Origin: Squalus acanthias
Taxonomy: Eukaryota
Direction of reading: 5' to 3'
Assembly (NCBI GenBank): GCA_030390025.1
Contig: CM059432.1
Coordinates: forward strand, 18,478,001-18,542,000
Length of the DNA: 64,000 nucleotides
Below the pieces are notes generated by a model that saw only the letters and a list, made by a program, of their open reading frames with translations, did no database searches and had not been told where the DNA came from. How positions within the stretch are numbered: position 1 is the first letter of the stretch; every line of letters begins with the position of its first letter. Made by a program: the position numbers and the translations under genes. Below, in pieces: positions 1 through 64,000 of the stretch.

Positions 1-578
1 GGGATAGTAATAGTGTAAAGGGCAGAGAGGGAGAAGAATTTCTGAAGTGTGTTCAGGAGAGCTTTCTTGATCAGTACGTTTCCGGCCCGAGGAAGGAGGC
101 ATTGCCGGATCTGGTTCTGTGGAATGAGGTGGGTCAAGTGGAGCAAGTGTCAGTAGGGGAACATTTAGGGAACAGTGATCATAGTATCATAAGGTTTAGA
201 TTAGCTTTGGAAAAGGACAGGGAGCAATCTAAAGTAAAAATACTTAATTGGAGGAAGGCCAATTTCAGTGGGTTGAAAATGGATCTGGCCCGGGTGAATT
301 GGAATCAAAGATTGGCAGGCAAAACTGTAGTCAAAAAATGAGCTGCCTTTAAAGAGGAGAAGGTTTGGGTACTGTCGAGGTACATTCCCACAAGGGGGAA
401 AGGTAGGGCAACTGAAACCAGAGCTCCCTGGATGATAAAAACGATAGAGAGTAAGATGAAGCAGAAAAAGGGGGAGTATGACAGATGTCAGGTTGAGAAT
501 ATAAGTGAGAACCAGGCTGAATATAGAAAGTTTGGGGGGGAAGTGAAAAAGGAAATATGAGGGGCAAAGAGAGGGTAT
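1..578 (+). mobile_element. CR1 LINE fragment (end of APE endonuclease/linker); continues at 3392 after an insertion
   Basis: Translation DLVL..VGEHLGNSDHSII is the APE SDH motif; sequence resumes colinearly at 3392. Confidence 0.9.
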
Positions 579-3391
579 TGAAGGGATAATTACTAGTCCT
601 AGCCCTTTTTGGGCCACCCCGGATCAGGCGTATTCCCCAGACGTTCACCTTCAACTAAAGTTAGAGATAGCCGAATCCTATAAGACGCTTAATTGGTTCT
701 AAAGGTCCAGACTATCACTCCCTAAAGGAAAGGAATGACTTGAAGATGTTACCGTCCTCCAGATAGCACTTTTAATAAGTTTAACTGGACTGTAACCTTC
801 CGGATATTATGAGGGTCCGGAAAACTCCCCCAGAATTCTGCAACTCCTCACCAAAGAGTGTACAGAGATTGAGTTCACGAGTTTGATACAGAAGTACTAT
901 GTGAGCCAATTCTAAAAATATATAGATTTATTAAAGAACCGACATGTAGTTAACAACTGGTGATTCAATCGCAACTTTAACAGTTCAAAATACAAATAGC
1001 TGTAGAATTCGCAATATATCGCGATTTTATAAATAAGGAGAAAACACATAGTTTCGTTCAAACAGCTTTATTTCAGCAGAATGCTGTCAGGTTTTCAAAG
1101 TGGACACAAGCAGCCTGTAAAATGGCCGCCAAGCATCGTGGCAGAAGCTTCCAGAATACAGTGGGCAGACAAGATGGCGTTCGAATAAACATTTCAGTAT
1201 CAGATTGGTTAATACGCAGCAAACACTGATAAAGACAGGATGCAACCTGTCTGCATTCGACACAATAGCAAAGATATAAGTGCTGGAATCATTTTCCATG
1301 CACAAGTAAGGACCATTGTAATGGGCAATCGAAGGCCCATCCAGACACAGCAATACACATATCAGTATTCGAGAAGGCCCCAAACCCAGTCAGGGAGACT
1401 CCTAGCCGGCTCGACAATGGGGAAAACATTAACGGCTACTTGGCCAGTTTAAGGTGCTACCGAAACCCATTAAAGGAAAGAATCGCCCCATGCTGGGAGT
1501 TTTGTGCACCAGCATTTCACAAAGGACAAACATTAAGATTTGAGCGGGAGATAAGGGAACACAGCACTATAACTATAGTGAACAAATGTCCATCAAGGGC
1601 TTATTCTCTGGATTGGACTCTTGACTCGGGCTGGACTCTTGACTGATTGATCTCGCTGATGACTGCTGAACTTTTATTCTCCTATTCTGATCCTCGGGTA
1701 TCGCTCTGCTGGACGAGCAGCCTTCTGTTTTTCTCTGGACTCTGTTGACTACGAGACGAGACGAGAAGAAGAGGAGAAGAATCCACGTACCGCCACGGTC
1801 AGTAAACCCCGACCGCGCCGAAAATACAAGAAAGAACTGCAGCGAAACGAGCCGAGTGCCTTACTTTAAAATTCTCCGAGTTATCACGAGTGGTGAGCAT
1901 GAGTCTCGATCCTACCAGTCTAGTTTAGAATAGGTATTGATAGGGGAGGGTTTAAGTTTTAAGGATAACTGTAATGTGTGCCCCCATTTATGATGTGTCG
2001 TTCGTTCCTCGTTTCCCTGAAATTAGTTACATAACTGCGTGTAAGATTGTACTGTCATTAATCTGTGCTTATGACATGTATTTCGTAATCTTGAATAATA
2101 TGCAATAAAGATTTTCCATTTCGTACCATTCAACCGAGTCTACATGAGTTTCATCTCCATTACTGCTCTCGCACCTAAGTCCAGTGTCTAGAACCGTAAG
2201 GGCGAGTGATTCGAACCACTCACAGGTGTGTCTAGTGCTCCCAGACTGGCTGGAGACCAGAACAGGCAACAAGGCCTAAACCCGCACTGACATACAGGCT
2301 GCACAGAGCCACGTGAATCTCACAGGCTGAGAGACACGTCAAGAGAAACCCTTATATAGCTTACATTTCTTATTCTCAGAGATCCTTATTCTCAAATCTT
2401 AACTTCATTATAATTTTACATTTCTACTTATTCTTAATCCAGAATATCCAAAAAAATCAAATACAAGTACCTTTGATCACCCGAGACTCAAAGAGTTGTA
2501 AACTTACAGAGCTTGCCTCTGAAGTTGAGAATCGCTTGCCCCTTCCAGCGACTTCTGTTTTCCCATTTGAAAATCCTATCTTTTATACTCTTTCTCAGTG
2601 GTATATCCTTTGAAGTCTTCTGCTGATGTAAGCTAATTATCTCTAGTCATATTTCTGTTGACTTCTTTCTATTCTTACTGTCAGTTCAGCTGTTAGCTTG
2701 CAGACTTGTGTCTGCTGTGTAGGTGTTCGAAACTTATCATAAAAATGGTTATGACAGATGTATCTATTTGATGCCATTCTTATGAAGGTCTTCCATTCAA
2801 TTCTTAAATCACCTCAGCTGGTTTTAAGCAGACGTCGTGTCTCCTAACTGTTCCAAGTTCAATACAAACACAATGTGATTGCTTGGTGCATCTATTGATG
2901 CCATATTTACAAAGTCTTCTGTTTGTATCTTTTACAACATGTAAATGAAAACCACTTCAACCGAGTGATCTATGCAATTCTTATTTGCCTCAGTTAGTTG
3001 TATTACAGACTTATGTCTCCTGTCTTTCATTTGATGTATATTTATGAAGGCATGGTTCTTTAATGTTCTGTGTTTCTGTTCGAAGTGTTAGTTTATAACA
3101 CTTTCAACTGGGTATAGCTATTGTGTTGGTTCCAAACTGCAGACTATCGGGAACCTCCAACCTGTTGTTTCAATGGGGCTATTGTTTTAGTGTCAACAAC
3201 CAATTCCCATTTCAAAAGCTTGTATGGTGCTTACAGCTTTATGTTAATGACTCATCTTATCTCAGAAGCCTGTATTTACAGCTTTAGCTTGTTAAGGCTT
3301 CGAGATTTTTAAACCCAGTTTGTCAATTTTTAATAATCAAAATTCTTTCATAGGATGGTGTATTTTTCTGAAATATGGCTATTCCTTTACA
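579..3391 (-). mobile_element. 2.8-kb insertion, putative long solo LTR (ERV/LTR retrotransposon)
   Basis: Splits a CR1; TG...CA ends; imperfect terminal inverted repeat (TGAAGGGATAAT / TGTAAAGGAAT); flanks GTAT/ATAT; minus-strand TATA-like (2352, 2581) and AATAAA (927, 1067) motifs; diverged ~120-bp repeats at 2660-3060. Confidence 0.6.
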
Positions 3392-5240
3392 ATATGAGAA
3401 TAGAATGGCAGCTAACATAAAAGGTAATCTAAAAGTTTTCTAAAGGTATATAAATAGTAAATGGGTAGTAAGAGGAGGGTTGGTGCCAATTCGGGACCAA
3501 AATGGAGACCTACACATGGAGGCAGAAGGCATGGTTGAGGTACTAAATGAGTACTTTGCATCTGTCTTTACCAAGGAAGAAGATGCTGCCAAAGTCATAG
3601 TGAAAGGGGAAGTAGTTGAGATACTGGATGGGATAAAAATTGATAACGTGGAGGTACTGGAAAGGCTGTCTGTACTTAAAGTTGATAAGTCACCAGGACT
3701 GGATGGAATGCATCCCAGGATGCTGAGGGAGGCAAGGGTGGAAATTGCAAAGGTACTGGCCATAATCTTCCAATCCTCCTTAGATAAGAGGGTGGTGGCA
3801 GAGGACTGCAGAATTGCAAATGTTACACCCTTGTTCAAAAAAGGGTGTAAGGATAAATCCAGCAATTACAGGCCAGTCAGTTTAACCTCGGTAGTGGGGA
3901 AGCTTTTAGAAACAACAATCCTGGACAAAATTAACAGTCACTTGGAAAAGTGTGGATTAATTAAGGAAAGCCAGTATGGATCTGTTAGAGGCAAATCATG
4001 TTTAACTAACTTGATTGAGTTTTTTGATGAGGTAACAGAGAGGGTTGATGAGGGCAATACGGTTGATGTCGTGTTCATGGATTTCAAAAAGGTGTTTGAT
4101 AAAGTGCCACATAATAGGCTTGACAGCAAAGTTGAAGCCCATGGTAAAAGGGATAGTGGCAGCATGGATACGAAATTGGCTAAGTGAAAGGAAACAGAGA
4201 GTAGAGGTGAACGATTGTTTTTCGGGTTGGAGGAAGGTGGTGTTCCCTAGGGCTCGGTTGTAGGACCACTGCTTTTCTTGACATATATTAATGACTTGGA
4301 CTTGGGTGTACAGGGCACAATTTCAAAATTTGCAGATGACACAAAACTTGGAAGTGTAGTGAACAGTGAGGAGGATAGCGATAGAATTCAAGAGGACATA
4401 GACAGGCTGGTGGAATGGGTGGGCACATGGCAGATGAAATTTAACGCAGAAAAGTGCAAAGTGATACATTTTGGTAGGAAGAATGAGGAGAGGTAATATA
4501 AACTAAAGGGTACAATTCTAAAGGGAGTGCATGAACAGAGAGGCCTGGGGGTATATGTGCACAAATCGTTGAAGGTGGCAGGGCAGGTTGAGAAAGCGGT
4601 TAAGAAACATACGGGATCCTGGGCTTCATAAAGAGAGGCATAGAGTACAAAAGCAAGGAAGTTATGATGAACCTTTATAAAACACTGGTTCGGCCTCAAC
4701 TGGAGTATTGTGTCCAATTGTGGGCACCGCATTTTAGGAAGGATATGAAGGCCTTAGAGAGGGTGCAGAAAAGATTTACAGGAATGCTCCCAGGGATGAG
4801 GGACTTCAGTTATGTGGATAGACTGGAGAAGTTAGGGTTGTTCTCCTTAGAGCAGAGAAGGTTGAGAGGAGATTTGATCGAGGTGTTCCAAATCATGAGG
4901 GGTCTAGACAGAGTAGATCGAGAGAACTTGTTCCCATTGGTGGAAGAGTCGAGAACCAGAGGACAAAGATTTAAGGTGGTTGGCAGAAGAACCAAAGGCG
5001 ACATGAGGAAAATGTTTTTTACGCAGCGAGTGGTTAGGATCTGGAATGCACTGTCTGAAAGGGTGGTGGAGGCAGATTCAATCGTGGCTTTCAAAAGGGA
5101 ATTGGATAAGTACCTGAAGGAAAAAAAATGCAGGGCTACAGGAAAAGGGCAGGGGAGTGGGACTGGCTGAAGTGCTCTTGCAGAGAGGCGACACGGGCTC
5201 GACAGGCTGAATGGCCTCCTCCTGTGCTGTAACCATTCTA
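3392..5240 (+). mobile_element. CR1 LINE ORF2 (RT) and 3' end, decayed
   Basis: ORFs with [30 protein letters not shown] motifs broken by frameshifts and stops; 3' tail ending ATTCTATGA. Confidence 0.95.
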
Positions 5241-6960
5241 TGAACATAAGAACATAAGAAATAGGAGCAGGAATAGGGCACTTGACCCCTCGAGCCTGCT
5301 CCGCCATTCAATAGATCACGGCTGATCTTGGGCTCAAAACCACTTCCCTGCCCGCTCCCCATAACCCTTCACTCCCTTATCTTGCAAAAATCTGTCTATC
5401 TCCACTTTAAATGTATTTAATGACCCAGCCTCCACAGCTCTCTGGGCAGAGAATTCCACCGATTTACGACCCTCTGAGAGAAGAAATTCCTCCTTATCTC
5501 AGTTCTAAAAGGGCAACCTTTTATTCTGAAACTATGCCCCCGAGTTCTAGATTTCCCCACGAGGGGAAACATCCTCTCTGCATCTACCTTGTCGAGCCCC
5601 CTCAGTATCTTTTATGTTTCAATAAGATCACCTCTCATTCTTCTAAAGTCCAATGAGTATAGGCCCAATCTGCTCAACCTTTCGTCATAAGTCAACCCCC
5701 TCATCTCTGGAATTAACCTAGTGAATCATCTCTGAACTGCCTCCAATGCAAGTATATCCTTCCTTAAATAAGGAGACCAAAACTGTATGCAGTACTCAAG
5801 GTGTGGTCTCACCAATACCCTGTACAGTTGTAGCAGGACTTCCCTGCTTTGCTTTTATACTCCAACCCCCTTGAAATAAAGGCCAACATTCCATTTGCCT
5901 TTTTGATTACTTGCTGTACTTGCATGCTAACTTTTTATGTTTCATGCACAAGGACCCCCAGGTCCCTCTGAACTGTAGCATTTTGTAATCTCTCTCCATT
6001 TAAATAATAATAATTTGCTTTTTTATTTTTCCTGCCAAAGTGGATAACCTCGCACTTTCCCACATTATACTCCATCTGCCAAATGTTTGCCCACTCACTT
6101 AGCCTGTCTATATCCCTTTGCAGATTCTTTGAGTCCTCTGCACAACTTGCTTTCCCACCCATCTTTGTATCATCTGCAAACTTGGCTACATTACACTCTG
6201 TCCCTTCATCCAAGTCATTAATGTAGATTGTAAATAGTTGAGGCCCCAGCACCGATCCCTCTGGCACCCCACTAGTTACCATTTGCCAACCGGAAAATGA
6301 CCCATTTATCCCGACTCTCTGCTTTCTGTTAGTTAGCCAATTCTCTATCCATGCTAATATATTACCCCCAACTCCGTGAGCTCTTATCTTATGCAGTATC
6401 CTTTTATGTGACACCTTATCGAATGCCTTCTGGAAATCCAAATACACCACATCCACTGGCTCACCTTTGTCCACCCTGCTCGTTACATCCTCAAAGAACT
6501 CCAGCAAATTTGTTAAACATGATTTCCCTTTCATAAAACCATGCTGACTCTGCTTGACTGCATTATGATTTTCCAAATGCCCTGCTACTGCTTCCTTAAT
6601 GAGGGACTCCAGCATTTTCCCAATGACAGATGTTAGGCTAACTGGTCTATAGTTTCCTTCTTTCTGTCTCCCTCCTTTCTTAAATAGGGGTGTTACATTT
6701 GCGGTTTTCCAATCCTCTGGGACCTCTCCAGAGTTCAGGGAATTTTGGTATATTGCAACCAATGCATCCACTATCTCTGCAGCCACTTCTTTTAAGACCC
6801 TGGGATGCAGGCCATCTGGTCCAGGGGACTTGTTGTCTTTTAGTCCCATTATTTTACCAAGTACTATTTCCTTAGTCATGATGCGGATTATTTCCTTAGT
6901 GATAGTGATTGTCTTTAGTTCCCCCCTCCCTGTGGCCCCTTGATTCTATGATTGTACGAT
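5241..6960 (-). mobile_element. CR1 (HER1-like) LINE, 5'-truncated
   Basis: 314-aa RT ORF 5935-6879 (PGPDG, QHGF, GSVLGP, FADD); TTCTTATG-type tail at 5241. Confidence 0.95.
6865..6900 (-). mobile_element. 12-nt Penelope-like micro-insertion flanked by a 12-bp TSD
   Basis: TATTTCCTTAGT (6865-6876) + CATGATGCGGAT + TATTTCCTTAGT (6889-6900); GTCATGATGCGGA is identical to 63223-63235, the terminus of the Penelope-like insertion. Confidence 0.65.
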
Positions 6961-7366
6961 TCATTCTAGTCTTTTGGTCGCATGCTTTTACCACAAGTTG
7001 TTGGGGAAATGTAACTTGTCATACATATGTTAACCCATCAAGATTTGCACTTTCTGTTTTAATGCACTGCCATCAAAGTTTGTGAATTTAGAGATTAATG
7101 AAGTTCTTTTGTTCTCTAACTGTTAACTTCATTGCAAGAGCAGGTAACAGGATATCACTGAGGAATTGTGTGGTGTAATGGTGGAGTTGCCCCCAAAAAA
7201 AATGACTGCAGGAACTTGCAGTTAATGAGAGAGTTCCAGACTGTCACTCAACAGATTTTTATTGATATTCTTTTTCTTTCTGTATCCACTGAAGCCTCAG
7301 AGAAGGGCAGGATATTGACACTTTAGTCACAAAGCTCTTGTCTGCTTCCAAACTAACGAACCACTA

Positions 7367-7615
7367 GGGAAATAAATTGGCTGCACCGAGCGGCATAGTG
7401 TTACTAAATGTTACAGGAGCAGCTATCAGACTTTGATATCTTTCAAATAACTTCAGGAGATATTGAATCGGGCGCCACAAGGTCATTGGATGTATTCAAT
7501 GAGAAAGCGCGAAGTGGTAGATCTGTAACGCTCTCCGCTGCCCTGCTATTTTATAACTTAACTGGAGGAATTTTGGATACATTTGACAGAAGACAGTGGC
7601 GCCAATTTAGACTCT
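7367..7615. mobile_element. Possible old Harbinger-type MITE
   Basis: Degenerate TIRs GGGAAATAAATTGG / rc GAGTCTAAATTGG. Confidence 0.35.
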
Positions 7616-7719
7616 GGGCCAACTCTGGCGGGCGACAGGTCGGGCAATCGCGATACCCCACTGATGGCTGAGTGTCATTTAGATGATGCTGCTGAGCTTC
7701 GAGGGGGGCCAGACATTGT

Positions 7720-9630
7720 GGCCGCGATTCTACCGGCGCTCAGAGGGCGGGTTTGGAGGTGGGTCATGGGGTTAAAACTGAAATGATTGACGGCGGGTTC
7801 CGAACCCGCCGCGAACCCGCCTCCGCGCCACTTTCCCATGTGTTGGGTCTGCGATTTAAAAACAGACCCGACACCAGTCGGCGGGTGAGGGGTTAAAGGC
7901 ACTTAACTGCTTGTTGAGTGCTTGTTTAGAGCTATTTTGAGACCACTTTTCAATTTTCCTACTTTTGGGTCGGGTTTCACGATGTTTGCAGAACACGCCA
8001 GGTAAGTGTGTCAGGAACACCGAGGAGCTGGAAACTGCATAGCTGCAACTGAAAGGGGGGCTCTTCCTGGATGGCCCCAGAGGCTCAGCATCTACATGCA
8101 GCTGAGCAGAGCTAGGAGCATCCTGCGGCCTCCGGCAAGGACTCTCCTCTGCTGTCCCTGTCTCCACCATCTGCTCTTCTTCACTTGTGAGTTGTGATAC
8201 ACCAGGTGACAGCACTAATCTATCTCGCAAACTACCCACCGAGGTGTGCATCTCTGCGCTGGTGCTGGGTGCACTCATTTCTGCTGACGCTGCTTCCTCA
8301 AAGGATGGAGGTTCCTCTGAGGAGTCCTCCTGCTCTTCTTCCTGGACAGTAGGGAGGGGGGCTCTTGATGGTCCTGTGGGAGAGTAAAGACATGAGTTAC
8401 ACATGTAATATGTAGATCGCAGACACATACCATTGTGCACATGATCATGACCACATTTATATGAACATCAGATCCCATAATCGTCACTCATGAATGCCAA
8501 ATCAGATGTCTAGAAAATAATTCTGTCACCAGGTTGCTCGACTGAGCCCATCTCTCCGTCCCCCACTTCCAGCTTCTCAGGACTCCAGCAATGTGTGGAG
8601 CTACCTCCTCAGCGTTGGTCAGCTGCGCCACGGATGGTGGTTCCCCTCCTGTTCTCCTCCTCTCCCTCTTATTGTGGGCTCTCCTTTCCTGCAATGAGGG
8701 AAAGAAGTGGAGTTTCAGTGAGAGCGATGAATGAGTGTGTAGAATGGATAGGATAGATGTTTGGAGGAGACTACGATGGAGTGGGTTCCCATTAGCAAGT
8801 TCCCTCTTTTTGAGTTGCTAGTTGTTGTTATTGCATAGCCATGAGGTGGGTGTGAGGGGTGCATAGTTAGATGGGGTAGTGAATCTGTACATAGGGAGAG
8901 AGGGAAGGTTGATGGTGCAAGTGATGCCGGGTTGAGTGAGGATGTGCAGGGGTAGGGTTGACAATGCAGAGTGATGGGGATGTGATGACAGGCACAGCAG
9001 AATTAAGGGAATTGTGCTTTTATACTCACTTTTCCTGTGCGCAGGAGATCATTGAACCTCTTCCTGCATTGACTCCGTGTGTGTCTTTCCATTGACCTGG
9101 CATTGACCTCCCCAGCTATTTCCCGGGAACAGGACCTCACGACGAGCTCTGACTCCCTCAACAAGTACATGCAGGGATTCCTCATTGAATTAGCAAAAAT
9201 TGTGTCGGAAGGCTGGCAGAGGCCGGCAGCAGGTCCAGAACCCGTCGAGCTCCGTTCCTGACGCCAACCCACCTCCACGCACAGAATCGCGGCCTGTATG
9301 TTAAAGGATTGGGGGGGGGGGGGGGTGCTGGGGGAGCGGGGGGAGAGACAATCGCAGGAGGGATGGTGCAGACAAAAATCATGCACAAAACTTTTACTTA
9401 CCTGTTTCTGGAGTGGCCGGCGGTGGACCCTTTAAGGACTGCTGGTTAGGCCGCGCACGCTCGCCAGTTGGTACATCCAAATTGCAACGGGGTCCTAAGA
9501 CTTCCATAGGACCCCAATTTGCATATTATTAGTAGGCTCCCACCTGAAACACGTGGTTGCCTGGGCCACCCATTTGAAGATCCCAGCGAAAACGTTCGCG
9601 GGCGCTTTAGGAAGGGGGACGGAAATTGCC
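7720..9630 (-). mobile_element. Decayed non-autonomous PIF/Harbinger element retaining a Myb/SANT-like gene remnant
   Basis: GC-rich subterminal regions; internal Myb-like exons; ends degenerate. Confidence 0.7.
8040..9180 (-). pseudogene. Harbinger Myb/SANT-like protein pseudogene (3 exon remnants: ~9180-9030, 8688-8530, 8373-~8040)
   Basis: REIAGEVNARS..RTRSQCRKRFNDL-like exon then GT; AG then ERRAHNKRERRRTGG; acidic third exon; same exon layout as 50833-52802. Confidence 0.8.
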
Positions 9631-10034
9631 AATGGTGAGACATTTGATATGAAACAACATTATGTTGATTTTAAATATGAATTTACTTGTTAAATGTTCC
9701 ATCGTCACTGCCCTTGAATTTCAAATTGTTAGAAGCTGTGGAATTTGTTTTGTTTGTACCTTAGTGTCATTAATCACACGGATATGTCCTGCCCCTTCAT
9801 GTCCGAACGTACTGTTTTCCATAATGCTATTGCTTGAGGTTCTAAAGATCTTCCTGATATGGTCTTGGCTTTCCCCAGTACATAATCCGAGCTTCTCCTG
9901 TTGAGGAGAAGATAACCAGCCTACATAAATTGTGGAGAATTAGAAAATTCGCAAGATATATTAAATATGGCTGAAAGGACATTTGGAGCAAACTTGAATT
10001 GTCATTATTTGCACTGCTGATGCTAAGAACACTT

Positions 10035-10412
10035 CATGGAGTCAAGGTATTGAAGGTAAAGTTTACTTAGTTGTAGCTTGAGGAATTTTATGGAAATTTA
10101 AATCTATTCCCCAAAGATACCACGCACACTGCCAGCACTTAAAAAGGACATTACCACAAAATGGGTTGGCACAAGATCGCTACTTACAGAGCCCTGACTA
10201 TTTGGAAAAGAGAATATCTGGGATGCTATGATGTTATGTTTCCATCCCTATTTCCATAATTGTGACATGAAAACTCAGGACAACATTGGTGGAGTAGTGG
10301 ATTAGATAAAAAGGTGCTTACACATTGCCATAACCATTAGCATCACAGAGTGTGAAGAGTAACAGTACTTAACTCCCCTCTAACCGGAATAAATCTCCCC
10401 CTTTGTTCAAAG
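10035..10412 (+). repeat. Unclassified ~400-bp dispersed repeat, copy 1
   Basis: Colinear, diverged match to 16152-16551, e.g. CCAAAGATACCACGCACACTGCCAGCACTTAAAAAGG identical. Confidence 0.85.
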
Positions 10413-10418
10413 ACACAT

Positions 10419-10439
10419 CCACACACACACACACACACA
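10419..10439. repeat. (CA)n microsatellite
   Basis: Direct reading. Confidence 0.9.
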
Positions 10440-10933
10440 ACTAAAATCAGTTACTGAAGCACAGATAGACCATAAATTGGTGACAAAAAGAGCATATATT
10501 AAACAGGCTATTACTTATGCTATACCTTACAAGGTGTTGACTAGGAATAAAACTCTTGTTATATAGTCAACATTAACAATACTGTACCCTTTAATGCTAT
10601 AAAATCAATCTACTGATAACTAAGGGACAGAAGGTACAGCTGGAAAATGGCATAAAAATAAACTGATAACTGTTCTGTCAATGTAACCTGTTGCAGGGTA
10701 GACTTGCTTTCCGCTATAGATGAAAATATTATGATAGGTAAGCATTATTTTACTCCAAAGCTTAAATTTTTTATATATACATTTTTTTAAAAGGCTGATC
10801 CTAATCTCTTGCATCTTCCTCCATATCTTTTCATTCACTGATTGGCTGCGATCTCATGTCCTGTGCCCCCTTGAGTAACAGTTCATATCTATCTTATATT
10901 GAAATAAGTTAGATGAATCGATGAATCGATCCA

Positions 10934-11707
10934 TGTATGTCTAAGATTTAGATCACAGGTCACATACTGATTACCCAGAGGGTCTTAGGAGTTGTAAAGC
11001 ATTTTATTAACGAGCTACAGTTTAAGCATAATCAGATACTACATGTAATTGAAATAGATACAGTAGACAAACACCTCGTGAGAGATGAGAGCGATCTACG
11101 GCCCTGGAACGGAATGAAACGACCGGATGAACGGACAGATGGTGAGGTAGTACGGTGGTCTCGGATTGGATGGATTCCTGCAGTCTGTGGCAGTGGTCAC
11201 TTCCGTTGGGTCATCCCTCGAGCTGTTGGAGGTGTTAGGCCGTAGCCAACATCGATCCACCTCAGAGGCTAAACTTGACCAAGGTGTTAGGACGTAGCCA
11301 GCATGCATCCACCTTGGAGAAGCCTTCGCCCCTAACTGCCTGTTTTCCTCTCTCGGTCACCCATTTTTATACCTTATTTCGATGGGCTGGTGGATACCTG
11401 GTGTCAATCATTTTTACCCATCCCATTGTCCAATTACAAGGGAGAGGGTACCTCTGACAGGCCCCCTCCCATCTTGCTGAGGTCAGCTATTTCCCTATCT
11501 CTGTTCTAAATGTCTTGTGTTTCTAAAGACATCTTGCTTATCCTACCGGCTCCTTGCTGTCCTCCTTCTCAGTTTAGGTATGTCTGCTGGGAGGCCTGTC
11601 CTTGTGATGATCTGATGTGACCAGAATTCTCTCTAGGTCATCAGCCGGCCCTCATCTGCTGAGTTGGCAAACCTACTTTTTGCAGATTCGTTATTCCTTT
11701 TATAACT
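10934..11707 (-). mobile_element. Putative solo LTR (~770 bp)
   Basis: Minus strand starts AGTTATAAAAGGAAT and ends ...CATACA; TATAAAAA at ~11364-11371; AATAAA at ~11003-11008; flanks TCCA/TGCA. Confidence 0.55.
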
Positions 11708-12317
11708 TGCAATTTCTTTGAGTTTAAGGATTTCTTACATATGGCACTTGTCATTTAATGCGGTGAAGTGCAGTGTTAGGCACTTAGTGTTAGGAGGCTC
11801 TAGGCATGTTAATCAAATGCAAGGGCATCTTTTAATGGTAATGGATCAAGAAAGAGGGGTGGTAGTCAATCACTCATTAAGATCCACAAGCAGTTTGACG
11901 TGGTTGTAGGAAGAACATATAGGGTTTTAGGTTGCATTGCTAAGACCATTAAGCACAAATCAAAGCGTACTATACTTAGACTATATAGACTCTGAAACTT
12001 GGGTGGTGAATTTCAGTGGGGCTTCTCCCATTCTGGCTATTACATGTATAAATATGGTTTCAGCCAAACCTTTGGCATATTCTTCTCATAGACAGCTCAT
12101 ATCCCATCTTATGTTGTAAACCCTTCAAAGGGAGCTTATATCCCATCTTACATGCATGCTCCTCACTGACAGCTCATATCCAGTCTCATTCTGGACTGGT
12201 CTAGGGGTTCCCTACAGTACAGCCCTGGGAGAGTGTAGAGGATAGTGGTGTTATACTACCTCCTACATAACTTTATCCTGCAACGGGGAGAGCTACTGTT
12301 GGTGACAGATGAAGATG

Positions 12318-12762
12318 ATTGATTCCTGGGACGAGAGGGCTGTCCTATGTTGAGAGATTGTGTAGAATGGGCCTATACTCTCTGGAGTTTAGAAGAATGA
12401 GAGGTGATCTCATTGAAACATACAAGATTCTGAAGGGGATTGACAGGGTAGACGCTGAGAGGTTGTTACCCCTGGCTGGAGTGTCTAGAACTAGGGGTCA
12501 TAGTCTCAGGATAAGGAGTAGGCCATTTAAGACTGAGATGAGGAAGAATTTCTTCATTCAGAGGGTTGTGAATCTTTGAATTCCCTGCCCCAGAGGGCTG
12601 AGAATGCTGAGTCTTTGAGTATATTCAAGGCTGAGATAGATAGATTTTTGGACTCTTGGGGAATCAAGGGATATGGAGATCGGGCGGGAAAGTAGAGTTG
12701 AGGTCGATGATTAGCTCGAGGGGCCGTATGGCCTACTCCTGCTCTTACTTCTTATGTTCTAA
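12318..12762 (+). mobile_element. CR1 LINE 3' fragment
   Basis: LYSLEFRRMRGDLIETYK..TRGH motif and HER1-type tail. Confidence 0.92.
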
Positions 12763-13123
12763 GAGGATGAAGCTGGTGAGTTGCAGATGGCAGCAACAGT
12801 AGAAGATCTGCAACATCAGCCCACAGCCAGAGCTGTACGCCAGCAACTCATTGATCATCGCTTCTTCTGAAATACTTCTTCCGCCCATCTCCATACCCCC
12901 TACTTCCTGCCCAGAGCATCACGTGAACCAATCTATCATTCCCCCAATGAGGAACGTCCATCCCACTATCATTCATGTACATGCCAGCTTGCTTTGCCAA
13001 GTCTACACCTACTTTAGAAATAGTCTGCAAACTACATCATCAAGTGAAAGGGTGTTAACAAGTGGCAAAAGAAATAATAAGCACCCAGGTACCAGACCAT
13101 GTTTCTTTTTTCTCTCTTAAAAT

Positions 13124-13830
13124 ATTTTTTTTATTCGTTCATGGGATGTGGGCTTCATTGGCAAGGCCAGCATTTATTGCCCATCCCTAGTTGCCCTTGA
13201 GAAGGTGGTGGTGAGCCGCCTTCTTGAACTGCTGCAGTCCTTGTGGTGAAGGTACTCCCACAGTGCTGTTAGGGAGGGAGTTCCAGGATGTTGACCCAGC
13301 GATGATAAAAGAACGGCGATATATTTCCAAGTCAGGATGGTGTGTAACTTGGAGGGGAACCTGGAGGTGATGGTGTTCCCATGCGTCTGCTGCCCTTGTC
13401 CTTCTAGGTGGAAGAGGTCACGGGTTTGGGAGATGCTGTCGAAGAAACATTGGCGAGTTGCTGCAGTGCATCTTGTAGATAGTACACACTGCAGTCATGG
13501 TACGCCGGTGGTGGAGGGAGTGAATGTTTAAGATGGCGGATGGGGTGCCAGTCAATCAGGCTGCTTTGTCCTGGATGTCGTTGAGATTCTTGAGTGTCGT
13601 TGGAGCTGCACTCATCCAGGCAAGTGGAGAGTATCCCATCACACTCCTTACTTGTGCCTTGTAGATGATGGAAAGACTTTGGGGAGTCAGGAGGTGAGTC
13701 ACTCACTGCAGAATACCCAGGCTCTGACCTGCTCTTGTAGCCACAATATTTATGTGGCTGGTCCTGTTCATTTTCTTGTCAATACTGACCCCCAGGATGT
13801 TGATGGTGGGGGATTCAGCGATGGTAATTA
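13124..13830 (-). mobile_element. Second LINE family ('LINE-B', CR1/L2 group, poly-A tail), 3' fragment
   Basis: Matches 22485-23515 and 31613-33490; YSPLAW motif; tail GGGCAATAAATGCTGGCCTTGCC. Confidence 0.9.
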
Positions 13831-13929
13831 CCACAACGAGATGCTCCCCAGTGGTTTCAGCATTGTAGGTGGAAGGTGGCTGATGCTCAGATGGAGACTT
13901 CTAAGATGCTCATAGACAGTGACCTCTTG

Positions 13930-14030
13930 AAGATCTGTAGCATAGTGCAGTATTTAATTTGTAGATCTGTAGCATAGTTCAGTATTTAAGGTGTAGATCT
14001 GTATTATAGTGCAGTAGTTAACATATGGAT
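13930..14030. repeat. ~32-bp tandem repeat x3
   Basis: AGATCTGTAGCATAGTGCAGTATTTAA units. Confidence 0.8.
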
Positions 14031-15269
14031 CCATTCTTAAAAATTGCCATTGAATCTATAGTCGGCTATGTGTTTGTCAATTATGTTGTTGATGATTTTG
14101 GTCCCAAACTCAATAGTGGTACTCAATGGAAAATAGGAGGAAGTCCATCCATAGATATAGAAGTAATGAGCAACTAGGAATTGCAAAATCTAAAGAGGAA
14201 GAGCATAGCTGCTTCCAAAAATTAAAAGTTTAGTTTTTTGTTTAAAATTAGAGCTGTCAGGTGAATCATCCAGTTCTCATGATTGTGCAGTCGACAACCG
14301 TATTAAAGGAGCAATTAATGTATCTTTTTCAAGGTGACAGCTGTGACATTTCTCCTAGTGTAAACGAGGGAACCATTTTATGCAGGTGGGCAGATGGATG
14401 AACTGGCTTTTAGCATAAAGGTTATCCTGTCCCAATAGTTTAACCGAACATCTTCATTGGAAATGCAGGCTAAATACCTCCAGGGGATTGCAAGAGGCAA
14501 AACATCGCATAATAAAATGTATGCACAAAAAAAACCAAAACTGAGCATCAAATAAAACCATTTGGGGGCAGTTGGTTGAAGATTTTTCCTCAATAACACA
14601 TAGAATAATAAAAGATAACTAAAGCTGCAGCTGTCCCGTGCACTAACCCACTAACTTTCGAATCTGTAAGTGATAAAGTGCAAGGCAAAGGGACTATTCA
14701 AGGAACAGGCTTCCTATTTGGTTGAAATCTAGGTGAACAGCCAAGGCCCATAATGCAGGTGACCACCAAAGTTAACAACAGTCGGAGAGACGATGAGATG
14801 AATGAAGAATGAAGGAATAGTGGTTAGATGTCACGAAACTTGATTTTTAAAAACTGTAGATATTATGAGGGAGAGAAGACGAAGGATGGCCAGGAGTTCC
14901 ACAGTTTTGAGGTCCTATAGTGAAGGAAAATCTGTAACAATTTAGACACCCTTCTTCAGAAGAGTTAGGTCTCAGACTCTATGACAAATGTATTCACATT
15001 TCCAGTGTACCAGTCCTTGCATCAGATTGGTGCGACCAGGAAGAACATATCAGTGAATGTATTAGTCTTAACTGGTTCCCTTATTAGGTCCTTAGACTAT
15101 ATTAATTACAACATTTAAATGATATCTCTGCATTAAGTTTACATTTCTTTACAGAGAGAGTTGCTGGAGTGTGGAATGCTTTGTAACAGGGAGTAATTGA
15201 GGCACAGACCATTGTAGCTCTTTAGGGAAAAGTAGATAAATATTTGAAGCAGAGGAAAATATAAGATTA

Positions 15270-15730
15270 AAAGAAAGACTTGCATTTATATAGCGTCTTT
15301 CACGACCACCGGACATCTCAAAGCACTTCACAGATAATGAAGTACTTTTTGAAACGTAGTCACTGTTGTAATGTAGGAAGCGTGGCAGCCAATTTGCTCA
15401 CAGCAAGCTCCCACAGACAGCAATGTGATAATGACCAGATAATCTGTTTTAGTGATGTTGATTGAGGGATAAATATTGGCCAGGACACTGGGGATAACTC
15501 CCCTGCTCTTCTTCGAAATAGTGCCGTGGGATCTTTTACGTCCACCTGAGAGAGCGGACGGGGCCTCGGTTTAACATCTCATCCAAAAGACGGCACCTTC
15601 GACAGTGCAGCACTCCCCTGAAGTGCCACCTTAGATTTTTGTGCTCAAGTCCCTGGAGTGGTACTTGAACTCACAAACCTTCTGACTCTAGAGGCAAGTG
15701 CGCTACCTACTGAGCCACAGCTGACACTGT
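15270..15730 (-). mobile_element. tRNA-derived Deu-domain SINE (SacSINE1-like)
   Basis: A/B-box head at ~15650-15725; Deu-domain core GATGAGATGTTAAACCGAGGCCC..AGATCCCA; L2-like tail. Confidence 0.85.
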
Positions 15731-16151
15731 TAAGGAGAGAGTAGGGCAGAGGGATTAGTGTTAGATTGCTTTTGCAAAGAGCTTGCACGATAACCCAAAT
15801 AGCCACCTTCAGTGCTTTAAACTTCTATGCTTTTATGGTTCTAAGTTTGTAATTCTTAATATTTGGTATGGAAACTGTTTTTAGGTGTGTTAACTCTCTA
15901 ACCCTTTCCTTCCTCTCCCTTCTCTAGTCTCTCCAGAGTAAGAAAAGAATGAAAGAAAGACAGACTTGCATTTATATAACACCTCATCAAGTTCCTTACA
16001 AACATCTCAAAGTACTTCATACGTAGGCAAATCGAGTAATTCTTTTAAAAATTCATTTAAAAATGAACAAATCTCAATCACAGCAACCAATGCGCAAACC
16101 ACAGAAGCCTCTGATTGTGCTTATATTTGTTTATTATTCAGCATTTGGCAA

Positions 16152-16551
16152 CATGGTGTCAAGTATTGAAGGTAAAATATACTTAGTTGTAATTTGAGGA
16201 ATTAAACACCATTTGATGGAAGTTTAAATCGAACCCTGCTTAATCACCAAAGATACCACGCACACTGCCAGCACTTAAAAAGGTCATTGCCACAAAATGG
16301 ATTGGCACAAGATCGCTGCTGACAGGGCCCTGACTAGTTGGAAAAGAGAACATGGCGGGAAATTATGATGTTATATTTCCCTCCTTATTTCCATAATTGT
16401 GGCATGAAAACTCAGGGACGACATTGGATTGGATAAAAATGTATTACCATGTTTACATGCTGATAAGTAGCCTTTGAATCACAAAGCGTGAAGAGCAGCA
16501 GTGCTTAACTTCCCTCTAACAGGAAGAAACCCCCCCTGTGTTCAAAGATAA
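16152..16551 (+). repeat. Unclassified ~400-bp dispersed repeat, copy 2
   Basis: Match to 10035-10412. Confidence 0.85.
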
Positions 16552-17134
16552 GTCCAGAACAGCAACAACAACTCGGCCACAAGTTGTAGCCGAGAGTGCT
16601 AAGTTTAGAGGCATGTCGGGGTCCCCTGGGGTTGAAACAAAATGGTGCATTTTCTGAAATCATCAGGGGGTTCCAGGACATGAGCCAGGCCTGGACCCCA
16701 CAGATGGCTCCACCATTGCTGCTCTAGCCAACAAAAAAACCAGCCCATTGACGCTCCACCAGGGAAGAGATGCAGAAACTTCCAGTCTGGGAGCTGTCTC
16801 TCTCATTCATGCACCCCCCCCCCCCCCCCACTCCTTACGCTGGCGTCCTTTTTGGGGCTGGTGGAGGCTTCGCCCCAACAAGGCCCACAGGAACCTGCTG
16901 GGCAAGTCTAGGACCCAGCATGCTGGGTCCTGGCTTAATTTATGGCCCTTCGTCCAGACAGTTGTGGCAGGAATGTGTCAGAGGAATGTGGATTTTTGGC
17001 CCATGCATCTCTAATGATTAATTGCTGATAGGTTGAAGATTAGTTCCAACAGATTTATTTTCCCCAGCCAATTCAGAACCTGAACTTTGAAATGTGGCCT
17101 GATTATGTCACGAAAGCAACCAGATCAAACCTTA

Positions 17135-17235
17135 GGTGAAAGGTCATCGCCCTGAAATGTTAACTCTGTTTCTTTCACCACAGATGCTGCCTGATCTGCT
17201 GCGTGTTTCCAGCACTTTCTGTTTTTAAGTCAGAT
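17135..17235 (+). mobile_element. Penelope-like terminal fragment with degenerate hammerhead core
   Basis: GGTGAAAGGTCATCGCCCTGAAATGTTAACTCTG..CAGATGCTGCCTG; related to 43654-43770. Confidence 0.55.
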
Positions 17236-17888
17236 CAAGCCTCAGATGTATTATCTGGCCATATGAAGAGCCTCAACGAGCTGATGTGACAGCTTACTGG
17301 GGCACACTGAAATGAGTTATCTATTCAGCAGTGATCCAAGGGTTAACCAGCAAAAGCTGGTTGACTAAAATGCGCATTTAGCAAGTTATTATACAATGGA
17401 AAGAATCCCCAGTAAAAGAGTGTTTAAACATTACTGATCCGATTCATCATGAAATATGATGAATGATTTTTTTTCTGACATTGCTGTCTTGCCCTCTATG
17501 TACATTGAGCCCATTGCATTACACTGTATGACTGCAGTACTCTGAAGTAACATAGGACAAAGTTGTAATTGGAACATTTTGTTATAAAATAAATCATATT
17601 TCTTAAATGGTGACAGCCAAGTCACCTTCTGCATGGGCATAGCTAAAATCAGGGGACACAATTTATCATAACTTGCATAAACTGCAAGCAATTTTAGGTT
17701 GAAAATAATTGAAATAATTGAAGTAAATACTCAAGCTGATAACATTATAAAATTACTGTTAGTCTCCACGTTTCAATAACTTTCTATTAGCTATACCACT
17801 TGACAAGGTACTTTGATTCTAGAACTAGAAAACAGTGCTGAGCTGAATCAGATTGTAAGGTCTTCCAACAACAATAACTTATATTTAT

Positions 17889-19470
17889 GTCTTCTTAGGC
17901 AGTCCCTCGGAGCTGAGGATGACTTGCTTCCACATTAAAAATGAGTTCTCAGGTGACTGATGAGTCCAATGCGGGACCTACAGTCTCTGTCACAGGTGGG
18001 GCAGACGGTGGTTGAAGGGGCGGGTGGGTGGGGTGCTTGTGTTGACGTGCGCTGCTTGCGCTTGGCTTCCGCTTGCTCCCGGCGAAGAGACTCGAGGTGT
18101 TCGGCGCCTTCCCGGATGCTTCTCCTCCACTTTGTGCGGTCTTCGGCCAGGGATTCCCAGGTGTCAGTGGGGATGTTGCACTTTTTCAAGGAGGCTTTGA
18201 GGGTGCCCTTGAAGCGTTTCCTCTGCCCACCTGGGGCTCTCTTGCCGTGTCGGAGCTCCGAGTAGAGCGCTTATTTGGGAGTCTCGTATCGGGCATGCGG
18301 ACGATGTGACCCGTCCATCGGAGCTGATCGAGCGTGGTCAAAGCTTCGATGCTGGGGATGTTGGCCTGAGCAAGAACACTGACGTTGGTGCGCCTATCCT
18401 GCTAATGGATTTGCAGGATCTTGCGGAGACAGCGTTGGTGGTACCTCTCCAGTGCTTTGAGGTGTCTGCTGTACATGGTCCATGTCTCTGAGGCATACAG
18501 CAGGGCGGGTATCACTGCTGCTCTGTAGACCATGAGCTTAGTGCCGGGTTTGAGGTCCTGGTGTTCAAACACTCTCTTCCTCAGGCGACCAAAGGCTGCA
18601 CTGGCACACTGAAGGCGGTGTTGGACTTTGTCATCGACGTCTGCCCTTGTTGACAGTAGGCTTCAGAGGTATGGAAAGTGGTCCACATTGCCCAAGGCCT
18701 TGTCGTGGATTTTGATAATCGGGGGCCGTACTGTGTGGCGGGGGCAGGTTGGTAGAGGACCTTTGTCTTACGGATGTTTAGTGTAAGGCCCATGCTCTCG
18801 TACGCTTCGGTGAAGGTGTTGACGATGGTTTGGAGTTCGACCTCTGAGTGAGCGCAGACACAAGCGTCGTCTGAATACTGTAATTCGACGACAGAGGATG
18901 GGATGACCTTAGATCTGGACAGGAGGCGACGGAGGTTGAACAGTTTCCCGTTTGTTCTGTAAATTAGCTCCACTCCAGTAGGGAGCTTACTGAGAGTGAG
19001 ATGGAGCATTGCAGCAAGGAAGATCGAGAAGAGCGTTGGTGCGATGACACAGCCCTACTTGACCCCGGTCCGTACTGTGAATTGGGTCTGTGGTGGAACC
19101 GTTGGTCAGGATCACGGCTTGCATGTCATCGTGAAGCAGGCGGAGGATGGTGACAAACTTTTGAGGGCAGCCGAACTTGAGGAGGACATTCCATAATCCC
19201 TTACGGTTGATAGTGTTGAAGGCCTTTGTGAGATCAAAGAAGGCCATGTACAGCGGTTGGTGCTGTTCCCTGCATTTCTCTTGTAATTGACGCGCGGTGA
19301 AGATCATGTCCATTGTGCCCCTTAGTGGGCGGAATCCGCATTGCGACTCTGGGAGGTGCTCTTCGGCCACTGGGAGAAGGCGATTGAGGAGGATTCTTGC
19401 GATGACTTTCCCTGTGGCAGACAGCAGGGAAACTCCTCTGTAATTACCGCAATCGGACTTGTCACCTTAC
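17889..19470 (-). mobile_element. RTE-clade LINE, 5'-truncated
   Basis: LPESQCGFR..MDMIFTARQLQEKCREQ..FFDLTKAF, LQYSDD, and C-terminal CPTCDR..GLISHLRTH zinc finger. Confidence 0.92.
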
Positions 19471-19534
19471 GAGTGCTGGCGAGTGGTCTCTGAGCCACCC
19501 ATTCATTGCCTGTCAGTAGCTGCCTCTTTTTGTA

Positions 19535-19850
19535 TTTATAACTTGTATTTATATAGCGCCTTTAATGTAGTAAAATGTCCCAAGGCGCTTCACAGCAGTG
19601 TTATAAGACAAAAAAATTGTCACCGAGCCACATAAGGAGAAATTAGGACAGGTGACCAAAAGTTTGGTCAAAGAGGTAGGTTTTAAGGAGCGTCTTGAAG
19701 GAGGAAAGAGAGATAGAGAGGCGGCGAGGTTTAGGCCGGGAATTCCAGAGCTTAGGGCCTAGGCAACAGAAGGCACGGCCACCAATGGTTGAGCGATTAT
19801 AATCAGGGATGCTCAAGAGGACAGAATTAGAGAAGCACAGATATCTCCAA
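19535..19850 (-). mobile_element. L2-type LINE 3' end fragment
   Basis: rc reads GGTGGCCGTGCCTTC..CTCTGGAATTCCC..AAAGGCGCTATATAAATACAAG; same family as 36910-37161. Confidence 0.75.
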
Positions 19851-19868
19851 TAAGATGACTTTTTTTGT

Positions 19869-20526
19869 GGGGCTGGATATTAACCGGGGCGTGTTTTGAG
19901 TGGGCAGGGGGCATGGCAAGGGTTAACCCCACCCTCCAACATCATCAATTTGAGGCCAGGCTATTTTAACGCTCGGGCCTCATTTACTACCCATCGGCCA
20001 GCTCCCTGCTCGAAATGATCAAAAAGAGGCAGCTGCTCGGCTGCTGACAGGCGATGAATGGCTGGCTCAGAGACCACTCGCCAGCACTCATGTAAGTCGC
20101 GAGAGAGAGGGGCGGGCGAGGGGGTTTCCGGCAGGGTCTCGTGGATGGGAAGGTGGGGAGCCCGGGGCAGCAAAGGCCCAGACTTACCTTGTGGGGCCTG
20201 GAGGAACACCCCTGCTACTCCCGGTCTCACAAAGATAAGATTAAAACCCACGTCTTAAGGCTGCCACTTCTTCCCCGACAGGCTTTACTCAGAGTCCTGG
20301 ACAGTTGGCGGTTAAAATGCCTTTGGAGTAATAATGACATCAGAGGACTCCGATTTGCATGTATTAATGAGGCTCCCACCTGAGTCAGGGAAGCACCTTG
20401 GTCACCTAAAAAAAAGGGCCCAGTTGAAGGAACGTCCAACGGGATCGGGGCAGTCTGTTTCCGGAGGCGATTTTAACTGTTTGTCAGCCCCGTTCCCGCT
20501 GGCTGGCGGGGGATAAAACCACCCCC
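19869..20526. mobile_element. Harbinger-type MITE
   Basis: Imperfect TIRs GGGGCTGGATATTAACC / rc GGGGGTGGTTTTATCC; GC-rich body. Confidence 0.55.
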
Positions 20527-20659
20527 TTTCTGTTTAAAATAGAAAGAAAAAGTGAACTGAATGTTGCAGTGGGTTAGACACTTTAACCCCTGTGAGTTCG
20601 TGCCAATTTCTACACAAGCAGATGGAATGGCTGCCTCCTGGCTGTAAGAGTTCTATTAT

Positions 20660-22135
20660 GAAACATAGAAACATAGAAAAATAGGAGCAGGAGTAGGCCA
20701 TTCGGCCCTTCGAGCCTGCTCCGCCATTCAATATGATCATGGCTGATCCTCTATCTCAATACCATATTCCCGCTCTCTCCCCATACCCCTTGATGCCTTT
20801 TGTGTCTAGAAATCTATCTATCTCCTTCTTAAATATATTCAGTGACTTGGCCTCCACAGCCTTCTGTGGTAGAGAATTCCACAGGTTCACCACCCACTGA
20901 GTGAAGAAATTTCTCCTCATCTCAGTCCTAAATGTCCTGCCCCGTATCCTGAGACTGTGACCCCTCGTTCTAGACCCCCCAGCCAGGGGAAACATCCTCC
21001 CTGCATCTACCCTGTCAAGCCCTGTCAGAATTTTATACGTTTCAATGAGTTCCCCTCTCATTCTTCTAAACTCTAGTGAATACAGGCCTAGTCGACCCAA
21101 TCTCTCCTCATACAACAGTCCTGCCATCCCAGGAATCAGTCTGGTGAACCTTCGTTGCACTCCCTCTATGGCAAGTATATCCTTTCTTAGGTAAAGAGAC
21201 CAAAACTGCACACAGTACTCCAGGTGTGGTCTGTATAACTGTAGTAAGACATCCTTGCTCCTGTACTCAAATCCTCTTGCAATGAAGGCCAACATACCAT
21301 TTGCCTTCCTAACTGCTGCTGCTCCTGCATGTTTGCTTTCAGTGACTGGTGTACAAGGACACCCAGGTCCCTTTGTACATCAACATTTCCCAATCTATCA
21401 CCATTTAAATAATACTCTACCTTTCTGTTTTTCCTACCGAAGTGGGTAACTTCACATTTATCCACGTTATACTGCATCTGCCATGTATTTGCCCAGTCAC
21501 TCAACTTGTCTAAATCACCTTGAAGCCTCTTTGTATCCTCCTCACAACTCACAGTCCCACTTAGTTTCGTGTCGTCAGCAAACTTGGAAATATTACATTT
21601 GGTTCTCTCATCCAAATCATTGATATGTATTGTGAATAGCTGGGGCCCAAGCACTGATCCCTGCGGTGCCCCACTAGTCACCGCCTGCCACCCCGAAAAG
21701 GACCCATTTATTCCTACTCTCTGCTTCCTGTCTAAAACCAATTTTCAATCCATGCCAGTATATTACCCCCAATCCCATGTGCTTTAATTTTGCACACTCT
21801 TATGTGGGACTTTATCAAAGGCCTTCTGAAAATCCAAATACACCACATCCACTGGTTCTCCCTTATCTATTCTACCAGTTACATCCTCAAAAAACTCCAG
21901 CAGGTTTGTCAAACACGATTTCCCTTTCATAAATCCTTGTTGACTTTGTCTAATCCCGTCCTGTTATCACATCCTTTATAATAGACTCTAGCATTTTCCC
22001 TACTACTGATGTTAGGCTAACCGGTCTGTATTTCCTTGTTTTCTCTCTCCCTCCTTTTTTAAATAATGTGGTTACATTTGCCACCCTCCAATCTGCAGGA
22101 ACTGTTCCATAATCTATAGAATTTTGGAAGATGAG
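20660..22135 (-). mobile_element. CR1 (HER1-like) LINE, decayed with internal deletions
   Basis: RT C-terminal ORFs 20756-21295 and 21187-21741; HER1-type tail. Confidence 0.95.
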
Positions 22136-22484
22136 TTTGGGCAGTATCCTAGTGAGTATGAATGGGCACACTGCAAATATAGGGGCCTTAATTGGCACTA
22201 CATTGGCAATCTCGCTCAGTAATAAACAGATTAAAATAGGAATATAATACAAATGTGCCCATTACTAATATTGCTCAATGCAGTGTCAAGGTATTGGTCT
22301 CCAAAATGCTAAATGTTCCATTTCTCAGCTCTAAGATTGCTCACCCTTCCTCATGAGTTTTGCAAATTTTATTGCCACTTGCTACCAAGGTTCCCACCGG
22401 GAACTGCATTGAGACCGAAGAAACTTAAGTCATATAGGGCACTCACGGCCAGCAGACAGAGGAGGATTTCATTACATCAACATT

Positions 22485-23515
22485 ACACAAAGGTTGTGGT
22501 TGTTGGAGGCCTATCATCTCAGCCCCAGGGTAGCACTGCCAGAGTTCCTCAGGGCAGTGTCCTAAGACCAACCATCTTCAGCTGCTTCATCAATGACCTT
22601 TCCTCCATCATAAGGTCAGAAGTGGGGATGTTTGCTGATGATTGCACAGTGTTGAGTTCCATTCGTAACTCCTCAGATAATGAAGCAGCCAATGCCTGCA
22701 TGCAGCAAGACCTGGACAATATTCAGGCTTGGGCTGATAAATGGCAGGTAACATTTGCACCACATAAATGCCAGGCAATGACCATGTCCAACAAGATAGA
22801 GACATCCCCTTGGCATACAGTGGCATCGCCAAATCTCCCACCATCAACATCCTGGGGGTCACCATTGACCAGAAACTTAACTGGACCAGCCACATAAATA
22901 CTGTGGCTGCAAGAGCAGGTCAGAGGCTGGGTATTCTGCGGCGAATGTCTCACCTCCTGACTCCCCAAAGCCTTTCCACCATCTACAAGGCACAAATGAG
23001 GAGTGTGATGGAATACTCTCCACTTGCCTGGATGAGTGCAATTCCGACAACACTCAAGAAGCTCGACACCATCCAGGACAAAGCAGCCCGCTTGATTGGC
23101 ACCCCATCCACCACTTTAAACATTCACTCACTTCATCACCGGCGCACCGTGACTACAGAGTGTACCATCTACAAGATGCTTTGCAGCAACTCACCAAGGC
23201 TTCTTCGACAGCACCTCCCAAACCCGCGACCTCTACCACCTAGAAGGACAAGGGCAGCAGGCACATGGGAACACCACCATATACAAGTTCCCCTCCAAGT
23301 CACACACCATCCTGACTTGGAAATATATCGCCATTCCTTCATTGTCCCTGGGTCAAAATCCTGGAACTCCCTCCCTAACAGCACTGTGAGAATACCTTCA
23401 CCTCACAGTGGTTCAAGAAGGCAGCTCACCTCCACCTTCTCAAGGGCAATTAGGGATGGGCAATAAATGCCGGCCTTGCCAGCGATGTACGCATCCCAGG
23501 AACACATAAAAAAAC
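22485..23515 (+). mobile_element. LINE-B, 5'-truncated
   Basis: VPQGSVL, MFADD, YSPLAW motifs; A-rich tail. Confidence 0.92.
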
Positions 23516-24302
23516 AGTGGCTGGATTTCAACCCAGGTTCCAGTGGAAAGTCAAGAGTCAGTGCCTAACACCGAACGGCCCTGAAAGAGATCTTTTATAC
23601 AACAAACTGCATTGTTCACCAACGAAACAGTCTGACAGAAACAATTTGTAACGATATATTTTTGTTCCATATATGGGGTATAACAGAAACTGCTTGACTC
23701 AAAAAAAAACAAGTGAATCCTGGTACCTTCTGCAAACAGATGAGAAATGTCTTTAAATGACTGTTCTTGCACAAGGCAGGAGATGGGTCACCTTACGTTA
23801 TTCAAAAGTAACAAAAGTGTAAAGAATGAAGTGCACGCTCTTATCAGACTGGATTTTGATGCAGTAAATCAGTACTTCCCAGGAGGAAAGTTATGGCTGA
23901 CAATTCTTTTTTCCTTACCATCCTCTATGTTGTTTCTCTAGTGATATTGTGACCTCTGAACTTAGTTCTTTGCTCACAAATGCCCCCTGCCCAGGTTTAT
24001 TTAATTTTCCTCGTTGCTTTGTGGGATGTATGTCAGCATTATGTGCTGAACCTCACCCATGCTAAGCCCACAGGGAGACTTAGAAAGGGACAGCAGATTC
24101 ATCACTTTCAAAGTCGAGACGGTGTGGAAAGGCAATTAAAAAAGCAGATAGAACGCTAGGGTACCGATCAGGAACAGTGGATTAGAGGGTACATTTCTGA
24201 AGATATGGACGCTTCCCACCTGCACCCCCCTCACCCCCCACTTTGCTCACCCAATCTGCACCTGAAACATAAATCGATCCCATAGCATTTTACACTACAA
24301 AC

Positions 24303-24737
24303 GGGCAACACGGTGGCATAGTGGTTAGCACTGGTGCCTCACAGCGCCAGGGACCTGGGTTCGAATCTGACCTCGGGTGACTGTCTGTGTGGAGTTTGCA
24401 CAATCTCCCCGTGTCTGCGTGGGTTTCCTCCGGGTGCTCCGGTTTCCTCCCACAGTCCAAAAATGTGCAGGTTAGGTTGATTTGGCTATGATAAATTGAC
24501 CCTTAGTGTTAGGAGGGGATTAAATATGTGGGGTTATGGGGATAGGATGGGATATGTTAGGGGGAATTAAATACGTGGGGTTACGGGGGTAGGGTGGGAT
24601 ATGTGTACTGTGGGGATTAAAGCAGGGACAGGGTACTGGATTTGGATGATCAGCCATGATCGTATTGAATGGTGGAGCAGGCTCGACGGGCCGAATGGCC
24701 TACTCCTGCTCCTAGATTCTATGTTTCTATGTTTCTA
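24303..24737 (+). mobile_element. HE1-type V-SINE
   Basis: tRNA head (TGGCATAGTGG, GGTTCGAATC); V-domain TGTGTGGAGTTTGCA..GTGGGTTTCCTCCGGGTGCTCCGGTTTCCTCCCAC; 3' tail shared with the CR1/HER1 copies in this window. Confidence 0.9.
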
Positions 24738-26389
24738 AAAGGAGGCAGCTGGGGGTGCTATAATTGAACTCGGCCCCACTGGCTGTGGAGACAACCCTTG
24801 TGGCCATTAGGTGAATTCAGCATTAGCCTTGCTACCAACAGTAAGTAGGCTACGTATACTCGCTGCCTGTACTCAAACATAAATAATGACCAAATCAAAT
24901 GAGGTTCTGGAGGGCTGCCAGTACCATGGGACTTTATTCACTTCTCCCAATGTTAAAGGCCTGTGTATCTGAACTTGTAAGCTTTGCTGCTCTGCTTTAT
25001 ATGTCTTGGGACCATCTCAGGCATTTAGCCGCTGCACCATCAGGAGTATCAAGTTAATTGAGAAGGACTCACTTGTTGCCAGCCAGACTACTGAAGTAAT
25101 ATGTATCTGTCACATTACAGATTAACATCGGAACCCATACAAATCATTTCTACAGTAAACTGCCATATTCTAAATAGCCTGACATGTAGAACAAGTTATA
25201 ATTATTATTTTGTTATTTACCAGTTCAGTGAGTTGTGTCGTTACAAAAAAAGGTAATGTTTCTGTGAGTAAGATGATAATATGATGTGGTTGCATACATT
25301 AACTGGAAGCAGTATGAGTGATTGAACTGGATTAACTGAAATGTTTCCCCCCCCACAAATAGTCATATTATAATCAATATTAGCCTCCCCACTCGGAATA
25401 ATTTTCCGTCTACCCTGTTACTTCATGAATTCCCTTTGTTAATATTCACAGAGAGATAAAAAAAATGGCAGCTGGTCCTGATCAGTCCAGGTGACACTGT
25501 CACTCCCCACATCTCAATTTGCTGCTTCTCCCCCGGACCAACATTAACACACACCTGTTCATACTTCGTTCATCTCTCTGGTGCACAAGGAATGATAAAG
25601 AGACACGCAAGTTAATAAAATAAATGACAAGATTACTCAGTCATTTTATGAGGACCTTTCGAGGGCATTATTTTATCTAGGATAGGAGTAATATGCAGAT
25701 TATCATCAGCTGTGGGGACGGTGGAATCTGCAATGTGAAAGATAAGAAGTGGAGAAATGGAAGATTTCAAACACTATAGAGATTCAAGGAAGGCACTTCA
25801 ATTGGTCAACTATTAAATTCGGCAGGACCTCCAGGTTTGCCGTCCGCCAATCCTACCCCCCGCCCCCCGCTCTCTGCACGCCTCGGAGTTATTATCAGGG
25901 CCCATGATTCACTTCAGGAAAGTGCAGGCTTAAAGAAAGAAGGTTCCAAGGACAGAGGAGGACATTGATCTTGGGAGGAGGATAGACAAAACTATAGATC
26001 GATCAAATGTACCAAATTAGAGGTTAAAGATTAGTCTAGTGATATTTTACTGCTATAATCAAGGTGACTGGTGTATGTTGATTGAATAAGACAAGTACTG
26101 TATTTATTATGAGATTCTGGTACAATTCATGCCATGAGGTACAAACAGCACTCAATTCTCCAGTGTAAACACATTTGCAAAGTAAGTCACAGTACCAGCA
26201 ACTGACTCAAATGGGTCTAAGGATGATACGAGTGGTGGGAGAGGAAAATTGCAAGTAAGTAAAATTTAGAGATGGGAAAAATTAAAGCAGAGGGTGGGGG
26301 GTGTCACAATAGAGGACAAAAATTGGAGAACCTTAAAGGAGATTTCAAGCCATCAGCAGTCTTTGCCAAGGCCCCATAAGGACTGGGGA

Positions 26390-27475
26390 TTTTTTTTAAA
26401 TTCGTTTTTTTATGGGATGTGGGCGTCGCTGGCAAGGCCAGCATTTATTGCCCATCCCTAATTGCTTTTGAGAAGGTGGTGGTGAGCCACCTTCATTGAA
26501 CCACTGCAGTCCGTGTGGTGAAGGTAATCCCACAGTGCTGTTAGGGAGGGAGTTCCAGGAGTTTGACCCAGCGACGGCGATATATTTCCACATCAGGATG
26601 GTGTGTGACTTGGAGGGGATGGCGTTCCCATGCACCTGCTGCCCTTGTCCTTCTAAGTCAGCAGTAGTGCTACCGAGCCACACTTGGTGATGGACATTGA
26701 AGTCCCCCATTCTGTGCCCTTGCTACTCTCAGTGCTTTTTCCAAGTGGAGTATTGATTCATCAGCTGAGGGAGGGCAGTAGGTGGTTTCGTTGCTCATGT
26801 TTGACCTGAGACTTCATGGGGTCCGGAGTCAATGTCGAGGACTCCCAGGGCCACTCCTTCCCGACTGTATACCACTGTGCCACCACCCCTGGTGTGTCTG
26901 TCCTGCTGGTGGGATAGGACATACCCAGGGATGGTGATGGAGGTGTTTGGGATGATTCTGTGAGTATGACTATGTCAGGCTGCTGCTTGACAACTCCCCC
27001 AATTTTAGCACAAGTCCCCAGATGTTGGTGAAGAGGACTTTTCAGGGTCAACTCGGCTGGGTGTGCCATTGCCGTGTCCGTAGCCAGTGCCAAGGTCGAT
27101 TCCGGGTGGCCGTCCAGTTTCATTCTTATTATTGTTTTTCACAGCAGTTTGTTACAACTGAGAGACTTGCTAGGCCATTTCAAAGGGGTAGTTAAGAGTC
27201 AACCACGTTGCTGTGGGTCTAGAAGTCACATATAGGCCAGTCCAGCGAAGGACAGCAGATTTATTTTCCTAAAGGACATTAGCAAAACCAGATGGGTTTT
27301 TAACGACAATCCAATAGTTTCATTACAGATGCGAGCTTTTTATTCCAGATTTATTTAATTAATTGAATTTAAATTCCCCAGCTACCATGGGGGGATTTGA
27401 ACTCACGTCTCTGGATCTATTAGATCAGTCCTCTGGATTACTAGCCCAGTGACATTACCACTATGCTACCGTTCC
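26390..27475 (-). mobile_element. Internally deleted LINE-B with tRNA-like 5' head, start of APE endonuclease, and LINE 3' end plus poly-A
   Basis: A box 27458-27468, B box 27393-27404; NIWGL..KQQPDIVILTES and GDFNVHH endonuclease motifs; junction at ~26655 to the LINE-B 3' end. Confidence 0.8.
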
Positions 27476-27499
27476 TGACACGAGTGGTGGGCGATTAAG

Positions 27500-27830
27500 A
27501 AAAGAAAGAAAGACTTGCATTTATACAGCGCCTTTCACGACCACCGGACATCTCAAAGCGCTTTACAGCCAATGAAGTACTTTTGAAGTGGAGTCACTGT
27601 TGTAATGTGGGAAATGCGGCAGCCAATTTGCGCACAGCAAGCTCCCACCATCAGCAATGTGATAATGACCAGATAATCTGTTTCAGTGATGTTGGTTGAG
27701 GGATAAATATTGGCCAGGACACCGGGGATAACTCCCCTGCTCTTCTTCAAAATAGTGCCATGGGATCGTTTACATCCACCTGAGAGAGCAGACGGGGCCT
27801 CGGTTTAACGTCTCAACCGAAAGACTGGCA
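27500..27830 (-). mobile_element. Deu-domain SINE, head missing
   Basis: Near-identical to 15270-15600. Confidence 0.85.
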
Positions 27831-29696
27831 GGCAACTGTAAAGGGAAAGTGAACTCTAGGTGCAAGCATGGGTCTGCAGGCAAGTGATAGATGCCTGTTT
27901 GATGGCTGCTGAAGTCAAGGTGTTGCTGCATGAGATGCTTTTGAGGAAGGCTGACCTCTGCATCACTTCATAGAATCATAGAATAATACAGCATGGAGGA
28001 AGGCTATTCGGCCCATCATGCCTGTGACGGCTCTCTGAAGGAGCTACCACTTAGTCCCACTCCCACATCCAGGCACCATCCCCATAGGCTAGCACTGCAA
28101 GCAGCTGCAATCAAGTTTCAGGCTGCAGGTGACCATTATGGACCCCATATGTGCCAGCCCTCTGTTGCATGATTGCTGCAAATGCTCTTACAGCAGATGG
28201 GAAAGCTCTGTATCCACCTCTCCGCAGACTCAGGCCTTCAGAAGACAGGTCCCAGTAGTCATTGACACGTCGGTGCGTCCCGTCCACAAAAATGGTTGCT
28301 GGCATCTCGGCATGCCTTCTTTCATGCAGCTCCATGCAAAACCAGACACCTTGTGATTGGGGGACTTCTGATGAATCATCCAGCATAATGGTTAGGCAGG
28401 TGTGGAGATATCATAGAGGAGCTGGCAGAGCTGTGGTGGTGCAGCTTCCTGCAGGAAGGGAAGTCTCCACCAACACTACATCTACCAAAGTGAGGCACTT
28501 TCACTTCTATCTGAGGGTTTCAGTGGGAGGGCACAAAGCAGCCTGACTTACCTGGCATCCCTCTGTAGGTCTGCCTCTCCTGAACGTGTGAGCTCAGAGA
28601 ATCGCTAGTGGCAAACCCATTAATACCAGGAAATAATTAATGACAACTGGCACAAAGGCTCATGAAAGCCCAAGTGCCAACAGGAAAGAAGCAAATAAAT
28701 CCAGAAATGGCCCAAAACACTTACTTGAAGCATCGTGGTCCTTTTAAATGCCCCTCCACCTGAAAAGTTCACTCACGCCAAGTTTCCTTGTTGCAGTGAA
28801 GACTTGTTGTCACAAACATGCAGTGGGGGCCTTACCTGTCTCCTTCCAACAGTGAAATGTCTCTCCTACCTGCTTCCAATAACCACCTAAGATCCAATCA
28901 GAGATCTAGGTGACCAGTGTCATTAGATGGAAATCAGGTCAATCTGACTCCTGATGACTTTCACGGCATGCCCGAGGCTGAAATTTGACAGGGGTTCCAC
29001 CTGTCTCTTGTAGTAACTCTGGCAGAACCCCCAGGAAAGTGGTTGTTTACCCCCAGGCCAACTCAGACGGGTCTAAGGATGATACGAGTGGTGGGAGAGA
29101 AAACCCTCATGGTATTGCAGCCTCCAGCAAAAAGCGGAGGCAGTTGGACTGTACCAGACACTGAGGACAGCCTCACTGTGTCATTGTTTGAGTTCTGAAA
29201 GGGCAGTCTTGTTTCTTTTTTTTTTTGCTAACCTCCTTTACTACTCTCACAGTGGGACAGATTTGCCTGTTCTAGCACCCGTCTGGGATCAGTGCACTAA
29301 GGGCTATGTAGCCACACCCCAAGTGGCCAGCACTTCTGAAAGTGGTTTGCCTACCTCTTCGACCATCCCTGCTAATATCTCCTTCTTTGTCTCGGTGTCC
29401 ATTTTTGTCTGATTACTTCACTGTGAAGCATGTTGGGATGTTTCTCGACGTTAAAAGCGCTATAGAAAAAACGTTGTTGTTGTTGTTGTTGTTGCTCAGA
29501 TCAGCTACTTGTTGCCCTAAACAGCTGAGCCATTGAGGAAACCGTTTTGAATATGAAATTATGAAATATGAATTATGAAATACATTTGAAATTGAAAGTC
29601 CTTGGTCCTTACAAAGTTAGCATTTACTTCACATATTATGGGGCAATCTTACACTATCCAAGTCTAGTACAAAATGACTCACTCTGATATTCAGCG

Positions 29697-30650
29697 AGAA
29701 ACATAGAAACATGGAAAAATAGGAGCAGGAGTAGGCCATTCAGCCCTTCGAATCTGCTCCGCCATTCAATATGATCATGGCTGATCCTCTATCTCAATAC
29801 CATATTCCAGCTCTCTCCCCATACCCCTTGATGCCTTTTGTGTCCAGAAATCTATCTATCTCCTTCTTAAATATATTCAATGACTTGGCTTCCACAGCCT
29901 TCTGTGGTAGAGAATTCCACAGGTTCACCACCCTCTGAGTGAAGAAATTTCTCCTCATCTCAGTCCTAAATGTCCTACCCCGTATCCTGAGACTGTGACC
30001 CCTCGTTCTAGACCCCTCAGCCAGGGGAAACATCCTCCCTGCATCCAGTCTGTCTAGCCCTGTCAGAATTTTATACGTTTCAATGCGATCCCCTCTCATT
30101 CTTCTAAACTCTAGTGAATACAGGCCTAGTCGACCCAATCTCTCCTCATACGACAGTCCTGCCATCCCAGGAATCAGTCTGGTGAACCTTCGCTGCACTC
30201 CCTCTATGGCAAGCATATCCTTTCTGAGGTAAGGAGACCAAAACTGCACACAGTACTCCAGGTGTGGTCTCACCAAGGCCCTGTATAACTGTAGTAAGAC
30301 ATCCTTGCTCCTGTACTCAAATCCTCTTGCAATGAAGGACAACATACCATTTGCCTTCCTTACTACTTGCTGCACCTGCATGTTTACTTTCAGTGACTGG
30401 TGTACAAGGACACCCAGGTCCCTTTGTACATCAGCATTTCCCAATCTATCACCATTTAAATAATTCTCTACCTTTCTGTTTTTCCTACTGAAGTGGATAA
30501 CTTCACATTTATCCATGTTATACTGCATCTGCCATGTATTTGCCCACTCACTCAACTTATCTAAATCGCCTTGAAGCCTCTTTGCATCCTCCTCACAACT
30601 CACAATCCCACCTAGTTTCGTGTCATCAGCAAACTTGGATATATTACAAG
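29697..30650 (-). mobile_element. CR1 (HER1-like) 3' portion with open 290-aa ORF remnant
   Basis: ORF 29794-30666, FADD to C-terminus; very similar to 20660-21600. Confidence 0.95.
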
Positions 30651-31374
30651 AAGGCTGTTTTACCACAGGTCACCTCGCATATGGGTCAAAGGAGTGGATA
30701 CTAAATTTAGCAGCAGGGGCAGAGAAAACTGCAAGAAAGGATCAAAAATCAATTATGCTGTATGTGTAGAACAAAGTCTAGTGGCAAAATATGAATTGCC
30801 CATTGAGCATGAAATTGTATTTGGCACTAAAACGAACATTATCATTTAATGCTATTACCATTAAATTAAATGATAGGCTATTAGCGCAAAATGTATTTAC
30901 TTCGTAAGGATAATTTCAGGGCACTAAATAAGATATTACTGAAGCAGAAAATTCTGGTTATACAATAACTTAAAGGATAATTGGAACAAAGTAGAACTAA
31001 ATCAAAAACTTTATTTTTGTTAAAGCTGAAGTATATTCTATTGAATTCCCATATAATTTCCTGAATGTAATGTAATAAAGCGAGCTATTGTAACAATTCT
31101 AAGCGTTGGTCAGTCACCTCTTTTTGTTGTTTTACGCTGTCAAACCTCTTCAAACAGATAGGAGGTTCTTCAACACTAAGATCATGAATGAGGAAATCTA
31201 CTATGAAGTCATGACGTGTATACTCTATGAATGGTGTAGAGCTAGATAAAGGTGAGGTTGAACATGTCAAGTCAATATGTAGCAGTAGTCAACAACTGAA
31301 CAAAATGTTGAACTGCACTGCAAAAGTAGCCAGTGAATGTCATGCTAAAACTGCAGAGTGTGCTGGTCAGATAA

Positions 31375-31612
31375 CAACAGAAACTTACATTAATATAGTG
31401 CCTTTAACGCAGTAAAATGTCCCAAGGTGCTTCACAGGGGCGTTATCAAACAAAATTTGACACCGAGCCACATGAGGAGAGATTAAGACAGAGGACCAAA
31501 GGCTTGGTCATAGAGGTAGGTTTTAAGAAGCGGATGCTCCTTAAAGGAGGAGAGAGTGGTAGAGAGGTGGAGAGGTTTAGGGAGGGAATCCCAGAGCTTA
31601 GGGCAGGCAGCT
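31375..31612 (-). mobile_element. L2-type 3' fragment, split by LINE-B; resumes at 33491-33515
   Basis: GGCAGCT | GCTGAAGGCACGGCCGCCAATGGTG colinear across the insertion. Confidence 0.75.
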
Positions 31613-33490
31613 AAAAAGCAGAAGCAGCACGCTAAGCGATCCCACAATCAACAGATCAGATCAAAGCTCTGCAGTCCTGCCACATCCAGTCGTGAATGGT
31701 GGTGGACCATTAAACAAATAATGGGAGGAGGAGTCTCTATGTATATCCCCATCCTCAATGATGGTGGAGCCCCCAGCACGTTGTTGCAAAAGACAAGGCT
31801 GAAGCGTTTGCAACCATCTTCAGCCAGAAGTGCCAAGTGGATGATCCATATCGGCCTACTCCTGAGGTCCCCACCATCACAGAAGCCAGTCTTCAGCCAA
31901 TTTAATTCACTCCACATGATATCAAGAAACAGCTGAGCGCACTAGATACAGCAAAGGCTACGGGCCCCGACAACATCCCGGCTGTCGTGCTGAAGACTTG
32001 TGCTCCAGAACTAGCCGCGCCTCTCGCCAAGCTGTTCCAGTACAGCTACAACACTGGCATCTATCCGACAATGTGGAAAACTGCCCAGGTTTGTCCTGTC
32101 CACAAAAAGCAGGACAAATCCAATCTGGCCAATTACCGCCCCATCAGTTTACTCTCAATCATCAGCAAAGTGGTGGAAGGTGTCATCGACAGTGCTATCA
32201 AGCAGCACTTACTCACCAATAACCTGCTCAATGATGCCCAGTTTGGGTTCTGCCGAGACCACTCGGCTCCCGACTTCATTACAGCCTTGGTCCAAACATG
32301 GACAAAGGAGCTGAATTCCAGAGGTGAGTTGAGAGTGAATGCCCTTGACATCAAGGCAGCATTTGACCGAGTGTTGCATCAAGGAGCCCTAGTAAAACTG
32401 AAGTCAATGGGAATTGGGGGGAAAACTCTCCACTGGCTGGAGTCATACCTAGCACAAAGGAAGATGGTTGTGGTGGTTGAAGTTCAATCATCACAGCCCC
32501 AGGACATCGTTGCAGGGGTTCCTCAGGGCAGTGTCCTAGGCCCAACCATCTTCAGCTGCTTCATCAATGACCTTCCCTCCAACATAAGGTCAGAAATGGG
32601 GATGTTCGCTGATGACTGCAGTGTTCAGTGCCATTCACAACTCCTCAGATAATGAATCAGTCCATGCCTGCATGCAACAAAACCTGGACGACGTTCAGGC
32701 TTGGGCTGATAAGTGGCAGATAACATTCGCGCCACAGAAGTGCCAGGCAATGACTATCTCCAAAAAGCGCGTGTCTAACCACCGCCCATTGACATTCAAT
32801 GGGATTACCATTGCCAAATCCCCCACCATCAACATCCTGGGGGTCACCATTGACAAGAAACTTAACTGGAACAGCCACATAAATACTGTGGCAACAAGAG
32901 CAGGTCAGAGGCTAGGTATTCTGTGGTGAGTGCCTCACCTCGTGACCTCCCAAAGCCTTTCCACCATCTACAAGGCACAAGTAAGGAGTGTGATGGAATA
33001 CTCTCCACTTGCCTGGATGAGTGCAGCTCCAACAACACTCAAGAAGCTCGACACCATCCAGGACAAAGCAGCCCGCTTGATTGGCACCCCATCCACCACC
33101 TTAAACATTCACTCCCTCCACCACCGGCGTACCGTGGCTGCAGTGTGTACCATCTACAAGATACACTTTATGCCAAGGCTTCTTTGGCAGCACCTCCCAA
33201 ACCCGTGACCTCTTTCGCCTAGAAGGACAAGGGCTGCAGGCGCATGGGAACACCACCACCTCCAAATCACACACCATCCTGACTTAGAATTATATCGCCG
33301 TTCCTTCATTGTCGCTGGGTCAAAATGCTGGAACTCCCTCCCTAACAGCACTGTGGGAGTACCTTCACCACACGGACTGCTGCGGTTCAAGGCGGCGGCT
33401 CACCACCACCTTCTCAAGGGCAATTAGGGATGGGCAATAAATGCTGGCCTTGCCAGCAACGCCCACATCCCATAAATGAATAAAAAAAAA
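31613..33490 (+). mobile_element. LINE-B, 5'-truncated, with RT and poly-A tail
   Basis: RT ORFs 31987-32652 etc. ([31 protein letters not shown]); short duplication AGCT at both flanks. Confidence 0.95.
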
Positions 33491-34139
33491 GCTGAAGGCA
33501 CGGCCGCCAATGGTGAGAAGCCCGAACCATTTTCATGGGCAGCTCACTGATCGGTGGGAAGATGGAAAATCCCATTGCTTCTTCAAGGAGCTAAACCGGA
33601 AATGGATGCTTAAAGAAGCGGATGCACTAAGGGACTGGCAGTGGGTCGGAGATTTTTGTGGGACTAGAAGGAGCATTGCTCCTGCTGGCCTCACAAAAAT
33701 AGTGCCATAGCTTTATCTTAGCATTTCCAGAGGGGCCTGCAGTGTTCCCTTTAAGGACCATTGGTTGAGCTGCTCAGTGCTCACTTTCACTGGGTGATGC
33801 GTGCAGTGTAATGCCACAATTGCAGCTGGTTCTTAACAAATGGCGTAGGACCCCAATTTAAATATTTTAATGAGGTTCCCGCATGTTTCACGTAGGGGCG
33901 CTGGATGCCTACACGAAAATCGAGTTGGGTGGCTAGTGAGTAGTAGGTTTAAAAAATAAAATTCTTTGCCTACCACCCCATTTTTCAATGTGAATTGTGG
34001 CAGATGGAGTTTAATGAGAGGAAGTGTGAGGTCATCTACTTTGAAAGGGTTAACATATGAAGACAGCTTGCATAAACTTGGTTTGTATTCCCTTAAATTT
34101 AGAAGGATGAGGGGTGATCTAATCAAGGTGTTTAAAATC

Positions 34140-34790
34140 AACAATAGAGAAGTAAAATTAGAAGAAAGAGGAATGGGGAGGTTACAATCACCAAGGGCAA
34201 AAAGACCTTCAGGGGAAAGGCTGAGGGAAGAAAGGAGAAAGATCATCTCAGGAAGGACGTCGACATTGGATTTGGGAGGGGAATATACAATGAGGATTTT
34301 GAAAGAAAGGCTCAATGGATGGAAACAGGTAACATGCTCGAGTGAGGAGAATGGACCAGAAGACTAAGGGGATGGGCCAAAATAAGATTTAGCGATGATG
34401 GCCACGATTTGGGCAGAGAAGGAATAGCCAAACTTCAGAAGGCTTCAGAAAGGTGGAAGGAGTCACCTATCATGAGCGATGTCTCACTGAGTGCAGTTAT
34501 GACGATACAATCATCGCTGCAACATCATAAATGGTGCTTGCTCACAAAGAGTGAGTGTTCTGAAGGGAAATGCGGAAAGTGGTGGTGATTGTAGATCCAC
34601 TGGCGGGATTGGAGTGAGCAGCAAGGGGGAGGGAAGAGGATGGGGAACAAATTGGAGCAATAATCCTCCAATGAACACTTAAGGCAAGATGGTTGCCAAG
34701 AGTGGAGAATATAAAATTTGGATTTTCAGGGAGCCTTTTCTGCCTCAAGCTCAGGAAGTCCCCTTGGCTGCTTGATCTGCCACTGGTCAG
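34140..34790 (-). mobile_element. Old L2-like LINE endonuclease fragment
   Basis: FKILIVYSPP..LLSSL..LGDCN resembles the APE IYRPP..LGDFN motifs. Confidence 0.55.
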
Positions 34791-35125
34791 AAACGTGTTG
34801 GACACTGAGCACGTGGAATCGTTTCTTTTCGATGTAGGTGATAGGACTGATCCAGGGTGCATGTAGGACCACATAGGTGCAATCTATGACTTCTAATATT
34901 TGGGGACTGCTGCCCCTCAGTAAAATTGCAGTGCCTGTCTTGCTGCCTCTGTTTGTCCATGGGGAAGGTGAGGAACTGGTTTGTTTTTATCAAACAATGC
35001 CCCCTGTGCAGAGCTGACTGACTAATGTTACTGACATCTGCAGAGGCAGCCTGAGTCACCCTACAGCATAAACATTCGGGGCATTTTTTGACCGTCAAAC
35101 CAACTGGCAGAAAGGTGCCCATGGT
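34787..35125 (-). pseudogene. Highly degenerate Harbinger transposase fragment
   Basis: QAASADVSNISQSALH..FLTFPMDKQRQQDR then, after a frameshift, IDCTYVVLHAP..KKRFHVLSVQHVSD; aligns by eye to QAAAGDLANISQFAVH..FISFPM..IDCTHVALRAP..RKGFHSLNVQLVCD in the intact TPase. Confidence 0.8.
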
Positions 35126-35822
35126 GAAAGTGGGCTGCAGGCCAGTTGGCGTAACTTATTGTTGGCTTCTCTTGTGACATGCAGTTTCTGCAGTCACTGC
35201 AACTGGATGAGTTGAAGGTAGGCTGTAGGTTGCCTGTAAATTCTGGAGTGGAGAACTGATTAAATATAAGAGATTTAGCACAGAGAGAAATTGAAACTGT
35301 TTCTTAAACAGAGGGTTACAAGGCTGTGGACTACACTACCAGAGCCATTGATTAAAGAAGAGACCACAATAGGGATAGGTTAGATAGGTGGTTGAAGGGG
35401 AATAAAGGACAATGGGATTAGAGCGAGCACATGGGATAAGGACTACTGCTCATATGGAGCGTAAACACCAACACGGACTGGTCAGGTCGAATGGCCTGTT
35501 TCCGTGTTGTAATTCTGTCTCCTGTGATGCCTGACCAGCCGGCACTCCTTCCACTCCTCACCCTTTTTCTTTTTCCAAGAAGCAAAGATACAGAGGGATG
35601 GCCTCTTTAGAATTGGAAGAGAGGGAAAAATGAAAGCAGAAGGCATAAAGATAGATATTAAACTAGTTCATACCAAAAAACTGAAAATATAATTATTCAA
35701 ATCAGCTGAGAAATCAGTTTGTTATGAATCCTGTTTTAACAGCAACTGAGCGCTTGAATTGAATTTCTGCTTTCCAAATACCACCTAGCAATGGTGGCCA
35801 CCCATTTCATTGCGGTGTGATT

Positions 35823-36150
35823 AATTTTTTAAAATTCATTTTATGGGATGTGGGCGTCGCTGGCAAGGCCAGCATTTATTGCCCATCCCTAGTTGCCCTC
35901 GAGAAGGTGGTGGTGAGCCGCCTTCTTGAACCGCTGCAGTCCGTGTGGTGAGGGTACTCCCACAGTGCTGTTAGGAAGGGAGTTCCGGGATTTTGACCCA
36001 GCGACGATGAAGGATCGGTGATATACTTCTAAGTCAGGATGGTGTGTGACTTGGAGGGGAACTTGGAGGTGGTGGTGTTCCCATGCGCCTGCTGCCCTTG
36101 TCCTTCTCGGTGGAAGAGGTCGCGGGTTTGGGAGGTGCTGCCGAAGAAGG
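35823..36150 (-). mobile_element. LINE-B 3' fragment
   Basis: Matches other LINE-B tails. Confidence 0.9.
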
Positions 36151-36909
36151 AGGAGGTAATGACAAAAAATGGGACGTAGGATACCACCACATTTAAGGAC
36201 CCTCACCTATAGTTGGGCGAGTGCTATCAGTGTTGGGTAGAGTTAGTGTCTGAAAATCATATGGGCAAAAAAAAGAGCACGGATTCGAAGTTACAGATCT
36301 CTCCCCCGCCCGTCTCAGCACCGCCTGAACATTGGATGGAATGAAATGGAAAATCCAGCCTTGTGTGTCTGTTCTGGTTGGCCAGCTGAATGAATGATTA
36401 AACAGGATGTGGAACAAAGGGTTTGAAAAATGTCTACTTTATCAATAGCTTCTTGAATTCTGATTAAAGCATAACCTGGATCTCTTAGTAAGCTAATGAT
36501 ATATTTGCAGGATAGAATTGCAATTGAAAAAAAAGTAAGCAGAAGACACAAGTTTGCCTGCCTTTCCAAAGATGTGTCATAACCATTTAATCACTAGTAA
36601 GGCCACTGTAATGAATGATATTATCAAGGGACTGGCTCTACACAGTTATTGGAGTTCATAAGTAGAATAGGATTTCCTACTTACTTATCACAGGATCTGT
36701 GCTCGTGTCTAGAGAGTCACTTTTTGAGAGCAAAGGGGAAATCTATTTATAATTTGTTTGCCTCATTATAATCTTTTATATCTGTTCACACAGCAACAGT
36801 GTGAGCTTGCTCTGTGAATGTGAAATATTTCACAAACAGTCACCAATACAACGTAGCACCATGTTTTACTTGAAAACAGCTTGTAGGGATTGTAGCTTGT
36901 GATATTGGT

Positions 36910-37161
36910 GAATGTCCACCATTGGTGGCCGTGCCTTCAGCTGCCAAGGACCTAAGCTCTGGAATTCCCTCTCTAAACCTCTTCACCTCTCTACCTCTAT
37001 TTACTCCTTTCAGAGACTCCTTAAAACCTTCCTCTGGTCATCTGTCCTAATATCTCCTTATGTGGTTCGGTGTCAAATATTGTTTTATAACACTCCTGAG
37101 AAGTACCTTGGGACGTTTTACTACGTTAAAGGCGCGATATAAATACAAGTTGTTGTTGTTG
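36910..37161 (+). mobile_element. L2-type 3' end with (TTG)n tail
   Basis: GGRAFS..PKLWNSL motif followed by AAAGGCGCGATATAAATACAAGTTGTTG. Confidence 0.8.
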
Positions 37162-37215
37162 AAAAACAGGTTGGAACCGATCAGACTGCATAGTGAGCCA
37201 GGATAATTTGCCAAT

Positions 37216-38432
37216 ACATTGGTTGCAATATACCAAAGTTCCCTGGACTCTGGAGAGGTCCCAGCGGATTGGAAAACCGCAAATGTAACACCCCTATTTA
37301 AGAAAGGAGGGAGACAGAAAGCAGGAAACTATAGACCAGTTAGCCTAATATCTGATGTTGGGAAAATGCTGGAGTCCTTCATTAAGGAAGCAGTAGCAGG
37401 GCATTTGGAAAACCATAATTTAGTCAAGCAGGTCAGCATGGTTTTATGAAAGGGAAATCATGTTTAACAAATTTGCTGGAGTTCTTTGAGGATGTAACGA
37501 GCAGGGTGGACAAAGGTGAGCCAGTGGATGTGGTGTATTTGGATTTCCAGAAGGTATTCGATAAGGTGACACATAAAAGGATACTGCATAATATAAGAGC
37601 TCACGGAGTTGGGGGTAAAATATTAGCATGGATAGAGAATTGGCTAACTCACAGAAAGCAGAGAGTCGGGATAAATGGGTCATTTTCCGGTTGGCAAACG
37701 GTAACTAGTAGGGTGCCACAGGGATTGGTGCTGGGGCCTGAACTATTTACAATCTACATTAATGACTTGGATGAAGGGACCGAATGTAATGTAGCCATGT
37801 TTGCGGATGATACAAAGATGGGTGGGAAAGCAAGTTGTGCAGAGGACTCAAAGAACCTGCAAAGGGATATAGACAGGCTAAGTGAGTGGGCAAACATTTG
37901 GCAGATGGAGTATAATGTGGGAAAGTGCGAAGTTATCCACTTTGGCAGGAAAAATAAAAAAGCAAATTATTATTTAAATGGAGAGAGATTACAAAATGCT
38001 ACAGTTCAGAGGGACCTGGTGGTCCTTGTGCATGAAACACAAAAAGTTAGCATGCAGGTACAGCAAGTAATCAAAAAGGCAAATGGAATATTGGCCTTTA
38101 TTGCAAACGGGTTGGAGTATAAAAGCAGGAAAGTCCTGCTACAACTGTACAGGGTATTGGTGAGACCACACCTCGAGTACTGCGTACAGTTTTGGTCTCC
38201 TTATTTAAGGAAGGATATACTTGCATTGGAGGCAGTTCAGAGACGATTCACTAGGTTAATTCCAGAGATGAGGGGGTTGACTTATGAGGAAAGGTTGAAC
38301 GGGTTGGGCCTATACACATTGGAATTTAGAAGAATGAGAGGTGATCTTATTGAAACATATAAGATACTGAGGGGGCTGACAGGGTAGATGCAGAGCAGAT
38401 GTTTCCCCTCATGGGGAAATCTAGAAGCAGGC
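37216..38432 (+). mobile_element. CR1 LINE RT fragment, same subfamily as 5241-6960
   Basis: 313-aa ORF 37446-38387 nearly identical to the 5935-6879 product. Confidence 0.95.
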
Positions 38433-39270
38433 TTATTAATGGAAGTGTGGCTGAGAACAATGTTGCCATATTGATAGCAAATCTCACTCCTCAGCCGCCA
38501 TATTTAGTCAGCTTCTGAGAAAGTAAGGAAGACTTGCATTTATATAGAGCCATTCACGACCACCGGACGTCCCAAAGTGCTTTACACCCAATGAAGTACT
38601 TTTTTGAAGTGTAGCCACTGTTGTAATGTTGTAATGCTTCTCAGAGGAAGAAAACAAGTCCTATCAGATCGAAAATGATGGAGGTGAGTTTAATTTGGAG
38701 CATACATCAGGCAGGCGGAGGGCAGAGCTAACACACCACCCTTCTGTGTGGAAGCAGGCACTGACTGTTCCCGTGGACTGGGTGCAATACACAACATTTT
38801 GCGGCCTCCAGGGACATGCAGATGCCCGATATGTGCCACTTTTGCCGCGACATCCCACCAGGAGCATCCTAAGCAGGAAACCTCCTCAACTGTGGCTCAG
38901 TGGGTAGCAGTCTCGCCTCTGAGTCAGAAGGTGGTGGGGGTGAAATTGGGTATCGCCCTGTTTGGGCCGTTAACTTTTGAAATTTTGAAAGTTTAGCCCC
39001 AGGCACTAAGGATTCTGAACTTCTACTAAATTGGGTGTTGGTGCCCCAGGAAGGAAGTGGGGCGCTAAATCAAGCGCTAATGACCTCAGTGGGGCGCTAC
39101 AGGGGCGCTACCAGCAGTGCGCTAAGGAATTTCAGGTGCAATGTATTCAGCAATGATCCTTCACACTGGTTCCTTCCTGCTCTTAAAGGGGAGGTTGCAT
39201 CATTGTGCAGACGATGCTCATTTTCAGCATTGCTGGCTTTGAGGCGACCTGCGAGCAAGTGAATCCCCTG

Positions 39271-41139
39271 ATGGCTATGGCTGTTGCCACTTCTAGGGAG
39301 AGAGCTCGTCGGTTCACAGACGTGGCATTGGTGGCTGGACTGGAGCGAAGGAGGGCAATGCTGTTCCCGGCCACTGGAAGGAGGCCATCACCTCAGGTGT
39401 TCAGGGCAATGTGGAGGGAAGTGGCCCAGGAGGTCTTGGCCAGTAGTGTGGTGGAACGCAGCCTGACACAGTGCCGGAAGAAATTCAACGACCTCAGTCG
39501 GGTGGTCAAGGTGAGTACATGCTTCAACTGCTCCTACATACCAGCATCTGAACCTCAGTCTGTGCACACTGCGCCACCACTCACCCACCAAACATCTTCA
39601 CCTACTCAAACTCACATCCACATCTCACATCTTGCCTATGATCACAGCTATTCAACGACGGCAGGCATACCTCCCAAACACATATCTGGACTATCACTCA
39701 AACACATTTGTTTCTCTTGCAGGCCAAGCTCCCCTAGGAGGGAGCAGCAGAGAACAGGCGGGGGAGATGTGCAGCTCCAGCAGCTCTCAGACCTTGAGGA
39801 GCGAGTGCTGCGACTCATTGGGCAGCAGGTAGTGGGCGCCATGGCCGTCGGCGACATCAACCCCATGGGGGGCAACAACAGTATGTTCAGCCCCTCTCCT
39901 TCTCTCATCCCACTTCCCCATCACACCACAAACCTTTCTCACTTTCCACTTCCTGAGAATGTCTGCGTTCCTTGCTCCATTCCTGCCCCGCTGTCCTCAC
40001 CTTAACGCGAGTCTTGTGCCTTTATGCTTTCAGATAATCAGCAACCAGATGACCAGCCTATCCCTGAGCCTCCCACGGAGAGTGAGGAAGGAGAAGAGGA
40101 GGAGGAGCAAAGCACCGTGTCACTGCATCTCTCACCCGCAGGCACCACCTCAGATACTGGCACTGCGCGATCTTTAGAGGCAGCTTTAGTAGAGGGGTCT
40201 GCACTGGGTGATGCACTGGGGATGAGCGGGCTGCAGCAAGGCCAGGGGGAAAGGGTAGCTCGGGAACCAGCTCCCTGGAGGGCGAGTTCTGCTGCACAGG
40301 ACTCAGATGAGGACCTTGATGGTGAGGTGTTCACAAAAAGGGTGATGGGCATGCACTCCGAGATGGTAGATGCAATGGCAAGGGTGCCCGAGAGCCTCTC
40401 GGCAATGGTAAGGAGCGTGGAGGAGTCCGCCTCCAACATTGCACAGAGCTCTGCGCACACCATGGAGCCCATCATTTCCACTCTGCAGAGTTTAGTGGAC
40501 TTCCAGAGAGACCGTGTGGATCCAGACCTCATGACGCGTGTCATGGGCGATGTGGCAGTTTCCATTGCAGCACAGGCGGAAGCGACACAACATCTTAATG
40601 CTGTTATGCAGTCAATGGTTGCTGCCATCGAGTCTCAGACTGCTCTCATGCAGTCTCAGCTTGATGCCACGAAAGATCTGACTGCTGCCATAGTCGCTGG
40701 GACCACCACAGTCCACTGGGGATCTGACGGTGTCGTAGCAGCCCAGCAATCTGTGCTCCAGCAGATTGGTAGGGATGCTGAGGTGCTGCCCCGGGGGAGT
40801 GGCAGTGGGTCAGTGGAGCAGGAACCTGCTGTCCTCTCTCAGGACGACAGCATTCCTGATTCCACCACTGCCACACCGCCATTGCCCTTGCCGTTGCCTG
40901 TCATCCAGCCAGCCTAGACTGCTGCCGCCCAGCCTGAGGTGGTGCAGTGTACAGCTGGGCCTTCTAGACCCAGAGCTGGCCGAGGGTGTCCTGCAAGGCC
41001 ATCTGTAGTCTCTGGCACTGACACTCAGCAGCCTTCCACCAGCCCTGCTGCAGCCACTGGGGAGATACTACTTAGGAGCTCTAGATTAGAAAAGGGGACT
41101 GTAAAGAGGGAAGGCAAGGGTTTGCACAAGGGTGATTAG
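39271..41139 (+). pseudogene. Harbinger Myb/SANT-like gene (exons 39271-39510, 39723-39880, 40034-41139), inactivated
   Basis: RFTD..WREVAQEV..RSLTQCRKKFNDL; GT-AG introns; frameshifting deletion giving TAG at the start of exon 2; internal TAG at 40915. Confidence 0.85.
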
Positions 41140-41304
41140 TCAATATTTTTGTTGTATATATGTGGTTAATGGTTTTTGATAAATTTATTACTGGAATGTT
41201 GCAGATTTGGTGCTGTGTCTCATTTCAGTTCTGGGGTGTGGTATGGAATCACAAAGTGATGGAATGATGGCGACGTGCTCAGCAACTGGAACGAGGTCTC
41301 AAAG

Positions 41305-41520
41305 TCACTGGAAACGAAGTCTGAGGAGGCGATCATGGACCGACCTTGCAGAGCGCCGATTGAGTGGCTGCCTCCACCGTCGCTGCTGCTTGTCCTCCTG
41401 TTTCTCCTGCTCCTCTTCTTCCTCCTCCTCATCCTCCTCCTCCTGAGGTGGTGCGGCTATGCCTGGTGGCAATGGCTGCGCCCTCATGATGGCCAAGTTG
41501 TGCAGCCTGCAGCAATTTGC
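41305..41520 (-). pseudogene. Harbinger transposase C-terminal remnant
   Basis: CCRLHNLAIMRAQPLPPG..poly-E..RLLRLRF matches the C-terminus of the intact TPase. Confidence 0.85.
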
Positions 41521-41521
41521 T

Positions 41522-41830
41522 GCCCCAGGAAGCTGTGGAAGCTACATCATTAAATAAATTTAAAACAGAAATAGATAGGTTCCTAGAGGTAAAGGGAATT
41601 AGGGGTTGCGGTGAGCGGGCAGGAAATTGGACATGAGGCTGAGTTCGGATCGGTCAGGGCCCTGTGGGTGGCGGAGCGGGCCCAGGGGCTGAGTGGCCGG
41701 GTCCTGCTCCTACTTCTTGTGTTCTTTAGATTTGAGGTTAGGATCAGATCAGCCATGATCTTATTGAATGGCGGAGCAAGCTCGAGGGGCCGATTGGCCT
41801 ACTCCTGCTCCTATTTCTTATGTTCTTATG
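41522..41830 (+). mobile_element. CR1 3' end with duplicated tail
   Basis: ORF2 C-terminus followed by two tandem tail modules; same subfamily as 58080-59337. Confidence 0.85.
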
Positions 41831-41832
41831 AT

Positions 41833-42073
41833 TGTGATGTGGTGCCCACAAAGTGACGTGGGTGTTCTCCACCTTTAGCGTGTTAAGAGTGTTTGTGTTG
41901 TGTTTTATTTTCTTGAATAAAGATCGAAGTTCTTTCATCAAACTCAGTTGTCTGCTGCACCTTTGTATCACAACCCCCAAATAAGTCCAAGGTCTAGAAC
42001 CAGGGGCGTGGGAGCGATTCGAACTGCTCACTGAGTCAGAGGTGAAGCTGACCCTACCACACCACCCCCTACA
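41833..42073 (+). mobile_element. Possible short solo LTR or LTR fragment
   Basis: TGTGATG...CCCCTACA, internal AATAAA; no TSD seen. Confidence 0.4.
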
Positions 42074-43653
42074 AAGGATCCAAATATTGCACTTTCAAAT
42101 CTCCCCTCAATGAAACTGAAGAATCTTTATGTGCCAGAACACTCGTTAAAATGCAAAATGCTGAAATCGGTCAAAAGGCCTCTTTGACTATGTGAAACTA
42201 ATAATACGGCATTGTAGGCCGACGAAAACTTAACTGGATGTGGACGCCTTTAAATAGCGCTCCTCTAGGGGGCATCCGAATGAAAACCGCCTCCTGTTAA
42301 CGGCAGGCACACAAGCAGGGGGCGAGAGGAAATCTTTCATCCGGGGCGCTGCCGAGGCAATGCGCACGGCAATGACGTCACGATCTCCGGGCGCAGGAGA
42401 TTGGGTAGCAACGCCTTACCGCCGCAACAAAACTCCCGCCGAATTTAGCAGGAGGCGATGATATCGCCGCGCCCGGTCGCAACCCCATTTGCGCCCTGTT
42501 AGCGTTCCCCGGAGGCGCTAACGGGAGGCGCAAAGGAGTCCAATTTCTAGCCCTCGGGTTTCAAGTCCTACTCCAGAGACTTGAGCAGAAAAACTAGGCT
42601 GACACTCCAGTGCTGAGGGAGTGCTGCACTGTCGGAGGTGCCGCCTTTCGAATGAGACGTTAAACCGAGGCCCCGTCTGTCCTCTGAGGTGGACGTAAAT
42701 GATGCCATGGCACTATTTTGAAGACGAACAAGGTAGTTCTCCCCGATGTCTTGGTCAATATTTATCCCTCAACCAACAACACTAAAAACATATTACAGTA
42801 TCTGGTCATTATCGCATTGCTGATTGTGGGAGCTTACTGTGTACAAATTGGTTGCAACGTTATCTATATTACAACAGTGACTACACTACAAAAGAACTTC
42901 ATTGGCTGTAAACCTCTTTGGGACGTCCTGAGGCCGTGAAAGGCACTTCATAAATGCGAGCCTTTCTTCCTTTCTTTTTCTTTTCCTGACTCTGGAAAGT
43001 CCTCTGGGGTCAGCAGCAGAGGCTCCTGGTCGGCACGATCCCAGCATAATCGCCAGGAGCGCAGGTTTGCCAATCTATGGGACTCTTTGTGTTCAAGGGC
43101 TTGCGGAAAAGTATTTCGCCACTTGGAAATGCATTGCAGTTTTTAATCAATGAAACGTTAAGCTATCAAAAAAGCTCGAGGCCGCAGGCAATTTTGAAAT
43201 AATTGCTCGTGGATTTGGGAGGCCCCTTCACAAATAAACACAAAAGAGTTTTGCTGTCAAAGGGAATTGACATTTATCGGGCCTGAATCTTTCAGTCCAG
43301 CGTCAGAGGAGATGGCGAACATAAGGAAGATGAATTTATGCTCATAAAAGGGAGATGAACTACAGCACAGTCATGTATTGATCTGGTGTCAACATTATTA
43401 CAAACGATTTCAAGGTCTCACAGCTTGGTCCTCCTCTGTTGTGAATTTTGAATTATTTCCTTTCCGGCAGTGACTACGGTGATGTATTGATAACGGCTGC
43501 CTTGTAGATAAGTTTAGATCATCTCTGACACCCCGTTTGCAAACAAGGCTGCTGTCCTTCACAGCATTAACATTGTGGATGGTTCCATGGTTCAGACTAT
43601 CATGTCCTCTTGTCACTTCAGCGGAAGGCAGAGATTCATAAAGAATAAACAAT

Positions 43654-43770
43654 TCTGATGAAGGATTGTCACGGAAACATTAACCTGCTTTTCTCTTTGG
43701 GTGCTGATGCACCTGCTGTGTATTTCTTGTTTTATTTCAGGATCTCCAGTAATTGTAGTTTCCCTTTTAA
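43654..43770 (+). mobile_element. Penelope-like terminal fragment with degenerate hammerhead core
   Basis: CTGATGAAGG..GGAAACATTAACC followed by GATGC..CCTGCTG..TTTTATTTCAG. Confidence 0.5.
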
Positions 43771-44004
43771 GCTATATGTTAACCAGTGTTTGGAGTTTAT
43801 TTTCTCTGGGCTTCATTATTATTATTTTTTTTTAGCAATTTTCATTTCCATCAAATTCAATGCCTTGTAAGTTTTCTTTTTCTATCATTAAAATAGTAAC
43901 ATTGGAGCTAAATTGGGTGTAAACTGGAAAACCTTAGAATCAGTCTGAGAAGGCCGTGGAGCACAGAGCCTGGGCAGGGCTGCAAAGTAGAGAATCGTGG
44001 AGTG

Positions 44005-44690
44005 CCATGGAGTGGGAAGGCCCTGGTGTGGAGTCTGGGAGGGCCCTGGTGTGGAGTCTGGGAAGGCCCTGGTGTGGAGTCTGGGAGGGCCCTGGTGTGG
44101 AGTCTGGGAGGGCCCTAGTGTGGAGTCTGGGAGGGCCCTGGTGTGGAGTCTGGGAAGGCCCTGGTGTGGAGTCTGGGAGGGCCCTAGTGTGGAGTCTGGG
44201 AGGGCCCTAGTGTGGAGTCTGGGAGGGCCCTAGTGTGGAGTCTGGGAGGGCCCTGGTGTGGAGTCTGGGAAGGCCCTGGTGTGGAGTCTGGGAGGGCCCT
44301 AGTGTGGAGTCTGGGAGGGCCCTGGTGTGGAGTCTGGGAAGGCCCTGGTGTGGAGCCTGGGGGGGCCCTGGTGTGGAGTCTGGGAGGGCCCTGGTGTGGA
44401 GTCTGGGAAGGCCCTGGTGTGGAGCCTGGGGGGGCCCTGGTGTGGAGTCTGGGAAGGCCCTGGTGTGGAGTCTGGGAAGGCCCTGGTGTGCAGTCTGGGA
44501 AGGCCCTGGTGTGGAGTCTGGGAGATCCATGGTGTGGAGTCTGGGAGGGCACTGGTGTGGAGTCTGGGAGGGCCCTGGTGTGGAGTCTGGGAGGGCCCTG
44601 GTGTGGAGTCTGGGAGGGCCATGGTGTGGAGTCTGGGAGGGCCATGGTGTGGAGTCTGGGAGGGCCTTGGTGTGGAGTCTGGGAGGGCAT
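44005..44690. repeat. 23-bp minisatellite, ~29 copies (CCCTGGTGTGGAGTCTGGGARGG)
   Basis: Direct tandem array with no spacers; decays into related sequence on both sides. Confidence 0.97.
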
Positions 44691-47374
44691 AGAGAGGAGC
44701 ATCTGGATGATCCACGGTGTGGAGAGTCTGGCAGGGCGTGGAGAGGAGAGTCTAGGAGGTCGTGAAGAGGAGCGTCTGGGAGGTCCACGGTGTGGAGCAT
44801 CTGGGATTTCAGGTGTATGGGGTGAGAGGAAATGTAGCGGCATGGATAGAAAGTTAGTTGATGGACACAGTATAGATTCTCTTAGGTGATATAGTTAAGA
44901 GGAGAACCCTGAGATACTGAGAATATCTTCACTGGTTCAAAAAAAGCAAAGAGGAGATTTAATAGAGGTTTTAAAATTATAAAGTATTTTGTTAGAGTGA
45001 ATAGGAACAGACTATTTCCTCTGGTTGGGAAGTAACTGACGAGGGATCAACAATTTAAAATTGTCACTTTGAAAGTTAGGCGAGTGGTTAGGAGAAATAT
45101 CTTGATTGAGAAAATTGGTACAGCAATGACATTGTGCGGGGGAGTGGAGGTGGGGAAACTGGTCTTGGGCGATAGTGTTTGATGGGAGATAGCGAATCAC
45201 AGCGCATTTCACACCCCGCCCAATTTTCTCTTGCATTGAGTCAAATTCGCTCTGTATCTTTTTAAAGTAGGGTGGATAAACATTTGAAGCAGAGGAAGAT
45301 GCAAACCTATGGGGAGAGAGCAGGAAAAAATTGGATGATAAGTCAAACACTTCCTAGCACCCAATTCAAGAGTGCCATCGACAGAGGCCGAGGTTTTTCG
45401 GCAGTTTGTGATTTTCTGACCATTATGCAGAGAGATTACCTGAAGAAAGTGCATGATATGGAGGAGCCTGAAGGGGGAACAAATAAATGGACTGAAATTC
45501 TAAATTTGTATAATTATTCTTTTGAGCTTATATTTTCCTAGTCTCCCCTCATGCCTGTCCATTTGTCACCTTCTGTAGAGCCACCTTAGGAACTAGTTGT
45601 TTGGGAAATCAAAAGTGTGCACCCACATGATAAAGCCATTGCACCATAAACGTTTGATGCATGGCATGAAAACATTCACCATCTTCCTGTGGGTTAAGAT
45701 TCAATGATCTCCTTTTAGTGGGACATTTGTGGCTTTATACAGGAATCAAAGCAAAAGCGCATTCTCTTTCGTCCCATTTATTCTCTTGCTGGGTTCCCCC
45801 AGCTCCTTTCTGCCAGTCTTAGCTCTTTCCATTGATTAGTGCGAAGACCATTCAATGACCTCTGTGGTGGATGGGTAACCAATTCCTGGACCTCTGGCGA
45901 TGGCAATCTCTGATTCGCACGATGCTCCTTCCTCACCTGTTTCCACCACCTTGTCAGGAATCGATCTGCGGAAACCGCTGGGGCGAGCCTTCAGTCATTT
46001 TTGTTGCACTATATTTACAGATAGAGCTTGCGCCAACTCATTCAGAGCATGCGGACATTTCAAGTTAATTTATTTTATCTTTACCAGGCTGACAAAAAAA
46101 TTTGGTGGGAGCAGGACACTGCAACTTTAATAGCTCTGACTGCGAGTCGCACTCTGACTTTCCCTTAAGGAGCACAGCTACCACTTAGCTTTCTATCATT
46201 GTGACAACAGGGCAGAATTTCACCTCTGATGCAGTTTGTACCCCTTTGCCAGCTGTGCCAGCTGTTGCTGATCTGTCACTTTGTATTAGAGTAATGAATG
46301 AGCTTTTATATGTGGCACTGCTGGGAGGTGTGAGACATATGTCGCACCTTGCAAGCTGGCCTCAACATACCTATTTTAGTAAGGTCAACTTGACATGTAT
46401 TTGCACCAGATCCCCTTGAGGCAGAAAGTGAAGGCTGAATCGGCCAGGAGAGCATTGGAATAGTAGGAGCTGTTGTCATACTATGTTCGAATAGCAATGA
46501 GGAAGATGAGTGTATACGCTTCTTTTCTGCCACTTTCTATTTGTTCCAGCACATTAAGAATTGAAGCACAGACACCTGAACTGATCCAAACCAAACTAAA
46601 ACATTCTTTAAAAATTGGCAACAAGGAGCAGTGACCCACTTTCTTTCACAGAAAGAAACAAAATGATATATTGCTGGTTCATTTATAATACACGGCATTC
46701 CCTTTTGATTAAGAAGTAACAGGCTAGATTTTCCACTTGGCTGTGAACTGGGCGCTGACCCTGCTGTAGTTGCCAGGGTCAGTGTCATTCAAATATTACA
46801 GGAGAGCCATATTTTCCTCATTTAACTATGCTTTTGCATGCACCTGCCCACCCTCTGGGAATTGCAGGGAAGCGCAGATGTGGCACAACGAGTCTTTCAG
46901 CACTTTTCTGACCCCTGCCGACCCCAGTTCCGCCAGAAAACCCATTGGAAGCGGGGATGGGAATTCTAGGCTTACTCGGCTTAGTGAAGCAACAGTTAGT
47001 TAGCGGTGGCCAGGGAGCAGATAGAATTTCAGATAGGGTTCTAGAATTCATGTTAGAAAGAAGACAACCCCAAGCAGAGCTGATCGGGGGGGGGGGGGAA
47101 AGGGAGGAGGTTACCACATCCGACACTGCCAAATCTACCACTCCATGCATGTGGAAATATGTAGGAAAATCTTTAATGACCTTACTAGATATTGATTATC
47201 ATTGATAAGCTCAAAACTTTAACAACATCATTCATCATAAAGTGGGTGCTCCCAATTGTAAAACTGGGTCGTGATCCATTATACCCATTTTGCTCCATTT
47301 GACTTCTGCAATCATGATTTAAACTGGTTCAGGGTACACCCAGCAGATTTTGGATGGATGTGTGTAAATTAGTG

Positions 47375-47825
47375 CATAATGATAGGATTAAGCAAGGAAT
47401 TTACGCTAAACCTTTATAAAACACTGATTTAGGCCCCAGCTGGAGTATTGTGGCCAATTCTGGCAACCACACTTTAGGAAGGATGTCAAGGCCTTAGAGA
47501 GGGTGCAGAGGAGATTTACTAGAATGGTGCCAGAGATGAAAGACTTCAGTTAAGTGGCGAGACTAGAGAAACTGGGATTGTTCTGCTTGGAGCAGAGAAG
47601 GTTAAGCAGAGATTTGATAGAGGTGTTCAGAATCATGAAGGGTTCAGATAGAATAAATAAGGAGAAACTATTTCCCGTGACAGAAGGGTCGGTAACCAAA
47701 GGACACACATTTAAGGTAATTGGCAAAAGAACCAGAGGTGACATGAAGAAAATGTTTTTACACAGCGTGTTGTTGTGATCTGTAATGCACTGCCTGAAAG
47801 GGTGGTGGAAGCAGATTCAATAATA
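47375..47825 (+). mobile_element. CR1 ORF2 3' fragment; older CR1 debris continues to ~49060
   Basis: LEKLGLF..EQRRL..DLIEVF..TKGH motif. Confidence 0.88.
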
Positions 47826-48284
47826 ATAGTGCAAGTAGATAAGATCATACAATAGACAAACTAAATCATTGCTTTAATGCATAGAAACATAGAAATATAA
47901 AAGCAAGAAGACAATGTTAAACTTGCATGAGACCTTAATAAGCCTGTAGTTGGAGTATTGCGTATCTTTTTAGGCACCCGATTATGGGAAGGTCTTGAAA
48001 GCAATGGAAAAGATGCAACTTAGATTCACTAAGATGTTACCAGTGATGAGGGGTTATAATTATGAAGAGAAGTTAGGGCTTTTTTTCACTAGAGCTGAGA
48101 AGAACAAGGGGGGTGGGGTGGGGGGGGGGGAGGCGGGGTGGAGGGGGGGGGTGATCTGATACAGGATTTCATGAATATGAAGGATAATGATAAAGTGGAA
48201 TGAGCAAGTAAATGATGCAATTTAATGTGGAGAAGTGTGAGGAGAAACAGTATAGATTCACCAAGGTGATATAGTTATGGGGAG

Positions 48285-48587
48285 AACCTGCGACCTCTAC
48301 CACCTATAAGGACAAGGGCAGCAGGCACATGGGAACACCACCACCTCCAAGTTCCTCTCCAAGTCACACACCATCCTGACTTGGAAATATATGGCCGTTC
48401 CTTCATCATCACTGGGTCAAAATCCTGGAACTCCTTCTCTAACAGCACTGTGGGAATACCTTCACCACACGGACTGCCGCGCTTCAAGAAGGCGGCTCAC
48501 CACCACCTTCTCAAGGGCAATTAGGGGTGGGCAATAAATGCTGGCCTTGCCAGCGATGCCCACATCCCAGGAACGAATAAAAAAAAA
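48285..48587 (+). mobile_element. LINE-B 3' fragment with poly-A
   Basis: Matches other LINE-B tails. Confidence 0.9.
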
Positions 48588-50832
48588 GCCTGAGACACTG
48601 AGACTATCTCCATTGGTTCAGCGAAGGCAAAGGGGAGATTTAATCAAGGTTTTTAAAATTATGAAGGGTTTTGGTAAAGTGTATAGGAAAAGACAATTTC
48701 CTCTACTTGGGAAGTCAGTGATGAGGGCTCAGCCATGTAAATTTGTCAGTAAGAGAGTTGGAGCAATGATAAAGTAGAGAGAGAGAGATCGTTTCCACTG
48801 GTTGTCAAGACAATAATGAGAGGGAACAAATTTAAGATAATCACAAAGAGAATTAGAAAAACATTCTTGACACAATGGCTGAGAATGTGGAATTCATGGT
48901 CTGTTTTTGAAAGAGTATTAGATAGATGATTGAAAGATACAAACACTGAAGGACAGAAGAAGCAAGCAGGAGGGTGGGAGTGGACAGTTGACACACATGG
49001 GGAAAAAACACTGGCACGAAGTAAAGGCCTGATTCTGTCCTGTAAACATTCTTTGAATCTATGAATAAGTGAACACGCATTGCTTGGCCAGGACAACTGA
49101 ATCCACTTTGTGCATCATTTCAGATTGGCTCCCAAGTGACTTATACCTAAAAGCAGTTATAGATATTTGCATTTTCTGATATCATAATAGTCTCAGATGC
49201 ATAGGTACATTAGGCACAAATAGTTTCAGTAAATTGAAAATAAAACAGATTGTATTCCACTGCACTATCATAGCCGGTCCTGAGACAATCTAAGAGGCTC
49301 ATATGACTACATTTCTTCTCCGTATTTAAAAGCAAATATTAGTCCATGTCTGATGGGTAAAATGGATTTTGAAAAAAATTGCCTTCTTTAAAGAAATTTT
49401 TGTGGTAACTTAATTATTCTATGAAGGCAGTTGCACCTCCTCATCCAGTGATTTTTATAATTTACTTTGCTATCCTTGAGAAAGAAACCACAGACTGTTA
49501 CAGGAACTTTTAGTTTATTTTGTTGAAATGATTGACAAAATGGTTAATATATTCTCTAAGGTCTCTGACCATCGAGCGATAACCCCATCCATTAATTATT
49601 AGAATCAAGGCTAGATCTTCCCGCCTTGGTGCTCCTGCTGCCAGCCTGGAGCACATACTGGGAAATTGTGCACCCCACCCCAGCCCGTGACTTTCCATCC
49701 ATTAACAAAAATGGTTAAAAGATTATGGGCTGAGGGGGGCATAGTTTTGCAATCCTCTCTGGCAAAGAGCACCAACGTGGAAATTCACAGCCTAAAGGCC
49801 TGGGCTTTATTCCTATCTTAAAATTAAATGGAGAAGGAAGAAACTGCCCAGATTGTCCTGCTAAGTAGTGCCGAGGCATTGGCTGAAAGGACGGTGGCCT
49901 CGATATTCCATAGACTGGCAGAACCCCCGTCAAAGTGGCGTAAAAGTCTGAAAATGGCCATTTCCCTGCAGGTTCCGCCAGCCTCACCGGACTTATGGTA
50001 GGAAACTGGTCGAACCCCAATGGAATTTCAGGGCCAGTCTGTTAGAAATGTCACTAAATAATATTCTCGTTAGTAAATTGCACATTCGCAGGGAACTGTT
50101 GGTCCCACAATTTTTGGGGGAATGTGCCCCCAAAATGGATTGATAACCCAATATTACAACCTTTGCTGCTGAAATTGAATTGAAATCTGATGTATTAGGA
50201 AAGAGCAGCGTGTTAATGAGTATCATGGGGTTGGGGGTAATATAGTAGCATGGATAGAGGATTGGTTAATGGACAGAAAACAAAGTAGGGATAAACGGGT
50301 CTTTTTCAGGTTGGCAGGCTGTAACTAGTGGGGTGCCGCAAGGATCAGTATTGGGACCTCAGCTATTTACAATCTATATTAAATACCGAGATGAAGGGAC
50401 CGAGTGTAATGTATCCAAGTTTGCTGACGATACAAAGCTAGGTGGGACAGTAAGCTGTGAGGAGAACACATAGGGGGAAAAATTAGGTCGCGCCCCGTTT
50501 GGGGCGCAAATATCGTCTGGACGCAAAAATTAGCGCCTGGCGCTAATTATCGCCACTGACTGGAAACTTCACTTTTACCGCCCCGGGAGGTGAGTGGAGC
50601 GCTAAATCAGGCGCTGCACACCTGTCTTAAGGCGCAAAGGCCGAGCAGTGAGGCGCTAACTCAGCGCGCGAGCGCAACACAGGTGCTGCCAGTTAGCGAG
50701 GGAACACAGACACACTGGCGCCGGCCAGTTCTTAAAGGGGGGGGCGGCCAACTTGCTCCCCAGCCACACCCTGCTCATTGCAGCCTTGAATCTCGGCCTG
50801 GAGAGACCTGTGAATCCATTTTGCTGCCAAGG

Positions 50833-52802
50833 ATGGAGAGGGTGACAGAACGAGATCAGCGCTTCACCGAGCGGGCCTTGGATGCTCTGGTTGGCGCGGT
50901 GGAGCGCAGAAGATCTATACTCTTCCCTGAGAGTGGCAGGAGGCCTTTGCCACGCGAGTACAGAAGAGTGTGGAGGGAGGTGGCTCAGAGCGTCTCCTCC
51001 AGGAGCATGGTGCCCAGGACCCATGTTCAATGCCGCAAAAAGTTCAACGACCTCACTCGGGTCGTCAGGGTGAGTCGCTTTTTCTCAATACCTCTCCATC
51101 CCTCCATCTCAACCTCACTCTATGGCCAGAGGGTCTTAAAACCCCAATGCACAACACTCATCCAACACCTATGGCCCTTTCATGAAACACACACACACAT
51201 TCCACACTTTGCATACAGTAAGGGCTATTCACCTATGGGAGGCACATCAGGCAAGACCATGGCTGCATACAGTAAGGGCTATTCACCTATGGGAGGCACA
51301 TCAGGCAAGACCATGGCTGTATATTTACTCAGATGCTGTCCTTTTTCTTGCAGGCCAAGCTGGCGCATAATAGGAGACAGCAGCAACGGACAGGTGGAGG
51401 GCGGCCTCAGCTGCAACCCCTCAGCGATCTTGAGGAGCGCGTCCACAGGATTGTGGCAAGCCGGGTGATCGGTCCCGTCGCCACTGGAGACGCTGACCCC
51501 GTTCTGGACAGCAATGGTAAGGTCATCACCTTTTTGTCCTCTGTCCTTCCACTTGTCCCTCACAACACCAGCCTTTGACACTTTCAATCCAACTTGCTAA
51601 CTCGCTGCACTTATTCCTCCCTTACTGCCACCCTGTCCACACGCTAAAGCCACTCTTGTACCTCCCTGCTTTCAGATGGTGATTCACCAGCTGAGGAGAC
51701 GGGCCCTGAAGCTGCCAGTGGGAGTGAAGCTGCAGCCGAGGAGGAAGAGGAAGCCGGAGCATCAGTGCCACCCTCTCCCGAGGAAGCCCATGCCCACACT
51801 GAGAACACGCCTTCCGTGGAGGGGAGCAGGGGGGAAGGGTCTGATGAGGGTGAAGCTCCAGGACCCAACGGGCTGCAGCAACGCCATGGGGGTAGGGAAG
51901 AATGGGGGCCTTCTCCCCAGAGGGAGAGTATGCCAGCGACTCCTACTGCAATGGACGCAGAGGAGGAGCGGCTGATCGCAGAAATGAACACCCAGGCGGT
52001 GGGCATGCACACTGAGCTCATGGGTGCAGTGGGAAGGGTGCCCGAATGCATTGAGTCACTGGCAAGGAGTGTGGAGCACTTCGCTGTAGCACAGGCAGAT
52101 GCCACACTAAAGCTTAGTGCTGCAATTCAGTCACTGACTGCCGTGATCCCATCTCTGACTGCTCTCATGCAGACTCAGATTGAGGCCACGCGAGCACTGA
52201 CTGCTGCCAACCTCGATGGTTTGTTCACATGTCCCCGGGGCTCTCACCGCGCCGCAGCAGGCCAGCAATCTGTGCTCCAGCAGATTGCTCCGGATGCTGA
52301 AGTGCTGCCCCGTGGGAGTGCCAGTGTGTCAGTCGAGCAGGGAGTTGCTGTCCTCTCTCATGATGACAGCATTCCTGCTGCCAACACTGTCACTTCTCCA
52401 CTGCACTTGCCACCGCCTGTAGGAGAGACTGCTGCCGCCCATGCAGAGTTGGTGCAGTCTGCAGCCGGGCCCTCCAGGCCCAGAACTGGTCGAGGCCGTC
52501 CTTCAGGGGCATCTGCAGTGTCAGGGTCTGACAATCAGCAGCCTTCCACCAGCCTTGCTGCAGCCACTGAGGTCCCATTACGGAGGAGCAGTAGGGTTAG
52601 AAGGGGTAAGTGCGCAAGGGAAGGAGATTACCCTCGAAGGGCAAAAAGTAGGAGGTGTGACAAAATGCTGGTCATTTTTATATTAAAGGCCGAGGTTCGT
52701 GGTCCAACTTTTGTCTCGTGTTTTGGACATTATCTCCAGGTTGTGAGAACCAGTTATGTTAATGACTGTTTTTTTGTGTTTATTTCTATGAGTTTGTCAT
52801 GA
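50833..52802 (+). CDS. Harbinger Myb/SANT-like (trihelix) DNA-binding protein; exons 50833-51069, 51354-51516, 51676-52802; ~508 aa
   Basis: QRFTERALDALV..WREVAQSV..RTHVQCRKKFNDL; GT-AG introns (phase 0 and 1) join into one open frame; acidic region and heptad-like C-terminal half. Confidence 0.85.
51211..51318. repeat. Perfect 54-bp tandem duplication in intron 1
   Basis: 51211-51264 is identical to 51265-51318. Confidence 0.95.
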
Positions 52803-52963
52803 GGAAATGACACACACAGAGTTTGTAAAATAAATAAGTTTTTGTATTCAAAATATACATGTTTGGTGTTTGGAATCATTGGTGCCTTGGCCGGCTTAGG
52901 GGTTGCGTGCTGGGTTCATTGATGTTTTTAGCAATGGCAGAAGCCATTTCCACAGCAGGGGCC

Positions 52964-54124
52964 CTAGAAGCGGCTTGCTATCAGCCGTTGACGGACGGCC
53001 CTTGCAGTTTCACCATTGTGGGCCACCCTCCCGCCTTGGTGCTGCTGATGATCATCCTCCTCGTCCTCTTCCTCCTCTTCCTCCTCCTCCTCTGGTGGTG
53101 CTCCAAGGCCTGGTGGCATTGGCTGGGTCCTGACGATTGCCATGTTATGCAACATGCAGCACACAACTACGAAGTTGGATACTCGCTCAGGCGAGTACTG
53201 CAGGGCTCCTCCAGAATGGTCGAGACAGCGGAACCGTTGCTTCAGCATGCCGATTGTGCGCTCAATGATGTTCCTGGTAGCTTGATGGCTCTCGTTGTAC
53301 CGCAGCTCAGCAGGGGTGTTGGGCGTACGGAGCGGTGTCATCAGCCAGGTGCTCAATGGATACCCCTTGTCCCCGAGAAGCCAACCAACTGGCTGATGCG
53401 GTGCCTCGAAAAGTTCTGCCACAGTAGTCTGGTGCAGGATGAAAGCATCGTGGCAGCTGTCAGGATAGTGGGCATTGACAGCGAGTATCAGCTGTCTGTG
53501 GTCACAGACCAACTGAACATTCAAGGAATGGAACCCCTTTCTGTTCCGGAATTCCTCGGCATTCTCATGTGGAGCACGCAAAGCCACATGCGTGCAGTCA
53601 ATGGCGCCCTGCACCATGGGGAAGCCCGCTATCCTCACAAAGCCCAGAGCGCGGTCACGCTGCTTATCTAGGGTCATGGGGAAAGAGATGAACTCTCGTC
53701 TCCTTTTAAAGAGGGCATTTGTGACCTGCCGGATGCAGCAATGCACCGCAAACTGGGAGATATTGGCGAGGTCCCCAGCAGCAGCTTGAAATGAGCCAGT
53801 AGCATAGAAGTTGAGAGCCACTGTGACCTTCACTGCCACCGACAGAGACGTCCTGGACCTCAGTTGAGGCTGCAGATCTGGCTGCAGCAGGTGGTAGAGC
53901 TCAGTGACCACCTCCTTGTTGAATCGCAGCCTTCGCAAACACAGCTCCTCAGACATATGAATGTAGGAGAGCTGTTCACGATATACCCTGGGAGGGTAAG
54001 CTCTCCTGTACATACGCCTGTTGGCCCTCCTCCGTCTGGCCATCATTGCCACTCTCTCTCTGCATCTCTGTGTCCTCCGATTCAGCTGGAGCAGGACGAC
54101 GCCCCCATTCAGTGCAGCCCCCAT
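52964..54124 (-). CDS. PIF/Harbinger DDE transposase (HARBI1-like), 386 aa from ATG at 54124
   Basis: Uninterrupted ORF with GAIDCTH, NRKGFHSLNVQ, SCHDAFI, LLGDKGYP, RNIIERTIGMLKQRFRCL, CCMLHN; acidic tail. Confidence 0.95.
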   Translation of the reverse strand: MGAALNGGVVLLQLNRRTQRCRERVAMMARRRRANRRMYRRAYPPRVYREQLSYIHMSEELCLRRLRFNKEVVTELYHLLQPDLQPQLRSRTSLSVAVKVTVALNFYATGSFQAAAGDLANISQFAVHCCIRQVTNALFKRRREFISFPMTLDKQRDRALGFVRIAGFPMVQGAIDCTHVALRAPHENAEEFRNRKGFHSLNVQLVCDHRQLILAVNAHYPDSCHDAFILHQTTVAELFEAPHQPVGWLLGDKGYPLSTWLMTPLRTPNTPAELRYNESHQATRNIIERTIGMLKQRFRCLDHSGGALQYSPERVSNFVVVCCMLHNMAIVRTQPMPPGLGAPPEEEEEEEEEDEEDDHQQHQGGRVAHNGETARAVRQRLIASRF

Positions 54125-56169
54125 AGTCTCTTTGCAAGCAAAGTTATGAAGGACAGCAACCAAAGTACCAGCGAAGTTAGGATCAGTAGGCAAAACTACC
54201 TCACAAAGCGTTGACTCAATGCAGAAGTCTCTCTTTCTCTCTCTCCGAATCTCTCTCTCTCTCTCAGAACGAGTGGTGCAAAAATGTCAACCACAGAAAA
54301 AGACAGGAAGAGGCCCCCTTTAAATAGCGCCCCCCCCCAGCCCCACAGCGATTGATAGCGTTCCAGTCTTCCGGTCGTTGGATGCGCCAGGCGGTAAGGC
54401 AGGGGGCGCCACTCAATTTCCGCTCCGGGGCGCCACAAGGGCGTTGCACCATGGAATGACGTCACAATCTGCGCGCGCAGGTGGTCGCGGCGGTAAAGTT
54501 TAGGGCCGCCGCACAATGTCTAGTTAAGTTCCCGAGCGGCGCAAACATCGCTGCGCCCGGGCGCTAGCGGCTTTGCGCCCCATTAGCGCCCTCTTAAGGC
54601 GCTAACGGGAGGCGCAACCAACTGAATTTTTCCCCCAAAGAGTCTGCAAAGGGATATAGATAGACTAAGTGAGTGGGCAGTAAGGTGGCAGATGGAGTGT
54701 AATGTAGGGAAATGTGAGGTTATTCACTTTGGTAGGAAGAATAGAAAAACACAATATTTTTTAAATGGTGAGAAACTTTCAAATGTTGGTGTTCAGAGAT
54801 ATTTGGGTGTCCTCGTGTAAGAAACACAGAAAGCTAGCATGCAGGTACAGCAACCAATAAGGAAGGCAAATGGCATGTTGGCCTTTATTGCAAGGGGGTT
54901 GGAGTATAAGAGTAAGGAAGTCTTGCTACAATTGTACAGGGCCTTGGTGAGACCACACCTGGAGTACTGTGCACAGTTCTGGTCTCCTTATCTAAGGAAG
55001 GATATACTTGCTTTGGAGGCGGTGCAACGAAGGTTCACTAAATTGATTCCTGGGATGAGAGGGCTGTCCTATGATGAGAGATTGTGTAGAATGGGCCTAT
55101 ACTCTCTGGAGTTTAGAAGAATAAGAGGTGATCTCATTGAAACATACAAGATTCTGAAGGGGATTGACAGGGTAGATGCTGAGAGGTTGTTTCCCCTGGC
55201 TGGAGTGTCTAGAACTCGGGGGCATAGTCTCAGGATAAGGGGTAGGCCATTTAAGACTGAGATGAAGAGGAATTTCTTCACTCAGAGGGTTGTGAATCTT
55301 TGGAATTCTCTGCCCCAGAGGGCTGTGAATGCTGAGTCTTTGAGTATATTTACGGCCGAGATAGATAGATTTTTGGACTCTAGGGGAATCAAGGGATATG
55401 GAGATGGGGCGGGAAAGTGGAGTTGAGGTCGATGATCAGCCATGATCTTATTGAATGGCGGAGCAGGCTCGAGGGGCTGTATGGCCTTCTCCTGCTTTTA
55501 TTTCTTATGTTCTTATGTTCTTATCACTGCAGCTGTTAGAGCTTAATAGTGTGTTCCTACCTGTATTTGTTTATGTCATGTTAAAATGATGAAAGCCTTG
55601 TGCAGTGATCTATATACAGCAGAGCGCTCGGTTACTTCTGTGCACTTCTGTAGCCTGAATATTATACTCATGACAGTGATTGATGATGAATGGTGCCTTT
55701 TGCAGTAGCTGTTACTTGTAATCCTTGCAGTCATAACCTCTCTGGAAATGCACAGCACGGCACTGAAGTCCCAGGTTTGACAGGATCAGATCCAAATGAC
55801 AATTTAGGACGACAAATCAGCATGAGTAACATTTAGAGATTGAGCGCGACCCTGTTATATGTCAGAAAGAAAAATATTATTATACTTAACTGGGCCTTTC
55901 ATATCGTCGTGCTCCCACACCATGATCAGACCATCCCTTGAGGGCAGGAATGCTGACTAACTGTACACTAAGGAAGACCAAGTTGTCAATTTGCTTGATA
56001 ACCACACAGGGATACTTAGGTGAATCTTGATTCCAGCTGTGTTTTAACAGGTTACCCAATTCTTTGTTTCCTTCACCCAGGGCTCAATGGTAAGCTTATT
56101 TGAGTGAGTCAGCCCACTATTGTTTCTGGTGTACGGGTTTGAATCCATTTCAGGAGAATTGAACGAAAG

Positions 56170-56668
56170 TGGTGGAAATTGCACCGCGCCTGCCTGCCGC
56201 CACAAACCAGTCACAGGCATTGATCCCTGCACCCAAAGGCGAAGGCCAGAGGATCACAAGAAATTGGACCTTGGGCCTCATCTAAACATTTAGGGCCAGC
56301 TGCTTGTGGAGGCGTGACAGGCACCCAATAGAAGCATGCAAGTTCGGGCCCTCCGCCGCACCGGCAGGGACCATCAGGTAAGTTCCAAGAGGGGTGGGAG
56401 TGGGGGAGGACAGCAGGAACAGACCAATTGTGGCCTTATCATGGCCATTGGAAGTACTGTGGAGATGGGAGCAGTGCAGAAATTTTTTTATTAAGTGTTT
56501 TATTTACCTTTACGGTAACGGCCGCTGGCTGGGCTGCTTCCACTTCCCGAAAACCTGCTCAGTTTCTTTCAAGTGTCCTTAAACAGACGTTAGGCCCCTC
56601 ATTAGCATGTGCAAGGAGACTATCGACTCTTTTAGGCGGCCCCTGAAAAACGGCAGGAAATTGCGCCC
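56170..56668. mobile_element. Possible Harbinger-type MITE
   Basis: GGTGGAAATT.. start and ..AAATTGCGCCC end; GC-rich body with GGTAAGT. Confidence 0.4.
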
Positions 56669-57560
56669 TGAAATTGGTACTTTTTGCACTTGTTTTACGC
56701 CTGTAAAGTTGGCGCAACGAGGACCAACTTCTACCCCAAAGATCAGCGGCAAAATTGAGAAATGGCATAAAGGGTTGTTTACACTGTTTCTCCAGGGTTT
56801 CCCCATATCTTCTGCTGAAGTTGAGGTGGGAGATCAGGAGAACCTCGCAGAAGTTCTCCCCCATCATATAGATGCAGGAGGGGGTTAAAGCACGATGGGG
56901 ACATAATTGCCCTTGTTACTAGCCATGTTCTTTTTGAATACATTTACGATGTTGCAGCATACTGTGTCAGGCATTAATTATGTCCTCTCCCTCCTGTTAG
57001 CGCTCTTGCACCGATAGAGACAGTAAGAAGTAAGGGATGGGACCACCACTATACCACACACTCTGCTGAACTCTGAGTTACTTAGTTTTTGATTAAGAAA
57101 TGTGTAATTAAAAAATGCACCGATAGTTTACTCTCATTTCCTGACTTAGTTAAGAATCTGTCATTATGTTAGTCTTTTTCTCATCTTGAAAGAAGTGCAG
57201 CAGATAAAATGAAATCCTCATTATATACTATAGCATTACACAGAATTACAGCACAGAAACAGGCCATTTGGCTCAACAGGTCCATGCCGGTGTTTAGGCT
57301 CCACACGAGCCTCCTCCCACCCCTCTTCATCGAACCCTATCAGCATAACCTTCTATTCCTTTCTCCCTCATTTGTTTATCTAGCTTCCCTTTAAATGCAT
57401 CTATGCTATTCGCCTCATCTACTCGTTGCGGTAGCGAGTTCCATATTCTAATGACTCTTTGGGTAAAGAAGTTTCTCCTGAATTCCCTATTGGATTATTG
57501 ATGATTATCTTATATTTATGGCCTCTAGTTTTGGTCTCCCCCCACAAGGAGAAACTTTAC

Positions 57561-59660
57561 GGGCTGGATTTTCAATGACCCGTGGAGTCGGGTTTGGAGG
57601 CGGGGGGTGGGGGGTTGGGGGGTTAAAGTTGCACATTCGGGGGTCCCGACCCCATCCCGACTCCAACCCGCCTCCATGCCAATTTCTCTGGCGGCGGGTA
57701 CCCGACCTGGTCTGAGACCCGACTCCCCGAGGCGGGAAGGGATTAGTGACAATTAACAGGCACATTTTTGCATAATCCCTATTTTAAAAAGAAAAGTGTG
57801 GGCTTCCCAACAGGTGGCAACCACGCCAAGTTATCGGGGCGGGCCGTGGGTCTGCAGGGGTTGGAGGGGTCGATATGTCCGGTGGGCAGGTGAGTAATGG
57901 GTGCATGTGTGCAGAGGTAAGTGTGTAAGGTAAGTGCTAAGTGTGGGAAAAGGTTTTACTTACCTTAACTTCCTCCTGCAGGTGTCAGCCCTTCAGTTCT
58001 CGGGAGTTAGAAATCTCACCGGCACAGAAAGCAGGAAAGCCGTGGACCTGTCTAAAACAGCAGCCTTCTGTTTTATAAGAACATAAGAACATAAGAAATA
58101 GGAGCAGGAGTAGGCCAATCGGCCCATCGAGCCTGCTCCGCCATTCAATAAGATCATGGCTGATCTGATCCTAACCGCCAATCTACTATCTATCACAGAA
58201 ACATCTCCTGCATCTAACAGAATTGCACACACGAAATAGGAGCAGAATCAGGCTACACAGTCCCTGGGCCCGCTCCACTACCCACAGGGCCATGACCGAT
58301 CCGAACCTAGACTCATGTCCAAATTCCTGCCCGCTCTCCGTAACCCTTAATGCCCTTTACTTCTAGGAAACTGTCTATTTCTGTTTTAAATTTAATTAAT
58401 GTTGTAGCTTCTACAGCTTTTTGTGGTAGCATATTCCATGGACCTACCACCCTCTGAGTGAAGTAGTTCCTCCTCATCTCAGTTTTGAAAGAGCAGCCCC
58501 TTATTCTAAGACTATGTCCCCTAGTTCTCGTCTCACCCGTCATCGGGAACATCCTCCCCGCATCCACCCGATCCAACCCCTTCACAATCTCATATGTTTC
58601 AATAAGATCGCCTCTCATTCTTCTGAACTCCAATGAGTAGAGTCCCAATCTACCCAACCTCTCCCCATATGACCACCCCCTCATCTCCGGGATTAACCGA
58701 GTGAACCTTTTTTGCACTGCCTCGAGAGCAAGGATGTCTTTCCTTAAGTAAGGACACCAAAACTGTATGCAGTATTCCAGGTGCGGTCTCACCAATACCT
58801 TGTACAACTGAAGCAATACCTCCCTATTTTTATATTCTATCCCCCTAGCAATGAAAGCCAACATTCCATTTGCCTTCTTAATCACTTGCTGCACCTGCAT
58901 ACTAACCTTTTGAGTTTCGTGCACCAGGACCCCCAGATCCCTTTGCACTTCAGTACTCTCCAGTTTCTTGCCATTAAGATAATAAATTGCTCTAGGATTT
59001 TTCCTGCCAAAGTGCATCACCTCACACTTTCCAGTGCTGTATTCCATCTGCCAAATCTCTGCCCACTTACTTAGCCTGTCTATGTCCCCTTGCAGGTTTT
59101 TTATGTCCTCCTCACTCACTACTTTCCCTCCCATCTTTGTATCATCTGCAAATTTTGATATGTTACACTTGGTCCCTTCCTCCAAATCGTTAATATAGAT
59201 TGTGAAGAGTTGGGGACCCAGCACTGACCCCTGTGGAACACCACTAGTTACTGATTGCCAGTCTGAGAATGAACCATTTATCCCAACTCTTTGCTTTCTG
59301 TTAGATAGCCAATCCTCTATCCATGCCAGAATATTAGTTTTCTGTGGTGGAATGATTTCTAACTCAGCCTGAGAGGAAGGACTGAAGTTAGAAATCATAT
59401 TGTGAGTGTTTGACATGTTCACAGAGCTGTCAAACGCTGATATTTCATCTGTCAAAAGCTCTTGACAGATGAAATGTCAGTCTGTGACGTCACCTGTTGC
59501 CGGGTGGCCCTTAATTGGCCTGCTGAGCCCACTGGGCGGGCTCAACAAGGTCAATCAAGGGGAAATACAGTGGGTTGGCCATATCTTGATGGAGGCGGGT
59601 TCACAAGCCAGAATGTGTGATTCCCGACCCCAACCCGACCCCAGATTCAAAATCCAGCCC
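57561..59660. mobile_element. Harbinger-type MITE containing a nested CR1
   Basis: TIR GGGCTGGATTTT at both ends; perfect 3-bp TSD TAC (57558-60 / 59661-63). Confidence 0.9.
58080..59337 (-). mobile_element. CR1 LINE with duplicated tail; ORF2 remnant still open
   Basis: ORF 58313-59455 (CR1 part from NILAWIEDWL onward) has no stop; two tail modules. Confidence 0.95.
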
Positions 59661-60219
59661 TACGTCTCTACGTCTACCCTATCAAACCCTTTCATTATCT
59701 TAAAGACCTGTATCAGCTCACCCCTCAGCCTTCTATTTTCTAGAGAAAGGAGCCACAGCCTGTTCAGTCTTTCTTGATAGGTATAACCTTTCAGTTCTGG
59801 CCTCATCCTTGTAAATTTTTTTCGGACTTGTCCAGTGCCTCTATATCCTTTTTATAATATGAAGTCCAGAACTGTGCACAGTACTCCGAGTGTGGTCTAA
59901 TCAAGGTTTTATGCAAGTTTAACATAAACTTATTGGGGGATAAAACATCGGGGCATCAGAGTGGTAGATTTATCTGTCCTGAGTCAGGGATATTGGACCA
60001 GCTGGGAAAAGCGAATAAGGGAAAGTCAGGAGTGCACACTGGCAAGGGAGTCCATCCAATTTTCTGCCCATTAAGTTGAATGGATGGAAAATTGGCGAGA
60101 TTCCTTACACAGTTCTCCCTCCCCACCTAATTTTCCTGTATTTTCTGCGCCTAGGCAATCCAATGGGTCCAGGTGCAGGAATTATTAGCCCTTGATGTCC
60201 AACTTACTCAGAATAAGTC

Positions 60220-60362
60220 AGTAAGGGCATCAAGGGATATGGCGATAGGGCCGGTGAATGGAGTTGAGGCAGAAGATCAGCCATGATCCCATTGAATGGC
60301 GGAGCAGGCTCGAAGGGCCAAATGGCCTACTCCTGCTCCTATTTCTTATGTTCTTATGTTCT
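60220..60362 (+). mobile_element. CR1/HER1 tail fragment
   Basis: GATCAGCCATGATC..GGCCTACTCCTGCTCCTATTTCTTATG. Confidence 0.9.
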
Positions 60363-60630
60363 AATGTAATAATAGACCTGGATATGTATAATGGCCCTGA
60401 ATTTGTGGTCGGAGGCTTCCCATAGGGAAATGCCTCCGATCCGCAAATAAAATGCCGCGTACCTGGTGGTCCGGGAGGTAAGGAGATTTGTGGTCCTGGG
60501 CCTCACCGGGTCCGCGCGGGTAGAGGCCCACGCACCCCAGGGGCGCAGGTGGTTCGCAAGTGCCCCTGTGGTCACGTGGGCTGGCCCAACGAATGAAAGA
60601 AGGGAATCCCCATTCATACCTTATTGTACA

Positions 60631-61268
60631 GGGGGGGGAAATTTGGTTGCTTTGCACCTCCCGTTAGCCCGAAGAGGACGCTAACGGGGTGCAAAGAAAC
60701 TACTGCCCGGGCGCGGTGCCGCCAACGCCTCCCGCGAAATTCAGCGGGAGATTAGCGGTGGCGGTAACCATTAGTGCCGCGCGGCATTGCGCCGTCAACG
60801 ATGATGTCATCGCCGTGTGCAGCACCCCGCTCGCGCCCCGGCCGCGATCTTCGGGAGCGCTCCATGACTTACCGCCGGACGCTATGTCCGACGGGGTCAG
60901 GGAGTCCTACCTGCGGCCAGGGCAGCGCTAATTAAAGGCGAGGTGCCGGGCAGCCATTTTTGTTGCTGGCCGCCTGCCAGCACCTGCCCCCATTGCCGTT
61001 CCCGGCCTCCTGACCAGCCCCGCCGCGGAGTGCCGGCTGCGCTCCGTGAGCCCGGCACTTCCCTTGAGTGCCGGGCTCTTTTGCTGGCACTCCGATCCCT
61101 GGTGGCTCAGCTGGGTCCCGGGTCGAGCTGCGCAAAGCCCCTCCCCTTTAAGAAGGGGAGGAAGGCCTGCAGTACCGCGGCACGTAGCGCCGCGATATTC
61201 CCTCGCAGCTTCCAGTAGCGGCCCACTTCCCTCTTGGGGCGCTACCGATGAAACAGAATTTTTTCTCA
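60631..61268 (-). mobile_element. Non-autonomous derivative (MITE) related to the intact Harbinger, reverse orientation
   Basis: GGGGGGGAAATTT start; blocks resembling both subterminal regions of 50473-54636; GCGCTA motifs. Confidence 0.7.
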
Positions 61269-61722
61269 TGTCAGCCAGTGGCTCAGTGGGTCGCACTCTT
61301 GCCTCTGAGGCACAAGGTTGTGGGTTCAAGTCCCACTCCAGCACTTGAGTGCAAAAATCTGGGCTGACACTCATAACAGTACTGAGGGAGTGCTGCACTG
61401 TCGGAGGTGCTGTCTTTCGGATGAGATGTTAAACCGAGGTCCTGTCTGCTCTCTCAGGTGGACATAAAAAATCCCATGGCACTATTTCAAAGAAGAGCAG
61501 GGGAATTATCCCTGGTGTCCTGGTCAATATTTATCCTTCAATCAACATCACTAAAACAGATTACCTGGTCATTATCACGTTTGTGGGAGCTTGCTGTGCG
61601 CAAATTGGCTGCCACGTTTCCTACATTACAACAGTGACTACACTTCAAAAAGTACTTCATTGGCTGTAAAGTGCTTTGGGAAGTCCGGTGATCGTGAAAG
61701 GCGCTATGTAAATGCAAGTCTT
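61269..61722 (+). mobile_element. Deu-domain SINE, full length
   Basis: TGGCTCAGTGG A box, GGTTCAAGTCC B box, Deu core, tail. Confidence 0.88.
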
Positions 61723-62571
61723 TATGTCCAATATTTTTATAACTAGCAAACAAAAGTGTTCAAAGAATTTTTAAAAACGCACAATTCTTTTATTGCCCCG
61801 ATGATTTTTCTCCTGAGTTTGCTCGCAGCAGTGCCCTGGAGATTAGTCTTTAATTCCTGGAGACTCCAGGGCAATCCTGGAGTGTTGGCAACCCTAGGTG
61901 GGAGTGCAGTGGCCATAAATTAGGCTGAGCCCGGATACACCGGCTCAGTGACAGTACAAAATGATAAATGCAGAAAATTTAAAAGGCGATCCAGCAAGCA
62001 AGCAAGCTTTTGCAAGTGTTGAAAAGCACTTATCAGCCAGGCATGATGCACTCACTATAATGATCCTTTACATATTTCAAAGCAGCTACCAAACCACTTG
62101 ACTGGTATGAATCTTCCCAACGTCATTAATCCAATGACAATGTGGAGTGCACAAGTGTGTTGGAGAGTGGCTAAAGATCAATTCGGAAGGCCCCGTTTTA
62201 GTAATGATACATTCAGCTCTCAGGAGACCTGTAATCGAGCATCAGGACAGCTCTTTCGCTGGCGAGCAAGGCTCCAAATATACAGAGCAGGAGGCATGTG
62301 GTGGGAGTACATCACCTGGATGATGACTGCTGTCTCCAGGACTAAAAGAGCCTGGAAGGAAGCGAGGAAAAGAAATGCACGGATTAAAGAGGAGCAGAAA
62401 ACGAAGGCATGAATATTACTGTAAAGTAGACAAGACATCTATACACGTGATAATAAGTAGATGTGGTAGAAAAAAAATATGCAAAAATTGTCCTAATAAC
62501 AGAGAGAAATGTTAACAAGAATGTGGTGAGTAAGATATTATGAGTGAAGGATTTGGCAAATTTTATATATA

Positions 62572-63042
62572 AAAGAAAGAAAAGAAAGACTTGCATTTCT
62601 ATAGCGCCTTTCATGACCTCAGGACATACCAAAGCGCTTTACAGCCAATTAAGCACTTTTGGAGTGGAGTCACTGTTGTAATGTAGGAAACACGGCAGCC
62701 AAATTGTGCATAGCAAGCTCCCACAGACAGCAATGTGCTAATGACCAGATAATCTGTTTTTGTTATGTTGAGTGAGGGATAAATATTGGCCAGGACACCG
62801 GGGATAACTCCCCTGCTCTTCTTGGAAATAGTGTCATGGGATCTTTTACGTCCACCTGAGAGCAGACGGGGCCTCGGTATTACATCTCATCCAAAATACG
62901 GCACCTCCGACAGTGCAGCACTCCCTCACCACTGCACTGGAGTGTCAGCCTAGATTTTTGCGCATCAAGACACTGGAGTGGGACTTGAACCCACAACCTT
63001 CTGACTCAGAGGCGAGGGTGCTACCAACTGAGGCATGGCTGT
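62572..63042 (-). mobile_element. Deu-domain SINE
   Basis: Reverse complement match to 61269-61722. Confidence 0.88.
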
Positions 63043-63220
63043 CAGAAGTGGGGATGTTCGCTGATGACTGCACAGTGTTCAGTGCAATTCACAACTCCTC
63101 AGATAATGAAGCAGTCCATGCCCACATGCAACAAGACCTGGACGACAGTCAGGCTTGGGTTGATAAGTGGCAAGTAACATTCGCACCACAGAAGTGCCAG
63201 GCAATGACTATCTCCAACAA

Positions 63221-63436
63221 TGGTCATGATGCGGAGATGCCGGTGTTGGACTGGGGTGGACAAAAATGAGAAGTCGCACAACACCGGGTTATAGTCCAAC
63301 AGTTTTATTTGAAATTACGAGCTTTTGGAGCGCTGCTCCTTCGTCATGTACCTGACGAAGGAGCAGAGCTCCGAAAGCTCGTAATTTCAAATAAAACTGT
63401 TGGACTATAACCTGGTGTTGTGCGACTTCTCATTTT
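63221..63436 (-). mobile_element. Short Penelope-like retroelement insertion with inverted (palindromic) pLTR
   Basis: 12-bp TSD TATCTCCAACAA (63209-63220 / 63437-63448); 88-bp inverted arms centred at 63349/63350; hammerhead cores. Confidence 0.8.
63349..63383 (+). ncRNA. Minimal type I hammerhead ribozyme motif
   Basis: CUGACGA-A-(GGAGC AGA GCUCC)-GAAA-GC-UC; palindromic AGCU stem III; only 3 bp of stem I (UAC/GUA). Confidence 0.65.
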
Positions 63437-64000
63437 TATCTCCAACAAGCGAGCGTCTAACCATCGCCTCTTTACATTCAACGACATTACCATCGCCGAA
63501 TCCCCCACCATCAACATCCTGGGGGTCACCATTGACCAGAAACTTAACTGGACCAGCCACATAAATACTGTGGCCACTAGAGCAGGTCAGAGGCTGGGTA
63601 TTCTGCGGCGAGTGTCTCACCTCCTGACTCCCCAAAGACTTTGCACCATCTACAAGGCACAAGTCAGGATTGTGATGAAATACTCTCCACTTGCCTGGAT
63701 GAGTGCAGCTCCAATAACACTCAAGAAGCTCGACAGCATCCAGGACAAAGTAGCCCACTTGATTGGTACCCCATCCACCACCTTAAACATTCTCTCCCTC
63801 CACCACCGGCGTACCATGGCTGCAATGTGTACCATCTACAAGATGCACTGCAGCAACTCGCCGAGGCTTCTTTGGCAGCACCTCCCAAACCCACGACCTC
63901 TATCACTTAGAAGGACAAGGGCAGCAGGCGCATGGGAACACCATCACTTGCAAGTTCCCCTCCAAGTTACACACCATCCTGACTTGGAAGTATATCGCTG

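What the first reader, a model, noticed from the sequence alone, without database searches (positions are those of the whole stretch)
26390..27475. LINE beginning with a tRNA-derived Pol III head, caught as an internally deleted LINE-to-SINE intermediate
Seen on the minus strand, in order: A box (TAGCATAGTGG) and B box (GAGTTCAAATCC) head; ~250 bp of leader; an ATG at 27123 leading into APE endonuclease motifs with no ORF1; a deletion junction at ~26655; the LINE-B 3' end and poly-A. Known: LINEs normally use internal Pol II promoters, and some SINEs arise from bipartite LINE deletion products. Inference: LINE-B may be a single-ORF autonomous element with a captured tRNA/SINE promoter, and this copy links it to a partner SINE.
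Basis: partly seen in the sequence, partly recalled or inferred. Interest (0 to 1): 0.7.

Follow-up and report, generated by a model that had tools for sequence, protein, structure and literature searches.

The report
Deleted copy of tRNA-headed shark LINE
This is a decayed, internally deleted copy of an abundant shark jumping gene (a Zenon LINE) whose full-length form really does start with the tRNA-like promoter piece normally seen only on short SINE repeats, which hints at, but does not prove, transcription by RNA polymerase III; nothing shows that this particular copy is a stepping stone to a SINE.

Summary
The head, leader, endonuclease remnant, junction (26659/26658), 3' end and A-tail are real. 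The element is elasmobranch Zenon (CR1 group, single ORF). All 7 published elasmobranch Zenon consensuses (5 species, about 3.3 kb; PMC13343379 supplement) begin with this tRNA-like head; the hagfish and coelacanth Zenons (3) do not. Contigs from 4 runs tile head, leader and endonuclease continuously, so a chance SINE insertion is refuted. The paper's text never mentions tRNA or promoter.

Two corrections. (1) ATG 27123 is out of frame with endonuclease motif I and reaches later motifs only through a frameshift in this copy. (2) 'Intermediate' is unsupported. SINE-sized leader-to-tail joins exist (34 contigs, 8 junctions), but at other positions. Whether other copies share this junction could not be counted.

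Pol III transcription is inferred. The sense strand has no TTTT in a 1,873-nt consensus (0 of 112 related ORFs are TTTT-free), but this is weak alone (P about 0.07-0.15). The scan noted this family before on other DNA of this genome (9 notes seen). Verdict: new variant of a known kind; this copy is ordinary debris of an unusual family.

The parts
27393..27475 (-). tRNA-derived head = exact 5' end of the Zenon element (A box 27468-27458, 7-nt anticodon-like loop, long variable-arm-like hairpin, B box 27404-27393)
   Evidence: The first 46 nt are identical to SquAca_Zenon-3 and 45 of 46 to SquAca_Zenon-1 (compared by eye). Family contigs stop matching at 27471-27475 and run on into unrelated flanks (records 8, 15, 16).
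27124..27392 (-). 5' leader, strongly conserved between shark and ray consensuses. 5 ATGs lie between 27388 and 27178, all opening short frames. The copy's only TTTT (27287-27284) is copy-specific.
   Evidence: by eye; ATGs; rows 27284 and 27285 (family reads otherwise in 86-99% of depth across the 4 runs).
27121..27123 (-). Conserved ATG, out of frame with endonuclease motif I (opens a short overlapping frame)
   Evidence: Present in 6 of 7 published consensuses; out of frame in the ray consensus that reaches motif I (by eye).
26659..27059 (-). Broken N-terminal part of the APE endonuclease (motif I at 27041, motif II near 26960, GDFNVHH at 26707), with frameshifts, stops and small deletions
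   Evidence: tblastn with 59 full-length EN-RT homologs. Pfam Exo_endo_phos_2 is only weak, E 0.064.
26658..26659 (-). Internal deletion junction; about 2.1 kb of the 3.3-kb element is missing (rest of EN, linker, all of RT)
   Evidence: 3' part = last about 272 nt of the window consensus. Size estimated against the 3,314-nt SquAca_Zenon-1.
26411..26658 (-). ORF C-terminal end (WNSLP ... HHHLL, stop at 26460-26458) and about 50-nt 3' UTR of Zenon
   Evidence: 81-87% to 6 other window copies; alignment A1; homolog match.
26390..26410 (-). Interrupted poly-A tail; no target-site duplication
   Evidence: family loose ends at 26409-26418 are A-tails.
31626..33490 (+). Longest sister copy (5'-truncated) carrying the RT domain; used as LINE-B reference
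   Evidence: Pfam RVT_1 E 2e-26; ORFs; shares the 3' end.

Best explanation
The locus is one dead copy of the elasmobranch Zenon LINE that kept both ends and lost about 2.1 kb from the middle. SHOWN: the family is a 3.3-kb single-ORF (APE-RT) CR1-group element whose 5' end is a tRNA-derived head followed by a conserved leader, in sharks and a ray. INFERRED (about even odds): the head is the element's internal promoter. Pol III would start at tRNA +1 and read the whole TTTT-free 3.3 kb into the A-tail. The uncapped RNA would be translated without an in-frame AUG, through the leader or by reinitiation or recoding from the overlapping short frame, and ORF2p would copy RNAs carrying the Zenon 3' end. 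Because promoter and tail sit on the same molecule, any internal deletion gives a ready-made SINE. That would explain the several leader-to-tail junctions. This copy is one of many such deletion products (RT template jump or later genomic deletion; undecided), not a demonstrated ancestor of the short forms.
For: Head at base 1 of 7 of 7 elasmobranch Zenon consensuses and absent from 3 of 3 hagfish/coelacanth Zenon 5' cells (first 400 nt only, by eye). Continuous contig tiling and similar summed depth over head (0.11-2.1 M), leader (0.056-0.61 M) and endonuclease (0.17-1.6 M) in the 3 larger runs. 76-128 contigs per run carry family letters at 27101, 27142 and 27163, and record 31 bridges 27002-27181. 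Closest proteins are whale shark (67-77%) and manta (80%). Sense-strand TTTT: 0 in the 1,873-nt window consensus, 2 in 5,951 nt of copies versus 26 in 8,545 nt of the window's CR1 family; 0 of 112 related ORFs of at least 1.8 kb are TTTT-free; none in 7 x 400 nt of published consensus (by eye). 8 of the 15 joints shown (of 914) link 27143-27192 to 26465-26525, in 34 contigs over all 4 runs.
Against: TTTT absence is not significant alone: iid expectation 2.7, synonymous-codon permutation P 0.145. The strand is T-poor (0.21), and one relative (L088, T 0.20) has only 1 run in 2.9 kb. No transcript start, strand or polymerase data: only contigs were available. The ray consensus has a B box one base short (by eye). 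A-B spacing is long (53 nt). The head and leader of this copy fold no better than shuffles (z 0.94 and -0.84). In SquAca_Zenon-2, a shortened consensus, a deletion of about 20 nt puts the ATG in the endonuclease frame (by eye), so 'no in-frame AUG' is not universal. The joints were laid at 80% likeness, many with under 30 letters on the short side, and none shows a whole SINE from head to tail.
Confidence: 0.55

Rival explanations
1. Same anatomy, but Pol II makes the RNA. The head is a captured SINE/tRNA relic, or a tRNA-like structure that is cut out of read-through transcripts (RNase P type) to define the 5' end, as self-cleaving ribozymes do for RTE, R2 and Ingi.
For: All characterised autonomous LINEs use Pol II or host co-transcription (established knowledge; PMC5786205 discussion). 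Anticodon- and variable-arm-like stems are kept across consensuses with changed letters (by eye), which points to RNA structure rather than only A/B boxes. The TTTT deficit is explained in part by composition.
Against: No TTTT in about 2.7 kb of family sequence, rank 1 of 113 among related ORFs. A and B boxes are kept at the exact 5' end in 5 species.
Confidence: 0.33
2. This copy belongs to an amplified non-autonomous family with the 26659/26658 junction and is a real step from LINE to the short SINE.
For: It has the complete 5' head, the tail and many small deletions. It is the most diverged of the window's copies from the window consensus (86.8% versus 89.6-96.9%, though it was not used to build it). 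Deletion-laden Zenon subfamilies exist in Squalus (2,886 and 3,096 nt consensuses). Zenon is known to spawn SIDEs in Lepidoptera (PMC6740152).
Against: None of the 32 contig pieces shown crosses the junction (272,968 more not shown). The other 6 3' ends in the window continue as normal LINE or are truncated. The SINE-sized joins use different and varied junctions, and 914 joints in 4 runs indicate that one-off deletions are common.
Confidence: 0.1
3. Chance insertion of an unrelated SINE next to a LINE fragment.
For: The head and endonuclease part are single-copy in the window.
Against: 7 of 7 published consensuses join head, leader and ATG region; contig tiling.
Confidence: 0.01

Closest known systems
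Elasmobranch Zenon LINEs (SquAca_Zenon-1/2/3, CarCar, ScyCan, RhiTyp, HypSab_Zenon-1; Stuart et al. 2026, PMC13343379)
   Same: Same family: 5' 400 nt match by eye, single ORF without ORF1, poly-A tail, shark and ray hosts.
   Different: This copy lacks about 2.1 kb. The paper's main text has 0 occurrences of 'tRNA' and 'promoter' and 1 of 'SINE', so the head is in their data but not remarked on.
Persaeus SIDE / lepidopteran Zenon (Wang et al. 2019, PMC6740152)
   Same: Internally deleted Zenon derivatives joining the 5' UTR and ORF start to the ORF end, 3' UTR and poly-A.
   Different: Persaeus has no tRNA homology or Pol III promoter and is an amplified family of 260-390 nt. This copy is 1,086 nt, tRNA-headed and not shown to be amplified.
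Bipartite LINE-derived SINEs (Bov-tA, CoeSINE4/5, SINE2-1_EBu; Kojima 2018 PMC5786205, Kojima 2020 PMC7245038)
   Same: tRNA head + LINE 5' part + LINE 3' part.
   Different: There the head is added after the deletion and the parent LINE (RTE, Vingi) has no head. Here the full-length LINE already carries it.
RTE-1_DAn and relatives (one sentence in Kojima 2018)
   Same: A LINE carrying a tRNA-like sequence that matches many SINE2 elements: a precedent.
   Different: RTE clade, insect by name. The position and function of the tRNA-like piece are not given in the passage read, and a follow-up search found 0 papers.
Shark SINEs HE1 (V-SINE, partner HER1) and SacSINE1 (Deu, L2-type tail)
   Same: tRNA-headed repeats of the same hosts.
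   Different: Different partners and tails as described. The head and leader have no blastn match to the window's other SINE copies.

Membership tests
Zenon (CR1 group) LINE | Single ORF with APE endonuclease and RT, no ORF1 | tested here: met
   Only about 430 nt lie between base 1 and endonuclease motif I, with short frames only. RT is in sister copies sharing the 3' end. Published length about 3.3 kb.
Zenon (CR1 group) LINE | Poly-A tail | tested here: met
   stated as unique to Zenon among CR1-group elements in PMC13343379.
Zenon (CR1 group) LINE | RT groups with Zenon | tested here: inconclusive
   FastTree on 304 RTs: a 94-tip clade (support 0.994) with lepidopteran, shrimp, sponge and amoeba single-ORF proteins. 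No sequence labelled Zenon was in the tree.
Zenon (CR1 group) LINE | Sequence identity to a published elasmobranch Zenon consensus | tested here: met
   By eye only, first 400 nt (cells cut): 46 of 46 and 45 of 46 identical 5' bases to SquAca_Zenon-3 and -1, colinear leader.
tRNA-derived SINE (SINE2) | tRNA-derived head with A and B boxes at the 5' end | tested here: met
tRNA-derived SINE (SINE2) | Short, non-coding body | tested here: not met
   1,086 nt with about 400 nt of endonuclease and about 200 nt of ORF C-terminus.
tRNA-derived SINE (SINE2) | Transcribed by Pol III | not testable with these tools
   Only contigs were available; the TTTT deficit is indirect.
SIDE / bipartite non-autonomous LINE family | 5' and 3' ends of the parent LINE joined by internal deletion | tested here: met
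SIDE / bipartite non-autonomous LINE family | Many copies share the same junction | tested here: inconclusive
   No genome held; 0 of 6 other window 3' ends share it; 0 of 32 shown pieces cross it, most pieces not shown.

The most novel reading that the evidence does not exclude
Elasmobranch Zenon is an autonomous, protein-coding retrotransposon transcribed end to end by RNA polymerase III from a tRNA-derived internal promoter. Its ORF is kept free of terminators and translated from an uncapped RNA without an in-frame AUG, and it repeatedly gives birth to true SINEs by simple internal deletion.
Probability: 0.4. Interest if true: 0.8.

Novelty: new variant of a known kind. Interest (0 to 1): 0.52.

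Why it matters
If the head drives transcription, this breaks the textbook split (LINEs use Pol II, SINEs use Pol III) and offers a natural 3.3-kb Pol III mRNA whose translation route can be tested. It also gives a one-step route to SINE birth: delete the middle of a LINE that already owns the promoter, instead of adding a tRNA head to a bipartite LINE. The family has very many copies in sharks and rays. This single copy adds little beyond showing both ends.

Tried and rejected
No genome held, so no direct copy counts. Head pattern scans found 0 matches in viral contigs and 0 in metagenome contigs. Protein searches with the ATG frame and with the broken endonuclease frame found nothing. No RNA holder is on record; X16 is only guessed to be RNA, and its relatively high head/leader depth is not used as evidence. 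Depth dips at 27059-27140 and near 26790 were read as divergence of this copy, not loss of linkage, because an equal dip lies inside the endonuclease. tRNA heads in distant relatives: Rfam found none in 12 loci, of which only 3 (L002, L006, L082) have 5' DNA and lie in the clade. ARAGORN at low stringency gave noise. No similarity of the leader to those 3 upstream regions (shuffle P 0.2-0.84). Folding of head and leader was not better than shuffles. The 12-mer shared by both flanks was rejected as a TSD: it lies 150 nt beyond the A-tail and belongs to a 43-bp duplicate elsewhere. The neighbouring SINE at 27497-27830 was rejected as the partner: no shared head or tail. Literature searches for a description of the head or of a Pol III LINE: (10 searches; open-access library only; none found describing it). 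Motifs were absent from the Kojima 2018 supplement. The supplement of PMC5499810 could not be read.

Full report
OBSERVATION. On the minus strand the element runs from 27475 to about 26390. A pattern scan found this pair and one other in the window, and none in 200 shuffles. Rfam's tRNA model aligns from its position 1 at 27475, at 22.6 bits, below the family threshold. Head, leader and endonuclease part are single-copy in the window. The last 250-270 nt match 6 other places at 81-87%, and the match begins at 26658. tblastn with 59 full-length EN-RT homologs puts endonuclease motif I in frame -1, motif II in frame -3 and the later motifs in frame -2. ATG 27123 is in frame -3, so it misses motif I. 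No TSD was found.

IDENTITY. The longest sister copy (31626-33490) carries RT (Pfam RVT_1). Its nearest proteins are from whale shark (67-77%) and manta ray (80%). Next come EN-RT proteins at about 44-52% from metagenomes, sponge, shrimp, amoeba and moths. A FastTree of 304 RT segments places it in a 94-tip clade (support 0.994) with these, rooted on the window's CR1 family. Short or fragmentary hits were left out of the tree, and no labelled Zenon was in it. Stuart et al. 2026 (PMC13343379; I saw the abstract, passages, the methods section and supplement rows cut at 400 letters) report Zenon in five elasmobranchs: no ORF1, poly-A tail, not in repeat databases. Their Supplementary Table 2 holds 7 elasmobranch consensuses of 2,886-3,314 nt. 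All 7 begin with this head and leader. The window's first 46 bases are identical to SquAca_Zenon-3 and differ at 1 base from SquAca_Zenon-1 (by eye). The 2 hagfish and 1 coelacanth Zenon cells show no such head and contain T-runs (by eye). The host is therefore a shark, probably close to Squalus (inference). About 2.1 kb is missing from this copy (estimate).

FAMILY-LEVEL TEST. Logan contigs from 4 runs (organisms A, B, D and a guessed RNA run of A) were laid on 26280-27500 at 80% likeness: 56,422, 112,944, 99,965 and 3,159 contigs. In the 3 large runs the unique flank has depth 2-33, the 3' end 1.4-13 million, and head, leader and endonuclease 0.056-2.1 million. A dip to 0.015-0.16 million lies at 27059-27140, and a similar one lies inside the endonuclease near 26790. 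Summed depth is not a copy number. Pieces tile 27454-27288, 27382-27224, 27187-27033, 27181-27002 and 26980-26807. At 27101, 27142, 27163, 27189 and 27207, 76-128 contigs per large run carry family letters. Head-bearing contigs stop matching at 27471-27475 and go on into other flanks. No single piece spans the element. One 2,550-nt contig of organism B matches the flank and 3' end with 7 differences, so the insertion is shared with that organism. The head is thus the family's 5' end, and the chance-insertion rival falls.

THE 'INTERMEDIATE' CLAIM. Of 914 joints, 15 are shown. 8 of these link 27143-27192 (end of leader) to 26465-26525 (3' end), in 34 contigs over all 4 runs. If these carry the head, they are SINE-like forms of about 340-450 nt (inferred; no contig shows a whole one). 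Many have under 30 letters on the short side; 3 of the 8 reach 31-64. Their junctions vary, and none is this copy's. None of the 32 pieces shown crosses 26659/26658, but most pieces were not shown and no genome was held, so sharing is undecided. The economical reading is one deletion product among many. Internal deletion of Zenon is known: Persaeus in Lepidoptera, which lacks a Pol III promoter (PMC6740152, parts 1-2 of 5 read).

POLYMERASE. Vertebrate Pol III stops at four or more T (established knowledge). LINE-B sense strands have 2 such runs in 5,951 nt (Markov expectation 6.6). One is absent from the window consensus, and the other is shown to be copy-specific. The 1,873-nt consensus has none. 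The window's CR1 family has 26 in 8,545 nt and 4 in its 1,501-nt consensus. Among 161 loci fetched, 112 have ORFs of at least 1.8 kb; none is free of T4, and the median observed/expected is 1.20. Against this, the strand is T-poor, the iid expectation is only 2.7, and a synonymous-codon permutation gives P 0.145. About 0.6 kb of the middle was never seen. The signal fits Pol III and does not prove it.

TRANSLATION. The ATG is kept in 6 of 7 consensuses. In the ray consensus, which reaches motif I within the visible cell, it reads a different frame from the endonuclease. Three shark cells run in the same phase as far as they go, and SquAca_Zenon-1 is colinear. SquAca_Zenon-3 lacks the ATG. In SquAca_Zenon-2 a deletion of about 20 nt brings it in frame (all by eye). 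Record 31 has a net one-base insertion over 27002-27181, which does not restore frame. The A-rich linker before the ATG varies in length between consensuses, so the ORF cannot start upstream of it. Non-AUG initiation, reinitiation or recoding is inferred. Several distant relatives have a Met a few residues before motif I.

ORIGIN. Three clade relatives with 5' DNA have no tRNA-like head and many T-runs. The head was therefore probably gained in the elasmobranch lineage, before sharks and rays split or before a transfer between them (inference). Its anticodon arm and long variable arm resemble a serine tRNA (recalled, not tested). Whether the LINE took a bare tRNA or a whole older SINE is open.

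WHAT IS KNOWN. [quoted passage not shown] Also seen: Kojima 2020 (PMC7245038, passages), Luchetti 2017 (PMC5499810, parts 1-2 of 6; supplement unreadable), Nishihara 2016 (PMC4824008, passages), Ohshima 2013 (PMC3747384, passages; author recalled), a bivalve SINE paper (PMC11481361, passages) and the whale shark preprint (10.1101/443036, passages). None of what I read describes this head. Ten searches found no such description. Subscription papers, Repbase and Dfam were out of reach. After reaching this reading I looked up the scan's notes: 9 notes on other parts of this genome describe the same family. They are unchecked AI notes and are not counted as support.

VERDICT. Real feature. Known family with an apparently unremarked tRNA head: new variant of a known kind. 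The family-level question (a Pol III LINE?) is interesting and testable, at about 0.4 for the full novel case. This copy is not shown to be an intermediate. Interest 0.52.

Noticed in passing
window 27497-27830 (-); other copies 15269-15726, 38518-38629, 42557-42979, 61269-61738, 62571-63044: A second SINE family abuts the element's 5' flank. It is 5'-truncated here; a full copy has an A+B head at 61279-61333. It looks like the Deu-domain SacSINE1 type (label recalled). It is not the Zenon partner.
   Followed up: partly
window 26205-26247, 29061-29103 and 27480-27491: A 43-bp duplicate (93%) 2.9 kb apart. A 12-mer from it recurs exactly 4 nt upstream of the head. Not a conventional TSD; unexplained.
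   Followed up: partly
window 39187-40002 and 50560-51465: Two ORFs with Myb/SANT-like domains (Pfam Myb_DNA-bind_5) inside two similar stretches (39341-41514 and 50900-53161, 64-78%). Possibly Harbinger-type transposon remnants (recalled).
   Followed up: no
window 5209-6767, 20625-22127, 29697-30648, 37214-38426, 54636-55524, 58073-59476 and others: An abundant second LINE family (canonical CR1 type, RVT_1 hits), used as the TTTT control.
   Followed up: partly
window 43942-44806: Tandem array with a period of about 69 bp, more than 10 units (self-matches).
   Followed up: no
L002 180-212; L006 391-423 and 450-482: A conserved hairpin-containing motif of about 33 nt in the 5' UTR of two distant Zenon-like elements. 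A similar motif is visible by eye in the hagfish EptBur_Zenon-2 cell. It resembles a hammerhead core with altered catalytic positions (recalled); no significant match to the shark leader.
   Followed up: partly
L082-L161 (genome contigs): Many prokaryote MAG records (for example Sedimenticola and Thiodiazotropha bins) hold intact eukaryote-type LINE ORFs, probably host contamination of the bins.
   Followed up: no

What the first reader, a model, noticed from the sequence alone, without database searches (positions are those of the whole stretch)
50473..54636. Complete two-gene Harbinger transposon that looks potentially active in a shark-type genome
Seen: perfect 12-bp TIRs; a clean insertion splitting a little-decayed CR1; a stop-free 386-aa transposase with the conserved acidic motifs (IDCTH, SCHD, GDKGY, IERT); and a convergent Myb/SANT-like gene whose three GT-AG exons splice into one open ~508-aa frame. 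Known: PIF/Harbinger transposition needs both proteins, the zebrafish Harbinger3_DR system had to be reconstructed from inactive copies, and HARBI1/NAIF1 are domesticated from this superfamily. Inference: this may be a natural, near-functional vertebrate Harbinger from an undescribed family. One caution: the usual PGSxHD motif reads PDSCHD here.
Basis: partly seen in the sequence, partly recalled or inferred. Interest (0 to 1): 0.85.

Follow-up and report, generated by a model that had tools for sequence, protein, structure and literature searches.

The report
Decaying copy of abundant shark Harbinger
This is a real two-gene cut-and-paste transposon, one of roughly 1,700 near-identical but mutating copies in a shark-type genome; this copy carries its own damage in both genes and is likely dead, so it is mostly ordinary, apart from an unexplained excess of mismatched insertion scars in the family.

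Summary
The element is real: 12-bp TIRs, a 386-aa DDE transposase and a three-exon Myb-like gene, inserted in a CR1 fragment. It is not a special near-functional copy. The genome holds about 1,700 transposase copies and about 22,000 right ends, most on ~893-bp non-autonomous elements. Among 115 long copies, divergence from consensus averages 0.8%, no two differ at fewer than 20 sites, and private changes are near neutral (dN/dS 0.83-1.01, 84 copies). This copy has 9 transposase substitutions, including a private G222D and C77Y at conserved sites. Its "508-aa" Myb frame results from a 1-bp deletion that replaces the basic C-terminus (family: 458 aa). 41 of 84 copies keep both frames, so it is a below-average one. 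No splice junction was seen. The family prefers a palindromic target like zebrafish Harbinger3_DR, with an A/T-rich 3-bp duplication. One open lead: 19 of 117 long copies, this one included (ATA/AAA), have mismatched duplications against about 1-5 expected; carry-over of the donor's 3 bases is a candidate cause, unproven. The scan already noted decaying Harbingers and their target preference elsewhere in this genome.

The parts
50473..54636 (.). Full-length PIF/Harbinger-type element, 4,164 bp
   Evidence: Ends shared with 120 of 125 long loci examined; 0.82-0.89% from family consensus
50470..50472 (+). Left half of target duplication, ATA (differs from the CR1 target AAA)
   Evidence: paralogous empty CR1 sites read AAA in 5 of 8 local hits
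54637..54639 (+). Right half of target duplication, AAA (the original CR1 triplet)
   Evidence: 85 of the first 100 listed junctions on this side of the same CR1 site read AAA
50473..50484 (+). Left TIR, 12 bp
   Evidence: 3,571 exact matches of the 24-bp left end in the genome
54625..54636 (-). Right TIR, 12 bp
   Evidence: 18,102 exact matches of the 26-bp right end
50485..50722 (.). Left subterminal region, CpG-rich, with repeated GCGCTAA motifs (inferred Myb-like binding sites)
   Evidence: 4 motifs in the first 250 bp of the consensus, 0 in 3,636 internal bp; binding not tested
54307..54624 (.). Right subterminal region with the same motif
   Evidence: 3 motifs in the last 330 bp
50833..51069 (+). 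Myb/SANT-like gene, exon 1 (trihelix domain)
   Evidence: PF13873 E 1.3e-10
51070..51353 (+). Intron 1 with two 54-bp tandem units at 51210-51317 (1 to 5 units across copies)
   Evidence: both introns keep GT-AG in 35 of 37 copies
51354..51516 (+). Myb-like gene, exon 2
   Evidence: Join supported by homology to P0008
51676..52651 (+). Myb-like gene, exon 3 to the family stop; acidic stretch, a region alignable to P0121, basic tail
   Evidence: in this copy the frame runs on to 52802
52603..52607 (+). 1-bp deletion in a G-run: frameshift that replaces the last 14 residues (basic tail) with 64 others
   Evidence: shared with 1 other of 37 copies
52964..54124 (-). Transposase ORF, 386 aa; D176, D252 and E288 present; 9 substitutions against consensus
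   Evidence: assignment of the triad is recalled, not tested
53460..53460 (-). Private G222D in the PGSxHD motif
   Evidence: Gly in 82 of 84 copies and in 104 of 113 homologues with a residue there
53895..53895 (-). Private C77Y
   Evidence: Cys in 93 of 106 homologues
50220..50472 (+). Host CR1 fragment, upstream part (start approximate)
   Evidence: 9 local paralogue alignments span the junction
54637..55510 (+). Host CR1 fragment, downstream part to the 3' tail

Best explanation
This is one mutating copy of a high-copy, two-gene PIF/Harbinger transposon family in a shark-type genome; it is likely dead as a source of transposase, and the family's main burst likely ended long ago. Shown: anatomy, copy numbers, target preference, neutral decay and the lesions of this copy. 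Inferred from Harbinger3_DR and Ping/Pong: the Myb-like protein would bind the repeated subterminal motifs and bring the transposase into the nucleus and onto the ends. The transposase would excise the element and insert it at a palindromic site of the form (A/T)A(A/G)ACAC-WWW-GTGT(C/T)T(A/T), duplicating the central 3 bases. The same proteins likely also moved about 20,000 ~893-bp non-autonomous elements with the same ends. After landing in a CR1 site that matches this palindrome, the copy mutated without selection. Its ends are intact, so it could in principle still be moved in trans.
For: Copy number: 1,464 exact matches of a 26-bp transposase stretch, about 1,720 after correction; 18,102 right ends. 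Decay: mean 0.81% from consensus, nearest pair 20 differences, n=115; private dN/dS 0.83-0.85 (transposase) and 0.98-1.01 (Myb), with 10 and 17 new stops, n=84; about a third of substitutions are CpG transitions. This copy: G222D, C77Y, frameshift; nearest neighbour 45 differences away. Target: symmetrised logo from 71 perfect sites, A at -5 in 119 of 142 and C at -2 in 105 of 142, against AAACACCWGGTCTTT for Harbinger3_DR (PMC3016246, passage read). Age: 0.28% private non-CpG changes is about 2-4 million generations at 7-14e-10 per generation (rate borrowed from another shark, PMC10587355, passages read).
Against: The copies were picked as best matches, about 115 of roughly 1,700, so a small still-active subfamily could be missed. 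41 of 84 copies keep both frames and canonical splice sites, and one has a transposase identical to consensus. The effect of G222D and of the changed Myb tail on activity was not measured; 5 of 113 annotated homologues also have Asp there (probably decayed copies, not checked). The mutation rate is from another species and has a tenfold interval. Expression was not excluded.
Confidence: 0.85

Rival explanations
1. The family is still mobile at a low level through a few intact master copies, although this copy is not one of them.
For: 41 of 84 sampled copies keep both frames; the least-mutated copies are 0.34% from consensus; contigs of runs guessed to be RNA cover both genes.
Against: No pair under 20 differences among 115 copies, and the search seeded with one of the least-mutated copies returned nothing close to identical. 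No splice joint among the 15 of 87 joints shown, and one contig of run X9 crosses intron 2 unspliced.
Confidence: 0.15
2. This very copy is a naturally functional autonomous element.
For: Both frames are open, D176/D252/E288 and splice sites are present, and the TIRs are perfect.
Against: Private G222D and C77Y at conserved sites, 9 changes in all; frameshifted Myb tail; no copy descends from it (nearest 45 differences); mismatched target duplication. Non-matching duplications lowered mPing transposition in yeast (PMC4561436, passages read).
Confidence: 0.04
3. The pair is a domesticated gene pair like HARBI1/NAIF1.
For: The closest database proteins are all labelled 'putative nuclease HARBI1'.
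Against: Over a thousand dispersed copies with TIRs and duplications, and neutral dN/dS. The labels are automatic.
Confidence: 0.01

Closest known systems
Harbinger3_DR / Harbinger3N_DR of zebrafish (seen through passages of PMC3016246, PMC2836001, PMC9392472; the primary paper was not held)
   Same: Two separate genes (DDE transposase, Myb-like protein), 3-bp duplication, about 15-bp palindromic target with AAACAC/GTCTTT-like arms, non-autonomous partners.
   Different: The centre of the target is A/T-rich and loose (ATA 21, TTA 20, TAT 18, AAA 14, TTT 14, TAA 12 of 156; CAG+CTG only 4), not CWG. Sequence identity to Harbinger3_DR was not measured.
NuwaII group of the PHIS superfamily (PMC4482050, sections read)
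   Same: GG-starting short TIRs, two ORFs with Myb/SANT, conserved C before and G after a 3-bp duplication, vertebrate hosts.
   Different: NuwaII is described as C|TNA|G; here only about a quarter of duplications are TNA. Tree placement against Nuwa families was not tested.
Harbinger-Snek of sea kraits (PMC8437027, part 1 and passages read)
   Same: A natural vertebrate Harbinger burst with many copies that keep both frames, plus deleted and short derivatives, and few near-identical copies.
   Different: Harbinger-Snek arrived by horizontal transfer and fills 8-12% of the genome. This family fills roughly 0.7% by my estimate, and its closest proteins are from other sharks and rays.
Rice Ping/Pong/mPing (PMC4561436, PMC11254759, PMC2836001; passages read)
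   Same: Two-protein mechanism and amplified non-autonomous elements; the model of a staggered cut in the duplication is borrowed from here.
   Different: mPing is strictly TTA/TAA and demonstrably active; here the duplication is degenerate and activity is not shown.

Membership tests
PIF/Harbinger (PHIS superfamily) | DDE transposase of the Harbinger type | tested here: met
   PF13359 E 3.7e-38, PF04827 E 4.2e-10; 327 homologues at E<=1e-30
PIF/Harbinger (PHIS superfamily) | Second gene with a Myb/SANT domain | tested here: met
   PF13873 E 1.3e-10 on exon 1; homology across the first splice join
PIF/Harbinger (PHIS superfamily) | Short TIRs starting with G or A, element about 4 kb | tested here: met
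   12-bp TIR, 4,164 bp; family average about 4,124 bp in PMC4482050
PIF/Harbinger (PHIS superfamily) | 3-bp target site duplication | tested here: met
   98 of 117 long and 58 of 65 short elements have a perfect 3-bp duplication; this copy's is imperfect
PIF/Harbinger (PHIS superfamily) | Extended palindromic target preference | tested here: met
   Logo from 71 sites; 181 exact junctions at one CR1 position
PIF/Harbinger (PHIS superfamily) | Both proteins required for transposition | not testable with these tools
   Known for Harbinger3_DR and Ping/Pong (PMC2836001, passages)
PIF/Harbinger group in the narrow sense of PMC4482050 | Duplication is TWA | tested here: not met
   TTA+TAA are 32 of 156 perfect duplications
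NuwaI group | Duplication is CWG | tested here: not met
   4 of 156
NuwaII group | Target C|TNA|G | tested here: inconclusive
   Flanking C and G in 105 of 142 symmetrised sites; TNA in 36 of 156 duplications
NuwaI/NuwaII clade | Transposase groups with Nuwa families in a tree | not tested
   No Repbase or Nuwa sequences were available; the tree holds only database proteins
Active autonomous element | Both proteins intact in this copy | tested here: not met
   G222D, C77Y and Myb frameshift
Active autonomous element | Near-identical recent copies | tested here: not met
   Minimum 20 differences among 115 sampled copies; sample is about 7% of copies
Active autonomous element | Spliced transcripts of both genes | tested here: inconclusive
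   contigs only, RNA status guessed, 15 of 87 joints shown, none a splice
Domesticated gene (HARBI1/NAIF1/MSANTD type) | Single copy, no TIRs, purifying selection | tested here: not met

The most novel reading that the evidence does not exclude
The family records its own chemistry in the genome: like mPing, the excised element leaves with the 3 bases of its old target duplication as an overhang, and in roughly one insertion in seven the donor's bases overwrite one half of the new duplication. The loose WWW target makes this visible, as in this copy (ATA in place of AAA) and in L137 (TAT in place of AAA at the same CR1 site). That would be natural, genome-wide evidence for staggered cleavage with donor carry-over in a vertebrate Harbinger, testable on about 20,000 insertions.
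Probability: 0.3. Interest if true: 0.6.

Novelty: new member of a known kind. Interest (0 to 1): 0.3.

Why it matters
For the copy itself, little: it is a decaying member of a known superfamily. At family level there are three modest points. (1) A 2022 survey found no Harbingers in the elephant shark and asked for other cartilaginous fish to be checked (PMC9179366, passages read); this genome has a large family, and sharks and rays hold many related proteins under automatic HARBI1 labels. (2) With copies under 1% from consensus and a 15-bp target preference, the family is an easy source for a second vertebrate two-component Harbinger system beside Harbinger3_DR. (3) The excess of mismatched target duplications, if it survives a read-level check, would bear on how Harbinger transposases cut and join; no solved structure related by sequence was found.

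Tried and rejected
Left-end-only carry-over: suggested by the first 22 flagged long copies, rejected. A C/G centre occurs at 1,693 of 18,102 right ends (9.4%) and at 9 of the first 100 left ends (hand count), and local empty sites show the foreign half on either side. At the CR1 hot spot, foreign triplets were 10 of 56 at left ends and 4 of 44 at right ends, P=0.26. The 21 TAA junctions looked like carry-over but none pairs with a downstream CR1 junction, so they are probably another target; not used. Polishing of ends towards the family majority as the cause of mismatches: private changes are not depleted at the ends (0.44% and 0.65% in the terminal 30 bp against 0.27% in the body), so not supported; the raised rate fits error-prone repair instead. 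Age dependence of mismatches: none seen (median 16 against 13 private changes, P=0.30). Expression: inconclusive. Presence in other species: runs of six coded organisms hold 49-82% of the words, but two sister runs of organism E hold none, so this was not used for dating or transfer. Solved structures: no hit better than E 0.11. Myb homologue search with exon 1 gave one hit. The careful tree did not finish; the quick tree of 44 rows, chosen by hand from 120 hits, was used. Ten paper searches found no description of a shark Harbinger family or of mismatched Harbinger duplications; most results were seen as listings only, the library lacks most subscription papers, and no supplements were read. 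Repbase and Dfam were not available. No fold or complex job was sent.

Full report
Observation. The element spans 50473-54636 with perfect 12-bp TIRs. The minus-strand ORF 54124-52964 gives 386 aa and matches DDE_Tnp_4 at E 3.7e-38; exon 1 of the plus-strand gene matches Myb_DNA-bind_5 at E 1.3e-10. The three proposed exons have GT-AG borders and join into 508 codons. The spliced form aligns to a sawshark protein (P0008) over 112 residues without gaps, the unspliced form over only 74, which supports the first join; the second join rests on conserved signals and a weak alignment to P0121. Removing the element and one triplet restores the CR1 frame. The duplication is imperfect: ATA left, AAA right.

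Host and relatives. The window lies in a 3.7-Gb assembly. The closest proteins, 55-70% identical, come from sharks and rays and carry automatic HARBI1 labels. In a quick tree of 44 rows the transposase sits in a 9-row clade (support 96) of sawshark and ray proteins. 'Shark-type' is therefore supported; I did not try to name the sample.

Family size. Exact pattern counts over the whole assembly gave 1,464 for a 26-bp transposase stretch, 3,571 for the 24-bp left end and 18,102 for the 26-bp right end; reversed controls gave 0. Correcting by how often sampled copies match exactly gives about 1,720 transposase copies, possibly including close sister subfamilies, and about 22,000 right ends. Of 80 right ends taken in genome order, leaving out some already seen to be long, 69 had a left end within 1 kb, mostly at 893 bp. 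These short elements are 77-87% identical to the long one inside but share its ends; they fall into several subfamilies, the largest (30 of 66) with 1.9% mean pairwise distance.

Age and selection. I fetched 124 long loci from four best-match searches; with the window, 120 of 125 had both ends and 115 of normal length were aligned. They average 0.81% from consensus (0.34-2.5%), and the closest pair differs at 20 sites. In the 84 aligned first, changes seen in one or two copies give dN/dS 0.83-0.85 for the transposase and 0.98-1.01 for the Myb gene, with 10 and 17 new stops. 67 of 84 keep the transposase frame, 54 the Myb frame with splice sites, 41 both. This is the picture of a burst followed by unselected decay. 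Private non-CpG change is 0.28% per site; at the epaulette shark rate (7e-10 per generation, interval 1.4-14.1e-10; PMC10587355) that is about 4 million generations, 2 million at the upper bound. The rate is borrowed and the sample favours young copies, so a small active subfamily is not excluded.

This copy. It differs from the 37-copy consensus at 34 sites, most of them private. Nine change the transposase. G222D is unique among 84 copies and falls where 104 of 113 homologues have Gly; C77Y falls where 93 of 106 have Cys. The family's Myb-like protein is 458 aa and ends in a basic tail; here a lost G at 52603-52607 replaces the last 14 residues with 64 others. No sampled copy is closer than 45 differences, so it shows no offspring.

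Mechanism. Shown: insertion sites form a palindrome, about (A/T)A(A/G)ACAC-WWW-GTGT(C/T)T(A/T), with arms like those of the Harbinger3_DR target AAACACCWGGTCTTT (PMC3016246) but an A/T-rich centre. The CR1 position used here fits it and was hit repeatedly in both orientations (181 exact junctions on one side). A GCGCTAA motif occurs 7 times near the ends and never inside. Inferred from Harbinger3_DR and Ping/Pong (PMC2836001, PMC9392472, passages): the Myb-like protein binds the ends, binds and imports the transposase, and the transposase cuts and pastes; short elements are moved in trans.

Expression. Twenty of 24 listed runs hold the stretch or part of it. I laid four (X9, X14, X2, X16), all contigs, with RNA status guessed. 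All 15 joints shown of 87 were empty-CR1 joins; none was a splice, and one X9 contig crosses intron 2 unspliced. This neither shows nor excludes transcription.

Mismatched duplications. After dropping three long copies with unclear borders (L035, L059, L063), 19 of 117 have non-identical halves: 12 differ at one base, 6 at two, 1 at three. Point mutation predicts 1.2 at the A/T-site rate and 5.2 at the whole-element rate (P 1e-6 for the latter). L137 sits at the same CR1 position as the window copy and reads TAT/AAA, while L176 there reads AAA/AAA. In an independent genome-order sample, 29 of 62 left ends with a C/G-centred triplet had a C/G-centred exact right end, against a baseline of 21 of 28 left ends with any exact right end (P=0.02). 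Against a large effect: in short elements 7 of 65 mismatch (four dropped for unclear borders or nesting), not above expectation at an assumed 1.2% rate (P=0.19); at the CR1 hot spot 17 of 18 fully paired insertions match; an empty site was found locally for only 8 of 33 flagged cases. mPing is modelled to be cut in a staggered way within its duplication (PMC4561436) and carries the donor TTA/TAA into Cas9 breaks (PMC11254759), so donor carry-over is a plausible cause. Error-prone repair of the 3-base gaps is an equally live rival, since private changes are about twice as dense at the element ends; recombination between copies and assembly errors at repeat borders are not excluded.

Novelty. 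Two-gene Harbingers with intact frames are known: 88 'potential active' families in PMC4482050 and 269 intact copies in a sea krait (PMC8437027). My ten paper searches found no account of a shark family, and PMC9179366 reports none in the elephant shark, so this is probably an unpublished member of a known kind; Repbase and Dfam could not be checked. Earlier notes of this scan report a frameshifted copy, a decaying pair and the target preference elsewhere in the same genome; I saw them after forming my reading and did not check that they concern the same family.

Verdict. Real element, ordinary decaying copy (confidence 0.85). Interest 0.3, carried mainly by the mismatch lead and the family's size.

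Noticed in passing
Proteins P0027, P0029, P0070; P0045, P0048; P0006, P0013, P0014, P0016, P0018, P0021; P0010, P0012; P0004, P0005: Several short-branch clades of Harbinger-like transposases are shared between distant sharks and rays, and some lack the acidic residues (P0029, P0048). They look like cartilaginous-fish-specific domesticated transposase genes hidden under the HARBI1 label.
   Followed up: no
L176-L255: A ~893-bp non-autonomous family with the same ends makes up most of the 18,102 right ends; several subfamilies differ in the left terminal 30 bp.
   Followed up: partly
L037, L078, L083, L084, L116, L123, L133 and others: Many insertions fall at one spot of an AGAGTCAT-type simple repeat, which matches the target palindrome; another repeat site was hit at least seven times in both orientations (L060, L113, L107, L115, L122, L253, L255).
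   Followed up: partly
window 51210-51317: A 54-bp tandem unit in intron 1 varies from 1 to 5 units among 115 copies (14, 62, 30, 8, 1) although the family is under 1% diverged.
   Followed up: partly
window 52779-52834: Polyadenylation-like signals lie on opposite strands (52829 on +, 52779-52784 on -), so the two convergent transcripts would overlap at their 3' ends; both signals are in the consensus.
   Followed up: no
window 50715-50741 and 54314-54340: Similar TATA-like stretches face inward upstream of each gene (70% complementary arms).
   Followed up: no
L034, L046, L049, L060: Related ends at 83-91% identity lie next to long copies, pointing to older sister families and nesting; L160, L162 and L174 are about 93% identical over the last 800 bp.
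   Followed up: no
window 38936-38951 and 60632-60647: Two weaker matches to the terminal motif (2 mismatches) may be ends of other Harbinger-type elements.
   Followed up: no
runs X6-X8, X13-X18: Runs coded as five other organisms hold about half of the element's words; X16 contigs match at about 98%. Shared ancestry, transfer or sample mixing were not told apart.
   Followed up: partly

Follow-up and report, generated by a model that had tools for sequence, protein, structure and literature searches.

The closest described systems are the Penelope-like elements (PLEs), and the layout reported here, an inverted pLTR, a tail, a target-site duplication (TSD) and a palindrome at the junction, is already published for them (PMC3846280, PMC8557442). 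An optional tail of 30-40 nt is described in PMC8557442, PMC11167929 and PMC3846280. In the in vitro experiments reported in PMC11167929 a PLE protein was able to cleave and to extend the two strands alike; its two start sites bound the tail, and cleavage by the ribozyme is dispensable for insertion. The supplement of PMC4209133 gives a consensus for the minimal hammerhead ribozymes (min-HHRs), including a G-C-U type of stem III and examples with a stem I of 2-3 bp, and its Fig. S3 has no shark among 56 motifs. How PLEs make their inverted repeats and tails is presented as an open question in PMC8557442 and PMC11167929, and the family described in this work bears on it. A search of the literature, subscription papers and Repbase entries set aside, yielded no paper dealing with PLE palindromes in sharks or with the position of inversion centres with respect to the hammerhead.

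The insert analysed here lies in a 64-kb window, which is the whole stretch of 64,000 nucleotides of Squalus acanthias DNA that was studied. It is very probably a PLE-type inverted stub, i.e. two stubs of a pLTR end arranged head to head. The locus itself is a dead stub in a dead LINE and carries little weight alone. The short and young copies of its family, which are flanked by TSDs, end at two defined positions and have clustered junctions, lend themselves to setting two-ended priming against fold-back.

The insert, its target site and its family

The identical 12-mer TATCTCCAACAA is found on both sides of the insert (63221..63436), at 63209-63220 and 63437-63448, in agreement with the preliminary description, which had proposed a 216-bp insert with a perfect 12-bp TSD. 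A paralog in the window represents the empty site: the left flank aligns to 32766 and the sequence following the right TSD copy from 32767, and since the paralogous LINE passes uninterrupted from 32766 to 32767 the 12-mer is single there. The insert has in this way the short target-site duplication of EN+ PLEs, with a length of 12 bp. The LINE which served as target is of mixed composition, and its paralog carries upstream an ORF (31906-32652) matching Pfam RVT_1. No second copy of the insert is present in the 64-kb window.

The window contains many fragments of LINE, SINE and Harbinger type. A SINE-like repeat (62575-63024), of which four long copies are found elsewhere in the window, directly abuts the 5'-truncated host LINE and includes a sub-threshold tRNA-like match on the minus strand (62970-63030). 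In a Harbinger/PIF-type transposon an open 440-aa DDE_Tnp_4 frame faces a Myb/SANT-like partner (52964-54286 on the minus strand, 50560-52802 and 39187-40917 on the plus strand); a second Myb-like copy is located at 39187-40005, and 44184-44894 is a tandem repeat region with several open frames.

Table 1. Features of the insert and of its flanks, in window coordinates
Feature	Position	Strand	Basis or remark
Host LINE, upstream part	63041..63220	+	87-92% to paralogs at 22615 and 32589
Left TSD copy	63209..63220		LINE sequence, 12 bp; single at the paralogous empty site
Four extra bases past the family's usual long 3' end	63221..63224	-	Family ends mostly at 63225/63226
Tail, PLE-type, ~35 nt	63225..63261	-	Left arm only
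Left arm, 5'-truncated pLTR-end copy	63262..63349	-	Arm pairing, family alleles
Dead minimal hammerhead	63316..63350	-	C3 to A at 63347, G12 to A at 63326
Head-to-head junction	63349..63350		Central TA readable as part of both arms
Minimal type-I hammerhead, intact core	63349..63383	+	Motif scan, published consensus; cleavage predicted after C63380
Right arm, 5'-truncated pLTR-end copy without tail	63350..63436	+	Ends 1-3 nt from the family short end
Right TSD copy	63437..63448		12 bp, identical to the left copy
Host LINE, downstream part	63449..64000	+	LINE alignment resumes exactly in register

Self-comparison of the window confirmed the two spacerless 88-bp inverted arms with four mismatches which had been described before. 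The 88 pairing positions join 63262-63349 to 63350-63437, the mismatches being 63347/63352, 63332/63367, 63326/63373 and 63286/63413, and the outermost pair borrows the first base of the right TSD copy (63437). On the side of the left arm 41 extra bases (63221-63261) are unpaired. The next-best palindrome of the window without spacer and with up to four mismatches measures 25 nt, and five out of five mononucleotide shuffles gave 15-18 nt as the longest of this kind; the fold of the palindrome has a z-score of -25, with none of 200 shuffles equally stable. Judging from the letters, the central TA (63349-63350) is a possible 2-nt microhomology. A MITE or other DNA transposon was rejected, as terminal inverted repeats fail with the 41 unpaired bases at the left end. 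Elsewhere in the window, a second palindrome without spacer (59429-59488) has 30-nt arms which are 83% complementary, is single in the window and has no recognised hammerhead core, and at 33652-33700 inverted arms of 24 nt, likewise 83% complementary, are separated by a 1-nt spacer.

Public contigs were aligned to 63200-63380, a reference which takes in the left arm but no more than 31 nt of the right one. It gives a poor view of symmetric centres at other places and of arms whose start lies upstream by more than about 10 nt. Aligned contigs numbered at least 6758 in run X1 (organism A, about 55% of X1 covered), 1887 in X7 (organism C) and 1261 in X19 (organism A), the last being of uncertain kind (perhaps RNA, which is a guess). 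The count of zero contigs aligned to this segment in X14 (organism G) may be false, by a possible effect of filtering. The family is multi-copy in two of the three organisms compared.

Two discrete 3' ends, about 35 nt apart, become evident in these contigs. The long end lies at 63225/63226 and is followed by unrelated flanks (58+68 contigs in X1, 25+29 in X7 and 11+14 in X19, among the rows listed). The short end is a clip at 63269 in X7 (20 contigs) and at 63267 in X19 (16 contigs), also among the rows listed, with a loose consensus that stays family-like to about 63260. The long end is found in three runs and the short one in two; the figures on loose ends rest on 18 of 212 rows, and among those listed a short-end row for X1 is absent. 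The two ends are those of the optional 'tail' of PLEs. In fifteen contigs of X1 and one of X19 the alignment extends as far as 63220, and the flanks beyond it are similar. Either the element entered one repeat several times, or a source copy had a 3' extension, which could then be the origin of the four extra bases of the insert.

Allele comparison showed the G at 63286 to be private to this copy, with another letter in 99.6% of X1 depth, and the change at 63326 to be a common CpG change in the family. Allele rows near the centre are absent from the listing; here the change at 63347 was assigned to the left arm via the core consensus and that at 63367 to the right arm via one contig. Both arms carry the same minority alleles of the family (e.g. 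T at 63316, about 27% of X1 depth) and therefore derive from one source element. Exact-pattern scans of viral, metagenome and genome contigs from non-animal collections gave no match, which is uninformative on the family. The insert contains no ORF. A peptide search with the 31-aa open frame through the tail returned one match, to a low-complexity repeat only, which was rejected, and with the 42-aa read-through peptide one candidate was searched with zero matches, which is weak evidence. No ORF with a telomerase-related RT and a GIY-YIG endonuclease, by which EN+ PLEs are defined, was linked to the family by these uninformative searches, a point to be set against the reading given below.

Hammerhead motifs and folding of read-through RNA

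The plus-strand motif is composed of a 3-bp stem I (UAC/GUA), C3-A9, an extra A, a 5-bp stem II with G10.1-C11.1, GAAA and AGCU-C, the palindromic AGCU (63376-63379) replacing stem III and providing the palindromic 15.1-16.1, with which a dimer could form its stem III. Stem I needs the central TA, which is common to both arms. Across the family the majority form of this stem is UCAC/GUGA, and the U in the UAC/GUA of this copy may derive from the mirror arm. The min-HHR core (CUGANGA-H, G10.1-C11.1, GAAA, NUH) is found in the plus arm only, the minus arm failing at C3 and G12. In the whole window, both strands included, a relaxed hammerhead scan found three matches, and the two which passed the print filter are the two motifs of the insert. 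None of the nine Rfam matches listed reaches the gathering score; they are mostly generic hairpin models and include no hammerhead. A miRNA gene was rejected, there being no Rfam match at the gathering threshold.

A decayed hammerhead-like motif, followed by a pyrimidine-rich stretch, is present at 43655-43775 (CUGAUGA...GAAACAUU). It was rejected by the stem filter and is single in the window; by resemblance we take it to be, possibly, the remnant of a second and older PLE family.

Most of what the preliminary description had said on the ribozymes holds: the plus core, with predicted cleavage after 63380, is intact and matches the consensus of PMC4209133, the two core changes of the minus arm are present, and the assignment to PLE-type minimal hammerheads fits both this consensus and the G-C-U type of stem III (PMC4209133 Fig. 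S3). A dimer formed in cis by the back-to-back ribozymes is impossible, with one motif dead and the two on opposite strands; because of the latter no transcript carries both motifs as ribozymes.

In a 351-nt read-through RNA of either strand the computed pair probability of stem II is below 1e-12, and the pairing of the arms has a mean probability of 0.96-0.98. The plus-strand hairpin has 70 uninterrupted pairs, G-U included. In the isolated plus motif, stem I is absent from the predicted lowest-energy structure. By the order of the sequence, the complement is transcribed ahead of the motif in both directions. The long hairpin which had been expected of any read-through transcript is thus favoured over the ribozyme by the computed fold. 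Because the read-through folds, as computed, give the hairpin and not the ribozyme, the hammerheads at this locus would almost certainly be silent passengers. If transcribed, the insert would represent a ready-made long hairpin which could feed small-RNA silencing.

Inversion centres and origin of the insert

An inverted 5'-truncated copy joined head to head, as in EN+ PLEs, is what the two arms represent, and inverted junctions are also found in the contigs; the inverted 5' segment proposed for the insert is in this way supported. Fifteen of 16 joints are listed, 11 from X1, two from X7 and two from X19. In all fifteen, one arm reaches 63331-63354 (63343 or beyond in 12 of the 15), while the end of the other arm varies freely between 63246 and 63304. 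Under a null model of uniform and independent ends, with a guessed seed length and with the letters between the sides counted as upstream sequence, the chance per joint is 0.39-0.56, which gives about 1e-4 or less for 15/15 and about 1e-3 for 12/15. These values are indicative only: the threshold of 63331 was chosen after seeing the data, and junction contigs in repeats were heavily filtered (16 joints from thousands of contigs). Two X1 rows of uncertain kind (63284 to 63320 and 63285 to 63320) were left out and, if inverted, would make it 15/17. The clustering of the centres is probably real.

Near-symmetric centres appear as nine small indel rows listed at 63343-63349. Two of them have the best support. 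A centre with a 4-base deletion at TCA/TGA is present in six contigs of X1 and two of X7, at about 100x single-copy depth, and one with a 7-base deletion at CTTC(A)/(T)GAAG in one contig of X7, again at about 100x single-copy depth. At both positions the core and the adjoining upstream sequence are self-complementary. Loose ends past 63346 (20 contigs in X1 and 23 in X7, among the rows listed) have about nine letters in common and then diverge; their agreement of 0.53 and 0.63 compares with 0.54-0.60 expected for 9-10 common letters of 30. Copies of the family, inverted or not, seem to begin preferentially at a 5' boundary some 8 nt ahead of C3, which we infer from an agreement value whose formula is undocumented. 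The letters common past 63346 fit an initiator-like pattern. Candidates for the boundary are a transcription start, a splice boundary or an RT stop, the splice boundary being included because in D. virilis the intron end (base 491, PMC2377424) lies close to C3 (496, PMC4209133 Table S1).

The inversion centre had been placed at stem I of the ribozyme, whose structure was suggested to guide the inversion. The first part stands, in that the centres are non-random and near the 5' edge of the ribozyme in 15/15 joints listed; guidance by the ribozyme fold does not. A template boundary together with microhomology is the better and simpler explanation of the centre, because other copies seem to start there too and the centre does not coincide with the cleavage site.

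For the insert as a whole we lean towards a short single retrotransposition event with two-ended priming and head-to-head joining at the 5' boundary. The enzyme of the element, presumably supplied in trans, would have cut the LINE with a 12-nt stagger, and a separate cDNA would have been primed at either DNA end, the tailed arm arising from the distal start site and the untailed arm from the proximal one. Both cDNAs would have run to the preferred 5' boundary of the family, just upstream of the hammerhead core and whatever its nature, and would then have been joined head to head via a few self-complementary bases, in this case TA. The arms would have been identical at insertion, the four substitutions having been gathered since.

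Identical arms are explained equally well by a single fold-back cDNA, and this counts against two-ended priming; the contigs themselves fit either course. Here priming would occur once, the cDNA would reach the 5' boundary, fold back on a micro-hairpin and copy itself, and the far end would be resolved by an endonuclease or by microhomology, leaving the tail on one arm. The minority alleles shared by both arms and the recurring centres at self-complementary spots agree with such a course, self-priming has been proposed for PLE junction palindromes in PMC3846280, and the tail is ascribed to endonuclease resolution in PMC8557442. However, the right arm stops 1-3 nt from the short end of the family, which corresponds to the RT start site reported for the anole enzyme (PMC11167929), and the microhomology at the right junction amounts to 1 nt only, so that we consider fold-back of a single cDNA rather unlikely.

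It is improbable that a folded hammerhead, as stem I or as a ribozyme dimer, stalls or redirects RT and sets the inversion point. Clustering at the boundary between stem I and core in two organisms would be accounted for, and in PMC11167929 a PLE ribozyme folds and cleaves with the PLE protein bound, but ribozyme mutants in the same report leave insertion in vitro unchanged. Moreover stem I has 3-4 bp, and its 3' strand would be unwound long before RT meets the 5' strand; the lowest-energy fold of the isolated motif is without this stem; and the other arm ends anywhere in the asymmetric junctions. A 5' end made by cleavage was rejected as the centre, which it would place at 63318/63381, whereas the observed one is at 63349/63350.

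Movement of the palindrome as a whole, as a non-autonomous unit of the type of a fold-back SINE or a MITE-like master, appears very improbable. Some junction variants do reach about 100x single-copy depth in X7 and X1, as an amplified palindromic master would give, but the listing contains nine variants of the centre besides 15 asymmetric junctions, coverage drops across the centre to about 5% (X1) and 11% (X7) of the adjacent depth by a crude measure, and the ends, with their 41-nt asymmetry, are not terminal inverted repeats. An assembly or library fold-back artefact, of which perfectly abutting inverted arms are a known shape and with which the lack of a listed contig spanning the whole of 63200-63380 would agree, is extremely improbable in view of the 12-bp TSD, the empty paralog, the LINE resuming in register, the four arm differences (one of them a CpG transition) and the tail on one arm.

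Extended to the family, two-ended priming leads to a more tentative proposal, namely that the many short mirror-image copies might document, in the genome, how a PLE dimer carries out two-ended priming. The template would have a fixed 5' boundary a few bases ahead of the hammerhead core, each end of the cut would use one of the two RT start sites, and the two cDNAs would come together head to head at this boundary. This is conceivable, though we would not yet favour it; if it is true, the origin of PLE inverted repeats and tails becomes countable in thousands of copies, and a minimal mobile unit of about 135 nt is defined.

Comparison with described systems

In the 5' inversions formed by twin-priming of L1, both ends of the staggered cut prime cDNA, joining is by microhomology and the TSD is kept. 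The arms of such inversions are adjacent and non-overlapping parts of one RNA, whereas here both arms copy the same sequence.

The non-LTR retrozymes (bioRxiv 10.64898/2026.07.22.740005) are, in the account given there, small non-coding vertebrate repeats which bear hammerheads and are related to pLTRs, as is the insert, and they include one from a chondrichthyan. They are organised as head-to-tail tandem units, in distinction to the head-to-head pair with TSD of this locus. A retrozyme array was rejected for the insert, which is a single head-to-head pair with no other copy in the window.

Poseidon PAc of Anolis carolinensis, as described in PMC11167929, likewise has two 3' ends bounding a tail, and its extension of both strands fits the two primed arms. 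The ORF of PAc starts in stem II, whereas the matching frame of the insert is closed just after the cleavage site, and the AT-rich ATT target of PAc differs from the LINE of mixed composition which received the insert.

With the metazoan PLE min-HHRs of Cervera and De la Pena 2014 (PMC4209133 with its supplement) the motifs share CUGANGA, the extra base before G10.1, G10.1-C11.1 and GAAA, as well as the loopless palindromic 15.1-16.1, the stem I of 3-4 bp and the U-rich and AU-rich sequences before and after the motif, respectively. The pairs of motifs on opposite strands reported in that work are about 100-700 bp apart; here the cores are 4 nt apart and one of them is mutated.

A close counterpart is the EN+ PLE Pen2a_Av with its kin (PMC3846280; scheme in the legend of PMC8557442 Fig. 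2), in which a 5'-truncated copy is likewise inverted head to head with a palindrome at the junction. A tail of 30-40 nt is described there on one end only, as found here, and the TSD is 8-10 bp versus 12 in this case. In contrast to Pen2a_Av as presented in these sources, the insert is without ORF and without a direct pLTR pair, and consists of two terminal stubs, nearly symmetric and 216 bp in total.
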